Source: a virus | IMG/VR virus record: IMGVR_UViG_2910705042_000001 | Strand: one strand, 5' to 3' | DNA: 64,000 nt | The notes under the pieces: model-generated | Databases searched by the model: none | What the model was told of the DNA's origin: nothing | The model's input: only the letters and a program-made list of their open reading frames with translations | Position numbers and translations under genes: made by a program | Shown: positions 1 to 64,000 of the stretch, in pieces | How positions within the stretch are numbered: the first letter of the stretch is position 1 | Layout: the number at the start of each line of letters is the position of its first letter

Positions 1-432
1 GCAGAGCCATGCGATGAGTTCGTCCATGCAGTAGACGGTGCCTACCTTGTTGGTGCGGTAGATGGCGGGTATGGCTGCTAGACGGAAGTTGGCAAGGTCG
101 TCGGGGTGGACGTGCATGAGGTCGGCGGCATCCTCGAGGAGGGCGTAGCTGTGGACACGGTTGGCGAGGGTAGCGAGCTGGTCGGATGTGGCCAGGTCGG
201 GGCGAATGTGGACCACATCGGGGTCGGCGACTCTCCATAGGTGGCGTGCGTCGGCTTCGTGAATGTCTCCGTTGGCGGTGGTGACATACCATGTCGGTGA
301 GTCCATCCAGTCGGACAGGGAAGAGACGACGGTCGGTTCGTTGTTCCCGTCGCTGATGATGTCTCCTGGTGCAATCTCCCTCAATGCAACACTTCCGCTC
401 GGGGTGTGGATGAGGGTGTCAGCGGCCAGCGC
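1..432 (-). other. Intein, N-terminal part (Ala1; class 3-like), inserted after GxxGxGK
   Basis: ALAADTLIHTPSGSVALREIAPGDIISDGNNEPTVV matches Hint block A. EADARHLWRV matches block B, with His at B10 and Trp at B12. The insertion point directly after the Walker A lysine is a typical intein site. Confidence 0.85.
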
Positions 433-3255
433 TTTGCCGGAACCGGTCAATCCGATGAGCATGAGGTGCGGGTCGTTTTGCGGGTTCCATTCGATGACGT
501 TGCCGTCGATACCCACTCCGAGTCCCACAGTTGTGGGATGCTGGTCGGCCCACTGAAAGTCGTAGTCGACAGTGTCGGGCAAGGGGTTGTCGACACACGT
601 GAGGGCGGTGATGTTGCGGGGGTCGTCTGGGTCATCGGAGAACTCGAGGAAGGCCAGTCCTGCCGCCTTCTCGATCGCACCTTTCTTCTTCTGCACGTCG
701 GTGAGGGAGACTCCTGCGGGCAGAGCAAACGTGACTTTCTTGATCGTGGGGTTGGCTGGTAGAGGTGTCACGTCGAGGGTGACCGGGAGCGTCCCGGTTG
801 TCTTGGAGATGAGTCCTGCCGCCTCAAACGTCTGTTGCCAGGCGAGGTTGGTCAGCCAGCGTCGATCGTCTTCCATGCTCAATGTGATCCGTTCGAACGG
901 GGTTCCGGCGACGAGACGAATGACGGATGGGTCTTCGTCTTGGGCGACGGCCAACCATTCACAGGCGAATTGGGCTTTGAGTGCTTGGAGTTTCGTACGG
1001 ACGTTGGCCATCGTCACCCCGTCGTAAAGGCGCACGTCGATCCTCCAGCATTGAGAGGCTGAACCGGGTTGTGCCAGCGGGCGGGTCTGGATGACTTCGG
1101 GGCGGGCGAGGCCAACGGCGGTGAATGCTTTGCAGACGCGTCCGGCCAGCACCCAATGCTCGGGAAACGATTCGGTGCGGAAGGATGTCCAGATATCGGT
1201 GCGTCCCTTCTTGACCGGGATGATGCGGGCCGGGTCGATGGGAATGTCGTTGTGGGACCACGTGACCGTGATGGCCTGGTTGTGGCGGGTGCCGGGTCCT
1301 TTGCCGGCGGCGGGGAAACCTGTGACGGCACAGAAGGGTGCTCCTTGCAAGGTTGCTGCCAGTTCGTTGTCGATGCCGGTGAATTGGCGTGGTTCGATGC
1401 CGTTGCGGGTCACGAACCCCATTTGTTCGAGGTGGGCGCGTCCTAGGTCGGCGCTGCGGTAGGTTGCCCATTCGGCGGTTGGCCCCACGGATGCGACCTT
1501 CTTGATGGAGGCCCACCGGGTGTCCCAGTCGTTCGTATCGGAGATGCGGGTCAGGAGTTGGGGGACAATGTCGTCTCCCGGGTTGCGTACTCCCAGTGCG
1601 GAACCCATGTGGGTACGTTCGGGGGTTGCTGCCAGATGCGCGGCGCCGGTTGTGTCACCCACGAGGAGGGTGTGGGTGGCGAGTGTGTCACACGCAAACG
1701 GGGTGGACATGACTTTTTCGAGGGTGGAGGAGTACCACAGGGCGACATTGGTCAAGTCATCTTCGCCGGTCATCGCGTTGACGAGGCTGATAGCACGCAG
1801 AACGGGTCCGGGAGTGGACTCCGGTTCTTCCGCGTCAGGTTCGGGCACGGAAGCAGAGTCAGGCACAACATCGGGTTGTGCCTTCGGTGCGGTGGTGTGT
1901 TCGCTCTGACTCCACGGGTCGGGCAGGCGGCGGGTCAATCGGGCACGGATCGTTTCGACCAGACCCATGCGCGGCTCACCCAGAACCACGTCGATGAGGG
2001 GAAGTTCCGGGCGAGCGGGCTCCGTTTCGGGTGTGGCTTCTTCTGTGCCTACCGACTCCACTACCTGCGGAGGTTCCACTGGTGCCGGGACGTCTGGATT
2101 CTCCGGGGCGATGAAGTAATCCCAGAAATGATGGACCGGGGCAGGTTCGCCAACCTCATCCAGTCGAACAATGCGGGACGGCACAATCCTCTTGTCAGGA
2201 GCAGTCTTTTGCATGTAGGCGTCCACAGACATCGCGAGTGCGAGAGATGTGAGGAGGTAGAGGTCTGTGTCGCTCAGGGTGGGGTCGGACAGGTCGATGC
2301 GTGTTTCTGGGGGCACGATCATGAGGTGGATGCTTGTCGGGGATGTTGTGCCGTATTGGGGTTGTCCGTTTTTGTCGTGGGTGGGGGCGTGGACGCAGTA
2401 GAGGTTTGCGCCGGGGATGAAGCGGGCGAGGCTTTCTTGTGCTTTCATGACGTCGGCGACTGACAGCATTTGGTCGAGGGTGAGCGTGGTGATGTCGATG
2501 TTGGTGATGGTGGTGTGGAAGGAGACGACTGGGGGTCTGTAGCGGGGGAAGATGGCGTGGAAGATGTCGGTCCATTGTTCGCGGGCATCTTTTTGGTCTG
2601 CCCAGTCTCTTTTTGCTGTCGTGTAGGTGGCGGCCCACATGATGGTGGCGGTGACGCTCATGCCTGCGCCGACTCCGACGATTGTGTGGCGGGTCGGGTC
2701 GATCCACTCGGTTGTGGTGGTGAATGTGAGGACGTGTGCTTGCCACCCGGCGGCGATTCCGGCTGCGAGCGCGAGGGTATATGTCCACCATGGAGTGGTG
2801 CGGGTGAAGGTTGGTCCGGGGAAGGTGGTGGTGGCGCGCAGGATGTGGATGGTGAGGAATGTGGCGAGAGGGTTGAGCCACCACAGGATGTAGGTGGTGG
2901 AGTTCCAGACGGTGATGGCGGTGCTGATGCCGGCTAGGCCGGGTCCGATCCACCATGTGATGAAGCGGGCGTCGATCCATGTTGGGTTGGGCAGGAGTGC
3001 GCGCAGGATGGTTCGAGTTGTGGTGTAGCGGCGCTGGGCACGGTGTTCGGTCGTGTTGGCTGGTGTGGGTTGTTTGGTGAGGAGGTCTCGTTCCCCTGTC
3101 AGGATCGGAGTTTGTTCCATGATTGCGGCAACGACAAGCCCGAGGGGGATGAGGATGAGTCCGGGGTATCCGTTGTATGTGGCCAGTCCTGCCACGGCGA
3201 TGCTGGCGAGGCTGATCGGGTAGAACCAGGAGGATTGTGTGGGTTGTGCTGCCAT
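1..3255 (-). CDS. Membrane-anchored FtsK/SpoIIIE-like P-loop ATPase, intein-containing, 3'-partial (>1085 aa)
   Basis: I translated an open frame from ATG 3255 (MAAQPTQSSWFYP...) off the left edge with no stop. It is absent from the ORF track because no stop falls in the window. N-terminal TM helices, then ...WNPQNDPHLMLIGLTGSGK (Walker A), followed immediately by an intein-like sequence. Confidence 0.85.
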   Translation of the reverse strand, partial: MAAQPTQSSWFYPISLASIAVAGLATYNGYPGLILIPLGLVVAAIMEQTPILTGERDLLTKQPTPANTTEHRAQRRYTTTRTILRALLPNPTWIDARFITWWIGPGLAGISTAITVWNSTTYILWWLNPLATFLTIHILRATTTFPGPTFTRTTPWWTYTLALAAGIAAGWQAHVLTFTTTTEWIDPTRHTIVGVGAGMSVTATIMWAATYTTAKRDWADQKDAREQWTDIFHAIFPRYRPPVVSFHTTITNIDITTLTLDQMLSVADVMKAQESLARFIPGANLYCVHAPTHDKNGQPQYGTTSPTSIHLMIVPPETRIDLSDPTLSDTDLYLLTSLALAMSVDAYMQKTAPDKRIVPSRIVRLDEVGEPAPVHHFWDYFIAPENPDVPAPVEPPQVVESVGTEEATPETEPARPELPLIDVVLGEPRMGLVETIRARLTRRLPDPWSQSEHTTAPKAQPDVVPDSASVPEPDAEEPESTPGPVLRAISLVNAMTGEDDLTNVALWYSSTLEKVMSTPFACDTLATHTLLVGDTTGAAHLAATPERTHMGSALGVRNPGDDIVPQLLTRISDTNDWDTRWASIKKVASVGPTAEWATYRSADLGRAHLEQMGFVTRNGIEPRQFTGIDNELAATLQGAPFCAVTGFPAAGKGPGTRHNQAITVTWSHNDIPIDPARIIPVKKGRTDIWTSFRTESFPEHWVLAGRVCKAFTAVGLARPEVIQTRPLAQPGSASQCWRIDVRLYDGVTMANVRTKLQALKAQFACEWLAVAQDEDPSVIRLVAGTPFERITLSMEDDRRWLTNLAWQQTFEAAGLISKTTGTLPVTLDVTPLPANPTIKKVTFALPAGVSLTDVQKKKGAIEKAAGLAFLEFSDDPDDPRNITALTCVDNPLPDTVDYDFQWADQHPTTVGLGVGIDGNVIEWNPQNDPHLMLIGLTGSGKALAADTLIHTPSGSVALREIAPGDIISDGNNEPTVVSSLSDWMDSPTWYVTTANGDIHEADARHLWRVADPDVVHIRPDLATSDQLATLANRVHSYALLEDAADLMHVHPDDLANFRLAAIPAIYRTNKVGTVYCMDELIAWLC

Positions 3256-3278
3256 GCTCTCTTAGTGTGCGGAGACGT

Positions 3279-4085
3279 TCACATCATGAGCGTGGTTGCC
3301 GCCACGGCGAAGAGGATGAGAATGATGCGTGATGCCCATTGGCGGGCGCGTTGGTGCTCGGGTGGGGTGGGGCGGGTCAGGACCCATGCGGTGGCCAGTG
3401 TGATGGGGAGGAAGGCGGGCCATCCTACGGCGTAGGCCGAGAGGGCGAAGACGATGAGTCCGACAAGGGTGCGGGTGGCGGGTGTGAGGGTGCGGGTTGG
3501 GTGGTTTACCCATGTGCACGCGTCGAGGGTGAGCACGAGGGATGAATCGACGAGGCTTTCGGGGACCATGTGGTGGATGAGTGTGTGAACGTTGGTGATG
3601 GTCATGGGGACGAAGTTCAAGGGAGCTTCGACTGTGATGTCCGTGTTTTCGGCGATGATGACGAGTGCTCCGGTTACACGGGTTTTCAGGTAGCTGGACC
3701 ATGCGGTGAGGTGTTTGCTCATGTGTATGTCGCCACCGGCAAACGGGCTCCATGTTCCGGCGGTGTCTGCGTGGCGGCGGCGCATGGCGAGTGCCCCGTC
3801 GGGGGTGGGGCTGAACTTGTAGTCGTAGCCGGAGGCCCAGTTCTTTGCGTCGATGATGAGAACGTCGCGTCCACGTAGGACCATGGCGTCGGCATCGAAG
3901 ATGCGTCCGGGGATTTTTGCCGAGTAGAACACGTGCGGGTTGATGCTTCCCCAGCGCGCGTTTTCCACAGCGTCTGCCAGTCGTTTTTCTCCGGCTACTC
4001 CGGCATCCACCCGGTCACGTGGTAGATCGGATTCGAGGATGGCGCGTCCCGGGGTGCCGTGAATGTTTGCGGAGGGGATGGACAC
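3279..4085 (-). CDS. NERD-like PD-(D/E)XK nuclease-related protein with C-terminal TM helices
   Basis: GVAGEKRLAD...DADAMVLRGRDVLIIDAKNW fits the NERD pattern; hydrophobic C-terminus; RBS AAGGAG. Confidence 0.7.
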   Translation of the reverse strand: MSIPSANIHGTPGRAILESDLPRDRVDAGVAGEKRLADAVENARWGSINPHVFYSAKIPGRIFDADAMVLRGRDVLIIDAKNWASGYDYKFSPTPDGALAMRRRHADTAGTWSPFAGGDIHMSKHLTAWSSYLKTRVTGALVIIAENTDITVEAPLNFVPMTITNVHTLIHHMVPESLVDSSLVLTLDACTWVNHPTRTLTPATRTLVGLIVFALSAYAVGWPAFLPITLATAWVLTRPTPPEHQRARQWASRIILILFAVAATTLMM

Positions 4086-4328
4086 AGGTACTCCTTCATC
4101 AAAGGGATATACCTGTCATGTGTGCGGAACTCAGATCGAGATGATTGCGGGCACCACGGATGTCCGGTCAACAGTTCATGAGTGCACTATTGCCGGTGCC
4201 GATTATTGTAAAGGGGTTCGTTCTGTGTGGAGGAGGGTAGTCCGCCCGCTTTACAAATGCGTCCACCCTGATCGAGAAGTCGGGGTGGGCACGGATGCAA
4301 GGCTAAGTCTTTCGACTAGCCGAAACAC

Positions 4329-4664
4329 TTAGCCTTGCATCCGTGCCTCGAGTTCAGAGATTCTACTTCCGAGATTGTTCACTTCTGCTTCCAGACGCAA
4401 AGTGTTGGATAAGAGCTCGGTGATAACCATATTCGGATCGAATCGGACACCGTCCTTAACGATTTTGGCTGCGACTTGCGTCAATGGGAGTCCATCCAAA
4501 GTGTTTATGTCCATCGATTCAATCCATTTGCGGGCGCCATCGAAAGACTCAGAATTGAGATCCATTCGTGGGAGCAGAAACGCACACGGCCATCGCATGG
4601 TGATTGATGCAGTCGAAAGGCTCATGTGCCTTCGGCTCGATGCGTGGGTCGAGATACTGGGCAA
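4329..4664 (-). CDS. Hypothetical protein with coiled-coil C-terminus (start uncertain)
   Basis: ORF in a lower-GC patch; C-terminus LRLEAEVNNLGSRISELEARMQ. Confidence 0.3.
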   Translation of the reverse strand: MPSISTHASSRRHMSLSTASITMRWPCAFLLPRMDLNSESFDGARKWIESMDINTLDGLPLTQVAAKIVKDGVRFDPNMVITELLSNTLRLEAEVNNLGSRISELEARMQG

Positions 4665-4715
4665 ACCAGCGGCGCGTCAGCATAAAGAGTGGATTCTCAT
4701 ACGCTGATACGTGCG

Positions 4716-5042
4716 TTACTGCGGTCTGTCATCCTTCTTTGGCAAGAGTTTCACAAGGATAGTTGCAGCAAAGATTCCAAGCGCACTAAATGTCAGAAGC
4801 TCGATTCCCCGAGTGGCCGCTTCTCCCAATCCATCATTGAAGAATCCCCAAGTGGACCAGAACATAGGCACGAAAAGCATAAAGATTTGGCCTGCCATCA
4901 TCCCAGAAGACGCGACATCCCTGTATCCACCGTAGTTTCTTAACTTATGTATCTGTGCGAACAACTCTGTTACACATACTGCAAGTATCACCATCACCAA
5001 CAATTCGGTCAGCGTCCCACATTGGTCGCTTGTCAATCCCAA
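4716..5042 (-). CDS. Small membrane protein
   Basis: Three hydrophobic stretches; lower GC than the flanks. Confidence 0.45.
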   Translation of the reverse strand: MGLTSDQCGTLTELLVMVILAVCVTELFAQIHKLRNYGGYRDVASSGMMAGQIFMLFVPMFWSTWGFFNDGLGEAATRGIELLTFSALGIFAATILVKLLPKKDDRPQ

Positions 5043-5312
5043 AGCTCGTCCTCTCTTTTCGGATCAAGATATCTAACAGCTCTGATCCTAGTCGGACCGA
5101 ATCACACCTATTGGTAACAAAAACTCCAACACCCCATGGAATGGATAATGGCGGCAACAAGGATCAGCACATGCCCGAGTCTCCGGTCGACGGTGAATCT
5201 AGTGAGCGGTGGACGTGTACACGGAATGGTGAATCATTGTCATAGTTGCGTGCAGCATTCTCAGTTGTGGGAGTGTGGCGGCGTGGCTTGATCTGGTGAA
5301 CGGAAGACAGTC

Positions 5313-5609
5313 TTACGCCCACGGGTCGGCGGCAGGTGGTTGAGACATGGGGCCTAGTGCTGGCTCATCCCATGTCTCGAACATGTCGGCAGATTGTGGG
5401 TTCGACGTGGGTTCACTCGAAAAGACGGACTCGCTTGAATCCGACACCTTACGAACGAACCGAGCCGAGGTCTGCGGGCGGGAGACATAGGAGGCACACG
5501 TGATGCCCACGAAAGTACATACTCCTTGAACGATCGCCACATCGATCTGCCACATGACAGCAAATGCGAGAATAGAAACGAGACACGCGATGGTTTTCAG
5601 GCTTCTCAT
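5313..5609 (-). CDS. Small 2-TM membrane protein (98 aa)
   Basis: ATG 5609 overlaps the upstream TGA (ATGA); CCGCACAC lies 9 nt upstream; MRSLKTIACLVSILAFAVMW. Confidence 0.65.
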   Translation of the reverse strand: MRSLKTIACLVSILAFAVMWQIDVAIVQGVCTFVGITCASYVSRPQTSARFVRKVSDSSESVFSSEPTSNPQSADMFETWDEPALGPMSQPPAADPWA

Positions 5610-6967
5610 GTCTCTCCAGTGTGCGGAAGAGTAGCGCGCCGTACCGCTTCGACATCTTTGCTCCGGGGCGCACCGGGCGAGAGCGCGCGTGGAGGCGACA
5701 CCCGACGGCGCAACCGCATGTCGATAGGTGGCACATCCACACCCGCACCGTGGGCCAACCCCGCCCATATCGGCAACGGGTCGGTGCGCGTCCACGCCGG
5801 AGACACCAGTGTTGCCTGCAACCCCCGATGAATATGGGTGGTCGGCTCTGGGTTTACCATCCGCCCATCCCCCAAGACAGTGACGTTCACCCATTGGCGT
5901 GAGTCCACCTCATAGCGTTGACACATAAGTGAACCAAACTCGCTCGTCGGCCCGTCCGGGTGAAACCACGACTTCCACGAGGCGGTGAGAATGCGCTCGC
6001 GGATGGTGCGGTTCCATGCACCGTCTAGGTGACGGCGGATGATCTTGGCGATGCGGTGTTGGAACTGGGCGTAGGTGGTTTTCGATTCGGTCAACGGGAT
6101 CGCGTCGAGGAAGAGCACAGCCCTACCTCCCGGTGCGCCCCGGAGCGCATCAGCCCATGCGATGACTTTGTCTTCGAGTCCGCGCGAGGAGGAGGCTGTC
6201 GTTTCGATGCCGAGGATGAAGTCGTCGTCTCGCACGATGATGCCATCTGCACGTTTGGCACTTCTGTGGCTGCCCGCATCGACAAGATCGGTGAGGAAGG
6301 ATTGGGCTTCCCCGGCAACGGTGACCGGTAGGTAGGCCGCAGCTCGCAGGAGGAGTTCGGCGGTGAGAATGTTGTGGCGGGCATATTGGCCACCCACGCT
6401 CAGGGGTGTTCCGGCCGCCACGGCCCACCGTCCCGGCAGTGTGAGGTGACGGTTGAGAGTGGTGCGCCAGTCGGTCGCGTTGTTCAGATGGAAGGCGTAC
6501 AGGTCAAGGTTGTTCGGGTCGGCTCCGGCGACGATAGAGGGGATGTGTATTCCGCGATCGAGGATTCCGGCTGCGAAGAGAGTGTGGATGAGGTGGGAGA
6601 AGTCGTCGGTGGGTTGATGGCGGACAAACCCGGCGATCTGGGTGAAGGTGAGGGTGCGGTAGGAAGCGACGACACTGACAATTTCGATGGTCTCTTCCAG
6701 ATGGGCGAGAACATGTTTCCATGCGGCGTTGACCGTCGGGATGGGGCGGGTGGCTGAGCCTCGCACCGTCAGGAGTCGGGCGCTGTCTGCGCTTTGCCAC
6801 GTGAAAGAGTCGTGGGTGGGCCACATGCCCGAATAGAACGGGTCGCGCCTCCCGCCTGCTCGGGCGTAGTCGGGGACCCGTGGACGCACCAACAAATGGG
6901 CTGGTTCGGGGCGGGGGTCATCTGGGTATGGGGAGACATACGGGGGTGCAAGGTTCGAGGCCGTCAT
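5606..6967 (-). CDS. Replication-relaxation (Replic_Relax-like) protein, probable relaxase
   Basis: Winged-helix-like VASYRTLTFTQIA, HNILTAE, and ADGIIV...IETT nuclease-like motif. Coupled (ATGA) to the VirD4-like gene. Start reassigned to MTASNL at 6967. Confidence 0.65.
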   Translation of the reverse strand: MTASNLAPPYVSPYPDDPRPEPAHLLVRPRVPDYARAGGRRDPFYSGMWPTHDSFTWQSADSARLLTVRGSATRPIPTVNAAWKHVLAHLEETIEIVSVVASYRTLTFTQIAGFVRHQPTDDFSHLIHTLFAAGILDRGIHIPSIVAGADPNNLDLYAFHLNNATDWRTTLNRHLTLPGRWAVAAGTPLSVGGQYARHNILTAELLLRAAAYLPVTVAGEAQSFLTDLVDAGSHRSAKRADGIIVRDDDFILGIETTASSSRGLEDKVIAWADALRGAPGGRAVLFLDAIPLTESKTTYAQFQHRIAKIIRRHLDGAWNRTIRERILTASWKSWFHPDGPTSEFGSLMCQRYEVDSRQWVNVTVLGDGRMVNPEPTTHIHRGLQATLVSPAWTRTDPLPIWAGLAHGAGVDVPPIDMRLRRRVSPPRALSPGAPRSKDVEAVRRATLPHTGET

Positions 6968-9345
6968 AGCGTCGCGTACCCGATGTAGGCCTGCGGATCC
7001 GACTTCCACCACACAGTGGATGCTGTGAACGTGGGCTGGGACTGTCCGTGGGACGATGCGGAGATCGCTGCCTCGTAGCGGGGCAGGTTGATGAGGTCGG
7101 GTCCGCTCCATTCTTGCCCGTCGGCCCCCAGTCGTGCCGCGATCTCGGTGGCAATGACCGAGTCGTCGGCTTTGAAGGAGACGAAGACAGGGAAAGTCTG
7201 CATGGTGCGGCGCAGGTCGGGGTGAAGCTGGCTGGGGTATTGGGTGGCGTAGATGGGACGGGCACCATACGAGCGTCCCTTGTTGCGCCACCAGTCAAGA
7301 ATCTGGGGCGAGTCTTTCCCGATGGTAGACACCTCGTCAAAGATCGGGGTGTGATACCAACCCAACTCATCCCAGCCGGCACAGTGGGCTTGCACGGTGC
7401 GCTGGAGCGTGTAGGTAAAGATTGCGGTGACAAGAGTCTCCTCATCGTCACTGAGCACATGAGGGTGTTGCCCGCTGGTGAGGATGACAACGTTGTGGGC
7501 GTTGGTGAGAATCCATTCCCACGAGGGTTTATTCGCGCTCAGGAACAGGTGGTCGAGGCTGGCAAGGCGGGCGATTTTGTTGCGGGGAGCTTTTGTGGCA
7601 TCGCGCCGCTGGGCCGGGGTTGTCTTCCCATACAAGGTGTCCAAGGCGGCAGCGCATTGAAGCATGTAGGCCGTACCGTCCATCAGCTTCTTGCGCAGTT
7701 CGGTGGCGAGAATGTTTCCTGCTTCATCCCCCATACCGGTCAAAAGAATGTGGGCGTAGTGGACGAACGATCCGGGCGTGAATGCACCCAACGGTGCGTT
7801 CTTGTGCGCCTGAGCGTTGGACAGGACTGTCTCGTCGACGAACTGGGCGGCACGCAAACTTGTCATGAGGGCCTCGCGTGACGCCGACCCGATCTCTCCA
7901 TCAGCGGACGCATACACGAGGGCATCTGTCAGGAGTGCGGCCTTATCTTCGGCGGTAGCCCCGGGCCCGAACAGGTCGATCCCGTTGGGGCAGGTGGGGT
8001 CAGCAACATTGATGTACCACAATGGGTTAGGGGAGTGTCCCACCACCTGGGTGACGGTGCGATGGACCTCAACGTAGGCTTTCGCGCCGTCTGGTTTGAT
8101 CTCAAAAATGATGACCGAGTTGTGTGCTCCGGGTGCTTTGGGACGCCGGGAGGGGTGTGCCTGTTCACCGAACAGGTAGGCGGCCATGCCTTGAAGGAAG
8201 ACCGACTTGCCGGAACCGGGAGACCCGAAGATCGCCATGCCCAGACCCGCATCCTCATCACACACATACGTCGGTGTCTCTTCCGCCAAGCCGACGAATG
8301 CACCCTGACGGGCCCGGGCCGATGGTGGTGGGGGACGGTGAAATGTTTGGGTTGCTCCCGATTCGGCACCGGCTTGAGGTGAGAGGAACGTGGCGGCCAT
8401 GATGGGGGATAGAAGAACGCTACAGGCGTGAAGTGGATAGGACGGGTCACGTGCCTCGATCGGGTTGCCTTCCTTGTCTACTCCTGCTCGGCGTCCCTTC
8501 GAGGCGGGCACACTCCGGTGGGGTGGTGGGGGAAGAGTGCGTCGCAGACGAGTGGCGCGTGTGGGGATGAGTCCGCGTCCAACACACATGCCGATGAGAG
8601 CGAAGAATCCTGCCGCCCAGACAAGGTAGGGATGTGGAACATACGGGTCAAGAATGCCTGTCACGTGGAGGGTCAGGCACGCGGCTCCTCCAAGAAGCCA
8701 TGCACCCAACGCCGGGACGACGGAAGGGTGACTCGTGCGTGTGTCCACGTCAAAACCCACCCACGAGCCGACCAGAGAATCAATGATGCGCCGGGCACGG
8801 TAGGTGTCGGAGGCTCCCGCATACACGGCGGCCACCACAGGTTGGGCGGACTGTTTGGAATAGTGCTGGATCTGTCCGGCCCGCATGGTGCGCACAAAGG
8901 TCGCATACCGGTTCTTCTCCAACCGGGAGGGTTTGCGGACGACGAGCGCCACCCACGAGTCTTCTTCAAGGATGAGGGAGATCTGGTCAATGATGGCCGC
9001 CGGGTCCGCACCGGCCAAGGTTGCACCGTAGTCGAGGTGTTGGCGGGCCGACACGCGCAGCTGGACGATCTGGTCGGTCGGGGAACGAAACTGGGGCTCG
9101 TCGCAGGTGTCAGCTCGCGCACCCAGGGAGCGCGCCAGACCGATTGCCGCCGTCTCTTCCTCATGGCTCGAACCCGTCATGATGTAGGAGGACAGCGCTT
9201 CACTCGTGCGGTGGACAAGGAGAGTCGCTGGACCCCGCGATGTCAGATTCGCTAACGCCACACCGAGACCTTGCATGAGAACGGACGGGTTGGTGGACAT
9301 CTGTCCGGTGCGGGTGAGGGTGTAACACGTACGTGGAGCAGTCAT
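6964..9345 (-). CDS. VirD4/TraG-like type IV coupling ATPase
   Basis: Walker A GSPGSGKS, Walker B IFDEVS, GRSYG...ATQYPSQ, LINLPRY. TM pair mid-protein. Start MTAPRT at 9345. Confidence 0.75.
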   Translation of the reverse strand: MTAPRTCYTLTRTGQMSTNPSVLMQGLGVALANLTSRGPATLLVHRTSEALSSYIMTGSSHEEETAAIGLARSLGARADTCDEPQFRSPTDQIVQLRVSARQHLDYGATLAGADPAAIIDQISLILEEDSWVALVVRKPSRLEKNRYATFVRTMRAGQIQHYSKQSAQPVVAAVYAGASDTYRARRIIDSLVGSWVGFDVDTRTSHPSVVPALGAWLLGGAACLTLHVTGILDPYVPHPYLVWAAGFFALIGMCVGRGLIPTRATRLRRTLPPPPHRSVPASKGRRAGVDKEGNPIEARDPSYPLHACSVLLSPIMAATFLSPQAGAESGATQTFHRPPPPSARARQGAFVGLAEETPTYVCDEDAGLGMAIFGSPGSGKSVFLQGMAAYLFGEQAHPSRRPKAPGAHNSVIIFEIKPDGAKAYVEVHRTVTQVVGHSPNPLWYINVADPTCPNGIDLFGPGATAEDKAALLTDALVYASADGEIGSASREALMTSLRAAQFVDETVLSNAQAHKNAPLGAFTPGSFVHYAHILLTGMGDEAGNILATELRKKLMDGTAYMLQCAAALDTLYGKTTPAQRRDATKAPRNKIARLASLDHLFLSANKPSWEWILTNAHNVVILTSGQHPHVLSDDEETLVTAIFTYTLQRTVQAHCAGWDELGWYHTPIFDEVSTIGKDSPQILDWWRNKGRSYGARPIYATQYPSQLHPDLRRTMQTFPVFVSFKADDSVIATEIAARLGADGQEWSGPDLINLPRYEAAISASSHGQSQPTFTASTVWWKSDPQAYIGYATL

Positions 9346-10084
9346 ACTCTCCCAGTGTGCGGAAAACACGTGGACCCAAAAACCCCGAAAAAACCCGCCC
9401 CCCAGCGGATTCTTCGCCTTGCTTGCCCATCTCCCACGTGCCACCAGCCTTCCCGAATCACCCCACAATTCCTCAGTTTTCTTTCCTTTTCGTCAAGAAA
9501 TCTTCGTCATGTGGGCTGATGTGCTGGTGGCTTGGGTGTATCGGGCGGCGCAGGTGCTCTTCGCGTGTGGTCGCTCAGTGCCCCGGGGTGGTTGGTGTCA
9601 TGGGTGATGGTGAAGCGGGTGTGGGTTGTGGGTTGGGGCGCTGCGCGTGGCGGGGTGTGTGGCGGGGCGCAGTCCGGAAGAGGTGTGTCATGAGTGGTGT
9701 GTGCGGGGGTGGGGTGTGATCGTGGTTCGTGAACAGACGTGCATCAGTGGTGTGGGTGGATGTGCATATGGGGTGGGTGTTCGGTGGTGGTGAGGAGTGC
9801 GGGCGCAGCCATGTGAACAGATGAGCAGTGGTGGTGCGAGTGGATGATCAGTGATGTGCATGGGTGGTGTGAAAACACGGGTGATGGTGGGTGATGGAGC
9901 TGTACCTACGTGAGCGAATGTGCATCAACATCCTGAACGGATGGTGACAGTGAGTGGAGCGTACAGGTCACCCAGCCCGCCATCCGGGATGCCCCACGCT
10001 AGAAGAGGAGTGGTCTATCGAACGGTTCGCCCCCAGGGGCGTACCCGAGATGGACACGGTGGCGTGTGAGTCGGACACAGAGAA

Positions 10085-10124
10085 ACATTCTCTTTCCACA
10101 GAGGCCACGTTGGAAAGAGAATGT
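10085..10124. repeat. Perfect 14-bp inverted repeat (ACATTCTCTTTCCA / TGGAAAGAGAATGT)
   Basis: Read directly; 12-nt loop; non-coding region upstream of the coupling-protein/relaxase operon. Confidence 0.8.
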
Positions 10125-10266
10125 GCGAGGTGGACGGAGGGCAGGACGGGAAGAATGGCACGCCGGGGCGTGGCAGTTGGCATGGCGGGGTGGGTGACGC
10201 ACGCGAGCGAAGCGAGCGTGGCCTACCGGCGAAGTCGGGTGGTTCCGCGCGGGGTTGGGGCGGGGC

Positions 10267-10779
10267 TTAGAACTCGTCAGGGTCCCAGTCGGTTTCGGGG
10301 TGGCGTTGGATGAGTTCGTCGCGCGTGCCCATGGCTGGGTCTTCGTCCATGATGTCGTCGTCGCGTACGACAACGATGGCTCCGATGCGGACGAGGGACT
10401 CCATGAAGATGGTGTTGTGTGCGTAGCTGGTGTGGATGACGTTGCCGGTGGGGATGTGGTCTGGCTCGTATAGGTCGTCCACGACGATGAGGGGAATGTC
10501 CGCTTCCCATTCTTTACCGGCCCACAAGGGTGCGTGACGGTCAGCGACCATGAGTGTTGCGTACTCGTCGTCGGACAGGTAGCTGTTTTTCTCATCGTCT
10601 GCGATGAGACCCCATTGGGCTTCTTCGACATAGGTGAAGAGGGCGCGGCGACGCAGGATGTCGTGTCCTTCGTAGTCGTCGTCGTGGATGAGGGACGCAT
10701 GGGTCATGAGGGGTGCGAGTTCCTCCCATCCATAGTTCGAGAATCCGGTACCGGATTCCGTGATGACGAAAGCTTTCAC
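10267..10779 (-). CDS. Acidic hypothetical protein, paralog of 63401-63877
   Basis: RBS AAGGAG plus GTG; shares RH..W.G.EW....PL.V..D.YE....PTGNVI..S......F.ES..R.G with the paralog. Confidence 0.75.
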   Translation of the reverse strand: MKAFVITESGTGFSNYGWEELAPLMTHASLIHDDDYEGHDILRRRALFTYVEEAQWGLIADDEKNSYLSDDEYATLMVADRHAPLWAGKEWEADIPLIVVDDLYEPDHIPTGNVIHTSYAHNTIFMESLVRIGAIVVVRDDDIMDEDPAMGTRDELIQRHPETDWDPDEF

Positions 10780-10904
10780 AAGCAGTCTCCTTTATACGAG
10801 GTGTCGGTCTGACGTTTGCAACATTACCGTTGCCCCCGGACACTTACGTGAGCTGTCCCGCACACAGAGGAAGTGACCACCTTCCTACCGATGCGAGGCT
10901 CCTC

Positions 10905-11732
10905 ATGAGTCAGACGACTCTTCTACTCCTTGCCATTCTTGGCGACATCCTCACAGGGATCGCCACTGTTGGCTCCATCCTGGTCTCGGCGGCAATCGTT
11001 CTCGCCATCTTCGCAGCCGCCATCTATGTCATCAAGGACTCCCTCTTCCCACGCGATGTCGACGATGACATGTGAAGCGGTAGCGATCATCCTCGCCCAT
11101 AGGCGAGTCGATGGGGTGAAGATACAACTCGAAGAGATCCCTACCCATGGTTTTCGTGTTGTCGTTTCAACACGAACCCACACCCATATGTGGGCGTTCG
11201 TCTCCCGCGAGCGAGCCACCCACGACTACAACAGGCGCGTGGCAAACATGGAGAGGTCGTTGTCGTGATGTGGCGCCGGGGTGCGAAAAAGCTGACACAC
11301 CTACCCGGATACGGAAGCGCTGACACACCCACATTCTCTGGAGTTGACCTGACCGACGCGCAAGCACGTGCCCTCACCGACGCCAGATACATCACCAGGG
11401 CACTCGCCCCGTGCCGGCGTGCGCGGAACTGGTCTCCCGCACACATCTTCCTTGTAGGACTCACCTGATACGAAAGAAGCACACCATGATCGCTTTCCTT
11501 GCCGGACTCATCATCGGCACCAATCTCGGTATTGTCATCCTCGCTGTCCTGAAGGCGGGTTCGAGCCATGACGAATGACGACAAGGACGCAACTGTCGCC
11601 AGAATCTTCGCACACTTCGACGAAGCAACGGGTGAATGTATCCGCCACAGGTGGGTGCCAACCGACGGCATCCTTGTGTGTCAGTTCTGCAAGGCCGAAC
11701 ACTCCGATTGGGACGTACGCACCGTATGGTGA
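10905..11732 (+). other. Cluster of five short, mostly overlapping ORFs (10905-11075, 11068-11268, 11268-11468, 11486-11578, 11568-11732)
   Basis: Hand-translated, with start/stop overlaps; two are single-TM peptides and one has CxxC. CCGCACAC lies upstream of 10905 and 11486. Confidence 0.5.
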
Positions 11733-11765
11733 GACACCCTCACTCATCGTGTGGGGGTGTCTCAT

Positions 11766-12902
11766 TCACTCGCGTGGGCTGAGGCGGGGACGCACGAGGA
11801 TGGTCTGCTTGGTGCCCTTGTACTCTTCATGATCTTTGACCGTGCCGGTCAGCGACACCTCATCATCAACTGAGACCTCCCACGCCCACGACGCACTCGT
11901 AAACATGGTGAGAACATCCCCGGACCCAACGTGAAGGGTGATGACGCGGCGACTCGTGTCGTAGAGTCCGGCAATCGTACCCACCCGAGCGACACGGCCG
12001 CGCACATGTACTGTCTGTCCAACCTCACCGATGTACTGGGAGTGGTAGGTGGGACCGGCAACGCGAGCACGGGGCGTTATAGATGCACCGGCAACTGCCA
12101 TGGCGATCTGACGGTAGCTGACGAACTCGGAGGAAAGAACAACCCGCAGGTTCGCAAGAAAACCTGTCGCCTCATCACTGATCTGGGCAACAATTGCGTC
12201 GATACGTGACTGGACGGCCGCTTCACTGCCATAGATAGGTGCCAGGGTCGCGTTGAGATCGTCAGCACCTTTCGACCACGACACGATTGTCATGACCGTG
12301 CCGAATGTGGAGTTTTCACTTTCGCGCGAGTGATACCCCCATGTGTCGGCGGCGGCGAACGCGATACGGGCAATGTCGACAACCCGGTAGGTGGTGGTGA
12401 GCCCTTGTCCGCGTGTGTCGAACGTGCGGGTGAACTCATCCTCAAAGAGGAGAACGGGGAATACGGTGCGACCGAGGAAGTCGTTCATACAGGTCTTACC
12501 AACCTGCATGAGGGTGCCGTCTTCACGGCGTAACAGGTAGGTGTGGGTGCGGCGTCGGTTCGTGTGGCAGTGTTCGCAGATGCCCGCCACAAGGGCGTCG
12601 TTGACGATGTCGCTCGTGTCCGCCCCGGGGACGGCCCGCACGACAACCGAGTCTCCGACAGTATCGACGGCTGCGACAAACGTGTAACCCCCATAGTGGG
12701 GAGCCTGCCCGGTGATCGTGACGTCGAAGCCCGCGATCGTGTAGGACTGGTCGCCAGCATTGGTCACCTCGCGGGTGGTGGGAACCGCCTCCACCCAGAC
12801 ACTGCCGGCATAGCCTTTGCGTGCGGCACGTTTCATGATGTCGTCAACCTTCTTGCGGGTGCGAGCCAGTTCGGTCTCCGTCAAGAAGTACGTCATCGCC
12901 AT
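11766..12902 (-). CDS. Phage/plasmid-type protein with Zn-ribbon (CEHC...QVGKTC) and C-terminal OB-fold-like domain
   Basis: CEHCHTNRRR...QVGKTCMNDFLG; C-terminal YIGEVG...LTGTVKDHEEYKGTKQT beta-barrel-like pattern. Confidence 0.6.
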   Translation of the reverse strand: MAMTYFLTETELARTRKKVDDIMKRAARKGYAGSVWVEAVPTTREVTNAGDQSYTIAGFDVTITGQAPHYGGYTFVAAVDTVGDSVVVRAVPGADTSDIVNDALVAGICEHCHTNRRRTHTYLLRREDGTLMQVGKTCMNDFLGRTVFPVLLFEDEFTRTFDTRGQGLTTTYRVVDIARIAFAAADTWGYHSRESENSTFGTVMTIVSWSKGADDLNATLAPIYGSEAAVQSRIDAIVAQISDEATGFLANLRVVLSSEFVSYRQIAMAVAGASITPRARVAGPTYHSQYIGEVGQTVHVRGRVARVGTIAGLYDTSRRVITLHVGSGDVLTMFTSASWAWEVSVDDEVSLTGTVKDHEEYKGTKQTILVRPRLSPRE

Positions 12903-13087
12903 GTCATCAACCTTTCGTTCGTGGTTGATGACTCAGTGTGCGGGCGTGTCTCACAGTGGAGTCTATGCGGTGGCAGTGGCGTGTGTTCGCGATCATGAGA
13001 CCATTGCCAAAACTGTCCGAAGAATGTTTACGATGAATGAACCGACCTGTGTAAGACTGAAGACGAACGTAGGTGAAGGAAGGAATC

Positions 13088-13465
13088 ATGGACGACCAGA
13101 TCGAACGGACGGCCCATGGCCGTTTCACTGGAGAGTTCGTTGTGCGTGGTGACATTGATGTCGTGCGACCCGCGTATGAGGAGTTCCGAAGCGCTCTTGC
13201 TCAAGAAGGGGTGAATGCCCACGACACAGGTGTCGAAGAGGCGTTGGCGTATTTCGAGCCGAACTTCTATGGCCCGGGGCAAAGCTCCATCGAAGCATCC
13301 ATCGAAGCCTATGGAGTCTCCATGTCCGATGTTGAAAAGAAGGCTAGAGACCTGATCGCACGTGTTGTGAAGAAACTCGGGATCACTCTTGTTGGCGATG
13401 ATGGGACGGGTCGCGACAACTCGCGCGACTATGAAGAGTTCGCAAGCTATCTCATCTCAGCGTGA
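13088..13465 (+). CDS. Hypothetical protein
   Basis: RBS GAAGGAA before ATG 13088; 125 aa. Confidence 0.6.
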   Translation: MDDQIERTAHGRFTGEFVVRGDIDVVRPAYEEFRSALAQEGVNAHDTGVEEALAYFEPNFYGPGQSSIEASIEAYGVSMSDVEKKARDLIARVVKKLGITLVGDDGTGRDNSRDYEEFASYLISA

Positions 13466-13483
13466 GATTCTGCCGTACGGCTG

Positions 13484-14353
13484 ATGAAGACTAAGGATCG
13501 TTCCCGATCGGACAAGGTGCGTGACCGCAATCGCCGCGTGGTCTCGTTCGTCAATCACGTGAGTGACCGTGTGTGGTCATTCTTGGCGCTTGCGGCAACG
13601 CTCATCTTGACGGTTGTGCCACTCGTTATCGAGAGCGCACCCAAACTACTCTTCATGGTTGTTGGCGTCATCGCCCTTGGTAGTGGATTGCTCGCTGCCA
13701 AACAGGAGCGGTCGACAAACGAGTTGGTGGAAGAGAATACCGAGCTCTGCAAAGAGATGGAGTTCGGGCGGCAGGTAATTGGTGAAACAATTGAGATTCT
13801 CTTAGAGAACATATGCCGAGAGGCTGATTCGTGGAACTCTAATTGCCGGGCCACAGTCTATGTACATAAGAACTCGCTTGGCGAGCATCCGATCAGCGCC
13901 AGTGGAAGCCTTGTTCCGGTCGCGCGCACATCTTTCAACCCGAACCTGAAAAGGAAGGGCAGGGCTGAGTATCCCGACAATGTGGGTTTTGTGGGTGCAA
14001 CCTGGGAACAGGGCTTTACATCAGCAAGCTTCGAAAGTACGAACGAACTATTGCTCGTCAAGTTGTACACCAAGCGGGTGAGAAAATGGCCATCCCACAT
14101 CAAACCTCTCGATGAGGCAACCGCCAGCGCTTTGACAATGAAATCCAGCAAGCTCATCGGAATCAGGATCGACGCACACCATAGAGCAAACATCGGTGTT
14201 GTCATGTTTGAGAGCTTGTCCAAAGACGATTTTCAGCAAGTGGACGAAAACACGCTCCGGGATAGTAAGGAAATCCACGTCCTCCAGAAACTCTTGGATG
14301 GCTATCGGCCATACCTAGACCACGTCAGCGAAGGGCATGAACCGATCACCTGA
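13484..14353 (+). CDS. 2-TM protein with a putative GAF-like cytoplasmic domain
   Basis: Two N-terminal TMs and a coiled coil, then RATVYVH...ARTSFNP...YPDNVGFVGATW...IGVVMFES; lower GC. Confidence 0.5.
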   Translation: MKTKDRSRSDKVRDRNRRVVSFVNHVSDRVWSFLALAATLILTVVPLVIESAPKLLFMVVGVIALGSGLLAAKQERSTNELVEENTELCKEMEFGRQVIGETIEILLENICREADSWNSNCRATVYVHKNSLGEHPISASGSLVPVARTSFNPNLKRKGRAEYPDNVGFVGATWEQGFTSASFESTNELLLVKLYTKRVRKWPSHIKPLDEATASALTMKSSKLIGIRIDAHHRANIGVVMFESLSKDDFQQVDENTLRDSKEIHVLQKLLDGYRPYLDHVSEGHEPIT

Positions 14354-14379
14354 CGGGATGCTGGTGGGTGTCGGGGGGC

Positions 14380-15243
14380 TTATATGGCCAAGTCCAACGG
14401 CAAGTCAGCAATGTCTTTGAGACGATTACCCGAAACAAGAGTGTCGAGCATGGATGAGGCTTCATCGTTGCCCAGCTTCTCCACGCCACGTTGAAGCTCC
14501 GGCAACGCGAAATGGTAGACAGCGTCGATGTCGCCCGTCCCCAAAGCGAGCGAAGCTAGGCGAGACGGTGAGGGCTCAGCCGTGACAACGCAGATGTGCG
14601 GCGTGCGGCCCTTCCGATTGCGGATGAGACTGAGAGCTTCCGATCGTGCATTTTGTGCGCGGTCGGAGCGTAAGGTCCACTTGCACGAGACAACGGCATG
14701 GACGATGTTCTCGGGATGATAGTCCGCGCGGATGCTGGCACCAGTCCCAGCCTTGTCGTCGACGAGGAACTCGTCACGGTTGATGACACTGTCGGGCTCA
14801 GGGGCTCGCACAACAACAACATCGGGGCTGATCGAATACGAGTTACCCAAGACGGTTGAGAGCGTGGGATCCTTCTTGACCGCGTCAGCCAGACTGTCCA
14901 AATGGAGGTAGGGGGAATACTTGGCAAGCTGATACTCCGAGCGCGACGACCCGAAGTTTGTCACCGTCCATGCGCCGGGCCGGATAGCTTGCAGGTGGGG
15001 AAAGACTGCTGTAACAAAACCAGCAACCGCATCCTCAAACAATTTGCCGGCGTGCTGTCCATCGTGTTTGACCGCAACTTGACTGGCACCGAGTTCCTCA
15101 GCGATACAGGCCGCAATCATCCGTGATGAACGCTGAGACCGATCCGCATTCGACGCAACACCCTTAGCATCAAGCGAGAGCGTGTGATCGGTGACGAGAC
15201 GTGTGTGGAAGGCCGCGCGTTCTTGAGAGAGCCAGGCGGTCAT
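14380..15243 (-). CDS. Type II restriction endonuclease, NgoMIV family
   Basis: ISPDVVV...SCKWTLRSDRAQNARSEAL..IRNRKG...VTAEP.PSRLASLALGTGDID is the NgoMIV-family signature; coupled to a C5 methyltransferase. Confidence 0.9.
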   Translation of the reverse strand: MTAWLSQERAAFHTRLVTDHTLSLDAKGVASNADRSQRSSRMIAACIAEELGASQVAVKHDGQHAGKLFEDAVAGFVTAVFPHLQAIRPGAWTVTNFGSSRSEYQLAKYSPYLHLDSLADAVKKDPTLSTVLGNSYSISPDVVVVRAPEPDSVINRDEFLVDDKAGTGASIRADYHPENIVHAVVSCKWTLRSDRAQNARSEALSLIRNRKGRTPHICVVTAEPSPSRLASLALGTGDIDAVYHFALPELQRGVEKLGNDEASSMLDTLVSGNRLKDIADLPLDLAI

Positions 15244-16193
15244 GCGCACCGACGATTCTCGCTCGCCGCGACCGACAATGCCGCGTTGATAGCCGTTCCC
15301 ACCGCACAGGCAACAGGGGGAGGAAAAGCATTACCCACTTGCCGGTAGGCGTTTGTTTTGGCTCCAGTGAAGACCCAATCGGCAGGGAATCCTTGAATGC
15401 GGGCTGCCATCTCAACGGTCAGACGCGGCATCCCGACAAAGTCGCGTTCGGGTGCTTCCTGGGCGATTGTCTTGCCATCAACACCCAGTGCCGCCCACGC
15501 ACGCTTGGCACGCGTTGGACCAAGGTCAGGCCCACCATGTTTCTTCGAACCACCAACAAGAGTAGGAGCGATCGAATCGGCTTGCTCAGCCCACTTTCGT
15601 GCACCCCTCCACCCGTTGGCACCCATGAGCGCACCCAAAGTCTGTCCAACAGTCGGGGCAGGTTCCACCGACGCAGTGGGCCACACGAACGGTGCTTGGT
15701 CATTGCGCATCGCCACAAAGACGACACGGGGACGAAGCTGGGGGACACCGAAGTCACTCGCATTCAACAAACGCCACTGTGGGGAGTAACCGAGCTCGCG
15801 AAGTTGATTCTCCACATCCCTGCGGTACGTCTCGAAAGCAATGTCCAACAATCCACGAACGTTCTCCAACATGACCGCGCGCGGACGAATAACCCCGACA
15901 ATCTCGATGGCCCGAGGAAACAAATCGCGCTCATCGTCTCCGCCCAACTGGAGACCCGCCTTCGAAAACGGCGGGCACGGAACTCCACCAGCCAAAAGGT
16001 CAACACCCACGAAAGGCGTCGGATCCCACGTATGCAAATCCTCCTCGACAACATTCCATCCGGGACGGTTCGTCCGAAGAGTCGTGCACGCATGATGGTC
16101 ATTCTCGACAAGAGCCACATGCTCAAAGCCCGCCATCTCAAGACCCAAGGCTTGTCCACCACCACCAGAACAAATCTCCACCGAAGTCATCAT
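15240..16193 (-). CDS. DNA (cytosine-5) methyltransferase, probable cognate of the NgoMIV-like enzyme
   Basis: EICSGGGG, GGVPCPPFS, ENVRG, QLRPR, YRQVGNAF motifs. Confidence 0.9.
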   Translation of the reverse strand: MMTSVEICSGGGGQALGLEMAGFEHVALVENDHHACTTLRTNRPGWNVVEEDLHTWDPTPFVGVDLLAGGVPCPPFSKAGLQLGGDDERDLFPRAIEIVGVIRPRAVMLENVRGLLDIAFETYRRDVENQLRELGYSPQWRLLNASDFGVPQLRPRVVFVAMRNDQAPFVWPTASVEPAPTVGQTLGALMGANGWRGARKWAEQADSIAPTLVGGSKKHGGPDLGPTRAKRAWAALGVDGKTIAQEAPERDFVGMPRLTVEMAARIQGFPADWVFTGAKTNAYRQVGNAFPPPVACAVGTAINAALSVAASENRRCA

Positions 16194-16211
16194 GGGCTTA
16201 ACAATACCCAG

Positions 16212-17270
16212 TCACCAGGTCACATTTTCCCGAGACACGAGGTCCAGGCGTGGCAGATAGGGAACCATACTTTGAGCAATCAACCGCACAGCAGGAACAA
16301 CCACACTGTTACCAAACTGACGGTACGCCTGCGTATCCGACACCGGAATGACAAACGAGTCCTCAAAACCCATGAGCCGAGCACATTCACGCGGAGTGAG
16401 CCGACGAGGATTCTTCCCACCCTGCCCCACAAGAATCTCCGACCCATCCTTGTAATAGCGAGCCGACAACGTACGAGCCACATCCTCCGGACCAACCAAC
16501 CCAAACCCAAACCCATTACCGGCAGCCCTGTGCTTAGCAGCATGATTCTGCAACCACGCCCACAACCGATCCGACAGGGTGTACGTGTCACTCACCCTCG
16601 CCTGCGCACCCTGCGTATACGGATACTCGACACCCTCAGAACCATCCTGCGGATGCAAAACACTCGCCAACACCGAACGCTCAGACGGCAACACAAGAGA
16701 GTTCACATCGAAACCTGTCTCCTCCCGGAACCCCACAATGTAAATGCGCTCGCGGTGTTGGGGGACGAAGAGTCCGCCGTCGATAACCCGGTAGGAGATG
16801 TGGTAGCCGAGTTCTTCTGTCAGGGTGCGCAGGATGATTCTGAAAGTGCGTCCGTGGTCGTGAGAGACGAGATTCTTCACGTTCTCGAGAAAGAATGCCA
16901 TGGGTCGTTTCGCGTCGATGATGCGTGCCACCTCGAAGAAGAGTGTCCCTTGAGTTTCATCCCGAAACCCGGTGGGCCTACCCAGTGAGTTTTTTGTGGA
17001 GACACCAGCGGTGGAGAAGGGTTGGCATGGGAAGCCTGCTAACAACACGTCGTGGTCGGGGATACTCTCGGCTTCGACCTGCGTGATGTCACCGGCAATG
17101 GGAGCATCCTGGCCAAAGTTGGCCACATACGTCTGGACGGAGTACTTGTTCCATTCGCTGGTGAACACGCATGTTCCACCAGCATCCTGGAATCCTCGCC
17201 GGATTCCGCCGATACCAGCGAACAAGTCGATGAAGGTGAATGTGTCCTGACTATGCGGCACGTGTGTCAC
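16212..17270 (-). CDS. DNA (cytosine-5) methyltransferase, Dcm/M.EcoRII-like
   Basis: [29 protein letters not shown]...[27 protein letters not shown]. Confidence 0.88.
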
Positions 17271-17383
17271 CTTCCATGTGTCGGTGGTTGTTGAATGCCA
17301 AAATCCTGCGCGAGTCCGATAGTGCTTTCTTCATCAGGACCCCGGCACGTCATGTGCATTAAGTGGCACGGTCTTTTCCTGCA

Positions 17384-17860
17384 TTACTCGTTCGCGTCCT
17401 TGATGAAGACGAGCCACAAGGTGCGGGCCTGCTTGCCCGATCGGGTCCCATACAGGGGTCGGTGGGGTGTCAATGCTAAAACATCCCTCACTGGGATCGC
17501 ATACTCGTTCCATTTGAAGACGAGAGTCCCGCACGGCTTCACGACACGGAAACACTCAGAAAAACCGGCTTTCAGATCATCGCGCCAGGTTCGACCTAGG
17601 ACACCGTACTTTGCGGCCATCGTGGAACGTGCTCCCAGATTGGTGAGGTGAGGCGGGTCGAACACGACGTGATAGAACGACTCATCCTCGAAAGGTAGAT
17701 GGCGAAAATCCATGACCATGTCAGGATGGACAGACAAGACTCGCCCGTCATCAATGCGTACCTGTTCGTCGCGGATGTCGCCGAAGATAGCCCGATCATC
17801 GGACTTATCGAACCACATCATGCGGCTGCCGCAACATGGGTCGAGGACTGGAGGATTCAT
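17384..17860 (-). CDS. Phage-type SAM-dependent (probable amino-DNA) methyltransferase
   Basis: VLDPCCGSRMMWFDK, VVFDPPHL, FKWNE. Confidence 0.8.
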   Translation of the reverse strand: MNPPVLDPCCGSRMMWFDKSDDRAIFGDIRDEQVRIDDGRVLSVHPDMVMDFRHLPFEDESFYHVVFDPPHLTNLGARSTMAAKYGVLGRTWRDDLKAGFSECFRVVKPCGTLVFKWNEYAIPVRDVLALTPHRPLYGTRSGKQARTLWLVFIKDANE

Positions 17861-18126
17861 ACGTACTGATCGTGCAGTTCGAGGAACTGAAGGAAGGCCC
17901 GTGAGTCTTCCTCGATCCCCTTGAGTGCCGCGTCACGGGCACGCCGCCGGTCAAGCTCCTGACGCATAAGATCGGAGTCTCGGGTGATGAGTCCGATCTG
18001 TTCCCGGTCTAGCTTGCGATCATGGCGCAGTTGGGCGTTCTCGGCTTCGAGTTGCTCATAGGTGGGCTTGGTGGGGGAGGCGTGTTTGGCGCTCATGGGG
18101 GAGGCTTCCTCGTAAGAGTGTGACAT
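17857..18126 (-). CDS. Small coiled-coil hypothetical protein
   Basis: TYEQLEAENAQLRHD; CCGCACAC 13 nt upstream; stop overlaps the next start. Confidence 0.55.
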   Translation of the reverse strand: MSHSYEEASPMSAKHASPTKPTYEQLEAENAQLRHDRKLDREQIGLITRDSDLMRQELDRRRARDAALKGIEEDSRAFLQFLELHDQYV

Positions 18127-18210
18127 GGACGTCCAGATAGTGTGCGGGCGAGCAAAGGCTCGTATGCGGGCAGGTGGCTACAGGTCTTGCCACCATTCGG
18201 TGCTGCGGGC

Positions 18211-18420
18211 CTACCGGCTGCTCGTGGTGGGCTGGTAGATGGTATGGAAACACTCGGGACACGTCACGTCATGGAGGGTCCCCAAAAAGCGGGTGACGTC
18301 CTTTCGGTTTGGTTGGAGAACATAGCCGCCGCACACGGCTTCGAGAGCGTTCTTCCGAACGGTTTTCGCGTCGACGACATGGACTTTCCCATCGCCTCGG
18401 GTGTCGATGAACAGCTTCAT
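18211..18420 (-). CDS. Small Cys/His phage-like protein
   Basis: RBS AAGGAG; H...C...CPEC. Confidence 0.55.
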   Translation of the reverse strand: MKLFIDTRGDGKVHVVDAKTVRKNALEAVCGGYVLQPNRKDVTRFLGTLHDVTCPECFHTIYQPTTSSR

Positions 18421-18675
18421 AGATTGGTGGACTCCTTAGTACGTGTCATGGACACCTCCACAGTGTGCGGGCAGACATCTCGCGAACACCGACCGGGTAT
18501 ACCCCGCCGACACCACCTCCACCACGCCTCACGCTGGACCCATGAGAATCATGAGAATCTGGGCTGTCCTGACGAGGGCACTCGTCAGAGTTTTGGATGC
18601 ACACCTGAGTGAGGACGTGGCGAGCGCTTGGTATGAGGCCGCATGGAGCGTCGATGACTGGAAGTCCAACCGTGA

Positions 18676-19788
18676 CTAGGCAAGACCTAGGGAGGACCTC
18701 ACCGCCTGAGCGAGAGCGAACCCAAGGAGCGGGGGAACCGCATTACCGATCTGGCGGAACTGAGCCGAGACCGGACCACACCAGTGCATGTCGGGTGGGA
18801 AGGTTTGTATCGCAGCCGCCTCCTGGACGGTCAGCCGACGCAGAAAGCCCGGAACCATCTGGTCCACACCATCGGCACCCATCTTCATGAGACGAGCATG
18901 ATAGTCCTCCACCCACGACCCGGTCGCGGATTCATCAAGCCAGCGCTGGTCAATGATGGGGGTCCGATTCCCACCCATGGATGCGGGTAACGTCGGCGAC
19001 GGAGCACCGAGGTCCAACGGACGTCCAGCTCCATTGAACAACATCCCGGCATACGCCGAACGGCGCACAACAGGATGTCGGGCCACCGTGATTCGTGCCC
19101 GACACAAGGAATCATTGCCCGGTTCCGTATAGTGGGGAAGACTCGACAATGCCTCCCGAACTGTGACAGGAGCACCAGCCGTCGTTGGAATCGGCACTCG
19201 AGGCTCACCGATGTCCCTTCGCACCCCCAGCAAGAACATCCGTTCACGATTCTGGGGAACACCGAAATCGGACGCATTCACAAGAACACGACGGGCCGAG
19301 TATCCGAGCCCATTCGCTCGAGACATGAGGCTCTCGCGAACGTGACTCCACTTTGCGTTAGTGTGGAGTGCTTTAACATTCTCCATGACGAAGGCACGCG
19401 GGCGGACACGCTCAACCATGTCCATGAAATGGAAGACGTGGGTGGAGCGGTGATCGTTGGGATCCATCTTTCCGGCGATGGAGAACCCCTGGCAGGGTGG
19501 CCCACCTATGACAAGGTCGGCCGAACCTTGCTGGGGAAGGTCGACGGCGGGAATGGTGAGGAGATCGCCCGCGAAAGATGTGCACGAGAAAGGCCCTAGA
19601 CGAGCCAATGCTGCTTCATGAGTGGCCAGCGCGACAGGATTGAGCTCGTTGACCCACACTGGGGCAAAACCTGCACGGGCAAATCCGATGTCGAGTCCGC
19701 CAGCCCCCGCGTACAGAGAGACAAAGGTTCCAATCGGATCCGTGGCGCCGTCTGTACCACTTCCCTTCATTAGAGCTTCGTGATGCAT
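18676..19788 (-). CDS. Orphan DNA (cytosine-5) methyltransferase
   Basis: SLYAGAGG, GGPPCQGFS, ENVKAL, PQNRER, FRQIGNAV. Confidence 0.9.
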   Translation of the reverse strand: MHHEALMKGSGTDGATDPIGTFVSLYAGAGGLDIGFARAGFAPVWVNELNPVALATHEAALARLGPFSCTSFAGDLLTIPAVDLPQQGSADLVIGGPPCQGFSIAGKMDPNDHRSTHVFHFMDMVERVRPRAFVMENVKALHTNAKWSHVRESLMSRANGLGYSARRVLVNASDFGVPQNRERMFLLGVRRDIGEPRVPIPTTAGAPVTVREALSSLPHYTEPGNDSLCRARITVARHPVVRRSAYAGMLFNGAGRPLDLGAPSPTLPASMGGNRTPIIDQRWLDESATGSWVEDYHARLMKMGADGVDQMVPGFLRRLTVQEAAAIQTFPPDMHWCGPVSAQFRQIGNAVPPLLGFALAQAVRSSLGLA

Positions 19789-20144
19789 ACGGCCGCGATG
19801 GAGGCGATGTGGTGTAGGTCGATGGACCCATCCCCGCAGTAGGAGACCCGGTCGGGTTCGTCAATGCGCACACACTTGTGCCCGTCACTGAGCCACCCAT
19901 ACGCGTTTTTGGCCTCGTTCGCGAGGATAGTGGGCAGATCGAGTTCGAGTTCACGGGCAATCTGGGAGCGGACGGCTCGTGCGATCTCTTCGTAGATGTG
20001 GGTGTGGTGTCCTGCCTGGTTGGCGAATGCCCGCCGACAGTCACATACTCGACACTCGCAAACATCCTGAGTGTTTTCCACATAGCCGGAACAAGTGGTC
20101 TTGATCGCCTGCGCGATGATGTCGATGCATGGATCGGTGGACAT
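19770..20144 (-). CDS. Phage-like hypothetical protein
   Basis: 124 aa ORF, Cys-rich N-terminus, RBS GAAGGA. Confidence 0.5.
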   Translation of the reverse strand: MSTDPCIDIIAQAIKTTCSGYVENTQDVCECRVCDCRRAFANQAGHHTHIYEEIARAVRSQIARELELDLPTILANEAKNAYGWLSDGHKCVRIDEPDRVSYCGDGSIDLHHIASIAAVCITKL

Positions 20145-20285
20145 GAGGTGTTTCCTTCACGGCGAGGCGTCTGTTGGACACTCGCTATGTGTGCGGGAAA
20201 GCCCACTGGGTGCGTCAGGAGCCCAGCGGAATCTCGATCTCACTCCACCGCTCGCAGATGTCATCGCACCGCTCGGCAACATCAC

Positions 20286-20459
20286 TCATACGAAAATGGG
20301 GGACTGGTCGATGGTTTCCGAGACGAACTGGTAGTACAACTGTCTGAGCGTGAGTTCGCAACCTATCTCGAAATACTGCTCGCAGATGCGGATGGCGTAC
20401 TCGATGACGGTGAGAATGTTGGGCTGGAACGTTTTGGACGCTCAGGAGATGCGAGGCAT
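20286..20459 (-). pseudogene. Remnant of a phage LTLRQLYYQ-type (Topo VI-A/TOPRIM-like) gene
   Basis: RBS plus MPRIS*ASKTFQPNILTVIEYAIRICEQYFEIGCELTLRQLYYQFVS; in-frame TGA at codon 6 and early truncation. Confidence 0.5.
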
Positions 20460-20699
20460 CCTTTCCCCTCCTTCAGTTCCCGAGCTGGGATGAAGGTCCG
20501 CACGCACACGTCCTCCAGATGGATGGGGAAGACCTTTTGGCGACGTCGGGGATAACACCCATCGGACTCGACATCCACCACAGCACCCTGAGAGAAGTGA
20601 CGGTGGGTGCGTGGGAGTACGGATACTGGGTGACAAGAACCTACAAGACCGGACTATTAGATCTCGCTCATCTTCTGGGGCGGTTGTAGCGAAGACGGC

Positions 20700-21686
20700 T
20701 TATGACAGGATCGTTTGAGTCATCGCTCCAGATCTACGCATCCCGATTGAGTACTCAGGGTTGGAATCCACGAGGTCCCTAATGGAGTCTCGAAACGAGT
20801 GGTTGCCCTCTATGCCATGGAGGAACGACGCGAGTGTCAGCACTGGCACATACCCTGATTGAGGCCAAGTAGTTCGATTCTTCTCTCGGCGGTAAACGCT
20901 GGGAAACTTCGGCGTGACAGGAGCGGGTCTCGCCCATAAGCGCGAGTGGTGTGCGACGAGGTTTCGAAGGACAGAAACGCTCTCCAACTGTCGAGCAAGT
21001 CCCTCGGCACCGACGTTTAGACGTTCAGCCACCGGACCTATAAGAAGAGTCTGTTGATCGAGGGACGTGCTCCCTGGAACTCTTAATGCGGGGACACAAC
21101 GTGAGAGAGTCCCGAAGGTCCACCAGTCAATCGTGGACCAAATGGGAAGTGTGGATAGTGCCGTCACCTGTTCTTCTGGTGTCCTTGTGTCAAGATCGTC
21201 GTGAGGGATGCCTTGTTCATAACAGGATTCCTGCACCTTTTTCTTTATGTATGGTTCGCTCGCGCGCAGAATCTGCGATCGGATGGATCGAGCAAGAGAG
21301 TGCTCTCCGTCTTTCGTGATTCGATATGACTCGTCTTGCAGATAGTAGGTACACGGGTCCAACCCAGCAGCGCAATATGCTTCGACAAAGCATGATCGGA
21401 TTCCTCGTTCGGCCCGTTGTATCCCAGAGAAGAGCTCAAGCGACACTTTGGCGTCCAACTCGCATATGTCGACAACGGCATCAAGGCCACCACGTCCCCC
21501 GTAGGCGACGTAATTGCGAAGATACCCGAGGAAGAAGTGAAAATTGTTGTGCTCAAGGTAGTCTCTCACTCGCTGACTACACGCACTTTTGGAAGCAAGG
21601 TTCCCTCGGTTGACGAGATAGCTAATCCGTCCATCAATATCGAGATAGGGAGGTGGATTCTGTAGTGAGGACACGCCTATGAGCAT
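20700..21686 (-). CDS. Abi family (Abi_2, AbiD/AbiF-like) HEPN protein
   Basis: PYLDIDGRISYL..RG, LPIW..IDWWTFG.LS, HEPN motif LRNLVAHH. Start taken at ATG 21686 (uncertain). Confidence 0.8.
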   Translation of the reverse strand: MLIGVSSLQNPPPYLDIDGRISYLVNRGNLASKSACSQRVRDYLEHNNFHFFLGYLRNYVAYGGRGGLDAVVDICELDAKVSLELFSGIQRAERGIRSCFVEAYCAAGLDPCTYYLQDESYRITKDGEHSLARSIRSQILRASEPYIKKKVQESCYEQGIPHDDLDTRTPEEQVTALSTLPIWSTIDWWTFGTLSRCVPALRVPGSTSLDQQTLLIGPVAERLNVGAEGLARQLESVSVLRNLVAHHSRLWARPAPVTPKFPSVYRREKNRTTWPQSGYVPVLTLASFLHGIEGNHSFRDSIRDLVDSNPEYSIGMRRSGAMTQTILS

Positions 21687-21705
21687 ACGCCGACACTCAC
21701 CGCAC

Positions 21706-21750
21706 AAAAAAAGGACTCCCCTGTAGCATCGCGATGAGAGGCCGGGGAGT
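21706..21750 (-). ncRNA. Candidate structured leader or RNA antitoxin hairpin upstream of the Abi gene
   Basis: On the coding strand ACTCCCC-N22-GGGGAGT followed by CC and T7; the loop contains the palindrome CATCGCGATG. Confidence 0.45.
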
Positions 21751-22028
21751 ACTGTTGGTATCAACCATAGCGAGTTGTGCGGCCCCACTCAAAGTGAATG
21801 CGGCGTGTCTCACTGTGTGTCAGCGCTCTGTTACCACCCAATCTCGGCCAGCCCGTGTGGGTGCGAAGAAGTAGACATCTCCATGCACGCATGTGCTGGT
21901 GATGAGTCTGCGATTCTCGAGAGCGGTGGCTGTTCGACCATAGCGGCGGTACATGTCTATATAAAGCCCTCCATCCGGGGTAGGTCCGCATATCTCAGTC
22001 AGCAGTTCTGCCTACGGTTTCGTCAGCC

Positions 22029-22193
22029 TCATGGTTTCACTCGTTTTCGTGTTCGAATGGATCCTGCGCGTCCACTCATGGTCACAAGCCACCAGTCTCC
22101 GCGCCGGTCGAGCATCCACGCCATGTCGGGATAGATGCTCGGTCGCGAATAAAAGCCCGGTTGCGTGGGCAGCGTGTAGTCGTTCGGTGCCAT
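22029..22193 (-). CDS. Small phage-like hypothetical protein
   Basis: MAPNDYTLPTQPGFYSRP...; purine-rich RBS. Confidence 0.4.
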   Translation of the reverse strand: MAPNDYTLPTQPGFYSRPSIYPDMAWMLDRRGDWWLVTMSGRAGSIRTRKRVKP

Positions 22194-22209
22194 GGGGTTA
22201 AGCCTTCCT

Positions 22210-22536
22210 TCATGTGTTCCGAGATCGGACATGTGTGTGGACCAACCATTCGTCGGGGGCACGCACATCCAGTCCGAGACGAGTCGCGAGGTCATGTTCG
22301 ATCGTGGCTCCGATGGAGTCTTCCCAACCCGGAAGCATGGCCACGCCGTCGGCATGGGAGAGGTTTCGCAAGGCATAGCGCATGTAGTCGAGCCATGTGG
22401 CATCTTCGGGAAGTCTGACCCTGGCGGGGTTGAGGACGACATATCCGGCCACAGCCAGCTTCTCCTCGAAAGCCATAAATGCCGGTCGATTGAAGTCGGG
22501 AAGATTGCTCATGGGCCCGGCAAGATAGATGTTCAT
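22210..22536 (-). CDS. DUF4406 family (nucleoside 2-deoxyribosyltransferase-like fold)
   Basis: IYLAGPM..LPDFNRPAF...LNPA...W..YM...L..L...D.V.MLPGWE.S.GA..E. Confidence 0.85.
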   Translation of the reverse strand: MNIYLAGPMSNLPDFNRPAFMAFEEKLAVAGYVVLNPARVRLPEDATWLDYMRYALRNLSHADGVAMLPGWEDSIGATIEHDLATRLGLDVRAPDEWLVHTHVRSRNT

Positions 22537-22696
22537 GAGTCCTGCCCTTGGGTTGCTTCATACATCTCGTACCAACATGCGCCGTGATACACGTTGTGGC
22601 CGGCGCAGCTTGCCGTCCACAACAGCTCCAGAGGCTCGTGGCACCACGCGCACCGCGTACACGCCCGCAACTCGAAGCGGGCAGGGATAGCCATTT

Positions 22697-23347
22697 TCAT
22701 GAGGAAAGTCCTGTGAGCCGTTCGACTTCGTCGAGGAGGGCCTTCACGTCCGCGACGCTGTCACAGAGAGTTGAAATGCCTGCCTCAGACCACGCACCCT
22801 TGGAGGGTTTGGCATCAAGCGCTGCTGTATAGCGCTCCCCGATGGCTCCAAGATCCAGTCCATCGTGGATGCGGGGCCTCATGGGCGACGAGACCCCCAA
22901 CGCACGCAACGTTGAACAGGGGACCGACTCTCCACACGCCGCGCATGTGGTGATGGTTCGTCCTGTCCGGCGAGAGGTGTATGTGTGGACGTGGGTGTGG
23001 AGTCTTCTGGCTGCCCCGACATATCCCCGGAGGATAGAGGACTCGCCGACCTGTGGGCCACCTTCGGGCCGAGCATCCACGCACCCGTCGTAGGTGATGC
23101 TGATCGGAATACGCGCGAGAGGCTCCTCCATACGCGGCAGACGTAGGGCGTCTTCGATACCGATGTCGTTGACCCACTCTTCGGCCCAACAAGGGTGCCC
23201 GCCACCATCCATGGGTTCGCTCTCGTCCCATTCGTCGAGGTGACCGCTGAGTGGGCGTGTGCGACATGGCGCGTCAGTGGGTTCGTCGCATATGAAAGCC
23301 ACGCACGGGTATCCAAGAGAAGAAAAGACATCAAGAAAATGGCTCAT
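22697..23347 (-). CDS. Phage-like hypothetical protein
   Basis: 216 aa, Cys/His clusters, coupled to the upstream ORF. Confidence 0.55.
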   Translation of the reverse strand: MSHFLDVFSSLGYPCVAFICDEPTDAPCRTRPLSGHLDEWDESEPMDGGGHPCWAEEWVNDIGIEDALRLPRMEEPLARIPISITYDGCVDARPEGGPQVGESSILRGYVGAARRLHTHVHTYTSRRTGRTITTCAACGESVPCSTLRALGVSSPMRPRIHDGLDLGAIGERYTAALDAKPSKGAWSEAGISTLCDSVADVKALLDEVERLTGLSS

Positions 23348-23649
23348 ACCAGGTCACCTGCTTCCACGACGTCGTTGGGGGAGACGTTGCCGCACGCGTA
23401 TGCGAGGTCGGACTCGGATATGGAGGAGATTCCGCGCAGCCTGTTCGCTTCGTGGGAGGCCTGTAACGCATAGACGCGGGCGAGTTCACTGTGGAGTGCC
23501 GTCCGGGCAAGGAGCGCCAACTCTTCATGGGAGTAGCTGGCATCTCGGGGTACGCGATGAATGAGAACGTCGCTCATGAAGGCGAGACTCATACCCTCAT
23601 GTTCAGCGACGACAAGAGCAAGGTCTTGGGGTGTCCACGGTTGGTTCAT
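23344..23649 (-). CDS. Hypothetical protein
   Basis: CCGCACAC exactly 9 nt before the ATG. Confidence 0.6.
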   Translation of the reverse strand: MNQPWTPQDLALVVAEHEGMSLAFMSDVLIHRVPRDASYSHEELALLARTALHSELARVYALQASHEANRLRGISSISESDLAYACGNVSPNDVVEAGDLV

Positions 23650-23768
23650 GCCATTTCAGTGTGCGGGATCGACTGAGGGACTCACGACATACTCAACGAA
23701 CGAGTGATGCTGCGTGCCTGACGCGGGCGTCCCCACTTCTGGAATCCCCGAACATGTCGCAGACGACC

Positions 23769-23996
23769 TCAATCCCTATCGTGGGTTGCCTTCTTTGTCT
23801 CTTGCGTCGTGATTTCTCGCTCGCAGGCCTCGCGCAGGAGCTGTTCGACTGCTGTGATGGCGGCTTCAGCGTCGCGCGTGGCTAGTAACCAGATCGGCAG
23901 GGTGTGGAGTCCGGACGCAGCGAGGAATCGTTTGTGCCCTCTGGCGATCATGATCTGTTTCGCTGCCGCTTCGATGGCAACCTTTCGGTCTAACAT
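23769..23996 (-). CDS. Hypothetical protein
   Basis: RBS GGAGG; CCGCACAC upstream. Confidence 0.5.
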   Translation of the reverse strand: MLDRKVAIEAAAKQIMIARGHKRFLAASGLHTLPIWLLATRDAEAAITAVEQLLREACEREITTQETKKATHDRD

Positions 23997-24422
23997 GTGA
24001 TGCCTCCACTCGTCCTTGTTTCCGCCACAGTGTGCGGGTGGACCAGATATGAAGTCATGTGCTTCTTGTGCTCGCAATCTCGCTGACATGGCGTGTGAGT
24101 ATTTTGTACGTGCCCCGCGCGTTCGCGAGATTGTGTGTGCGGTGTTTTGCTAATACGTGTGACGGAGAAATACCGGGGGAGCCTCTTTGCGACGTCGCGT
24201 GTTTCCCGAGCAAGTGGGATGACATTCGTGTGATTGCGTGCAACCACGATATGTCCGCTGCGGTGATAGGTGTCTTGTGCATCATTGTCGGATTCATTGA
24301 TGTGATATCTGTGGAAAGGAACAGGATCAAACAGTATTTCCCACCATGGGAGAGAATCTTTTCGACGATCTAAATAACAAAGAAAAACCCGTCATCATCC
24401 TCCATCCGCACACCAAGTAGGT

Positions 24423-24926
24423 ATGACGAACAGCTGGCTGGCGGGGGAGAATCCGCAGGACGGGTCACGGCATCGCAAGGACAGGTGGCTGACACCTTCT
24501 TCCCTGACCGACCCGCTCGGACACTTTGACTTGGACCCCGCAGGAGCACCCGGACACACGATCGCCGACCGAACCTATCTCATTGACCAAGGAGAGGATG
24601 GACTCGTGCTGCCGTGGAACAACCGAGTGTGGCTTAACCCTCCCTATGGCAAGCTTCTCAGCCCGTTCATGGCGCGGATGGCAGAACACAACCACGGCAC
24701 GGCGCTCATCTTTGCCCGGACGGAGACAGCGATGTTTCATGCCTACGTCTGGCCATTGGCCAGTGCAGCGCTCTTCCTACGGGGGAGAGTGACGTTCTTG
24801 GATGCGGAAGGCAAGCGAGCCTCGGCGAACGCGGGAGCACCTTCCGTCCTCCTTGCCTACGGGGACGAGGACGCCCACATCCTCAGTGCGAGTGGTATCG
24901 ACGGAGCCTTCCTTCGACTCCACTGA
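24423..24926 (+). CDS. Phage-type DNA N6-adenine methyltransferase (Dam_phage-like)
   Basis: W.TP...FDLDP...DGL..PW..RVWLNPPYG...ARTET...RGRV.F. Confidence 0.85.
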   Translation: MTNSWLAGENPQDGSRHRKDRWLTPSSLTDPLGHFDLDPAGAPGHTIADRTYLIDQGEDGLVLPWNNRVWLNPPYGKLLSPFMARMAEHNHGTALIFARTETAMFHAYVWPLASAALFLRGRVTFLDAEGKRASANAGAPSVLLAYGDEDAHILSASGIDGAFLRLH

Positions 24927-25244
24927 GGACTTCTTCGGGTCGGTTGGTGTACCCAAAATGGTCATTGTATCAACTGGGGTGTGTTTGTAGGGGTGGGGTG
25001 TGGCCCATGTGTGGTGGGTCGGGTGGGCTGGTTCGGGGGACCCATGAGGGACCTGTGGGAGGGGTGTGGGTCGTGTTTGTGACTCTCGTGGACATCCATT
25101 CACACGATCCAACACTGCCAAAGCATCCTCGCGCGGAGGTGGTCTGGAGGTGATCAACCACGTCTAAACGTGCCACCAGCATCTCCAACACCCGGGAAAA
25201 GCGAGTTTCGGACCACACAACGCCGTTTTTGGGCGTTCTGGGTT

Positions 25245-25876
25245 TTTGTAAGCTCCGTGATTACGGAGCTTACAAACAGTGTGCGAGCCTGTCAAATCGA
25301 CGCTCCGAGGCCACAAAATCGCGTAAGAAAATGGCGGAATATCAACGAAAAGTCGTGTCCCCAAAGACTTTTCGTTGCAATACCGCCATTTCGGGGAAAC
25401 CGTGGGGACACCTGGGGACACTTGTGGGGACAGTAGTTTTGTTGGTATTACAAGGAAAACTCTATATATATCTAGTGTCCCCAGTGTCCCCACAAAAAAA
25501 CACATATCGTGTGCGACCCATACGCACTCTCTCTTTACCTGTCCCACCTCACTACGTGACGCGAACATCCCCCTCCCCTCATAGAGAGAGCAAACATCCT
25601 CTCTCTATATGTGTGGTGTTTTTCTGGGGACACTGGGGACAGGCCCTCAAAACACCGACTTTTCGTTGCTATCTCGCGGAAACACCTGTCCCCACCAGTG
25701 TCCCCAGTGTCCCCACGCAAACACGAAAACGGCGTCATACCAACGAAAAGTCGTGGGGACACCCCTTTTTCGGCGTTATTCCGCCACTTTCACCCCCGAC
25801 ACGCCGACATTTCTCACCTGTTCACTGGGGTTGCTACACTGCCAGAGCAGCTGGCATGTGTAGCAACCCCAGTGAA
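25245..25876. repeat. Iteron- and hairpin-rich region, candidate replication origin or partition site
   Basis: 12 copies of TGGGGACA/TGTCCCCA in inverted clusters (25356-25761); 4 copies of AACGAAAAGTC; perfect IRs at 25245-25276 (14 bp) and 25821-25876 (18 bp); AT-rich spacer; located at the gene-strand switch. Confidence 0.75.
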
Positions 25877-25988
25877 AACCCACCACACCCACCACCACGG
25901 CCCCACACCCACCTCACCGCACCACCCCACCATCCCAAAAAGATACGATGACGCACCACGTGGGGTGAGTTCCGCACACTGAGAGTGC

Positions 25989-27707
25989 ATGACTGAGATT
26001 TCCCTTGGTGTCGTGGGTTCACGAGACATCGCGCATGAGCTCACTCAGGTCGGCTTTTCCGTCGTCTCGAGTGAAGACCCGATTGCGAGTGCCGCGCTGT
26101 CGTCATCGACTTTCCTCACGATCGTGATTGACTCACCGAGTCATCCGCCGCTTCTGAGTGCGATGGTGGACAACCTTGTCGCCCAAGGGGTGCGTGTCGC
26201 CGTTCTGGATTGTCCGGGAGGTGTGCTGGCCTCTTCCAACGCAGATGCGGCCCACATTTCGCGGTCTGAGCCTGTGAATCTCGCGGTGTTGCTCTCTCAA
26301 TGTGGTGTGGAGCCTGCCCGTGCCATCGCTGCCGCGACCGTGACAATCCCCAGAATTGATTCTGAGCCACCTACGGCCCCCGTACGTGGAGATGCCCCAC
26401 CGAGCACCCAAACGGCTGTGAGAGCCGATCCTGTGCGTCCTGAGCCATATGTCGCACCCGAACGCACTTCAGCGTTTGCACAGCCCCCGAAGGAGCCGTT
26501 CGAGCCGGTTTCGGTCACACCGGCATCTGTCGACGATTTTGAGCCAGTGCCGGTGGCTGACGAACCACCACCAGCGACGTACAAGCCGACCCCATCATTT
26601 GAGCCACCACCAGCGGCATTTGAACCCGCCCCAGCGGCATTTGAACCCGCCCCAGCGGCATTTGAACCCGCCCCAGCAGCGGACCATCCGTTTGAGCCGC
26701 CAGTTGGTGTCTACACCCCATCAGCGGGGTTTGAGTCGGTGCGCACGCCGATTGACCAGGTCTCCAGAGGCGCGTTCGAGTCACTCGGGCCGGTTCATGC
26801 CAGCCATAGGGCTCGAGCGTTCGCTTTTGACGACGACCTTCGCCGGGAGCAGCCCAACCAGGGCATCCTCATCCTCGTCATGAGTGGCAAGGGCGGAGCG
26901 TTGAAGACGACCCTGTCGATGTGTCTGGCACAGGCTGTTGGTCGCCACGGACTCAAGGCAACACTCATCGACGCGAACCGTGGACAGGCCGATGTGTCAA
27001 CCATGCTTCGTCTTCGTCCGGGTTTTCCCACGATCTGGAATTATGCGATGGGAAGCGCGTATTCCGAAATTGCCATGACGCCAGCAATGGTGAGTGACTA
27101 TCGTCCTTCCATCCTTGATGACGTTCTCTTCAAGTTTGTTGCCGGTCCAAACGCGGGCACATCTGACGCAAAAACGGTCACTCACCGTGTCTACCAAGAC
27201 GTCATAAACAATGCTCTCAATGACTCCGATGTGGTGATTGTAGATACTCAGATCATGGAGGACTCCGACCAGTCTGGTTTATTCACAAATGTGTTCCTTC
27301 CAGCGTTGAGAAATCAACGCAACCCGACATGGTCCGTCTTCTTGACCGAGACGAGTAGACAGTCCCGCGACAACATGGTGAACCGAGTCACCTCCATGGT
27401 CAAAGAGGAAGCAGTTGACGCCAGTCACATCCTTCTCTGTCTGACACAGAAGGGCGAAAGTGACGACAAGGTCGAGCAGCAACTCATCGAAGCGGTCAGT
27501 AACGGACGTCTTCCCGGAACATGGGTGGGGAGCGTCCCTTTCGACGAGGCTGCCCGCAGTTCACAGGCCCTTGGACATCTCATCGACGGAAACGCCACAT
27601 TCGTTCCAGTCGTGACGACAGTGTTGAGTTCGGTAACCGGAGATCCTCGTTTCGACACTGAGAAGACATCAGGGAAGAAGAAGAGGTTCTCGTGGCGTCG
27701 CCGGTGA
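25989..27707 (+). CDS. ParA/MinD (CpaE-like) ATPase with N-terminal receiver-like domain and Pro-rich linker
   Basis: Deviant Walker A SGKGGALKTT, LIDAN, VIVDT. Confidence 0.75.
   Translation: MTEISLGVVGSRDIAHELTQVGFSVVSSEDPIASAALSSSTFLTIVIDSPSHPPLLSAMVDNLVAQGVRVAVLDCPGGVLASSNADAAHISRSEPVNLAVLLSQCGVEPARAIAAATVTIPRIDSEPPTAPVRGDAPPSTQTAVRADPVRPEPYVAPERTSAFAQPPKEPFEPVSVTPASVDDFEPVPVADEPPPATYKPTPSFEPPPAAFEPAPAAFEPAPAAFEPAPAADHPFEPPVGVYTPSAGFESVRTPIDQVSRGAFESLGPVHASHRARAFAFDDDLRREQPNQGILILVMSGKGGALKTTLSMCLAQAVGRHGLKATLIDANRGQADVSTMLRLRPGFPTIWNYAMGSAYSEIAMTPAMVSDYRPSILDDVLFKFVAGPNAGTSDAKTVTHRVYQDVINNALNDSDVVIVDTQIMEDSDQSGLFTNVFLPALRNQRNPTWSVFLTETSRQSRDNMVNRVTSMVKEEAVDASHILLCLTQKGESDDKVEQQLIEAVSNGRLPGTWVGSVPFDEAARSSQALGHLIDGNATFVPVVTTVLSSVTGDPRFDTEKTSGKKKRFSWRRR
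26610..26672 (+). repeat. 21-bp tandem repeat x3 (PAAFEPA) inside the ParA-like linker
   Basis: CCAGCGGCATTTGAACCCGCC, three perfect copies. Confidence 0.9.
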
Positions 27708-28177
27708 AACAGCCCTCGTGGTTCACCGGACCATCCGTCCCCACGCCGACATCACGGTCGTCTGCCATCACATCGGCCGAGGGGCACGCGGCCCGCAGAG
27801 CAGCAGACCGTGAACGTGGGGTGTTCTTGACACATGTTCACCAGTCCAAGATGAGCGTGTGGCAGGCATTAGGTGAGGCTGACCGTCGCGGGGGCGCCTT
27901 GTCCAAAGTTCCATTGACCCGCATTCTCATAGAGACGGGGGAGTCTCGTACGCGTGCCGTGTGGATTCCCAAGCGTGTCGTCGAACTGACGGGGGAAGCC
28001 AAGAAGACCCGAGGTCCGGTCAATGTCTCATGGATGTGCGACAAGAAAGCCGGCGGGAATCGGTTGCTGTGCTTGGCCGAAGTGTTGTCTGAACGCGGGG
28101 ATGTGCCGTGGCCAGGATTCCCGTTCGTCGTGCCACCTTTCGATGTAGACGAGGTGGCCTCGGCATGGACAGCATGA
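27692..28177 (+). CDS. Hypothetical protein
   Basis: Overlaps both neighbours in an operon arrangement. Confidence 0.6.
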   Translation: MASPVKQPSWFTGPSVPTPTSRSSAITSAEGHAARRAADRERGVFLTHVHQSKMSVWQALGEADRRGGALSKVPLTRILIETGESRTRAVWIPKRVVELTGEAKKTRGPVNVSWMCDKKAGGNRLLCLAEVLSERGDVPWPGFPFVVPPFDVDEVASAWTA

Positions 28178-29466
28178 AAGAAAAGGTCGCTCACGCACTC
28201 CAAGATGAGGCGGACGTGGTGAGTCTTGCCGCCGAACTGGTGGAGGTGTTCAAGGGGTCCGGGCAACGCCGGGTCAGGTCTCGGGTGCATGGCTTGAGCG
28301 CGGATGAAGCTGTCTCTTTGCTCAACGAAGCCTTCGTATGGTTCTTGCATCGAGCCCGCACCGATAGGACATATCTGGACGGAATCAGTGACGTCATGTC
28401 AGTTCTCGTCATCCGCGCCCAGCAAGAAGGGTGGAGGTATGTTCATGAGCGTTCCAGCATCGTCTCAGGAACATCGGGGCAATTGTGGCGGCAACGCGAA
28501 ATCATCAAGACGAGGACAGCGCTACTGGAACGGGGTGCGCCGTTCACCCGCGATGATCTGATCGAACAGACGAATGCGCGTCTGGCAACCCAACGAAAAG
28601 ACTTCGCCCGACAAGGGATGCGGGTCTCGCCCGTGGACGTGGCAATGCTCTACGGAGTGCGCGAACTCGACAGTGAGCGTGCCAGCAATGTCGATGAACT
28701 CAGCGTGGCTGAAATCGTTCACGACACAGGTGGGCAAGGGATCTTCGGCGAGTTCATGAGCTGGTATGTCCAAGCGTGCATGGATGTGGGGATCAAACCT
28801 TCCCCCGAAGACCGCAAGGTGTGGGCGGCAGCCCATTCACTCTCACCCGCCCAGTGTTCCGAAATGGCACGTCTGGCCGACCAAAAACTCGAACGTTACG
28901 CCGGACAAGGGATGGGCCGAGGACTATTCATCGCCGTGGAAGGGGTGCGCGGGGCAGGCTTGACCACTCAGGTGCGTCAGATTCACAAGCTTGTCCATTC
29001 GTGGAGGCGTGAATGTGTGGTGGTGCGTCTACGCTCCCCACGTGCCCGAATCTCCACACCATCATCCCGCGTCCTGTCATGGGCACTGTCTGTCGCTGAG
29101 GTCTCCGAGGTTGTCCGGGACGGACTGGATAATGGGGCCGTCGTCATCGCGGATCGGTTCACCGCGAGTGTGGAGGCGTTCGGGGAATCTGAAGGCTTTG
29201 ATCTTGACGATGTTCGTTCCATCTCCCGCTTTGCGGGCACCAACCTTGTCCCGGATGCGACGATTCTTCTTGACGCGCCCGACGTACCCGGAGAACAGGA
29301 TACTGATGGATGGGCCAGAGGGACCTACAGGTTTCTCAGCGAAGATCCGACATGGTTTTGTGTGGATGCCAGTCGCCCCGTCCCCGAGGTGACTCGAGAG
29401 GTGGAAGCGATCGTTGCCCGGGTGTGTGGCAGAGACATGAGCATCCCGCACACTACACGTGCATGA
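28174..29466 (+). CDS. Fusion: putative sigma70 region 2/3-like N-domain plus degenerate thymidylate-kinase-like C-domain
   Basis: The C-domain has the TMK pattern FIAVEG.RGAGLTTQ...VIADRF..S...PDATILLDAP, with the P-loop Lys replaced by Leu. The N-domain ELVEVFKG..RRVRSR....ADEAVSLLNEAFVW...IRAQQEGWRYVHE resembles sigma region 2 by eye only. Confidence 0.55.
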   Translation: MKEKVAHALQDEADVVSLAAELVEVFKGSGQRRVRSRVHGLSADEAVSLLNEAFVWFLHRARTDRTYLDGISDVMSVLVIRAQQEGWRYVHERSSIVSGTSGQLWRQREIIKTRTALLERGAPFTRDDLIEQTNARLATQRKDFARQGMRVSPVDVAMLYGVRELDSERASNVDELSVAEIVHDTGGQGIFGEFMSWYVQACMDVGIKPSPEDRKVWAAAHSLSPAQCSEMARLADQKLERYAGQGMGRGLFIAVEGVRGAGLTTQVRQIHKLVHSWRRECVVVRLRSPRARISTPSSRVLSWALSVAEVSEVVRDGLDNGAVVIADRFTASVEAFGESEGFDLDDVRSISRFAGTNLVPDATILLDAPDVPGEQDTDGWARGTYRFLSEDPTWFCVDASRPVPEVTREVEAIVARVCGRDMSIPHTTRA

Positions 29467-30932
29467 ACCAACTCGACCAAGTAGGTGGACTCCTCTGCCA
29501 TTCAGGGACTCCTTCTTTCACGTTCACTGACTCAGGAATTGAACTGACCGACACGGCCATTGGTGTCATCCGCCGCAAGAAGTGGTCAGTGTCGGCTATG
29601 AAGGCTCAGCATGGGTGTCGGGCACGCTTCGGGGTGGAAAAGCTCGTGCCGTGGAGGGTGGTTCCCCATTCTCCGGCCCACATCGGCACGGTCTTCCATA
29701 GTGTCATGGAGAATCTGGCGGGATTGCCCGGCCCGGCACGCACACCGGATAAAGCCGCAGCGCTCATCACGGATATGATTCGGCGCGAAATCCGGGCCGG
29801 GGTTCTCACTGATGATGACATGGTGGCCTATACCGACCGGGTGCGACCTCTTGTCACACGTATGTTCGAGATTGAGAATGTCGCCGCGATTGACACGTTC
29901 GCCTGCGAGAAATGGGTGAACCTGACGATCAGTGGTGTTCCGTTCACCGGTGCAGTGGACCGGCTGGATACAACGTCCACCGGTGGGCTGAAAGTTGTGG
30001 ATTACAAGACCGGCAAGGTTCCCAACCTTCGTTTCGGAGACGACCACGGAGACCAGTTACGTGTCTACGCATGGGCCGTCCCGCGTGTCCTCAAGCGCGA
30101 GGTCGATGAAGCATTCCTCTACTATCCGGCCGCCCCTACCCGGGCAGATACCGTGCGCCAGGTGGACTTGTCTGAGGATGCGGTTGCCCGTGTCATCGAC
30201 GACATTCCGGCCACCTATGCCCAACACATGAAAGACATGACTGACGCCTTCCTGCCGTTTGAGACCGGGCCACTGTGTGCATGGTGTCCACTGTCGGCGC
30301 TGTGTCCTGCCGCCCATGCGGCAGGCATTCAGCCGAGCGAACGCTATGACGGCGCACTTGACCCAGCCCAGACCGGACTCCTCACACCAACGCCTGCCAT
30401 TGTCACACCCGAGCCTGCCCCCAACCCGGACGATGAGTTGCCCCGACAGGCACTGGATCGCCTGCGTCCCACGCCCGCACACACAGAAAGGGAGGGAAAG
30501 GACACCATCATGCCGATTTTTGACGAAGCCAAACCGTGGGAAGAGACCCGTGGGGTCAACGCCAACGCCTATTCGACCGCCACCGCATTCGGACTTATCG
30601 CACTCGCAGCCGAAAAACTCCACGAGCAGGGTCAGGGGGCGGTGATGGAAGATGTTGAAGCTCTCGCAGGGACGTTCGACTGGATGATTCATGCCGTGGC
30701 GAGCAAGGTCTCCCAGACAGACGACCCCGAGGCCGGTATTCACACGCGCCTGTCGGGTGCACTGCGCACGAGTCTTCTCATCCATCCCATCCCCACCACG
30801 TTCGAAGTGGCCGACTGGAAGGCGTGGCAAAAGACAACCGCTAAGACGATGCTCACGGTCTGCGGTATCGCCTACGACATGTGTGATGCGAAGACACCCA
30901 AGACCAACGCCATCATCTCCTACCTTTCCTGA
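29463..30932 (+). CDS. RecB-family PD-(D/E)XK exonuclease (Fe-S, 4 Cys) with fused C-terminal domain
   Basis: SVSAMK...C, GT.FH..ME, GAVDRLD, VVDYKTG, QL..YA, CAWCP...LC. Start at 29463 (ATGA overlap, motif 9 nt upstream). Confidence 0.85.
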   Translation: MNQLDQVGGLLCHSGTPSFTFTDSGIELTDTAIGVIRRKKWSVSAMKAQHGCRARFGVEKLVPWRVVPHSPAHIGTVFHSVMENLAGLPGPARTPDKAAALITDMIRREIRAGVLTDDDMVAYTDRVRPLVTRMFEIENVAAIDTFACEKWVNLTISGVPFTGAVDRLDTTSTGGLKVVDYKTGKVPNLRFGDDHGDQLRVYAWAVPRVLKREVDEAFLYYPAAPTRADTVRQVDLSEDAVARVIDDIPATYAQHMKDMTDAFLPFETGPLCAWCPLSALCPAAHAAGIQPSERYDGALDPAQTGLLTPTPAIVTPEPAPNPDDELPRQALDRLRPTPAHTEREGKDTIMPIFDEAKPWEETRGVNANAYSTATAFGLIALAAEKLHEQGQGAVMEDVEALAGTFDWMIHAVASKVSQTDDPEAGIHTRLSGALRTSLLIHPIPTTFEVADWKAWQKTTAKTMLTVCGIAYDMCDAKTPKTNAIISYLS

Positions 30933-30955
30933 CACGACCCGCACGAAGGACACTC

Positions 30956-31537
30956 ATGACCCCCGAAGACATCGCGTACGCCGCATTTGGTGCTACACCC
31001 CGCCAGTCCGACGAGTCCGACACGGACTGGGAGAACCGGGTGGCTCGCACCGGACAGAAGATCGCTCTGGCCGTCTCCAATCCGGAAACCACCATTATGC
31101 GGGCCATTGCTCGCGCCATCCCCGCACCCGACGACAAGCCGTTTCGCGCCACCATTGTTGACGTGCGACTGGAGAAGCGTTCCAAGCGCACCATCGTCGA
31201 GACGTGGAGTGAGAAGAACGCCTCCGCAGACAAGATCGTCAAAGACGAACATGGTGACGATATGCCTCCCGGGCACGAGATCATTCGCACCCCCGCCAAC
31301 TTTCCGGGGACGATCGACGCTCTCGTCTGTAAGGAGCTGACCACTCGTGCGATTGCACTTATGGGTCATCAGATCCTCGTCTTCAAAATACTCGAGTCGT
31401 TCCAGAAGAACGGCAACACACTCAAGTCGAGAGTCATGCTCGACATGCGCGACCTCGGTGTTGACGATCGCTTCGAGGTCATCTATCGCACCAATGCTCG
31501 GGGGGAGAAGATACCGAGTCGGGCCGAACTGGTCTGA
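30956..31537 (+). CDS. Hypothetical protein
   Basis: 193 aa, RBS GAAGGA. Confidence 0.65.
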   Translation: MTPEDIAYAAFGATPRQSDESDTDWENRVARTGQKIALAVSNPETTIMRAIARAIPAPDDKPFRATIVDVRLEKRSKRTIVETWSEKNASADKIVKDEHGDDMPPGHEIIRTPANFPGTIDALVCKELTTRAIALMGHQILVFKILESFQKNGNTLKSRVMLDMRDLGVDDRFEVIYRTNARGEKIPSRAELV

Positions 31538-31555
31538 CTATCGTCCCGTGTATGA

Positions 31556-31587
31556 GTGGACCCACCTAGGTGAACAGGTGGGTCCAC
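31556..31587. promoter_or_regulatory. 12-bp perfect inverted repeat directly upstream of the CCGCACAC site heading the transfer operon
   Basis: GTGGACCCACCT-N8-AGGTGGGTCCAC. Confidence 0.6.
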
Positions 31588-31609
31588 GTCTTTTCCGCAC
31601 ACAACACAT

Positions 31610-32206
31610 ATGAACACCGACCGGAAGGAAGAATCCATGACAGTCCAGTGGCCCTACGATGACGGATCGCCCGACGAAACCCCCACCAGCGCTGGGGAAG
31701 AACCCACCTTGGAGACACCCGCTCAGGAGGAGGATAACGTTGAAGCGCCTACCGGGCAGACCCGACGCCGAAAGAAGAAGAACGCTGTCGGCTCTGCCTC
31801 ACGCGAGCAGCGCCGCAAGTTCAAGGACATCGCCCTTAAAGCAATCCAGTTGTACGAAGCCGCCCCTCTCTCACGCGATTACGTGGCGATCGAGTTGGGC
31901 ATCAAGTCTTCCCGGCCCGAAGATCTCGCGATCGAAGCCCTCACGACTACCCGAGAGATGTCACCTCTGGGCGACATCCTCGCCATGTACACTCACGACA
32001 AGTTCGACATCCTCATGGAACTGGTTGGCAAGAACCGCGAAGAACATCGCACCATCTGGAATGCGTTGAAGGCATTGGGTGCGGCAGACGATACGCCCCT
32101 GCCCGCCGATGAACGAGAATCGGCCCGAGTCCTCGTGGATGCCATCACCTCCATCGACTCGGACACCGGCACCGACATTGCCACCGCCCTCGACCTTCTC
32201 GACTGA
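31610..32206 (+). CDS. Hypothetical protein
   Basis: 198 aa; alternative start 31637. Confidence 0.65.
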   Translation: MNTDRKEESMTVQWPYDDGSPDETPTSAGEEPTLETPAQEEDNVEAPTGQTRRRKKKNAVGSASREQRRKFKDIALKAIQLYEAAPLSRDYVAIELGIKSSRPEDLAIEALTTTREMSPLGDILAMYTHDKFDILMELVGKNREEHRTIWNALKALGAADDTPLPADERESARVLVDAITSIDSDTGTDIATALDLLD

Positions 32207-32208
32207 CC

Positions 32209-32475
32209 ATGAAGTGTCGAAGCTGGAAAACTGTGGGGTCCCTTGCACATCAAGGGACCCCCGGGCGGCGACCCACCTGGACCCGATGCCACAACCCAGT
32301 CGAACCCGGACAGGTGCGCTGCCGCGACTGTTGGAACACCCTAGCCACCCACCCCGACCCAGACGTGCGCATTGCCCTAGCAGGTGAAGCGAACATTCCA
32401 GAAGACATCGCCGACTTCCTCGCTCACGATCCCGATCCGCGCGTCGTCGCCGCCATGGAAGGGCCACGATCATGA
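32209..32475 (+). CDS. Small Zn-finger plus short HEAT/LRV-like repeat protein
   Basis: C..P....RC.DC, then LATHPDPDVRIALA / LAHDPDPRVVAA. Confidence 0.55.
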   Translation: MKCRSWKTVGSLAHQGTPGRRPTWTRCHNPVEPGQVRCRDCWNTLATHPDPDVRIALAGEANIPEDIADFLAHDPDPRVVAAMEGPRS

Positions 32476-33521
32476 GACAGAAGAATCCGTGGGACACCGA
32501 CCTAGAGGACGCTCCCCGCTCCGATATTCCCGCAACAGGGAAGGTCGCCGCTCGCGCCAAACGGACCCGACGCTACGTCACGTTCGCAACTATCTCCCTG
32601 CCCGTCCTCCTCTTCGTTTTCATCATGATTCTCGGCTCACTTCTGCTGGGGTCGGGCTCAACGAGTGAGACGGATAGCTCCGAGCTTTCCGCCACCGAAC
32701 AAGCAGGCCGGGCGCTTGCTATCCAGACGGTACAGTCGTGGCTCGACTCAGACCCAGCCCCACTGCCGTCTGGTGAGCTCGTCACGTGGGATGCGGTCGA
32801 ATCCATCCCCTCTGTTTCTGCCACCGCCGATTCCAGTATGTCTGCCAGCACGGCAGATACGGACAGTTCTGGTTGGCCGGTGGATGTGCATACCTTGACT
32901 GTGGTGGCCACCTCGACCGGGCAGATGTTCCACACGCAGGTGGCGCTTACCAATACGAGTGCTGATCCGGTTGTCTCCTCAACTCCATCCCTCATCCCGT
33001 ACACCCCAGTGTCTGAGACGAATGCGAACTCGTGGGCTGACCCGATCGTGCCAGTCGGATTGGATGATGAAGCCCTCTCCACATCGGTCCAGACATGGGC
33101 GGAAGCCTACTTCTCTGGAGACGCATCTAAGCTGCGGCAAGCTGTTGGCGACACGGACACGAACCACACCTACATTCCCATGCCCGCTGCGAGCGTCGAC
33201 GTCACAATTTTGGCCACGTCAGCATTGGAGGAGCTCGAAGATTCCAGCCAGAGTCCGGACACCATCATTGCCAACGTGGCTGTTGCAGCCATATGGCCGT
33301 CTACGGATGAGTCGGGCGAGTCAACCACCCCCACGCCGATCAGTTTCGATGTTCTCATCATTGACGCAAACACGGCCTCTCCACGGGTTGTGACGTGGGG
33401 CGGGTCAGGGACGGGTCCGACATTGGAGGCATACGGGAACGCCCTTTCGGGGGTGTCGGTGGACAGCCCGGCCCAAGATTTGACCCAGTCAGCATCCCCC
33501 ACGTCAGAGGCAACCTCATGA
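32472..33521 (+). CDS. Conjugal transfer protein, TcpC/VirB8-like
   Basis: Single N-terminal TM and two extracellular domains (..WAEAYF.GD...L); precedes the VirB4-like gene. Confidence 0.55.
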   Translation: MRQKNPWDTDLEDAPRSDIPATGKVAARAKRTRRYVTFATISLPVLLFVFIMILGSLLLGSGSTSETDSSELSATEQAGRALAIQTVQSWLDSDPAPLPSGELVTWDAVESIPSVSATADSSMSASTADTDSSGWPVDVHTLTVVATSTGQMFHTQVALTNTSADPVVSSTPSLIPYTPVSETNANSWADPIVPVGLDDEALSTSVQTWAEAYFSGDASKLRQAVGDTDTNHTYIPMPAASVDVTILATSALEELEDSSQSPDTIIANVAVAAIWPSTDESGESTTPTPISFDVLIIDANTASPRVVTWGGSGTGPTLEAYGNALSGVSVDSPAQDLTQSASPTSEATS

Positions 33522-36031
33522 AACTCGTCGACTTCACGGTGACAGAAAAGTCCGACCGTCCTGTCTATCCGACCTCCATTATCGGGTCGACCCCCGACGG
33601 GCGTTTCTTTTGTGAGGGAGGGCCGATGTGGGCCTATTTTGCGGTTCCTCTCAACCCGACTTTCGATGCCAAGACGGAAGAGCTGCGGTTGCAGACCCCG
33701 GCTCCCCTGTACAACGCTCTGGATGAGCTGTGCCGCATGAACAAGATCAGCGGTATCAAGCTGCGCAGGATTCAGAGGGGCGGATACCGCCAGTTCCATA
33801 TCCTGTCCATCAACCTTGACGCCATGTTCCACACTCCCTACGCCGATGAGCTCTCCGACATGCTCAACACGTATTACGAGGACGTGCGCACCATCCGTCG
33901 TGTTGTTCTCCTCGGTGTTCAACTCAACGCGTCGGTCACCTCTCACGGACTGTGGGGAGCGGTTGAGTCGATTGCCTCCACATTCCAGTCGGGACGGGCA
34001 CCCGCCTCAGATTTCGATGATGACTTCACCCGTGTCAAGACAACAATGGCTCGCCATGGTCTGGGGCGGGTGACCAAGGCGGACATGGCGTTGGCCCGCT
34101 CGTGGTGGAATCTGGGGCGCCCCTCGGACACCTACTACATGGCTGAACCCAGCCGGTATCACCTGTTCCGCACCGCCGATGCGGCATCCCAGTGTCAGAA
34201 TCTTTACGAGGCGAAAGTCCCCAGTTCACAGTGGCCCGACTCGCCGGATCATTACTGTGTCACCATGGCATCCGTACGTGAGTTCGACATTCCACACGGC
34301 ACGGATGCCCTGTCTGCGGAAGCCTCTTGGTTGTCTGCCCTCATCGACAACGACGCCTTATGCATCTCCATCCGGGGCGCTCTCGAACCGGGGATCATCA
34401 CTGCCCGGGAAATTGACCGCAACACCACCGGATACACGAGTGACGTGAACGAGGCGGCCGCCAACGGACGCAACGCCACCCCCGAGCAGCAGGACAAACT
34501 CAACCAGTTGGCCTATATGCGCGACGTATATCGGGGTGCCGGTGCCCCCACAACAGCCACGGACGTGTCCGTCACGGTCGCGTTTAATGGGGATGGGTCA
34601 GATCTGGACAAGATGTCGATTCCTCTCATCGACGTGTCGAAGATGGAGTCGCGTCAGGTCGGTGCGATGGCGGAGACATGGCTGTGCCCGGTCACTCGGG
34701 TCAACCCTGCCCGTCACGACCTGCCGTTGGAGACGATCGCCTATTCGGGCATCTGTTCCCTCTCCCATGTGGGGGATCACCCGAAAGGCTCCGCACTGAC
34801 CGGATTCACCGAGCGGGACCGTCAACCGGCGTGGACCAACCCGGCTGCCGCTATGACTCTTGCCGATTCCCCACCACTGGTAGGAGTGTTCGGTATGTCT
34901 GGTTCGGGCAAGACAATGTTCGGAGTGTGGCATCTCATCCAGTTCTCCGCACTTAGCCACAAGACCATCTTCATCAACCCGAAGGAAGAATCCGACTTCG
35001 AGCCGCTCTTCACCTACTACGGGGGAGTGACGATCGACCTGGGCGACATTGCCTCCTCGGACGGCATTCTTGACCCGTTACGTTTTGAGGTCGACCCTCT
35101 AGACGGCATCGACATGGCGATCTCGACCCTGAAGTTCCTAAACCCATGGGACAGGTCCGACCAGAACGTTGAGGTTGCCTTGTATGCGGCGATCCGGGCG
35201 GGGGTTCAAGCCGGTGCCACGTCCACCTTGGGTGCGTTGCACAAGGCTCGCGAACTCGGGGTTCCCGGCGCGACCCGGGAACTCATCGACCCCATCGAGA
35301 CTATTGTCCACGCGGTTCCCATGGCCTCGGCTCTCATTGGGACCGAGTCTTCGAAGAACCGTCTTGCCTTCGACAACGACCTCACCCTCATTCAACTTGG
35401 CTCGGCCAAACTCAACCTGCCCAAAGGTGGCAAGTTGTCCGAGACGATGACGCTGTCCGAACGTATCGCCGTTTCGGTCGTGCGCATGTTGGTGCGTGGT
35501 TCGACGATCGCGGTGCGCGGGGATGCCGGCGTGGTGGGGTTGGACGAAGCATGGATCTTCTTCGACACGGCTGGTGACGAACTCGAGTCGTTGGGGCGGC
35601 TGGCCCGCTCGATGGATGTGGCGATCTGGCTGTTGACCCAACGTGTGACAGATGTCCAGCGGGCCAACCTTTCCGACTTCATCTCCACCTCCTACATTCT
35701 GGGGATGAACGCGGAGGAGGAAGCGAAAGCTGCCTGTCGTCTGGCTCGTATTGAACCGACGCCCTCTCGTATCCAACGCATGATGGCGCCAGCCAAGATC
35801 AAGGGGCAGGGTGGGGCGACCGCATTTAACTGGGCTTCCCAGCGTGCCCTCGTCGACGAAGAGACTCGTAAGACGATCCGGGGAGCGATCTGTCTATACA
35901 TGGATGTGTCTGACCGAGCAGTTTATGTTGAGGTTCCCTTGCCAGACGAGTTCCTTCACTTGGCCTCCACAAACAAGATTGATCGCCAGCGTTCTGGGCG
36001 TGTAGCACCCGCGAGGAAATCCGCACACTAA
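33518..36031 (+). CDS. VirB4-like (TcpF/ConE-like) conjugation ATPase
   Basis: Walker A GMSGSGKT, FINPKE, Walker B LDEAW, L.RL.RS......LTQ. Start at ATGA 33518. Confidence 0.8.
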   Translation: MKLVDFTVTEKSDRPVYPTSIIGSTPDGRFFCEGGPMWAYFAVPLNPTFDAKTEELRLQTPAPLYNALDELCRMNKISGIKLRRIQRGGYRQFHILSINLDAMFHTPYADELSDMLNTYYEDVRTIRRVVLLGVQLNASVTSHGLWGAVESIASTFQSGRAPASDFDDDFTRVKTTMARHGLGRVTKADMALARSWWNLGRPSDTYYMAEPSRYHLFRTADAASQCQNLYEAKVPSSQWPDSPDHYCVTMASVREFDIPHGTDALSAEASWLSALIDNDALCISIRGALEPGIITAREIDRNTTGYTSDVNEAAANGRNATPEQQDKLNQLAYMRDVYRGAGAPTTATDVSVTVAFNGDGSDLDKMSIPLIDVSKMESRQVGAMAETWLCPVTRVNPARHDLPLETIAYSGICSLSHVGDHPKGSALTGFTERDRQPAWTNPAAAMTLADSPPLVGVFGMSGSGKTMFGVWHLIQFSALSHKTIFINPKEESDFEPLFTYYGGVTIDLGDIASSDGILDPLRFEVDPLDGIDMAISTLKFLNPWDRSDQNVEVALYAAIRAGVQAGATSTLGALHKARELGVPGATRELIDPIETIVHAVPMASALIGTESSKNRLAFDNDLTLIQLGSAKLNLPKGGKLSETMTLSERIAVSVVRMLVRGSTIAVRGDAGVVGLDEAWIFFDTAGDELESLGRLARSMDVAIWLLTQRVTDVQRANLSDFISTSYILGMNAEEEAKAACRLARIEPTPSRIQRMMAPAKIKGQGGATAFNWASQRALVDEETRKTIRGAICLYMDVSDRAVYVEVPLPDEFLHLASTNKIDRQRSGRVAPARKSAH

Positions 36032-36098
36032 GTCGGTGCGAGCGAAAGCCGTCGCTAAGCAGTAACAAAAAATGACCAGAACATGAAAGGGCTTTCTC

Positions 36099-36791
36099 AT
36101 GGCTCACATCATTGTCAACGGGAACATGACCGCTGACCCCACTTTCGGAACCAACAAAGAGGGCAAGGACTACGTGTCCTTCTCCATCGCTCACGAGTCC
36201 TACATTCGCGACAGGGACGGTGGACGTAAGGACGACACCCCGGTCCAGTACTACAACATCTACACGACCAACTCTGCCGTCGTGCAGTCCATGGAACGCA
36301 ACGAAACGATCGGTAAGGGTACTCGCCTCATCGTTTCGGGCAACGTCACCTTCGACTCCTACGTGACGCGTGATGGGGAAGAGCGTGACTCCTTCTCCAT
36401 CTACCCCGACTTCATCGGTGTTGACCTTGTCTTCTCCGACATTGTGTGGTCCCGTCCGGCCCGCCCGGATGAGGATGATGAACCTGCCCGCACCTCTCGT
36501 ACAAAGAAGCGTGCCAAGGCTACCCCCGTCGAGGACGACATTGACGAGGACGAGGACGAGGACGAGGTGGAAGACAAGCCTGCCTCTCGCCGCGCGTCAA
36601 CAACTCGTGGAAAGACATCTCGGGCCAAGTCCGCCCCCGTAGAGGACGAAGACGAGGAGGTAGAGGATAAGCCTGCCTCTCGCCGGGCAGCAACGGGTCG
36701 TGCCAAGACGGGCCGGGCCACAACAGGTCGTGCCAAGACGGGCCGGACCAAGGCGTCTGCCGCCGATGATATCGACGAGATGTTCGACTAA
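36099..36791 (+). CDS. ssb: Single-stranded DNA-binding protein with a long repetitive acidic/basic tail
   Basis: IIVNGNMTADP, KG..LIVSG.V....Y...DGE.R.S..I....IG; tail ends DDIDEMFD. Confidence 0.85.
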   Translation: MAHIIVNGNMTADPTFGTNKEGKDYVSFSIAHESYIRDRDGGRKDDTPVQYYNIYTTNSAVVQSMERNETIGKGTRLIVSGNVTFDSYVTRDGEERDSFSIYPDFIGVDLVFSDIVWSRPARPDEDDEPARTSRTKKRAKATPVEDDIDEDEDEDEVEDKPASRRASTTRGKTSRAKSAPVEDEDEEVEDKPASRRAATGRAKTGRATTGRAKTGRTKASAADDIDEMFD

Positions 36792-36818
36792 ACATCCACC
36801 CCATCTGTCAGACAGCCG

Positions 36819-37109
36819 GTGTACGTGCGTATGCCGGCTGTCTGCGTCATGGCAAAGGAGGAAACCGTGGAGCCGTGGCTGAACGACATCGCATGTTCCG
36901 GGGCCGACCCAGAGGTGTTCTTTGGTGGAAAGAACATGGTGGCCTTCACCATCGCGATGAGCATGTGCACTCGATGCCCTGTCCGCCAGGAGTGCCTGGA
37001 CTGGGCTATGACGTCCGAAGACCATACTGCACGCCCCCGACATGGCATTTTTGGGGGTCTGACTCCGGCTCAGCGCGATCAACTCCCTGACCGCACACTA
37101 CCCCTGTAG
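36819..37109 (+). CDS. WhiB-family Fe-S transcriptional regulator
   Basis: C.GADPEVFF...C..CPVRQECL...GIFGGLTP.QR; four Cys intact. Start may be 36849. Confidence 0.9.
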   Translation: MYVRMPAVCVMAKEETVEPWLNDIACSGADPEVFFGGKNMVAFTIAMSMCTRCPVRQECLDWAMTSEDHTARPRHGIFGGLTPAQRDQLPDRTLPL

Positions 37110-37128
37110 ACACGAGTGGAGGTGACCG

Positions 37129-37977
37129 GTGGCAGTAAAGAGTCCTCTTCTACGCACCCGCGTGGATGACATCATATGGTTTCTCACCGCCCGGTGGGCG
37201 AAGTGGGCAGGTTCAGTGGTTGGACTTGCCCTCATCGGGGTGTGCGTATGGATGTGGGCGGTGCCGTGGGTACAGGACCGACTCGAACCCACCGTCGTCG
37301 TCCAGCAGGAGATCATTGAAGGAAGCGCAAACCCAGACACGGTCAAGAAGTTGGCGTCAGCCCAAGTTGACCTGTCCACCTCTGTCACCCAGGCCACGAC
37401 GGTTCACGATGATCTAGCTGAGCTCATCACCTCCACTCAAAACGCGACGGCAGACAATCAGACCCGTCTGGATGGGGCCGATGCCCGCGACGCACTCGAA
37501 GAGGCGATCACGCTGGCACAACAGGTCGATTCGATCGACCCCACCGATTACGAATCAGCCCGCGCGAACGTTGTCGCGGCCACCAGTACCGCCACAGAGG
37601 CCATGGACACGATCACCGCCTCACATGAGAAGTGGCAAGCCGACCAAAAAACCTCCACACCCGCCCCAGCCGCCCCGTCCGCTACGACTGCGGCACCAAA
37701 ACCTGCCGCCACCACGAAGGCACCTGCCGTCACCACACAGGCTCCGGCGCCTTCGGTTGCTGCACCCACGCCCGCCCCGGCGGTGACATCTACTGGGTTG
37801 AAACTGACAGTCTCATGTGACCGTTCCTCAGCTATCAAAGTCGTCGGTAATGGCTCACTCACAGTCAATGGCTCTGGCGTCTCGTCGGGAGCGACGGTGT
37901 CGGGAACACAGTTCTCTCTGGCGACAACCGGAACGTCGTTGAGTTGGTCATGGGTCAGTGGAGGTAATTGTGCCTGA
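37129..37977 (+). CDS. Membrane-anchored extracellular protein (coiled coil, PT-rich linker)
   Basis: N-terminal TM; A/T/P-rich linker. Confidence 0.7.
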   Translation: MAVKSPLLRTRVDDIIWFLTARWAKWAGSVVGLALIGVCVWMWAVPWVQDRLEPTVVVQQEIIEGSANPDTVKKLASAQVDLSTSVTQATTVHDDLAELITSTQNATADNQTRLDGADARDALEEAITLAQQVDSIDPTDYESARANVVAATSTATEAMDTITASHEKWQADQKTSTPAPAAPSATTAAPKPAATTKAPAVTTQAPAPSVAAPTPAPAVTSTGLKLTVSCDRSSAIKVVGNGSLTVNGSGVSSGATVSGTQFSLATTGTSLSWSWVSGGNCA

Positions 37978-40630
37978 TACTCACACACCTGCGAAGAAGG
38001 CTCTCTCCCTTGCCACCACAGGAGCCAAGAATGTCGCCAAGAAGAAGCTCATCGTCCCGGTCGCTGTCATCGTTGCGATAGCCTGCGTGTTCAGCATCAT
38101 CTTCATCTCCATCGACTCCCTGTTCGGTTCGAGCGTGCAAACCCAGACCACCATCAATGACAATTCTGCCCAAGCAGTGGCAGACGCCGGATACGTCAAC
38201 CAAGAAAACTACGCCATCTTTCAAGATGCAACGTCCGGCACATCTGTGCCATGGCAGATTCTCGGTGTCCTGTCAGCCACCGGAACACTGTCCGGCACAA
38301 GTAATGGTGGTGCCAATTTGACGGTGGATGTTCCCGATGAATATGTCGACATTGTCAACCGGGCCGGGTCCATCTGCGAGGACATCACCCCCAACCTCAT
38401 CGCCGCACAAATCCACGCCGAATCCAGTTGGAACCCGAACGCTGGGTCTCTAGCCGGTGCCCAAGGCATCGCCCAATTCATGCCCGCCACATGGGCGGCA
38501 AACGGACTGGACGGGGATGGGGACGGCACAGCCGACATCCTCAACCCGATCGACGCCATCTGGAGCCAAGGCAACCTCATGTGTTCCAACGTCGCAGCCA
38601 TTAAGGTGTGGATCGCCGACGGAACAGTCTCCGGGGATGTCATCTCTCTCGCCCTTGCCGGATACAACGCCGGAATGGGTGCCGTGAAAAAAGCCGGGGG
38701 GATACCCAGCTACGTGGAGACAACGAACTACGTCTCGAAAATCCTCGCAGCCGTCTCCAACTCCTCCACCACGACCGTCACCTCTTCCTCATCCACACTC
38801 TCCCCATTGGCATGGGCCTACCAGCAAGAAGGAAAGCCCTACCGAAACTCTGGCCCCAACGCCAACTCCTCCACGTGCGGATCACGCGGACCAGCCTGCT
38901 TCGACTGCTCCGGACTGACATGGTCCGCCTTTAGTGCAACGCTGGGACTCGACATCGGATACACACCCGCCGCCCAATACGCGGGCTACGCCTCCTACGG
39001 AGGCCAACGCGTCAGTTCGGCAGACGACACCCTCGCCGTGGGAGACCTCATCTTCTGGTATGACACAAGCAAAGGCAAAGTCGGACACGTCGCCTTCTAC
39101 GCCGGAAACGGCAAAATCTACGACTCAGCCAACCCCACCGAAACCATCGGCGTGCGCGACATGTACAAGGACACCTCCACCTTCTACCGCATGGAATACG
39201 CCATCCGTATCCCCGGGGCCGCCACCGGAGTCAGCCCAGCCACCGGAAACTCATCCACCACAGGAGTCATCACCACCACATCCAGCACACTCTTTACCGG
39301 CGGCAATGGCCCCTTCCACCTGACCGACGACGCATCCATCACCGCCACCGACACGGCTATCCAAGCCCACTACATCACCTCCCTCCTCACCGCCGTTGCT
39401 TCCGACTACGACTTCGCCGTGGGCATCTCCGTCAACAAAGACGCACAAATCGTCGAAGACACCAGCGATGAAGCCACCCAAGCCATCCAAAAGACCCGCG
39501 ACGGATGGGTCACAACCCTCTCCACCCTGCCCATCTCAGGCATGAGCGAAGACCGTGCCGGACAAGCATGGGACATGGCCCGCCAGTGGTACATGGGGAT
39601 CCTCACCAACCCCTCCACCACATGCACCATCGGGGACGCTATCAACACCGACAACCTCGCAAACACCGACGGCACCATCGACGTGACCACAAACAACGAC
39701 GGAACCACCACAACCGTCTCTCTCGACGACACCCAAATCGCCAACGCCCAAACCATCTTCCACACCGCAACCGGCGCCGGAGCAACCCGCAACGAAATCC
39801 TCGCCCTCTTCCAAGTGGCCCTCGCCACCACCGAACTCACAAACATCCCCACAGGCCAATCCACCAACGGAGGCATCGGCATCCTCTCCCTATCCACCCG
39901 CGACGGTTGGGGAAGCGAAACCGACCTCATGAACCCAGCCACAGCCACCCTCAACTTCCTCGGACTGGACGGACGCACAAGCACCGCCGACGGCACCCGC
40001 CAAATCTCCGGCTACACCTCCATGACCCCATCCAACCTCGCACTCGCGGTCTATGGCGGCACCGTTTCGGACATGTTTGAGGCGTGGTCGGGTGCGGCAT
40101 CAATGCTCGTCAACGCGATGTCAACGTCGACGTGTACGACCAGTGGGACGTCGTCGGGAACATGGGTTCGTCCCGTCCCCGATTCTGTGGCCATCTCCTC
40201 CGTGTTCGGATATCGCAGCCTTCTCGTGTCTGGCTCCAACTTCCACACAGGTGTTGATTGGGCTGGGCCTGTGGGCACGCCGATCTATGCCATGTCGGAT
40301 GGGACTGTCGCCTATGTCGGGAAAGTGGGGGAGAGTCCCTACTATTCGGGTGCCTTCATCATCATCGACCACGGGGATGGGGTGTGGAGCGAGTACAACC
40401 ACATGTATGACGATGACATTGACGTCGCTGTGGGAAACACGGTCGTGGCTGGACAGCAGATCGCTAGTATTGGAAATGCCGGGAGATCGACAGGGCCTCA
40501 CGTTCACACAGCCATCATCTTTGATGACTCCCTGCCTCGTGTCCCCACACGCTCGACGCTGCAAGATCCCATCAAGTTTCTCACCGAACAAGGTGTGGAT
40601 GTGTGGCTGACCCAGACACCACTGTCATGA
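37970..40630 (+). CDS. Multidomain cell-wall hydrolase: SLT transglycosylase + NlpC/P60 + degenerate lysozyme-like + M23 peptidase
   Basis: AQIHAESSWNP..GAQGIAQFMPATW; FDCSGL...GHVAFY; GWGS..DLMNP; HTGVD...HVH. Start GTG 37970 with GGAGG. Confidence 0.85.
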   Translation: MPDTHTPAKKALSLATTGAKNVAKKKLIVPVAVIVAIACVFSIIFISIDSLFGSSVQTQTTINDNSAQAVADAGYVNQENYAIFQDATSGTSVPWQILGVLSATGTLSGTSNGGANLTVDVPDEYVDIVNRAGSICEDITPNLIAAQIHAESSWNPNAGSLAGAQGIAQFMPATWAANGLDGDGDGTADILNPIDAIWSQGNLMCSNVAAIKVWIADGTVSGDVISLALAGYNAGMGAVKKAGGIPSYVETTNYVSKILAAVSNSSTTTVTSSSSTLSPLAWAYQQEGKPYRNSGPNANSSTCGSRGPACFDCSGLTWSAFSATLGLDIGYTPAAQYAGYASYGGQRVSSADDTLAVGDLIFWYDTSKGKVGHVAFYAGNGKIYDSANPTETIGVRDMYKDTSTFYRMEYAIRIPGAATGVSPATGNSSTTGVITTTSSTLFTGGNGPFHLTDDASITATDTAIQAHYITSLLTAVASDYDFAVGISVNKDAQIVEDTSDEATQAIQKTRDGWVTTLSTLPISGMSEDRAGQAWDMARQWYMGILTNPSTTCTIGDAINTDNLANTDGTIDVTTNNDGTTTTVSLDDTQIANAQTIFHTATGAGATRNEILALFQVALATTELTNIPTGQSTNGGIGILSLSTRDGWGSETDLMNPATATLNFLGLDGRTSTADGTRQISGYTSMTPSNLALAVYGGTVSDMFEAWSGAASMLVNAMSTSTCTTSGTSSGTWVRPVPDSVAISSVFGYRSLLVSGSNFHTGVDWAGPVGTPIYAMSDGTVAYVGKVGESPYYSGAFIIIDHGDGVWSEYNHMYDDDIDVAVGNTVVAGQQIASIGNAGRSTGPHVHTAIIFDDSLPRVPTRSTLQDPIKFLTEQGVDVWLTQTPLS

Positions 40631-41382
40631 AAGGGAAGACGATGACACCACGCACAGCCCTCGCGGGCATGGCACTGACGGTATTACTCGTTTCCGGATG
40701 CGCCGGCCCGGACGCGGGGGAGGAAGCCACCTCTCCCGTATCGGTGGAAATCTCAGCGCCCGACTCGATCAGTGCCACACCAAACTCGAGCGCATCTGCT
40801 TCTGCCAGTGCATCTGGTTCAGCCAGCGCATCTGCTTCAGCCAGTGATGGTGCTTTTGATGGGACGGGTGTCCAATCCACGGCCCCCGAGGGGGTGACGG
40901 CCCGCCAGTGGGCGATCGACACGTATCAGGCCGCCCTCATCGTGGAGAAGTTCATTCACGCCAAGTATTCCTCCTACGATGGCGACTATTCCCGATGGAT
41001 GAAGAACGCAGCCATATATTCGACCGACAACCAGATTGCCAACGACACCGCCTACGCCACCACGCGCGATTCCATCCAGTTCACCGAGTGGATCGAAGAG
41101 GATGGGGTCACCTGTGAAGGTGTCTCGTGGCCGAACCAGTCATGGGTGGACCCGCTCAAAGAGACGACCGCTGACTCGTTCACCATCATCATTCCCATGC
41201 GCATCGAGTGCTTCTGGCCTTCCATGAGCGACTACGAGGTCCATGAGAAAACGGTGCTCTACTCGACAAGCTGGGGGTTGGGCGGTTTGAACGTCAACGA
41301 CTACTCGTACACGGTGGTCCGTTCTGGCGACTCATGGTTGGTGGACAACGAAGACACGGAAGAGCCAGGACTGGCGGACTGA
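40627..41382 (+). CDS. Lipoprotein
   Basis: Lipobox LVSG-C after a hydrophobic signal; SA-rich linker. Confidence 0.75.
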   Translation: MKGKTMTPRTALAGMALTVLLVSGCAGPDAGEEATSPVSVEISAPDSISATPNSSASASASASGSASASASASDGAFDGTGVQSTAPEGVTARQWAIDTYQAALIVEKFIHAKYSSYDGDYSRWMKNAAIYSTDNQIANDTAYATTRDSIQFTEWIEEDGVTCEGVSWPNQSWVDPLKETTADSFTIIIPMRIECFWPSMSDYEVHEKTVLYSTSWGLGGLNVNDYSYTVVRSGDSWLVDNEDTEEPGLAD

Positions 41383-41412
41383 CGGGACGGGCTTCCCGCA
41401 CACTGAGGGTGT

Positions 41413-42585
41413 GTGAACGTAACAGACCCGATCCTTGCACCCGGCTCCCCAGCCCGTGCCGCCCTCGCCCACGTGTGGGCAGGTGATGAAGTGGTTATCC
41501 TGTCTTCCCCACCCGGGGCAGGCAAGACCGAAGTCATCACCTCCATAGCACCCCATCTGGCCCAGTATGCCGATCTGACGGTCACGATCGCGACCCCGAC
41601 TGTCGCGGGAGCCTACGACCTGGCCTACCGTCTGAAGAACAAACTCTCCGCCTTCCCCGACATCTCGGTGGCTCTCGTCGGTTCTGCGTTTAATGCTCGT
41701 CGTTCCCGGGGTGTGCGCTTGGAGAAGACCCACTTGGGAATGTCCGCCGTCATCGAGGTGCGCACTGTCGCGTCGATGAAAATGTCTGCGGTGGCAACAG
41801 ATGTCCTCATTGTGGATGAGGCCTACCAGTGCACGGCTCTCGACGTGCGTGAAGCGGCAGGGCGGGCCAGCCAGATTCTTCTCGTGGGGGACCCCGGACA
41901 GATTGGACCCGTCATCACGATTGACACGATCGCATGGGACGGATTGAAGGACTCACCTGCGCTGCGATCCCCGGACATGTTTTCCACGTGGCCCGGTGCG
42001 ATCCTCCTACATCTGGATTCGTCATTCCGTCTAGGGACAGACACCGTCCGTGCCATCAAGCCTCTCTACGACTTCGACTTTGTCTCGTCCCGGCCACCTG
42101 CCAGTATCGAGGGAGAGAAGGAGATCTCCATTCTTGACCTAGGGAGGATTGCTCAACCGGCTGATGTGAGCGCGATGCGGCGCGTCGTTTCCCGGGCGGC
42201 ATCATTGGTGGGACGCACCTACAGGTACGGCGACAAAGAGAAGGCACTCACTCCAGCAGACGTTGTTCTCATGGCCAGCCGCAACGAACAGGTTGCCCTT
42301 CTGGAGTCCCTTGTCGCCGCAGACAAGGGACTCAAAGGCATGATCGTGGGCACCGCTGATTCTCTCCAAGGGGGACAGTGGCCGGTCGGGGTAGCTGTCG
42401 ACCCACTCGCGGGTGCGGCAACCGCCTCGGATCACGCGATGACACCGGGGCGACTGTGTGTCATGTGCTCGCGCCACATCGCCCATCTGACCTTCGCCAC
42501 CAGCGCGGATGTGACGGAACTCCTCGCCGACTCAACAACCATCCAGCGCACCGTCCGTGAGAACCTGACAGAAGCCAGCGCATGA
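41413..42585 (+). CDS. Superfamily 1 helicase-like ATPase
   Basis: SPPGAGKT, VDEAYQ, VGDPGQIGP, SFRL, TADSLQG. Confidence 0.8.
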   Translation: MNVTDPILAPGSPARAALAHVWAGDEVVILSSPPGAGKTEVITSIAPHLAQYADLTVTIATPTVAGAYDLAYRLKNKLSAFPDISVALVGSAFNARRSRGVRLEKTHLGMSAVIEVRTVASMKMSAVATDVLIVDEAYQCTALDVREAAGRASQILLVGDPGQIGPVITIDTIAWDGLKDSPALRSPDMFSTWPGAILLHLDSSFRLGTDTVRAIKPLYDFDFVSSRPPASIEGEKEISILDLGRIAQPADVSAMRRVVSRAASLVGRTYRYGDKEKALTPADVVLMASRNEQVALLESLVAADKGLKGMIVGTADSLQGGQWPVGVAVDPLAGAATASDHAMTPGRLCVMCSRHIAHLTFATSADVTELLADSTTIQRTVRENLTEASA

Positions 42586-43586
42586 ACGAACTGACCATCC
42601 CCGCTATCCCGACGTTGACCTCCACCGCCACCACCTACATTGCGGTTGTGGATGGGAAACTGGTCATGAACCACGATGGGCGGACCATTCGCTCGTCTTC
42701 CATGATCCACCTCATCGACAAGGAGATGTGGCGCTGGCAGAACAAGGACAAGATTCCCCACATCGTTGTCCCCAATGACAAAACCGTCCAGTACCTCATG
42801 CGGGCCGCCCGCAAACTCAACCCGTCGGTGGCAACCCGACTGTCCATCCTTGCCTCCCTGTCGGGTTCGTCCCTGTTCGTCCAACTGGACAAGGCTCTCT
42901 CCCGCAAGTTCGTCGGGGAAGAAGCGACGATCTCGGGATGGGTGAAGACGCTGGGTATTGACGTGCCCACGGGTGAAAAGTCCGCCGTCATGTTCACAAT
43001 CATGGAAGACCTGTTCGACAGGGTCTGTTCGGGGACGTTTTCTTCCGGGCAGGCTGAACTTGTCGGACGGCTCGAAGAAGATGAACAGTCCATGGTCACG
43101 AGCCTTGACCCGTACCGCCAGTTCGCCTACGCCACCAACCTCTCCGACTCGTGGATGGCACTCCAAATGGCAGACCCGGTGGGACGGACAGTCTTCACGT
43201 TTGACGGGTCCGTCATCGACGCGACCGTCACCCATATCGTTCCCGGTATCTCTGTGACGGTGCAGGCTGAGCGTTCCCCCAAGTTCCGCTCCGGGAAAAT
43301 GGTTACCTGTCTGCTACCAGATAGTGGTTTTCCTGCGTGGGACAACGAAGAGTTTCGTCTCCTGCGCACGACACTTAACCGTGCCGGGCAGGCCGAGATG
43401 CTGCTCAGCCCGAAGCGGTCGACACGACTGAATGTTGGGGATGCGGCTACATTCATGGAAGCTCCCTTCCTCATGAAGACTTTCACGAGGGAATCCAAGT
43501 GGCGTGCGGGCACACCTATCCCACCGATGCGGCGCACCCTGCCCGATGACCTCATGTCCGACTTGGGGGAGGTGAGCGTCTCGTGA
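42582..43586 (+). CDS. Hypothetical protein
   Basis: 334 aa, coupled on both sides. Confidence 0.7.
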   Translation: MNELTIPAIPTLTSTATTYIAVVDGKLVMNHDGRTIRSSSMIHLIDKEMWRWQNKDKIPHIVVPNDKTVQYLMRAARKLNPSVATRLSILASLSGSSLFVQLDKALSRKFVGEEATISGWVKTLGIDVPTGEKSAVMFTIMEDLFDRVCSGTFSSGQAELVGRLEEDEQSMVTSLDPYRQFAYATNLSDSWMALQMADPVGRTVFTFDGSVIDATVTHIVPGISVTVQAERSPKFRSGKMVTCLLPDSGFPAWDNEEFRLLRTTLNRAGQAEMLLSPKRSTRLNVGDAATFMEAPFLMKTFTRESKWRAGTPIPPMRRTLPDDLMSDLGEVSVS

Positions 43587-44116
43587 ACATTGTCGGACTC
43601 GACCTGTCCCTGACCAGCAGTGGTATTGCCGTCATCGACTCACAGATGGCTATCCACACCTGTGCCCACGGGGAGAAGGGGCACGGCAGAGACAGCGCGC
43701 TGACCCGTAACCCGAAAGTTGTCCGCCTGGCCGACATCATCGCGGGTCATGTCCTACCCGGCAGTTTCGTCGTCATCGAAGGACCGTCCTACAACTCGGT
43801 TTCCACCTCATCATGGGATCGGGGTGGACTCTGGCACATGGTCGTTGCTGCCGTGCGGGAAGCCGGGTGTTCGGTCAGCGTCACCCCGCCGGCGAACGCG
43901 AAGATGTGGATGGCGGGGCACCCGCACGCAGGCAAGACCCTCATGCGGGCCTGTGCCCAGGAGTTCACCGCCACACCGCTAGAATCCCACGACGAAGCCG
44001 ACGCCCTCACCTTCGCTCTTATGGGAGCACACCACTTGGGACTTATCCATCCAAGCGGAACCTACCGGGATCGCGCCCTCGTCGGGGTGGAGTGGGGTGA
44101 GCCTCCCGCACACTAG
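43583..44116 (+). CDS. RuvC-like Holliday junction resolvase (actinophage type)
   Basis: IVGLDLSLTSSG, VVIEGPSY, P...KMW..G...K, HDEADA. Confidence 0.85.
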   Translation: MNIVGLDLSLTSSGIAVIDSQMAIHTCAHGEKGHGRDSALTRNPKVVRLADIIAGHVLPGSFVVIEGPSYNSVSTSSWDRGGLWHMVVAAVREAGCSVSVTPPANAKMWMAGHPHAGKTLMRACAQEFTATPLESHDEADALTFALMGAHHLGLIHPSGTYRDRALVGVEWGEPPAH

Positions 44117-44122
44117 GGGAGC

Positions 44123-44416
44123 ATGAAACGTTTCCTGTTCCCCATACCGTTCTGGGGGTGGATCATTCCGGCCGTGGCATGGACATTCGGAACCTACTAC
44201 CTGCCCGGAGCGTGGAGTGCACTTGCCTTCTCCTCGTGGCTGGCCATGCCCACACTGGGGACACTGGCTCTGAGTGAGTCAGCTCGGACTCAGTGGGGCT
44301 TGTGGCTCGGCCTGTGGCTTGTGACGCCTCTCCTTCAACCCGTCTTTACTGTCCCATGGATCGGACTGGGGTGGGCGTTCATCATGGGGAGGTCCTCGTG
44401 GGTCAAGCAATCCTGA
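44123..44416 (+). CDS. Small Trp-rich membrane protein
   Basis: Hydrophobic throughout; motif 9 nt upstream. Confidence 0.6.
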   Translation: MKRFLFPIPFWGWIIPAVAWTFGTYYLPGAWSALAFSSWLAMPTLGTLALSESARTQWGLWLGLWLVTPLLQPVFTVPWIGLGWAFIMGRSSWVKQS

Positions 44417-46398
44417 CTGGCACGTGGAAACGGCCTGAACTTCTCATTTCCACTGGGCCACGCTGTCCTTTTCGCGGTGCAGTCAGGCGAGATGATGGTT
44501 TGTGGGAGACCACGTGGCGTGACCCTGATGGGCGGTGCCGCGAAGCCGGTCTGCGTATCGTCCGCGACCCCGAGTTCACCCCGCGCCCGGGAACGAATGG
44601 GAAAGGACGCCTCTCTCAATACGTTCACCCTCTCGGTGTCCGAGTAGGTGAAGAGATTCGTGTCTATCCGCGACTCGGTGGTATTGCCAGCGTCGAAAAG
44701 ATCACCGGGCCGCTGCCCGTGGATGCCGAGCGGCGCTCCATCCTTACCCGCGACCAAGCTCTCCGTGGGGCACAAGGTGTCGAATTGTCAGTTGGCGCCC
44801 GTGACTTTCTTGCAGACGTGCCCATACCCGCGTGGTTCGGGCTTTCCCTGTACGGCTACCAGAAGGACGGTGCGCACGCTCTGGTCTCGGGACGCCCCTA
44901 CACCGCTGACGAACCGGGACTGGGCAAAACCCGCCAACTCTTGGCCGCCGCCGCAATCATCAACGCTCAGCGGGTCATCATTGTCTGCCCGCCGGTGGCC
45001 ATCACCTCATGGGCGAGAGAAGCCTCGGCATCGGGTATCGGGCAATCAGACCACCCGTCCGACTCGATCGTCCTCACCGACGCCAGCTCCGCCCCTGTGG
45101 CAGAGCACGTCCGACCCATCTACTCCGGACGCAAAATGCCCAAGATTCCTCGCGATGGGGGTGTTGTCATTGTCTCCGACTCGATGCTCAGCTCGCGTCC
45201 CGCACTGGCCAAAGCCCTCGCCCAGTGGGAGTCCGATTGCCTCATCGTTGATGAAGCACACCGACTGAAGAACGCCAAAGCGGTGCGCACCAAGGCGGTC
45301 CTGTCATTGTCCACGTCCATCCGAGGCCCCATCTTCGCCGCCTCGGGCACACCCATTTACGCCAACCCGCTCGAACTGACGAGCCAACTCGAACTTGTCC
45401 GCCGAATGAGAATGCCGTTTGGTGGGCCGTCATCATTCCTCTCCACCTATTTCACGAAGCTCAGCTACGGAGCCTACGTTCCCCGCTCGGGTGCTCGCGA
45501 AGCAATGCGCGAGAAGTTGGAGAAGAAGGTGTGGATACGTCGCCGCAAGTCCGATGTCCTGGCCGACCTGCCCGACAAGATCCGCGTCCCCATGATTGTT
45601 GACGTGGATTTGAAGAACTTCCGGCAAGCCCATACAGACGTTATTACCCGCATCGACGAATGGTTCCACGCCTCCGGACGTGCGTTAGCCTCCATGGACT
45701 CAGACGAACGAGAACGAGCTTTCGCCGATTTCTCTCACGACTCGCTTTCCCTCATTTCCACGTTGCGAGTCGCTGCCGGACTGTGCAAAATCCCGACTGC
45801 CATCGACATCATCACCGAGCACTTGGCAGCTCATCCCGCCAACGACAATGGGCTGTATGAGGAGCCCGTCATCCTCTGGGCGCACCACAAAGAAGTCGCC
45901 GACGCTCTCCTGTGCGCCGCGCGGGAGGCGGTCGGATCAGACAAAGTGGCCGCCATTGTTGGCTCCACATCCCCGGCAACCCGTGGACGCATCACCGCCG
46001 ACTTCCAAAACGGGAAGATCGCCGTCCTCGTCGCCTCCATCACCGCAGCCGGGGTGGCCATCACTCTCACCCGCAGCCACACCGCCTTCTTCGTGGAAAC
46101 TGACTGGACACCAGCCAACGTCATTCAAGCTGAAGACCGAATCCACCGCATCGGTCAGACCATCCCGCCCACCCTGACAACCCTTATCGCACCGGGAACC
46201 TTAGACGAAACTATCCAACTCATCCTTCACACAAAGTCCATCACCCTCAACGCGGTCCTTGGAGGGGACTTGGACACGTCCGTCACGCAGGACTATGCCC
46301 AACCCGCAGCCCACATTCTCAACAACATTGTCACGAACAGGTGGAACACGACATGGCACAAAAGCTTCTCCCCAAAGAAGACATCCCCGAAGAAATAG
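44398..46398 (+). CDS. SNF2-family (SF2) helicase
   Basis: LYGYQ..G, ADEPGLGKT, LIVDEAH, SGTP..N, QAEDRIHRIGQ. Start GTG 44398 with GGGGAGG. Confidence 0.88.
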   Translation: MGQAILTGTWKRPELLISTGPRCPFRGAVRRDDGLWETTWRDPDGRCREAGLRIVRDPEFTPRPGTNGKGRLSQYVHPLGVRVGEEIRVYPRLGGIASVEKITGPLPVDAERRSILTRDQALRGAQGVELSVGARDFLADVPIPAWFGLSLYGYQKDGAHALVSGRPYTADEPGLGKTRQLLAAAAIINAQRVIIVCPPVAITSWAREASASGIGQSDHPSDSIVLTDASSAPVAEHVRPIYSGRKMPKIPRDGGVVIVSDSMLSSRPALAKALAQWESDCLIVDEAHRLKNAKAVRTKAVLSLSTSIRGPIFAASGTPIYANPLELTSQLELVRRMRMPFGGPSSFLSTYFTKLSYGAYVPRSGAREAMREKLEKKVWIRRRKSDVLADLPDKIRVPMIVDVDLKNFRQAHTDVITRIDEWFHASGRALASMDSDERERAFADFSHDSLSLISTLRVAAGLCKIPTAIDIITEHLAAHPANDNGLYEEPVILWAHHKEVADALLCAAREAVGSDKVAAIVGSTSPATRGRITADFQNGKIAVLVASITAAGVAITLTRSHTAFFVETDWTPANVIQAEDRIHRIGQTIPPTLTTLIAPGTLDETIQLILHTKSITLNAVLGGDLDTSVTQDYAQPAAHILNNIVTNRWNTTWHKSFSPKKTSPKK

Positions 46399-46727
46399 AA
46401 GCCGCCTCCTACGCGCTCACGCTCTTGAAAGTTGCGGGAGTGAACACATGGGATGAACTGGAAACGACGCCACTGCAACCCAAGAGAAGAGCCGCGTTGA
46501 AAGACATTGTTCTCGATGAGGACCAGCGCCGCATCTTGGAGGAATACCGCCAGATCGTGCGCCTCGTCTGTGTTGGCCCGCCGATGGTGACGATCAGCGT
46601 ATGCGAGACGTGCGGGAACGTCATGGCCGTGTGTCGGTCCTCCTCCACGAAGTGCCGACGCCCCAAAGGATGTGCGGGCAAGACAATGCGTGCCTCTGCC
46701 GCAGCCCGCGTGAGAATCGAGGAGTAA
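46353..46727 (+). CDS. Hypothetical Zn-ribbon protein
   Basis: CETCG...C...KC....C.G at the C-terminus. Confidence 0.6.
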   Translation: MAQKLLPKEDIPEEIEAASYALTLLKVAGVNTWDELETTPLQPKRRAALKDIVLDEDQRRILEEYRQIVRLVCVGPPMVTISVCETCGNVMAVCRSSSTKCRRPKGCAGKTMRASAAARVRIEE

Positions 46728-46732
46728 GACAC

Positions 46733-46771
46733 AACACACAAGGCCACCTCTCGCAGGTGGCCTTGTGTGTT
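46733..46771. terminator. Probable bidirectional intrinsic terminator
   Basis: Perfect 16-bp stem AACACACAAGGCCACC-N7-GGTGGCCTTGTGTGTT between convergent genes. Confidence 0.8.
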
Positions 46772-46789
46772 ACAGGGGCGGGACGGGGC

Positions 46790-46829
46790 TTAGTTGGCGA
46801 CGTCTGCCTCGGTTAGATCGTGCCGGGAG
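46790..46829 (-). pseudogene. Detached 3' end (..FSRHDLTEADVAN*) of the gene at 56672-57792
   Basis: Continues in frame when the composite transposon and one AAC copy are removed. Confidence 0.8.
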
Positions 46830-46898
46830 AACGGGACTGCTGCATGGTTGGGTGACGTTTGACTTGGCTAGTTTTTGCTGGCCTGGGAGGATGTTGTT

Positions 46899-47207
46899 AT
46901 GACTGTTTCTTATTCGCAGGAGTTCCGTGATGATGTTGTGCGTGTCGCGCTTGATCGCGGCCCGGGGGTCACGCGTGAGCAGATCGCGAAAGATTTTGGT
47001 ATTCATGTTGGCACGTTGGATAAGTGGTTGAAACAGGCTCGTATTGAATCTGGGGACAAACCTGGAATCACGAGAGTCGAATCCCAAGAGCTTCGAGAAC
47101 TGCGTAAACGTAACCGTTTGCTTGAACAAGAAAATGAGGTTCTGCGCCGGGCCGCGGCCTACTTGAGTCAGGCGAATCTACCGGGAAAAGGATCTACCCG
47201 CTTGTGA
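46899..47207 (+). CDS. IS3 transposase OrfA (HTH)
   Basis: YSQEFRDDVV...IAKDFGIHVGTL..W...ELRELRKRNRLLEQENEVLRRAAAY. Confidence 0.9.
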   Translation: MTVSYSQEFRDDVVRVALDRGPGVTREQIAKDFGIHVGTLDKWLKQARIESGDKPGITRVESQELRELRKRNRLLEQENEVLRRAAAYLSQANLPGKGSTRL

Positions 47208-48091
47208 GTGAGCTCGCCGATGATGGTATTCGCGTCGCGGTGTCCTTGCGGGTTCTCAAGCTTTCTAGGGCGCCGTATTATCGCTGGTTGAAGAACCCAG
47301 TGAGCTCGACTGAATTGGAAGAGGCCTACCGGTCTAACGCGCTCTTTGATGCTCACCGGGATGATCCCCAGTTCGGTCACCGTCTCCTGGCTGACCAAGC
47401 CAGGGATACCGGTGAAAGTATGTGTGATCGTACCGCGTGGAAGATCTGCTCGGTCAATGGGTGGTGGTCTTCTTTTGGGAAGAAGAAAGGGAAGAACGGG
47501 AAGAAGCCGGGCCCACCCGTCCATGATGACCTGTGTGCCTATGAGGACAAGCACGGCGTCACCCGGCATCGCTTCACAGCTAACAGCACTAATGAGCTGT
47601 GGTTGACCGACATTTCGGAGCACTGGACGAGGGAAGGCAAGCTCTACTTGTGTGCCGTCAAAGACGCTTACTCGGGGCGGATCGTGGGGTACTCCATCGA
47701 CTCGCGGATGAAAGCCAGCCTCGCAGTGAACGCCGTAGAAAACGCCGTGCAGTGCCGGGGAAACGTGCGCGGCTGCACGGTGCATTCCGATCGTGGATCC
47801 CAATTCCGCTCCCGTGAATTCCTGGATGCTCTGACTTCTCACGCTCTGATCGGGAGCATGGGTAGGGTTGCTGCTGCCGGGGATAACGCGGCCATGGAAA
47901 GTTTCTTCGCTCTGCTCCAAAAGAACGTACTTGACCAGCAGATTTGGGATAGTCGTGAGGAACTACGCATGGCGATCGTGTGGTGGATAGAGAGGACCTA
48001 CCACCGCCGACGCAGACAAGCCCGCCTCGGCAAGTTGACACCCATCCACTTTGAAACCATGATGAACAAACAGGCCGCACAAGCAGCCTGA
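47204..48091 (+). CDS. IS3 transposase OrfB (DDE), likely fused to OrfA by -1 frameshift at GGGAAAAG
   Basis: WLTDISEH, HSDRGSQF, DNAAMESFF; the -1 frame reads KRIYPLVSEL. Confidence 0.9.
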   Translation: MSELADDGIRVAVSLRVLKLSRAPYYRWLKNPVSSTELEEAYRSNALFDAHRDDPQFGHRLLADQARDTGESMCDRTAWKICSVNGWWSSFGKKKGKNGKKPGPPVHDDLCAYEDKHGVTRHRFTANSTNELWLTDISEHWTREGKLYLCAVKDAYSGRIVGYSIDSRMKASLAVNAVENAVQCRGNVRGCTVHSDRGSQFRSREFLDALTSHALIGSMGRVAAAGDNAAMESFFALLQKNVLDQQIWDSREELRMAIVWWIERTYHRRRRQARLGKLTPIHFETMMNKQAAQAA

Positions 48092-48350
48092 CCAACCTGT
48101 CACCTAAACGTGCAGCAGTCCCTCACGATCTTGTTAAGTCTTGGCTATTATTTTCATCTTGTTCTCGATCAACAGGCGACTTTGATTAGAGGTCTATGAC
48201 GGGAATCGATGCGATACAGAGTAGACCATTGGCCTATCTGCGGCAGCTATGCGTCGACTGTGCAATGGGGGATATGAGACGCAGTTGGGGTTCCGACGGC
48301 TAGCCCGCAAGGCAAGGAATCACGCTCCCCGCGGCGGGCTATCTCGCGTG

Positions 48351-48473
48351 TCACTTTGTCTTGTCGTTTGCCTTCTTGAGTCGCTCGAGAAGATTTGCCT
48401 TCTCATTTAGCCGCTTTGCTTCTGCACGAAGCTCTCTCGGTGATTTGTTTTTGGAACCTTTTGGGCGTGGCAT
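48351..48473 (-). CDS. 40-aa basic microprotein with AT-hook-like RPKGSKNK and a coiled coil
   Basis: MPRPKGSKNKSPRELRAEAKRLNEKANLLERLKKANDKTK; RBS AGGAAG; below the ORF-track size cutoff. Confidence 0.65.
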   Translation of the reverse strand: MPRPKGSKNKSPRELRAEAKRLNEKANLLERLKKANDKTK

Positions 48474-48508
48474 CTGGTCACTTCCTATCGTATATGTATC
48501 GTAAAAAT

Positions 48509-48538
48509 ATTATAGGCAGACAAAATGGTGGACGACAA
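48509..48538 (-). promoter_or_regulatory. Sigma70/SigA-type promoter for the microprotein
   Basis: TTGTCG-N18-TATAAT on the minus strand. Confidence 0.6.
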
Positions 48539-48919
48539 GACCGTCTGTCCCGAGGAATGCTTTTCATCTACTGACGCTTGGAGCGCGCTGCAAGGCGGCT
48601 GCTTCGTTGTATTCTCATTCCCCATACTCATGACAACTCTGGTAGCGCGGACCATGCGGTCTTGCACCATCTGGTGTCCAAAAAACAGGGTAGGCCTAGT
48701 AGGGACCGTCTTGTTGAGCGGGACGCTTCTGTATGTGCCAAACGGCAGTCTTGTTGAGCGGGATCTTGCCGTGGCGGATCCTTGAAAAATGCAGCATCGC
48801 GACAGAAAGTGGCGGCCCAGCGATCTGGTTCAATCGCCAGAGCCGCCACAGTCAGGCCCTGCTGCGCATCAGTTCGATTACTCGTATGCGCAGAGGCTCA
48901 GCTAGTTATCTCTGCTTCC

Positions 48920-51900
48920 TTACCCTTTCGTGTGCGCCTCGATATCGGCAACGGCGTTGGTCAGTAAGCGCGCCATTGGCTGCTCTGCGGACCTCATCAT
49001 GCTGCTGGCACCCTCATCGAACAAGTAGGACGGATTATCCGCCAACTTGTTTATGATTCGCAGCTGGCCATTAGCAATCTGGAATACACCCCAATATAGT
49101 TCGTCGCCTCCCGCTGGCACGTTGTAGGTGCCCACTCGTTCGTTCCCCCGATAAAGGTCAACGCGTGCAGCTGAGTTTGCTAGCGTGCCCCCAGTGCTGC
49201 CCGAGAAGTTGTGCACAAAGAAGTTATATGTGCCGTCACTTGCAACGTCGAACGTGGTCGTTTCGGGCCCATAACTGCTTGTATCGTCCACATCGAGATT
49301 CGCGACTAGCTTTCCAGTCTCTGGATCGATCGCATTCTTGTCTCCAAAGTAGACGTGGTAGGAACCACTACTTGAGAAACCGGCTAGGTGGGAATCGAGG
49401 TCGGTCGGAGATTCCGCCCAGGTCAGGACGGCACGGTACTGCGTTGCCTCCAGTCGCGGGGACATTTGGATGTCCGCAGTGATCGCAGTCTTAGTTCCGG
49501 TGTCGATCTGGTCCTCGTAATCTATATATCCGTTCGCGGTGACGGATATGCCAATGTCCCCGCCGGTAACTGTCGCAGAGTATTCCCCTGCAGCATTTGC
49601 CGTGACGGCATGGTGTACGGATTTTCCATCGGTAATGCTAACGTTAGCGTTGGCAATTCTGTCGCCCGTCGTGGCATCGAAGACTGTACCCGACAAACGC
49701 ACCTGAATATTGCTGCTTCCGCCATTGTCTGAGCACTTGGGAACTGAAAATGGGTCTTTTACGGCTAGTTCGACTTTTGCCTCGATTCCGATCAGCGTCC
49801 ATTCAGCCCCAATCGTGAATCCAAGAACACGGATCTTGGCGTTGACTTTGAGATCGGCACCAAAGACGATCGCGTTGGTAGTCGACAAAACGCCGTTGCC
49901 ACCGCTGTCGACTTCGATCTTTCCCTCAGTTTCTCCCTTTATGGTCACGGCTACTTCAGGTCCCACGACACCGTATATTTTTACGTCGCCTGCGATTTCT
50001 GGACCGATGGAATCCTCGAAGGATGCTGCGGCCGCCATGGTTCCCCACCCGAAACACGAGTCTTTCGGTGATGCAGGCTCGATGCCGTATTCTTTGATCG
50101 GAGACCACTTCTTGTCCTGGTACTTGGCTCCGTATTCAAATCCAGCGATGATTTCATCCGAGTAGGAGATGTTCGCCTGAACGCGAGCAGCTCCTACGAG
50201 GCTCAACGTCGCACTGGGCAACAAGACGACCGGAACTGTGCCGACGCTAAACGTCACGGGTTTGGAATTTAACTTCGCCAGTTCTCTATCGATAGTCTTT
50301 TCGATTTCGGCTGATGCTGAGACGCTGTAACCCAGCTTTGCTTGTCCCTTGAAAGAAACCGAAAAATCGTCCAGGGTTGGCTTGGGAATGCCCCAGTCCC
50401 AGACAGTAGAAATACCCAGATCCATATAGGTACCCAAAGTTAACGTGACTGTCGCTTCCACCGACAAACCGCCTTCGGCCTTCAACTTTGCATCTTCAGC
50501 CTGTTTCGTTGCTTGTGTAGCCTTCGAAAGGTCTTTCGAATAGTCGGTCGTAAATGCAAGTTTTGCGCTGCCTTTAAGGACTCTCTCGCTGCTCAACGAC
50601 GCATCTGAGCCCCGGAAACTGCGCATGTCCAGCGATTCGGGCGGCTGACTACTCGTGCTTTCCACTGATGTTCCACTGTCATCGATCCACTGAATGCCGT
50701 CTGGATTGAGCTCTTGATCCACGAGATCTAGATTATTGACACCTTCGTCAACGACTTCGAAGTCATTGTCGGTTTGGGGTGCCTCGACCTGCACTCCGTC
50801 ACCCAAAACTGATTGTCCGTCCTGCACCTGGGCCTGCATAATCGCGTCCGTCAGAGCTGCCTGTTCAGTTCCGATCTCCCATCCAGACTCGGTGAATTGG
50901 ACAGACAAGACTCTCAACAACGCACCCTCGGGATGTGCATCTGACGCATCTGCTACCAACACATCACCTGGCTTTAGGTGTGGGTCATTCGTGAATATGA
51001 CTCGGCCATCACTGATAGTCGAAATGTCGTCCGCGTTGACCACCACGGTGTCCGGACTGATTACGACCTCGTCTGGACTTGGCAGTCGAACTTCGAGCGT
51101 CGCCTCTCCGTCCGCACTTGCTCCGTCACGCGTGTACACTTTGGCGCGGAACTCTACGATTCCGCTCTCAGGCGCACCTGTCTGCAGCTGCCACTCCGCA
51201 CCGCTGGGACCATATGTGATCGCAGCCGTCCCAATCAGCGCATCGTTTCCGAATACGTCAACCCGATCAATTGACGCGTCCGATGAGACCTCGCCATGAA
51301 GCTGAATTGTTCCTGTTTCTGCCAGATCGCCGGATTCGGGCAACTCGACGCTGATCTCAGCACTCCCTTGCTTGTCGATTCGCTCACCGACGACATCACC
51401 CAAGGATAAGACATTCACATTCGTTGAACCGCCACGAACCGAAACTTTCTGCGACTGTTCTCCCGTTCCTACAACTTGGATTTGTGGCAACGCACCTTGT
51501 GCAGAGTCGACCAGCATCCCTTGGCTGCGCCCATAAAGGTCGCGCCCCACCGACACGAAGGCCGAACTGGTTCCCGACGTCGTGGCAGAAGCTAAAACTA
51601 AGGACGCGACGCGGTCGGAGTACTCGCCAATTGCGAGAGTCGCGCTCTGATCTTCAGTAGCTTCACCGGAATTCCATTTCGCAGCTGTCGCTGGTACGAA
51701 GCCTCCTTCGACATTGGCTGCATCGGCTCCCTGGCCCGATCCAACGACCGAACCTCGAACATCCAAACGTAATGTCCCAGTCGTAGTGGAGCTGATCGGC
51801 ACCATTCCGTCCTGATCGACCGCCGTGACAGTCGTGACTTGGCTTCGACCTCCGGGCAACGTAAACGTCTGATCCCCAACGATAACTTGGCCGGCGGAGG

Positions 51901-52525
51901 TCAGGTTTACGTCAATCGTGGAGAATACGGCACGAACACCCTCACTGGGCACCCCACCAAGACCAATGACAGAAACCTCTTGAGCGTCTTCACTCAAGGC
52001 GGCGATTCCGAGGCCCGCATTTGTGTCCACGCGCGTCGCAACTTGGTCCAAGGCAACTATGGAACCTGGCGTTGCTGGGTCCGACTCAAACGATGCGAGC
52101 ACTTCGACGCGTGCGTTTGCCTCCGCGTCAGCATAGATAGGGGCATTGTTGCCTTCGACGGGGACTAAGACGGTGGTGGAAGCATCAGTGCCCTGGTCGA
52201 CTGACAAGGCCAGACCGCCCGCAACCATCACGTTCGTGTCTTTCTTGGCGTCGAATATGCTGATACGCAGCAGAGCCGCACCATCGTCGACATTAGGTAC
52301 CGCGACGCTGCCGCCGCCAACCGGCATTTGAGAAATAACGTTGCTCTCGACAGTGGGAAGCCGATCATACCGGTGGAAGCCGAGAGATTCGGCGGCGGCC
52401 CCAGTGGTGTGCGACTCATCGGATGCCGGAGTTGACACGGCTGCGAACGCTGGCACGCTTGTCATACCCAAAGTAAGCGCGCCAACTGAGAAGGCGGCGA
52501 GGCTTTTGACTATCCTATTCATCAT
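48920..52525 (-). CDS. Large secreted/surface protein (1201 aa) with carboxypeptidase-regulatory-like and YfaP/DUF2135-like C-terminal domains
   Basis: Signal peptide ending AFA; VLTW...TDLDSHL...LDVDDTSSYGPETTT; GTVFDATTG..IANA.V. Confidence 0.75.
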   Translation of the reverse strand: MMNRIVKSLAAFSVGALTLGMTSVPAFAAVSTPASDESHTTGAAAESLGFHRYDRLPTVESNVISQMPVGGGSVAVPNVDDGAALLRISIFDAKKDTNVMVAGGLALSVDQGTDASTTVLVPVEGNNAPIYADAEANARVEVLASFESDPATPGSIVALDQVATRVDTNAGLGIAALSEDAQEVSVIGLGGVPSEGVRAVFSTIDVNLTSAGQVIVGDQTFTLPGGRSQVTTVTAVDQDGMVPISSTTTGTLRLDVRGSVVGSGQGADAANVEGGFVPATAAKWNSGEATEDQSATLAIGEYSDRVASLVLASATTSGTSSAFVSVGRDLYGRSQGMLVDSAQGALPQIQVVGTGEQSQKVSVRGGSTNVNVLSLGDVVGERIDKQGSAEISVELPESGDLAETGTIQLHGEVSSDASIDRVDVFGNDALIGTAAITYGPSGAEWQLQTGAPESGIVEFRAKVYTRDGASADGEATLEVRLPSPDEVVISPDTVVVNADDISTISDGRVIFTNDPHLKPGDVLVADASDAHPEGALLRVLSVQFTESGWEIGTEQAALTDAIMQAQVQDGQSVLGDGVQVEAPQTDNDFEVVDEGVNNLDLVDQELNPDGIQWIDDSGTSVESTSSQPPESLDMRSFRGSDASLSSERVLKGSAKLAFTTDYSKDLSKATQATKQAEDAKLKAEGGLSVEATVTLTLGTYMDLGISTVWDWGIPKPTLDDFSVSFKGQAKLGYSVSASAEIEKTIDRELAKLNSKPVTFSVGTVPVVLLPSATLSLVGAARVQANISYSDEIIAGFEYGAKYQDKKWSPIKEYGIEPASPKDSCFGWGTMAAAASFEDSIGPEIAGDVKIYGVVGPEVAVTIKGETEGKIEVDSGGNGVLSTTNAIVFGADLKVNAKIRVLGFTIGAEWTLIGIEAKVELAVKDPFSVPKCSDNGGSSNIQVRLSGTVFDATTGDRIANANVSITDGKSVHHAVTANAAGEYSATVTGGDIGISVTANGYIDYEDQIDTGTKTAITADIQMSPRLEATQYRAVLTWAESPTDLDSHLAGFSSSGSYHVYFGDKNAIDPETGKLVANLDVDDTSSYGPETTTFDVASDGTYNFFVHNFSGSTGGTLANSAARVDLYRGNERVGTYNVPAGGDELYWGVFQIANGQLRIINKLADNPSYLFDEGASSMMRSAEQPMARLLTNAVADIEAHTKG

Positions 52526-53139
52526 TTTGACTCAGCCCCTGCACGTTGCGTACGAATGAAGGCCATTCCGACTCCAATCAATGCCAGGGCCAGGAGAACC
52601 ACAGCTCCGACGGTCACGCCAGTGTTGGCCAGGACTCCTGACTTGGACGTCGCGTCGGTCGAGGTACCAGGCTCTGCTGGTGAAGGATTGACTGTTGCAG
52701 GAGCATCAGGCGACGGCTCCACAGGGGTCACTTCGTCGGGCAAGAGGGTTACCAGGCTGTTGGTCTCCGCCAGTACGTTGCCCTTGCCATCCGCAAATGT
52801 CAGGGCGACGCGCGCATTGGCCTTCGTTGTGGTCTCGAGTTCCAGCGCTACTTTTGCAGAGCTGCTGGTAGTGGTTGCCGTCAGCCCGGCAGGCGACGCA
52901 ACAAATGAGAGGTCGATGGAGCCCTCCTGACCATGCAGACTTCCAGCGACCTCGTTTGGATTCAAGGTGCTGCCTTCTAAGTCCACCCAGATTGATTGAG
53001 TACCGGTCGGAACGTCAATCCAGGTGAGTTCCGAGGCAAATGCGCGTTGCGCTCCAAAGACTGATAGGAAGGCGAGGGCAAAACCCCAGGCGGCGAAAGC
53101 CACCAGGAGTCTGCGCCGCACACTACATCTCAAATTCAC
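52522..53139 (-). CDS. Sortase-anchored cell-wall protein (LANTG)
   Basis: Signal peptide; C-terminal LANTG + TM + basic tail; ATGA coupling to the next gene. Confidence 0.75.
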   Translation of the reverse strand: MNLRCSVRRRLLVAFAAWGFALAFLSVFGAQRAFASELTWIDVPTGTQSIWVDLEGSTLNPNEVAGSLHGQEGSIDLSFVASPAGLTATTTSSSAKVALELETTTKANARVALTFADGKGNVLAETNSLVTLLPDEVTPVEPSPDAPATVNPSPAEPGTSTDATSKSGVLANTGVTVGAVVLLALALIGVGMAFIRTQRAGAESK

Positions 53140-53405
53140 AGTTTTCCCTTAGCATTTTGAGTTGGACATCCGCGACCCTGCGTCATCACATTTGGTGAGA
53201 ACCCAAAACAATCTGAGTACGCGTTCATGGGCGACGCTCGCCACGCGCCGCCTCACTCACGCACAATTCTATCAACGGGAATAGCGGGCTCGTGAGACTT
53301 TCGGAGTACATGAACTAATACATACTTGTTCTTCACCCAAGCTTCGTAATCGTCGAAGTGCTAGGTCCATCCTCACGCTGCCACGGGTTACTCTGTCCTT
53401 TCGGA

Positions 53406-54284
53406 GGTACTGTTATCGAGGTTGGTGGCGGGGTCACGAAGGTCCGTGTGGGGGATCGGGTCAGTATTGAACCGGGCCGACCATGTGGCAGGTGCGAACG
53501 GTGCCGTGCGGGTGAATACAATGTGTGCCCTGACATGGCTTTTATGGCCACTCCTCCTTACGATGGGGCGTTCACGCATTCGATCGTGTGGCATGAGGAT
53601 TTCCTCCATGTCCTGCCCGATGGTTTGACGATGGAGCAGGGGGCGTTGTGTGAGCCGATGTCGGTTGGGTTGTGGGCTAACGAACGCGCGAGTGTAGGGA
53701 TCGACGACGATGTGCTTGTCAGTGGCGGTGGCCCTGTGGGATTGCTGGCTGCTGAGGTGGCGCGTGCTCGGGGAGCTCGCCGAGTTGTGGTACGTGATAT
53801 TGATCCGGCCAGGCTTGCCCTCGCACAGTCTCATGGTCACCAGATAGAGGTAGCCCACCCGGGCGATGAGCCCGAATCGATGAAGGGTGAGGATGGAGCC
53901 GAGTTCTCCGTCTTGCTGGAATGCTCGGGCGCCCGCGGTGCGATGGCTGGATGTTTGGCACGGTTGCGCTCGCGTGGGTGTGCGGTGATGATCGGTCTGC
54001 CTGTTGATGATCCGCAGCTGCCGTTGGCGAGGTTGCATCACCGGGAGCTGACGGTGATGAATATCTTCCGTTATGTGAACACTTGGCCTACTGCGATTCG
54101 TTTGATGAGTGAGGGGAAGGTGGATGTTTCTGGGATCTTCACTCATCATTTCGGGTTGCAGCAAACCGAGCAGGCACTACTAGCGGCCTCGCAGATTGGT
54201 GGGTGTTTCAAGGCGATCGTCTACCCACAGATCGACCAGATTGAGGATCCGGGTGCTGCCTTCAGTATCGGTGAGGTGCATTGA
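53406..54284 (+). pseudogene. 5'-truncated Zn-dependent sorbitol/L-iditol-type dehydrogenase
   Basis: Homology starts at GTVIEVG...GDRVSIEPG.PC..C..C......C; the N-terminal catalytic Cys and GHE motif are absent. Confidence 0.7.
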
Positions 54285-55330
54285 CGATGGACCTACTCCC
54301 GATGGGCGGCATGATGCATGCCGTGACGATGGCCCCCGATGGCACTATCGCATACGGCGAGCGTCCGATCCCACACGCTGGTGCGGGGAAGGTGCTCATC
54401 CGTGTAGCTGCCGTTGGTATCTGCGGTACGGACTTGCATCTTCGGGCAGGGGATCATGTGTCCCGGGATCATCCGATTGTTCCTGGTCATGAGTTTGCCG
54501 GCACTATTGTGGCAACCGGTGAGGGTGTGGATCTGAGGGTCGGAACCCCGGTGGCGGTGGACCCCAATATTCCCTGCCGGAAGTGTGCCCAATGTCAGCG
54601 TGGTAGGTCTAACCTGTGTGAGAATTATGCGGCGGTGGGTGTGACGATGGATGGCGCTGCAGCGCAATTCGTGGCGGTCCCCGAGTTCTGTTGTGTGCGC
54701 CTGCCAGAAACCATGCGTGATCCGGCGAAACTTGCTAACGCTGCGCTGATCGAGCCAATATCGTGTGCGGTCCACGGGATTGACACGCTCCAACCGTCGG
54801 TGGGGGATAGGGCCTTGATCTATGGTGCGGGAACGATGGGCCTGATCATGACGATGCTGCTAGCGGCGAGCGGAGTATGCGAGCTCACGGTGGTTGATCC
54901 GAACACGAGCCGGCTCGACGGCGCCCGCCAGGCCGGTGCAACCGTTGCTGTCTCATCTCTCGCTGATCTTAGAAAGCACAGTAGCGGAGCGCCTGCATTG
55001 TGGGATCTTGTGGTGGATTGCAGTGGTGTGCCCGCAGCGATCTCGGAGGGTATCGATCAGGTTATCCCTGGGGGGACGTTCCTCCAGTTCGGGGTGAGCC
55101 CCACGTCTGCGGTAATCGAGGTATCGCCCTACCGGATCTATCGAGATGAGATCCGGATAGTTGGCTCCATGGCGGTTCATCATTCCTTCGCGCGGGCAGC
55201 ACAGGTCCTTGCCACCGGGCTGGTAGACCCGGACCTGATCGTTTCGGACCGGATCCCGCTGAGCGAATACGAGTATGCGATCAATCTCTTCGCACAAGGA
55301 AAAACGAAGAAAGTCCTAGTGATCCCATAA
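54281..55330 (+). CDS. Zn-dependent alcohol/polyol dehydrogenase (MDR family)
   Basis: GICGTD, GHEFAG, C..C..C.......C, GAGTMG. Confidence 0.9.
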   Translation: MTMDLLPMGGMMHAVTMAPDGTIAYGERPIPHAGAGKVLIRVAAVGICGTDLHLRAGDHVSRDHPIVPGHEFAGTIVATGEGVDLRVGTPVAVDPNIPCRKCAQCQRGRSNLCENYAAVGVTMDGAAAQFVAVPEFCCVRLPETMRDPAKLANAALIEPISCAVHGIDTLQPSVGDRALIYGAGTMGLIMTMLLAASGVCELTVVDPNTSRLDGARQAGATVAVSSLADLRKHSSGAPALWDLVVDCSGVPAAISEGIDQVIPGGTFLQFGVSPTSAVIEVSPYRIYRDEIRIVGSMAVHHSFARAAQVLATGLVDPDLIVSDRIPLSEYEYAINLFAQGKTKKVLVIP

Positions 55331-55447
55331 GAAGACGTAAGCGTTGAGGGTATGTGTAGATACTCCACACGCTGGTCGAGAGGGACTGCTGCATGGTTGG
55401 GTGACGTTTGACTTGGCTAGTTTTTGCTGGCCTGGGAGGATGTTGTT

Positions 55448-55753
55448 ATGCCTACTGCGTATCCAAAAGAGTTCCGTGAGGATGTCCTGCGGGTGGTTGC
55501 TGCCCGCGAGCCTGGGGTGACGATCAAAATGATCGCGAAGGATTTCGGGATTCACGTGGGGACACTAGATAAGTGGCTCCGTGAGGAGAGAGTCGAATCT
55601 GGAGAGAAACCAGGTGTGACTAAAGCCGAGTCCCAAGAGCTTCGAGAACTGCGTAAACGTAACCGTTTGCTTGAACAAGAAAATGAGGTTCTGCGCCGGG
55701 CCGCGGCCTACTTGAGTCAGGCTAATCTACCGGGAAAAGGATCTACCCGCTAG
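55448..55753 (+). CDS. IS3 transposase OrfA
   Basis: YPKEFREDV...IAKDFGIHVGTL. Confidence 0.9.
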   Translation: MPTAYPKEFREDVLRVVAAREPGVTIKMIAKDFGIHVGTLDKWLREERVESGEKPGVTKAESQELRELRKRNRLLEQENEVLRRAAAYLSQANLPGKGSTR

Positions 55754-56640
55754 TGAGTGAGCTCGCCGATGATGGTATTCGCGTCGCGGTGTCCTTGCGG
55801 GTCTTGAAGCTTTCTAGGGCGCCGTATTATCGCTGGTTGAAGAACCCAGTGAGCTCGACTGAATTGGAAGAGGCCTACCGGGCTAACCTGCTCTTTGATG
55901 CTCACCGGGATGATCCCCAGTTCGGTCACCGTCTCCTGGCTGACGAAGCCAGAGACGCTGGCCAGAGCATGTGTGATCGCACTGCGTGGAAGATCTGCTC
56001 CGGCAATGGGTGGTGGTCTTCTTTTGGGAAGAAGAAAGGGAAGAACGGGAAGAAGCCGGGCCCACCCGTCCATGATGACCTGTGTGCCTATGAGGACAAG
56101 CACGGCGTCACCCGGCATCGCTTCACAGCTAACAGCACTAATGAGCTGTGGTTGACCGACATTTCGGAGCACTGGACGAGGGAAGGCAAGCTCTACTTGT
56201 GTGCCGTCAAAGACGCTTACTCGGGGCGGATCGTGGGGTACTCCATCGACTCGCGGATGAAAGCCAGCCTCGCAGTGAACGCCGTAGAAAACGCCGTGCA
56301 GTGCCGGGGAAACGTGCGCGGCTGCACGGTGCATTCCGATCGTGGATCCCAATTCCGCTCCCGTGAATTCCTGGATGCTCTGACTTCTCACGCTCTGATC
56401 GGGAGCATGGGTAGGGTTGCTGCTGCCGGGGATAACGCGGCCATGGAAAGTTTCTTCGCTCTGCTCCAAAAGAACGTACTTGACCAGCAGATTTGGGATA
56501 GTCGTGAGGAACTACGCATGGCGATCGTGTGGTGGATAGAGAGGACCTACCACCGCCGACGCAGACAAGCCCGCCTCGGCAAGTTGACACCCATCCACTT
56601 TGAAACCATGATGAACAAACAGGCCGCACAAGCAGCCTGA
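55753..56640 (+). CDS. IS3 transposase OrfB (DDE)
   Basis: As in copy 1. Confidence 0.9.
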   Translation: MSELADDGIRVAVSLRVLKLSRAPYYRWLKNPVSSTELEEAYRANLLFDAHRDDPQFGHRLLADEARDAGQSMCDRTAWKICSGNGWWSSFGKKKGKNGKKPGPPVHDDLCAYEDKHGVTRHRFTANSTNELWLTDISEHWTREGKLYLCAVKDAYSGRIVGYSIDSRMKASLAVNAVENAVQCRGNVRGCTVHSDRGSQFRSREFLDALTSHALIGSMGRVAAAGDNAAMESFFALLQKNVLDQQIWDSREELRMAIVWWIERTYHRRRRQARLGKLTPIHFETMMNKQAAQAA

Positions 56641-56652
56641 CCAACCTGTCAC

Positions 56653-57792
56653 CTAAACGTGCAGCAGTCCCAACAGTTCAATCATCGTGTCACGCAGGAG
56701 TGTCTCCAAACAGAGGTTGTAGAGCTCAGCTTGGGTGGCAAGTTCTCGAGCAACATCCATGAACATGCCCTGAATCCGCGTCAAGGTCTCGACAGGCTCC
56801 GACTCGGTGAGGGCTTCCTGGAATGCGGCATCAATTTCTGTGAAGAGTTTGCCGCCGTGGGGCAGTCCGCTGTAGGCGGTGAAGTTCTCGCGTGTGAAGG
56901 AGGTGTAGTCGCGTCCATCTTGGAGATCCTCGCCCATGAGCGACTTGGCTTGCTCTAGCCAGACGGACAAGTCAGAGAGGGTGCTCATGTGCGCCGTGTC
57001 GATGATGGTGTCCATAAACAAGGTTCCATCCACTTCGCCACCGATAGCGGATTGGTCGATGAGACGATAGAAGCGGTTCATCGCCCAGTTTGGGTCCCGA
57101 TCCCCAGCCAGCAGGTATGTGTCTAGGTTGAGAGAGTCGAGAGCCTCGTCGGGCATACCGACAAGCCATGCCCGCATACGTTCGACTCCGTCGCGGCTTT
57201 GAGTATCCACCCCAACAAGGTAGGGGACATCCAACCATGTGCCTTCGGCTTGGTTGTAGATGGGCAGGAGGGTACCGGTGTCGCGTCCATCGGCGGGCCG
57301 CAGGATGTATGTGGCGGACGGGTCGTAGATGGCGTCCGGGACGATGTCTGCCCCAGTCTCATCCTTGTCATAAGGATGGATGGGGACGCCCGCGTAATCC
57401 TCCAAACGGACCCACCACTTGTGGGCGAACAGGAAGGGGGCGGAGTTGGCGAGCTCGTAGCACACGCGGACCCCGTACTCTTCGGCGCTCTCACGTTGGG
57501 ATGTCTCTGTGGTGGGGTTCTCCACGGACACAGGTGCGGCAAGACGGTCGGGGAGCCACATGAGCGGATGCCACATGGCCTCCGGCTTGACCGGCCATGC
57601 TCTCCGGTTCTCGGTCGGCGAGTAGATCGGGATGGGAACAAAGAATGCGGGACTAACGACTATCTGGCTGTGGGGGATACCCGTCTCTTGGGTGAACCGG
57701 CTCGAACGCAGGAGCGTGTCTTCGAGGCTAGTAACGGCGATCGGGTTGGTGGCGGGTTCAATTCCGAGGAAGCTCCGGTAACGGATAGGCAT
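56653..57792 (-). CDS. Hypothetical protein, C-terminus replaced by IS-derived GLLHV
   Basis: RBS AGGAGA plus ATG 57792; the last codons come from the IS right IR. Confidence 0.75.
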   Translation of the reverse strand: MPIRYRSFLGIEPATNPIAVTSLEDTLLRSSRFTQETGIPHSQIVVSPAFFVPIPIYSPTENRRAWPVKPEAMWHPLMWLPDRLAAPVSVENPTTETSQRESAEEYGVRVCYELANSAPFLFAHKWWVRLEDYAGVPIHPYDKDETGADIVPDAIYDPSATYILRPADGRDTGTLLPIYNQAEGTWLDVPYLVGVDTQSRDGVERMRAWLVGMPDEALDSLNLDTYLLAGDRDPNWAMNRFYRLIDQSAIGGEVDGTLFMDTIIDTAHMSTLSDLSVWLEQAKSLMGEDLQDGRDYTSFTRENFTAYSGLPHGGKLFTEIDAAFQEALTESEPVETLTRIQGMFMDVARELATQAELYNLCLETLLRDTMIELLGLLHV

Positions 57793-57895
57793 ATCTCTCC
57801 TTTGTGTCTTCACATGCCTGGCTACTTACCTCGTGTGCGGAAAAGGTCGCAGGTCTGGGTGGTGGCGGGGCGCGCGTCCCGCACACTAGGGAGGC

Positions 57896-60800
57896 ATGAC
57901 TGGTTTCGTTCACCTCCACGTCCATGGAGAAGGCTCCCTCTTGGACGGCTTATCGCGTCCCGGGGATATTTCTCGTGCGGCCCACGACATGGGTATGGAT
58001 GCGGTTGCTCAAACGGATCATGGTTCGTTGACTCAAGCTTTGGCGTTTGCTCGCTCGGCGCGAGACATCGGAGTCAAGCCGATCATCGGTGTCGAGTTCT
58101 ATCTCTCGTTGGGGTCACGTTTTGAGCGCAACGAAGTTACGACTCGTTCGGGCGATGTGTCCTCGGGCGAGGGCAACAAGACCAAACGCTACGAGCACCT
58201 GACCCTTCTGGCACGCACCACGCAGGGGTGGGAGAACCTTGTTCGCCTCTTCAACGAGTCACAGGACTCCTACTGGTATGTCCCGCGCATCGACTACGAC
58301 CTCATGAGCGAACACAACGCCGGACTCATCTGTCTGACGGGATGTTTGGGTGGACCCATTCTTGGGCCTCTTTCGCGTCATGTCCTTCATGAGGACGCGC
58401 TCATCTCCTACAAGAAGTCGATCAGCCTTTCTCGCGACCAGATGTCACAAGATGCCTTCGACAACTGCTTGGCCCTGGCCAAGCAACACCTGGGCGATGA
58501 CGACGCGGACGATGCGGCCCTACCCGATGAAGTGACCCGAACCCTCGTCGCCTTCCGCCGCGAACAACTCGAGACAACCGACTATATTGACGTGGCCCGC
58601 CAAAACCTTGCTCGCCTCATCTCCATCTACGGGGTCGAGAACGTCTACGTCGAACTCATGGAACACGGCATCCCCGCCGAACAGAAGGCTCTTCCCCTAG
58701 CTCAGCGCCTCGCCGTGGAGGCTGGCGTGGCATGTGTTGCCACCAACGACTCCCACTTCACCCACGAAGAGGATGCGGTGGGACATGACGGCTGGCTTGC
58801 CATGCGCACCTCGGGAGGAAAACTCAACACTCCGGGGCGTTTCCGTTTCCACGGGGACGGCTACTGGATTCGCTCGGAGCAACAGATGCGCGCCCTCCAC
58901 ACGGAATCGTGGTGGCAGCAGGCGTGCGACGAGACAGTGAAGGTAGCCGAGCGGGTCGATGAGTGGATACTGCCTGAATACGAAGGTGTGCGTCTACCGA
59001 CCTTCCCCCTGCCGCCGAATGAGAAAGACTCGTTGACATTCCTCGTCCGACTTGTCAAGGAAGGTGCGCTCGAACGCTACGGCTCACCCCTACCTGCCGC
59101 CGTGAAGAAGCGTTTGGCATGGGAAACTCGGATCATTCGCAACCTCGGACTCATCGACTACTTCCTCATCGACTGGGACCTCATCGCCTGGGCACGATCC
59201 ACCGACACACCCACCGACTGGATTGCCCGAGCACAAGGCGACCACCTGCCTGACGAACGCGAGACCAAGACACCGATCTTTGTGGGCCCAGGCCGTGGAA
59301 GCTCAGCAGGATCCTGCGTCTCCTACTGTCTCGGGATCGTCAACCTAGATCCACTGCGCCACAACCTCTACTTTGACCGCTTCCTCGACCCAACACGTGT
59401 AGGTATGCCCGACGTGGACACCGACTTCGAGAAGGAACGACGCGACGAGTGCTACGCCTTCCTTGTCGAACGCTATGGGCGCGACCGAATCGCCCGGCTG
59501 GGAACCGTGGGGCGCAAACAGGTCAAAGCTGCCATCAAGTCCGGATGCTCCATCGTTGGCATCAACGAACAGACCGCCAACACACTGACCAAACTCATCC
59601 CCAGCGGTGAGGACGGGGACATGCCCCTTCCCGATCTTCTCGACGCCACCAACGACGCCAGTGTGGCGTTCCGACGAGAAATGGAGGCCTATCCCAACAC
59701 CGAACAAATGGATGAGGCACTTACCTACGCCCACTCATTTGTTGGCTTGAGCTTCAATGAAGGCATCCACGCCTGCGGTGTCCTCATCGGAGACCGCGAC
59801 ATGACCGGAGAAATCCCCATGCGGGTCAACCGCGAGAGCTCGGACAAGAACGCGCCCCGCGTAACAAGCTGGGATGGGCGCGAAATCGACTCCCTCGGAA
59901 TGCTCAAACTCGATCTTCTCGGGCTGCGCACACTAGACATCATCCACACCGCACTCACTCTCGCATCGGCCCAAGTAGGCCACGACCTCACCTACGAGGA
60001 CATTCCCGACCCCGACGATACCGAGCGAGACGACGTAGCGGCCGCGTGGGCAATGCTGCGCCAAGGAGAGACAGCCGGCGTCTTCCAATTCTCCTCGTCA
60101 GGCATGACAACCCTCATCGAACAGATCGAACCCCGAGAATGGTCCCACATCACCGCTGCGGCAGCCCTCTACCGACCCGGACCCCTCAAAGCCGGAATGC
60201 ACACCCAATACGCCGACCGACTCAACGGACGCGAAGGCGTGGACTACGGCATCTTCTCTGCCCGACGAGACCCCGACGAAATTGAAGTCATCGAGCAAGT
60301 CCTTGGCGAAACATTCGGCATCCCCGTCTATCAAGAACAAGCGATGGCACTGGGACGAAGCGTTGCCGGGTTCGCCGACGCCATGGTCAACAAACTCCGC
60401 AAGGCAATCTCGAAAAAGCAGGTCGACCAGTTCCCCGCCCTAGGAGAAAAGTTCGTAGCCGGAGCCATCCTCAACCACACCGAGGACGGGGCACCAAAGG
60501 TTCCTTTCGCCCCCGACACAGCAGAAGCTCTCTGGAAAGCACTAGAAGGCTCAGCCCACTACTCGTTCAACAAGTCCCACTCAGCCGCCTACGCACTTCT
60601 CGGCTTCCAAACCGCATGGCTAAAATCCACCTACCCTGCCGCATTCGGAGCCGCAGTCCTCGCCCACACCGACCGCTCACAAAGCGTGGAGCGTTCCGGG
60701 ATCATCGAATCCATGAGACGCATGGGCGTATCCATGATGCCACCCTCCATCAACGACTCCGTGGAAGACACAAGCAACCCTGACCCCCACACGATCCTCG

Positions 60801-61690
60801 TCGGCTTCTCCGACATCAAAGACGTCGGCAAGTCCGGAGTCGACATCGTCGCCGAAAGACACGAACACGGACCCTACACATCCCTATCCAACCTCATCTC
60901 ACGCGTCCCCACCTTGACCAGCCTCAACATCACTGCCCTCATAGAAGCCGGATGCCTCGACACTTTCGGCCCCCGACGCGGGCAAACCGTCATCTCTGGT
61001 GCACTCGCGGACCACCCGGACATGGAGGTTCCCGAATGGGAGTGGGGTGACGTGGAGCGCTGGACCGGGCAGAAGAAACGCATTGGTATCGCATTCGGGA
61101 CCCACCCTCTCGACGTTGCCGGTGAACCACCGAAGAGATGGATCGACTCGCGCGGACATCGCGTGGAAAAGGCGCCGTCCAACCTGTCCGTCGTCTTCAC
61201 GAAGAACGACGGAGACCCGGTCCACGTTATCGCCGTCATCGGGGCACTTGTCACGAAGACCCTGTCGTCGGGTGTGGCTGCCTTCCTCACTCTCGAAAAC
61301 CAGACTCAAGGAATCGACGCGGCCATCTGGCCCCGCTCCCTTTCCCGGATTGCAGCGGACAGTCTGTCGATCGGGACGGTCGTCATCGCTTCGGGAAACG
61401 TCAAGATGCGTGAGGTTGTCTCCGACGAAGGGGAGGTGACTGTCAAAGCCGAACTGTGGATTAACAGTCTCGTCCCTCTCGACGTTCTCGATCATGGGCG
61501 GCGCCGCAAGGTCCGGGCCATCAACCTCGATGTGCTCACGCAGGATGAACCGGAACCTGCACCCACACGAGAACCACCGCCGCTGCCCGCCAAACCCACA
61601 CCCGAACCTGAAGCCCTGCCCGAGTTACAGCGCACGTCGCTCACCCTTTCCCCTAACCACCGACCAGGGCGGGTAGGGACCGGATGGTGA
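57896..61690 (+). CDS. dnaE: DNA polymerase III alpha subunit (PHP + Pol3 + HhH + OB)
   Basis: HLHVH...SLLDG, QTDHG, GRGSSAGS, PDVDTDF, KLDLLGL, FNKSHSAAY. Confidence 0.95.
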   Translation: MTGFVHLHVHGEGSLLDGLSRPGDISRAAHDMGMDAVAQTDHGSLTQALAFARSARDIGVKPIIGVEFYLSLGSRFERNEVTTRSGDVSSGEGNKTKRYEHLTLLARTTQGWENLVRLFNESQDSYWYVPRIDYDLMSEHNAGLICLTGCLGGPILGPLSRHVLHEDALISYKKSISLSRDQMSQDAFDNCLALAKQHLGDDDADDAALPDEVTRTLVAFRREQLETTDYIDVARQNLARLISIYGVENVYVELMEHGIPAEQKALPLAQRLAVEAGVACVATNDSHFTHEEDAVGHDGWLAMRTSGGKLNTPGRFRFHGDGYWIRSEQQMRALHTESWWQQACDETVKVAERVDEWILPEYEGVRLPTFPLPPNEKDSLTFLVRLVKEGALERYGSPLPAAVKKRLAWETRIIRNLGLIDYFLIDWDLIAWARSTDTPTDWIARAQGDHLPDERETKTPIFVGPGRGSSAGSCVSYCLGIVNLDPLRHNLYFDRFLDPTRVGMPDVDTDFEKERRDECYAFLVERYGRDRIARLGTVGRKQVKAAIKSGCSIVGINEQTANTLTKLIPSGEDGDMPLPDLLDATNDASVAFRREMEAYPNTEQMDEALTYAHSFVGLSFNEGIHACGVLIGDRDMTGEIPMRVNRESSDKNAPRVTSWDGREIDSLGMLKLDLLGLRTLDIIHTALTLASAQVGHDLTYEDIPDPDDTERDDVAAAWAMLRQGETAGVFQFSSSGMTTLIEQIEPREWSHITAAAALYRPGPLKAGMHTQYADRLNGREGVDYGIFSARRDPDEIEVIEQVLGETFGIPVYQEQAMALGRSVAGFADAMVNKLRKAISKKQVDQFPALGEKFVAGAILNHTEDGAPKVPFAPDTAEALWKALEGSAHYSFNKSHSAAYALLGFQTAWLKSTYPAAFGAAVLAHTDRSQSVERSGIIESMRRMGVSMMPPSINDSVEDTSNPDPHTILVGFSDIKDVGKSGVDIVAERHEHGPYTSLSNLISRVPTLTSLNITALIEAGCLDTFGPRRGQTVISGALADHPDMEVPEWEWGDVERWTGQKKRIGIAFGTHPLDVAGEPPKRWIDSRGHRVEKAPSNLSVVFTKNDGDPVHVIAVIGALVTKTLSSGVAAFLTLENQTQGIDAAIWPRSLSRIAADSLSIGTVVIASGNVKMREVVSDEGEVTVKAELWINSLVPLDVLDHGRRRKVRAINLDVLTQDEPEPAPTREPPPLPAKPTPEPEALPELQRTSLTLSPNHRPGRVGTGW

Positions 61691-61710
61691 CCTCCGCACA
61701 CATGAAGAGT

Positions 61711-63420
61711 ATGGCCAATACGAACCCACGCGAAAGAGCCCATATTTCACTGCCGACATGGTTCGACGAAACCAAGACGGCACACACAACCCGACTCCTT
61801 TCGCTCCTTGAACAGCAAGAAGGCTCGGGCTGGGAGATTGACGAAATCGACACAACAGCACGACAGGCTCACGTCTCCCGAAGCGTTCAGGGCGCAGACA
61901 TCATTGAAGTGGCCCTTGCTTCCGATGTTTCGCAGGCAGATGGGGACCGCGTCTCAGCCAGAATGAGTGAGCTTCACCCCGGATATGCCATGACAAGCTT
62001 CCGTCCTAAAGACGCCCGAGCAACCTTGGCCCGCATGAGTCCAGAACTTGTCCGCGCCCGCGAGTCCGTTGCGGTAGCTATGTCCGTCAAGCCGTGGGAC
62101 ATCGTCATTTCCGGGGACAACACGCATGGATATGACGTTCGCTTGCCGTCCTCCTACACCCCATCGCGTCACGACAAGAGGCTTGCCGAGGCGGCAGAAA
62201 CTGCGATCGGACAGCCCGGATGGTGGGTAAAGATCAACGCCAAGACACTCACTGGCCGTATCGCTCCGGGTAAGCGCCCCACTCTTCCCATCCTCGCTCA
62301 CTACCCCGACCACAAGCCCTACCGGGATCTGCGCGACCAGATGCGCCTACCGATCGGGGTGTCTATGGAGTACGGGGCGGAAAAGTCCCGCGAGATCAGC
62401 CTCGACCTGTGGGACAACGCTGGCGTTCTCATCGTCGGTACGCCAGGCTCCGGCAAGTCGGTGACCATCAACGCTCTCATTTGCGGTGCGCTGGAGCGTG
62501 ACTGGGACATTGGGATCATCGACGTTCCTCACAAGGCGGGGGACTACGCGTGGTGTGAAGGTTACGTCCACGAGAACTGGTTCGGCGCACGGTCGTTGGA
62601 GGAGTCCGTTGCCACCACAGGCCTTGTCTACGCCGTGCGCGATGAACGCAAGCGCCTACTCGACCAGTACGGAGTAGAGAAGTGGAATGACTTGCCCGAC
62701 GACGTCCGACCAGCCCCGCTTCTGCTCGTGTGTGACGAGTTAACAGGACTCTTCTTCGCCGACAAGCCTCCGACGGGAGTCTCGAAAGACAACCCTGACT
62801 ACATTGAGGCCGCCAACAAGAAGATCATGACCGTCCGTCTGGAAGCCACGATCCGCCGCATCGCTCTGGAGCTGCGATTTGTCGGTGTCCGTCTCTTGCT
62901 GGCAACCCAGCAAGCCCAAGGAAACACTGGCATTTCGGTCCCTCTCAAAATGGCGCTGCCCAACCGCATCCTTCTGGGGTCCAAGCCAGATCGGAGGGCC
63001 TACGGGCACGCTTTTCAAGCCCCTGATGACGCCCCTGCTATCCCCAGTGTCTTCGTCGAGAACGAGAAGATGGGCAAAGGTGTGGGTATTGCCGAAATCG
63101 AGGGCGAAGGGTTCGTCATCTTCAAGTCCTACTTCGACACGGGGAAGACTTACCGCCAGCGCTTTGCCACGCAGGGGCTTCACACCACCATCAACCCCTA
63201 TCCGACAGGTCGTCAGATTCGCGACATGATGCCCGTTCTGTTGGACGATCCGGGCGAAGAAGACAGGCCTTTCACTCGGTTTGACGAAGGTGGTTTCGGA
63301 CAAACCGATGACGTGGAACCACCATTGCGCGGGGCGGCCCGCGCTGCACATCAATTACGTGTCGCTGCCGACCAGTACACTGCACAGAATGGAGACAAAA
63401 ATGTTCCTCACCATCAGTGA
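61711..63420 (+). CDS. FtsK/SpoIIIE (TraB-like) ATPase
   Basis: IVGTPGSGKS, LLVCDELT, LLLATQQ. Start ATG 61711 (motif 9 nt upstream). Confidence 0.8.
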   Translation: MANTNPRERAHISLPTWFDETKTAHTTRLLSLLEQQEGSGWEIDEIDTTARQAHVSRSVQGADIIEVALASDVSQADGDRVSARMSELHPGYAMTSFRPKDARATLARMSPELVRARESVAVAMSVKPWDIVISGDNTHGYDVRLPSSYTPSRHDKRLAEAAETAIGQPGWWVKINAKTLTGRIAPGKRPTLPILAHYPDHKPYRDLRDQMRLPIGVSMEYGAEKSREISLDLWDNAGVLIVGTPGSGKSVTINALICGALERDWDIGIIDVPHKAGDYAWCEGYVHENWFGARSLEESVATTGLVYAVRDERKRLLDQYGVEKWNDLPDDVRPAPLLLVCDELTGLFFADKPPTGVSKDNPDYIEAANKKIMTVRLEATIRRIALELRFVGVRLLLATQQAQGNTGISVPLKMALPNRILLGSKPDRRAYGHAFQAPDDAPAIPSVFVENEKMGKGVGIAEIEGEGFVIFKSYFDTGKTYRQRFATQGLHTTINPYPTGRQIRDMMPVLLDDPGEEDRPFTRFDEGGFGQTDDVEPPLRGAARAAHQLRVAADQYTAQNGDKNVPHHQ

Positions 63421-63877
63421 CATCACCGATGTTGACGATATTTACACCTTCGCACCCGGTGAAGTCATCGAAGCGGGGTCCTATACAGACGCCATCGGTC
63501 AGCTCTACGGTCTTGGCGCTACACCAAACCAAGGCGCCAATGATCGTTACTTCGAGCGCAACATCACCATGGGCACGATCGCCGATATTGCCCAAGCCTC
63601 CCTTGTCGCGAAACACGATTCAGTGACCTCCGATCTGCCCCAAGAAGAACTGGATGCGCTGCTCAACTTCTCTCGTCACATCGACATCTGGGCAGGTCGG
63701 GAGTGGACCAACGAGTGTCCGCTCGTTGTCTTGGCAGACGTGTATGAGACCGAGAACGTGATCCCCACAGGCAATGTCATCGTTGTGTCGGCTGAGAATG
63801 AAAAGACGTTTGTCGAATCTGCCGCCCGAGTGGGGATGTTCCATTTGGAAGTGATGGAGGAACTGCTGGACGTGTGA
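63401..63877 (+). CDS. Acidic hypothetical protein, paralog of 10267-10779
   Basis: RBS GGAG plus ATG 63401; shared RH..W.G.EW/PTGNVI motif. Confidence 0.75.
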   Translation: MFLTISDITDVDDIYTFAPGEVIEAGSYTDAIGQLYGLGATPNQGANDRYFERNITMGTIADIAQASLVAKHDSVTSDLPQEELDALLNFSRHIDIWAGREWTNECPLVVLADVYETENVIPTGNVIVVSAENEKTFVESAARVGMFHLEVMEELLDV

Positions 63878-63953
63878 GCGCCCGATGACACGACGCCCTC
63901 GGCCTAGGACGGTTCGAGGGCGTTGTCGTGTGTGCGCCGCACACAACAGGGGT

Positions 63954-64000
63954 ATGAGTTACAACCCAGACCAGCCCCGCAATCCTGCCAACGGACAATG
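63954..64000 (+). CDS. Start of a gene running off the window (MSYNPDQPRNPANGQ...)
   Basis: CCGCACAC exactly 9 nt upstream. Confidence 0.5.
   Translation, partial: MSYNPDQPRNPANGQ

What the first reader, a model, noticed from the sequence alone, without database searches (positions are those of the whole stretch)
28174..29466. Divergent sigma-like domain fused to a probably inactive thymidylate kinase fold: candidate reader of the motif
Seen: the C-terminal ~190 aa follow the TMK pattern, but the P-loop reads GVRGAGLTT, with Leu in place of the essential Lys. By eye, the N-terminal ~245 aa resemble sigma70 regions 2-3, with no clear region 4 HTH. Established: sigma region 2 reads the -10 element, and T4 gp55 is a region-2-only sigma. 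Inference: an element-encoded sigma-like factor, possibly gated by nucleotide binding to a pseudo-kinase domain, that recognises CCGCACAC. Its operon (parA-like, 25989) carries the motif, which would allow autoregulation.
Basis: inference. Interest (0 to 1): 0.75.

Follow-up and report, generated by a model that had tools for sequence, protein, structure and literature searches.

The report
Island sigma-like factor with dead kinase
A gene on a ~140-kb conjugative island encodes a very diverged sigma-factor-like protein fused to a thymidylate-kinase fold that has lost its catalytic parts. It is the best candidate reader of the island's own one-box promoter (CCGCACAC), which sits just before the start codons of dozens of island genes, but RNA polymerase binding and motif reading are untested.

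Summary
ORF 28174-29466 (430 aa) has a C-terminal thymidylate-kinase (TMK) fold. Its P-loop reads GVRGAGLTT (Lys to Leu, Asp to Arg). It also lacks the REPGGT loop and most of the LID, so it is almost certainly inactive; a normal tmk lies elsewhere in the genome.

No Pfam or NCBIfam sigma model hits residues 1-245. A profile of the 12 known relatives matches a profile of actinobacterial group-3 sigma factors over regions 2.1-3.1 (hhalign probability 83%, E 9e-6; controls 0.16-0.46). Fold searches list mainly sigma factors. A region-4-like helix-turn-helix at 175-245 is plausible but not shown.

The gene ends a conserved, translationally coupled operon: ParA-like, mIHF-like small protein, sigma-like. 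CCGCACAC is concentrated in the island (67 of 200 genomic copies). It lies exactly 9 nt before 30 start codons, or ahead of leaders that often carry a Shine-Dalgarno, with no -35 partner. The motif recurs with homologues in two other elements, at other spacings, which fits a promoter better than a translation signal.

That this protein binds RNA polymerase and reads the motif remains inference (about 50%). This scan earlier noted similar private promoters with sigma-like proteins on other actinobacterial conjugative elements. Verdict: a new variant of a known kind.

The parts
28174..29466 (+). Whole gene: sigma-like N-terminal part fused to a degenerate thymidylate-kinase fold (430 aa)
   Evidence: ATGA overlaps at both ends
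28207..28458 (+). Residues ~12-95: sigma domain 2-like helical bundle (regions 2.1-2.4)
   Evidence: hhalign against a group-3 sigma profile: probability 83%, E 8.9e-6, query columns 18-139. VIA-align: SigW Z 7.7, rmsd 2.8 over 87 residues; SigC sigma2 Z 7.2, rmsd 2.5 over 81
28465..28653 (+). Residues ~98-160: sigma region 3.0/3.1-like block, the most conserved part of the family (SGT..RR.REL.KTR..L...G..PT..E..E.TN.RL..RKD..RQGM)
   Evidence: Alignments A1 and A4. hhalign against a primary-sigma profile: E 0.002 at region 3.0/3.1. Pfam Sigma70_r3 is the only family hit by two members, best E 0.0045
28696..28908 (+). Residues ~175-245: three-helix HTH domain, possibly sigma region 4-like. It follows a disordered acidic linker (161-174) that is placed like region 3.2
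   Evidence: pLDDT 80-95. VIA-align: SigR region 4, Z 5.6-5.7. hhalign reaches only E 0.024 and 0.054 at the region 4.2 HTH. Inconclusive
28909..29463 (+). Residues ~246-430: thymidylate-kinase fold, predicted inactive
28939..28968 (+). P-loop remnant EGVRGAGLTT (L263 in place of the catalytic Lys, R259 in place of Asp)
   Evidence: The orthologue P0005 has EGIHGAGVST and also lacks the Lys
29152..29160 (+). Retained DRF (DR[Y/H/F]) motif of the TMK fold
25972..25979 (+). CCGCACAC copy 9 nt before the first start codon of the operon (ParA-like, ATG 25989)
25989..27707 (+). ParA/CbiA-like ATPase with a long N-terminal extension; first gene of the conserved three-gene operon
   Evidence: Synteny in L004/L005 and G142
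27692..28177 (+). 161-aa protein, always directly upstream of the sigma-like gene and overlapping it; mIHF-like core plus a PWPG[FY]P[FY]..PP tail
   Evidence: hhalign against the host mIHF: probability 67%, E 5e-5; reversed control 0.78
29446..29453 (+). CCGCACAC copy inside the last codons of the gene, 9 nt before the ATG (29463) of the downstream PD-(D/E)XK nuclease gene

Best explanation
The gene encodes a very diverged member of the sigma-70 superfamily. Its domains are sigma2-like, sigma3-like, an acidic linker and a probable sigma4-like HTH, with a catalytically dead thymidylate-kinase fold fused at the C-terminus.

It is made from a translationally coupled operon (ParA-like ATPase, mIHF-like small protein, sigma-like protein) that is conserved in a rare family of large actinobacterial mobile elements.

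**Proposed mechanism (inferred, not shown).**
- The protein binds the host core RNA polymerase and directs it to the island's own single-box promoter, CCGCACAC(tA).
- That box lies at about -17 to -8 from the transcription start and has no -35 partner.
- At 30 island genes, transcription would then begin at or next to the A of the start codon, giving leaderless mRNA. At others it would begin ahead of a short leader; 12 of the 19 leaders at least 15 nt long carry a Shine-Dalgarno-like sequence.
- The operon itself starts behind a motif copy, so the factor would activate its own synthesis.
- The TMK-like domain no longer phosphorylates dTMP. It is an accessory module, for regulation, dimerisation or docking, that other family members lack or replace.
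For: **Sigma homology.**
- A profile of 12 family N-termini against a profile of 20 actinobacterial group-3 sigmas gives probability 83% and E 8.9e-6 over 108-111 columns, colinear over regions 2.1-3.1.
- Controls (reversed template, reversed query, beta-prime, TMK) give E 0.16-0.46.
- Against a primary-sigma profile, region 3.0/3.1 matches at E 0.002.
- VIA-align, full-length model: about 20 of the top 25 chains are sigma factors. Examples: ShbA Z 8.7; SigB Z 8.4 over 187 residues; SigW Z 7.7, rmsd 2.8; SigC sigma2 Z 7.2, rmsd 2.5.
- Foldseek, N-terminal model (pLDDT 79.5): the top ~19 rows are nearly all sigma factors aligned end to end, though every E exceeds 0.1.
- In one search, almost all rows that span residues 1-245 are chains from sigma-factor entries.

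**The motif behaves as a promoter.**
- 67 of 200 genomic copies lie in the ~150-kb stretch C1:915-1065 kb.
- 30 of them sit exactly 9 nt before a start codon.
- There is no conserved -35. The start context is Y at -1 and A at +1.
- Of 19 copies whose start lies at least 15 nt away, 12 have an SD-like sequence in between, against a 19% background.
- Divergent gene pairs have as little as 38 bp between their ATGs.
- No sigma-70-type promoter is found in 24900-29600.

**Link between protein and motif.**
- The fused orthologue's contig L003 has 10 copies in 10 kb. In most, the called start lies tens of nt downstream, about 26-27 nt in the clearest cases, with an SD in between.
- G142, a different genus, encodes a homologue (E 2.6e-28). 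It has 23 copies in 62 kb near that gene, and in five cases the motif sits 11-12 nt before an ATG.
- No canonical sigma gene lies in the island, and the host has only two.

**Dead kinase.** The host has its own tmk.

**Precedent.** Mobile elements with their own sigma factors include Tn916 Sig7-8 (bioRxiv 10.64898/2026.10.01.756105) and pBS32 SigN (PMC6751061).
Against: - No Pfam or NCBIfam sigma model hits the protein, even at E 10.
- A family profile finds no sigma among PDB sequences.
- All fold Z-scores (up to 8.7) lie in the range the tool calls common for helical proteins. With the better model, unrelated helical bundles mix into the list.
- Region 4 is not established.
- RNA polymerase binding could not be tested.
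- The co-occurrence of motif and protein is confounded. The three elements are related, so every core gene co-occurs with the motif.
- The contigs of the more distant homologues P0009 (L004/L005) and L018 have no exact CCGCACAC.
- Many motif copies lie at junctions of overlapping co-directional genes, which is unusual for promoters.
- There are no transcript-start data.
Confidence: 0.5

Rival explanations
1. The protein is a DNA-binding global regulator or partition adaptor, not a sigma factor. In this reading its HTH-type domains bind CCGCACAC as double-stranded operators over the island's promoters, and it works with the ParA-like ATPase. The model is KorB/KorA/IncC of plasmid RK2 (from my own knowledge). 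Transcription would be carried out by a host sigma.
For: - It is the third gene of an operon led by a ParA-like ATPase, which is conserved in four elements.
- Residues 175-245 also match plain HTH proteins, including the KorA-operator and KorB/KorA complexes, at Z 5.2-5.3.
- Region 4 and RNA polymerase binding are unproven.
Against: - The colinear profile match is to sigma regions 2.1-3.1, the polymerase-binding and -10-reading part, not merely to an HTH.
- No ParB/KorB-like signature is found.
- The copies are dispersed, one per gene start at a fixed distance. They are not clustered like a centromere.
- No host-type -10 (TANNNT) lies beside the motif, so another sigma would still be needed.
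Confidence: 0.2
2. The protein is a genuine sigma-like factor, but CCGCACAC is read by something else: the host ECF or primary sigma, another island protein, or an RNA-level factor such as a start-associated translation or processing signal like the SAS of Cluster K mycobacteriophages. This factor would then control a different, smaller set of promoters.
For: - The link between protein and motif rests only on co-occurrence in related elements.
- Motif copies sit at overlapping gene junctions, as a translation signal would.
- SAS are a precedent for short motifs just before start codons in actinobacterial mobile DNA (PMC3203893).
Against: - The distance from motif to ATG differs between elements: 9 nt here, 11-12 nt in G142, and about 26 nt with an SD in between in the clearest L003 copies. 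This argues against a translation signal tied to the start codon.
- The motif has no SD character.
- The island has no other sigma candidate.
- The host ECF sigma would be expected to need a -35 element, and none is conserved.
Confidence: 0.2
3. The gene is a working thymidylate kinase with an unrelated N-terminal extension. It would supply dTDP for the island's own DNA polymerase.
For: - Pfam PF02223 scores above its cut-off.
- The island encodes its own DnaE-type polymerase.
- Related contigs carry dUTPase and other nucleotide-metabolism genes.
Against: - P-loop Lys is Leu and Asp is Arg, the REPGGT loop is deleted, and the LID is shortened without Arg. The same losses are present in the 33%-identical orthologue.
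- TIGR00041 scores far below its cut-off.
- The host has a normal tmk.
- Most family members have no TMK domain.
Confidence: 0.04

Closest known systems
Group-3 sigma-70-family factors of Actinomycetota and Firmicutes (SigF/SigB/WhiG type; e.g. S. aureus SigB in PDB 8x6g)
   Same: - Colinear profile match over regions 2.1-3.1.
- Same order of parts: helical sigma2, sigma3, disordered acidic linker, C-terminal HTH.
- SigB is the best full-length structural match (Z 7.5-8.4, 187-198 residues aligned).
   Different: - No curated sigma HMM detects the protein.
- Region 4 is unproven.
- The putative promoter has one box and no -35.
- A roughly 185-residue TMK-fold domain is fused at the C-terminus.
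- The family is confined to rare mobile elements: only 8 relatives at E <= 0.001 among 1.84 billion representative proteins, one of them probably spurious.
Sigma factors carried by mobile elements: Tn916 Sig7-8 (bioRxiv 10.64898/2026.10.01.756105), pBS32 SigN (PMC6751061, PMC10601692)
   Same: - The element carries its own sigma, which drives element genes.
- The factor's own operon sits behind its promoter, giving an auto-activating switch.
   Different: - Those factors have been tested experimentally and sigma models recognise them.
- They serve few promoters.
- Here the putative regulon has 40 or more promoters over ~140 kb, most of them giving leaderless mRNAs, and the factor carries a pseudo-enzyme domain.
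Phage T4 gp55 and its late promoters (TATAAATA, no -35); from my own knowledge, plus chain 7d7d_F
   Same: - A diverged sigma that reads a single 8-bp box at -10 with no -35 element.
- A chain of the T4 late-transcription complex is among the structural matches (Z 6.4, rmsd 3.2, 87 residues aligned).
   Different: - gp55 has only a sigma2-like part and needs gp33 and the sliding clamp.
- This protein also has sigma3-like and probable sigma4-like parts.
- The best matches are cellular sigmas, not gp55.
ECF sigma factors regulated by fused C-terminal extensions (review PMC8999054)
   Same: A sigma core carries an extra C-terminal domain that is variable within the family, which suggests a regulatory module.
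   Different: I could find no report of a TMK-fold extension. The core here has a region 3, which ECF sigmas lack.
Start-associated sequences (SAS) of Cluster K mycobacteriophages (PMC3203893)
   Same: A short asymmetric motif, private to an actinobacterial mobile element, lies a few nucleotides before the start codons of a subset of genes, in the orientation of the gene.
   Different: - SAS (GGGATAGGAGCCC) contains an SD-like core and was proposed to act in translation.
- CCGCACAC has no SD character.
- Its distance to the ATG changes between related elements, and leaders that often carry an SD can lie between it and the start.
Thymidylate kinase (PF02223, TIGR00041)
   Same: - Fold and core strands.
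- The DR[Y/F] motif.
- About 26-33% identity to solved and host TMKs.
   Different: - P-loop Lys and Asp are replaced.
- The REPGGT loop is deleted.
- The LID is truncated.
- The protein scores below the equivalog cut-off.

Membership tests
Sigma-70 family | Domain sigma2 (regions 2.1-2.4), detectable by sequence profile | tested here: met
   hhalign of family profile A4 against 20 group-3 sigmas: probability 83%, E 8.9e-6, colinear over regions 2.1-3.1; four controls at E 0.16-0.46
Sigma-70 family | Sigma2 fold | tested here: inconclusive
   Residues 1-95 superpose on many sigma2 domains at rmsd 2.5-3.2 over 81-87 residues, Z 7-7.7. Such Z values are common for helical bundles, and unrelated bundles score alike with the second model
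Sigma-70 family | Region 3.0/3.1 | tested here: met
   Included in the match. E 0.002 against the primary-sigma profile. Weak Pfam Sigma70_r3 hits in two members, best E 0.0045
Sigma-70 family | Region 4 (4.2 HTH; -35 reading, flap binding) | tested here: inconclusive
   A three-helix HTH at 175-245. SigR region 4 Z 5.6-5.7. hhalign E 0.024 and 0.054 at the region 4.2 HTH. No -35 element is conserved upstream of the motif
Sigma-70 family | Reaches the curated thresholds of Pfam/NCBIfam sigma models | tested here: not met
   No hit to Sigma70_r2, r3, r4 or r4_2, even at E 10
Sigma-70 family | Binds core RNA polymerase (beta-prime clamp helices) | not testable with these tools
Sigma-70 family | Directs promoter-specific initiation | not testable with these tools
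   Only indirect evidence: motif geometry and co-occurrence
Thymidylate kinase | Family profile match | tested here: met
   PF02223 31.9 bits against a cut-off of 27. The equivalog TIGR00041 scores 45.6 against 83.25
Thymidylate kinase | P-loop GxxGxGK[ST] with catalytic Lys | tested here: not met
   GVRGAGLTT has Leu for Lys. Orthologue P0005 has Val
Thymidylate kinase | dTMP-binding REPGGT loop and Arg-rich LID | tested here: not met
   A 14-residue deletion and a shortened LID without Arg, relative to the host TMK
Thymidylate kinase | DR[Y/H/F] motif | tested here: met
   ADRF at residues 326-329
Start-associated sequences (Cluster K phage type) | Motif tied to the start codon at a few nucleotides, with an SD-like core | tested here: not met
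   No SD-like core. The spacing is 9 nt here, 11-12 nt in G142 and about 26 nt with a separate SD in the clearest L003 copies

The most novel reading that the evidence does not exclude
A previously unrecognised sigma family, invisible to current sigma models, acts as the master switch of giant actinobacterial conjugative islands. In this reading it is always made together with an mIHF-like protein and a ParA-like ATPase. It reads a -35-less single box so that most island mRNAs are leaderless. Its dead thymidylate-kinase domain senses the thymidine-nucleotide pool or the replication state and gates island transcription accordingly.
Probability: 0.12. Interest if true: 0.85.

Novelty: new variant of a known kind. 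Interest (0 to 1): 0.64.

Why it matters
If confirmed, the host's transcription machinery would be redirected by a sigma factor that no annotation pipeline recognises, to a private promoter code covering a ~140-kb conjugative island.

- **Self-contained regulation.** It would explain how such elements keep dozens of genes silent or active as one block, largely through leaderless mRNAs.
- **New architecture.** It would add a sigma core fused to a pseudo-enzyme, and a conserved pairing of a sigma with an IHF-like protein.
- **Testable system.** One factor and one 8-bp box give a simple system for studying single-box promoter recognition and leaderless expression in Actinomycetota.
- **Practical use.** Together with similar cases noted by this scan on other actinobacterial elements, it suggests that element-encoded sigmas are under-annotated. 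It also gives a family profile (A4) to search with.

Tried and rejected
**Searches that found nothing useful.**
- Profile of the N-terminal family against PDB sequences: no sigma, only chance rows.
- hhalign of the family against single host sigma sequences: not significant, although the short alignments fell in the expected regions.
- First attempt at a primary-sigma profile: it failed because the longest ORF in high-GC loci was often not the sigma gene. Rebuilt.
- Word-based homologue searches: almost nothing.
- Pattern-based scans of one genome per species and of IMG/VR: no relatives.
- tblastn against plasmids and phages: only ordinary TMKs, nothing for the N-terminal part.
- PHROGs: only thymidylate kinase.
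- The C-terminal domain of the G142 homologue: no PDB sequence match and no Pfam family.
- Literature searches for the motif string and for a sigma-TMK fusion: nothing relevant.

**Counter-example hunt.** I looked for genomes rich in CCGCACAC but without a homologue.
- The excess in G182 is a CRISPR array with a 61-bp period whose repeat contains the motif.
- The excess in G114 is dispersed, not an island.
- Other genomes with a moderate excess (for example G061, G185, G002) were not examined.

**Ideas set aside.**
- The AAAGTGCCA repeats near the G187 homologue as a co-varying promoter motif: they are tandem iterons in one 800-bp region.
- The spacer purines (ggG) before the ATG as a Shine-Dalgarno: they lie only 1-4 nt from the start.
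Full report
**1. The gene**

The ORF runs from ATG 28174 to TGA 29466 and encodes 430 aa. Its ATG overlaps the stop of the upstream 161-aa gene as ATGA. Its own stop overlaps the ATG (29463) of the downstream PD-(D/E)XK nuclease gene. Homologous gene pairs on three other contigs have the same 4-nt start overlap. This supports 28174 over the start at 28165 used in the database copy.

The window lies at C1:938232-1002231 of a single-contig genome of 2.66 Mb and 57.8% G+C.

**2. C-terminal domain: a dead thymidylate kinase**

Residues ~245-430 match thymidylate kinase (TMK):
- Pfam PF02223 at E 1.3e-7, 31.9 bits against a cut-off of 27.
- Solved TMKs at E 7e-9.
- PHROG 'thymidylate kinase'.
- The equivalog TIGR00041 scores far below its cut-off.

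EGVRGAGLTT aligns with EGLDGSGKTT, so the catalytic Lys is Leu and the Asp is Arg. Aligned with the host's own 222-aa TMK, which has GDGSGKTT, the domain also lacks 14 residues of the REPGGT loop. Its LID is short and has no Arg. DRF is kept.

The only fused orthologue is P0005, 33% identical, from a metagenome. It shows the same losses, with EGIHGAGVST in the P-loop. The losses are therefore old, and the domain has been maintained without catalysis.

The genome has a normal tmk at C1:223886-224302.

**3. N-terminal part: a diverged sigma**

*Curated models and homologues*
- No Pfam or NCBIfam model hits residues 1-245.
- HMMER over 1.84 billion representative proteins found eight relatives at E <= 0.001 besides the protein's own database copy.
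- These are P0005 (also TMK-fused), six stand-alone proteins of 242-327 aa, and P0010, a 2,694-aa protein matched in 12 short stretches, which I take to be spurious.
- One stand-alone relative is a hypothetical protein of an Isoptericola strain.
- A search of 200 genomes of the same family added a 563-aa homologue in G142 with a different, unknown C-terminal domain, and two weaker ones.

*Profile-profile comparison*
- A profile of the 12 N-termini (A4) was compared with a profile of 20 actinobacterial group-3 sigma factors, built from loci L077-L096.
- hhalign gave probability 83% and E 8.9e-6 over 108-111 colinear columns covering regions 2.1-3.1.
- Controls with the reversed template, the reversed query, a beta-prime profile and the TMK profile gave E 0.16-0.46.
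- Against a primary-sigma profile, the family's most conserved block (..RR.REL.KTR..L...G..PT..E..) aligns with region 3.0/3.1 at E 0.002.
Their loci were left out.

*Fold evidence*
- The full-length model has pLDDT 58, but 70-89 for residues 1-160.
- Compared with 48,161 PDB representatives, about 20 of the top 25 rows were sigma factors.
- They include ShbA (Z 8.7), SigB (Z 8.4, 187 residues aligned), SigW (Z 7.7, rmsd 2.8 over 87) and SigC sigma2 (Z 7.2, rmsd 2.5 over 81).
- Sigma32, RpoS sigma2, WhiG and a chain of the T4 late-transcription complex are also listed.
- The N-terminal model has pLDDT 79.5. Its Foldseek list is made almost wholly of sigma factors aligned end to end, but all at E above 0.1.
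- Its VIA-align list is mixed. Almost all rows that cover residues 1-245 are chains from sigma-factor entries.
- These Z values are in the range the tool warns about. I therefore count the fold evidence as corroboration of the profile result, not as proof.

*Region 4*
- Residues 161-174 are disordered and acidic, placed like region 3.2.
- Residues 175-245 form a three-helix HTH.
- That HTH resembles SigR region 4 (Z 5.6-5.7) and aligns weakly with the region 4.2 HTH (E 0.024 and 0.054).
- Region 4 is therefore plausible but not shown.

**4. Context**

The gene is the last of three overlapping genes.

- **ParA/CbiA-like ATPase (25989-27707).** It has a long N-terminal extension.
- **161-aa protein (27692-28177).** See below.
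- **The sigma-like gene.**

The full triad recurs with P0009 (L004/L005) and in G142. On the P0005 and P0011 contigs, which are cut upstream, only the small-protein and sigma-like pair can be confirmed.

The 161-aa protein aligns with the host's actinobacterial IHF (mIHF) at probability 67% and E 5e-5; the reversed control gives 0.78. It has a conserved PWPG[FY]P[FY]..PP tail.

The surrounding DNA is a large conjugative island. It carries:
- a VirB4-like AAA_10 ATPase and FtsK-like ATPases;
- an SLT/NlpC/M23 wall hydrolase;
- SSB and a DnaE-type polymerase;
- an SNF2 helicase;
- a Dam-like methyltransferase and an NgoMIV-type restriction system.

**5. The motif**

*Distribution*
- CCGCACAC occurs 31 times in the window against 4.5 expected.
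- It occurs 200 times in the genome, 67 of them in C1:915-1065 kb.

*Position*
- In the island, 30 copies end exactly 9 nt before a start codon that opens an ORF of at least 60 aa.
- The consensus is cCCGCACACtAc..ggGyATGA.
- Nothing is conserved at -35.
- A pyrimidine precedes the A of the ATG, as at transcription starts.
- Nineteen further copies have the start at least 15 nt downstream. Twelve of these have an SD-like sequence in between, against a 19% background.
- Divergent pairs leave as little as 38 bp between two ATGs.

This geometry is that of a -10 / extended -10 element for leaderless or short-leader mRNAs. The sequence is not the host-type TANNNT, and no sigma-70-type promoter is found around the operon.

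**6. Link between protein and motif**

*In favour*
- The contig of the fused orthologue (L003, 53% G+C, a different sample) has 10 copies in 10 kb. They face the downstream genes. In most, the called start lies tens of nt downstream, about 26-27 nt in the clearest cases, with a canonical SD in between.
- G142 has 23 copies in the last 62 kb of contig C5 around its homologue and 18 in the first 112 kb of C3, against about one per 33 kb elsewhere. In five cases the motif sits 11-12 nt before an ATG.
- The box is thus conserved while its distance to the ATG changes. This favours transcription over translation.
- The island holds no canonical sigma, and the host has only a primary sigma and one ECF sigma.

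*Weak points*
- The three elements are related, so any core gene shares this co-occurrence.
- The contigs of the more distant homologues have no exact copy.
- In a hunt for counter-examples, one motif-rich genome owed its excess to a CRISPR array whose repeat contains the motif, and another had dispersed copies. Others were not examined.

**7. Verdict**

| Claim | My estimate |
|---|---|
| The protein belongs to the sigma-70 superfamily | about 0.8 |
| The TMK domain is inactive | about 0.9 |

Closest known:
- Group-3 sigmas, for the core.
- Tn916 Sig7-8 and pBS32 SigN, as element-borne, self-activating sigmas (bioRxiv 10.64898/2026.10.01.756105; PMC6751061).
- T4 gp55, for single-box promoters.
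- ECF sigmas with C-terminal extensions, for the fused module (PMC8999054).
- SAS of Cluster K phages, as the rival reading of the motif (PMC3203893).

Earlier notes of this scan describe similar private leaderless promoters with sigma-like proteins on other actinobacterial conjugative elements. I did not test those. I could find no report of a sigma core fused to a TMK-fold pseudo-enzyme and paired with an mIHF-like protein.

Noticed in passing
window 27692-28177 (+): The 161-aa protein directly upstream looks like a diverged actinobacterial IHF (mIHF): hhalign against the host mIHF gives probability 67%, E 5e-5. It has an added tail ending in PWPG[FY]P[FY]..PP. It overlaps the sigma-like gene in five elements, so it may be a co-factor of the sigma-like protein.
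   Followed up: partly
window 29446-29466 (+): A motif copy lies inside the last codons of the sigma-like gene; the tail IPHTTRA is encoded by it. It is 9 nt before the ATG of the PD-(D/E)XK nuclease gene, whose ATG overlaps the stop as ATGA. If the motif is a promoter, an internal promoter sits at a translationally coupled junction.
   Followed up: partly
G000:C1:915000-1065000 (island; window = 938232-1002231): The motif copies fall into two classes. Thirty sit exactly 9 nt before a start codon (leaderless type). About a dozen sit 24-45 nt before a start with a canonical Shine-Dalgarno in between, for example window 30475 and 37091.
   Followed up: yes
L015:17437-19128 (G142:C5): The homologue in another genus carries the sigma-like N-terminal part fused to a different C-terminal domain of about 280 aa. 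That domain has no Pfam or PDB sequence match. Its start (..ELWAGIGVT..) recalls motif I of C5 methyltransferases by eye only.
   Followed up: partly
L017:768-1583 (G187:C1, about 8 kb from a truncated homologue): Twenty-four copies of a 9-bp unit (AAAGTGCCA), in tandem and inverted clusters within 800 bp. They look like iterons of a replication origin or a centromere.
   Followed up: no
G182:C1:637848-641698: A CRISPR array with a 61-bp period and more than 60 repeats. Its repeat contains CCGCACAC, so it inflates genome-wide counts of the motif in that genus.
   Followed up: partly
window 57833-57886 and 57896-61690: Two motif copies face apart, 46 bp from each other, between a 386-aa gene of unknown family and the island's own DnaE-type DNA polymerase III alpha gene (1264 aa). 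In L004/L005 a DnaE gene likewise lies divergent from the ParA-like operon.
   Followed up: no
window 14380-21788 (-): A defence cluster: an NgoMIV-type restriction enzyme, three C5 cytosine methyltransferases and an Abi_2 protein. Several are preceded by motif copies (18140, 18463, 20189).
   Followed up: no
L004:3985-4010 (-) and 7172-7190 (+): The element of the distant homologue P0009 has no exact motif. It does have CCACACACctgtagag and tCGCACACtagatt, which resemble the CCGCACACt(a/c)tgtag form seen in L003. This may be a variant box that co-varies with a variant factor.
   Followed up: no
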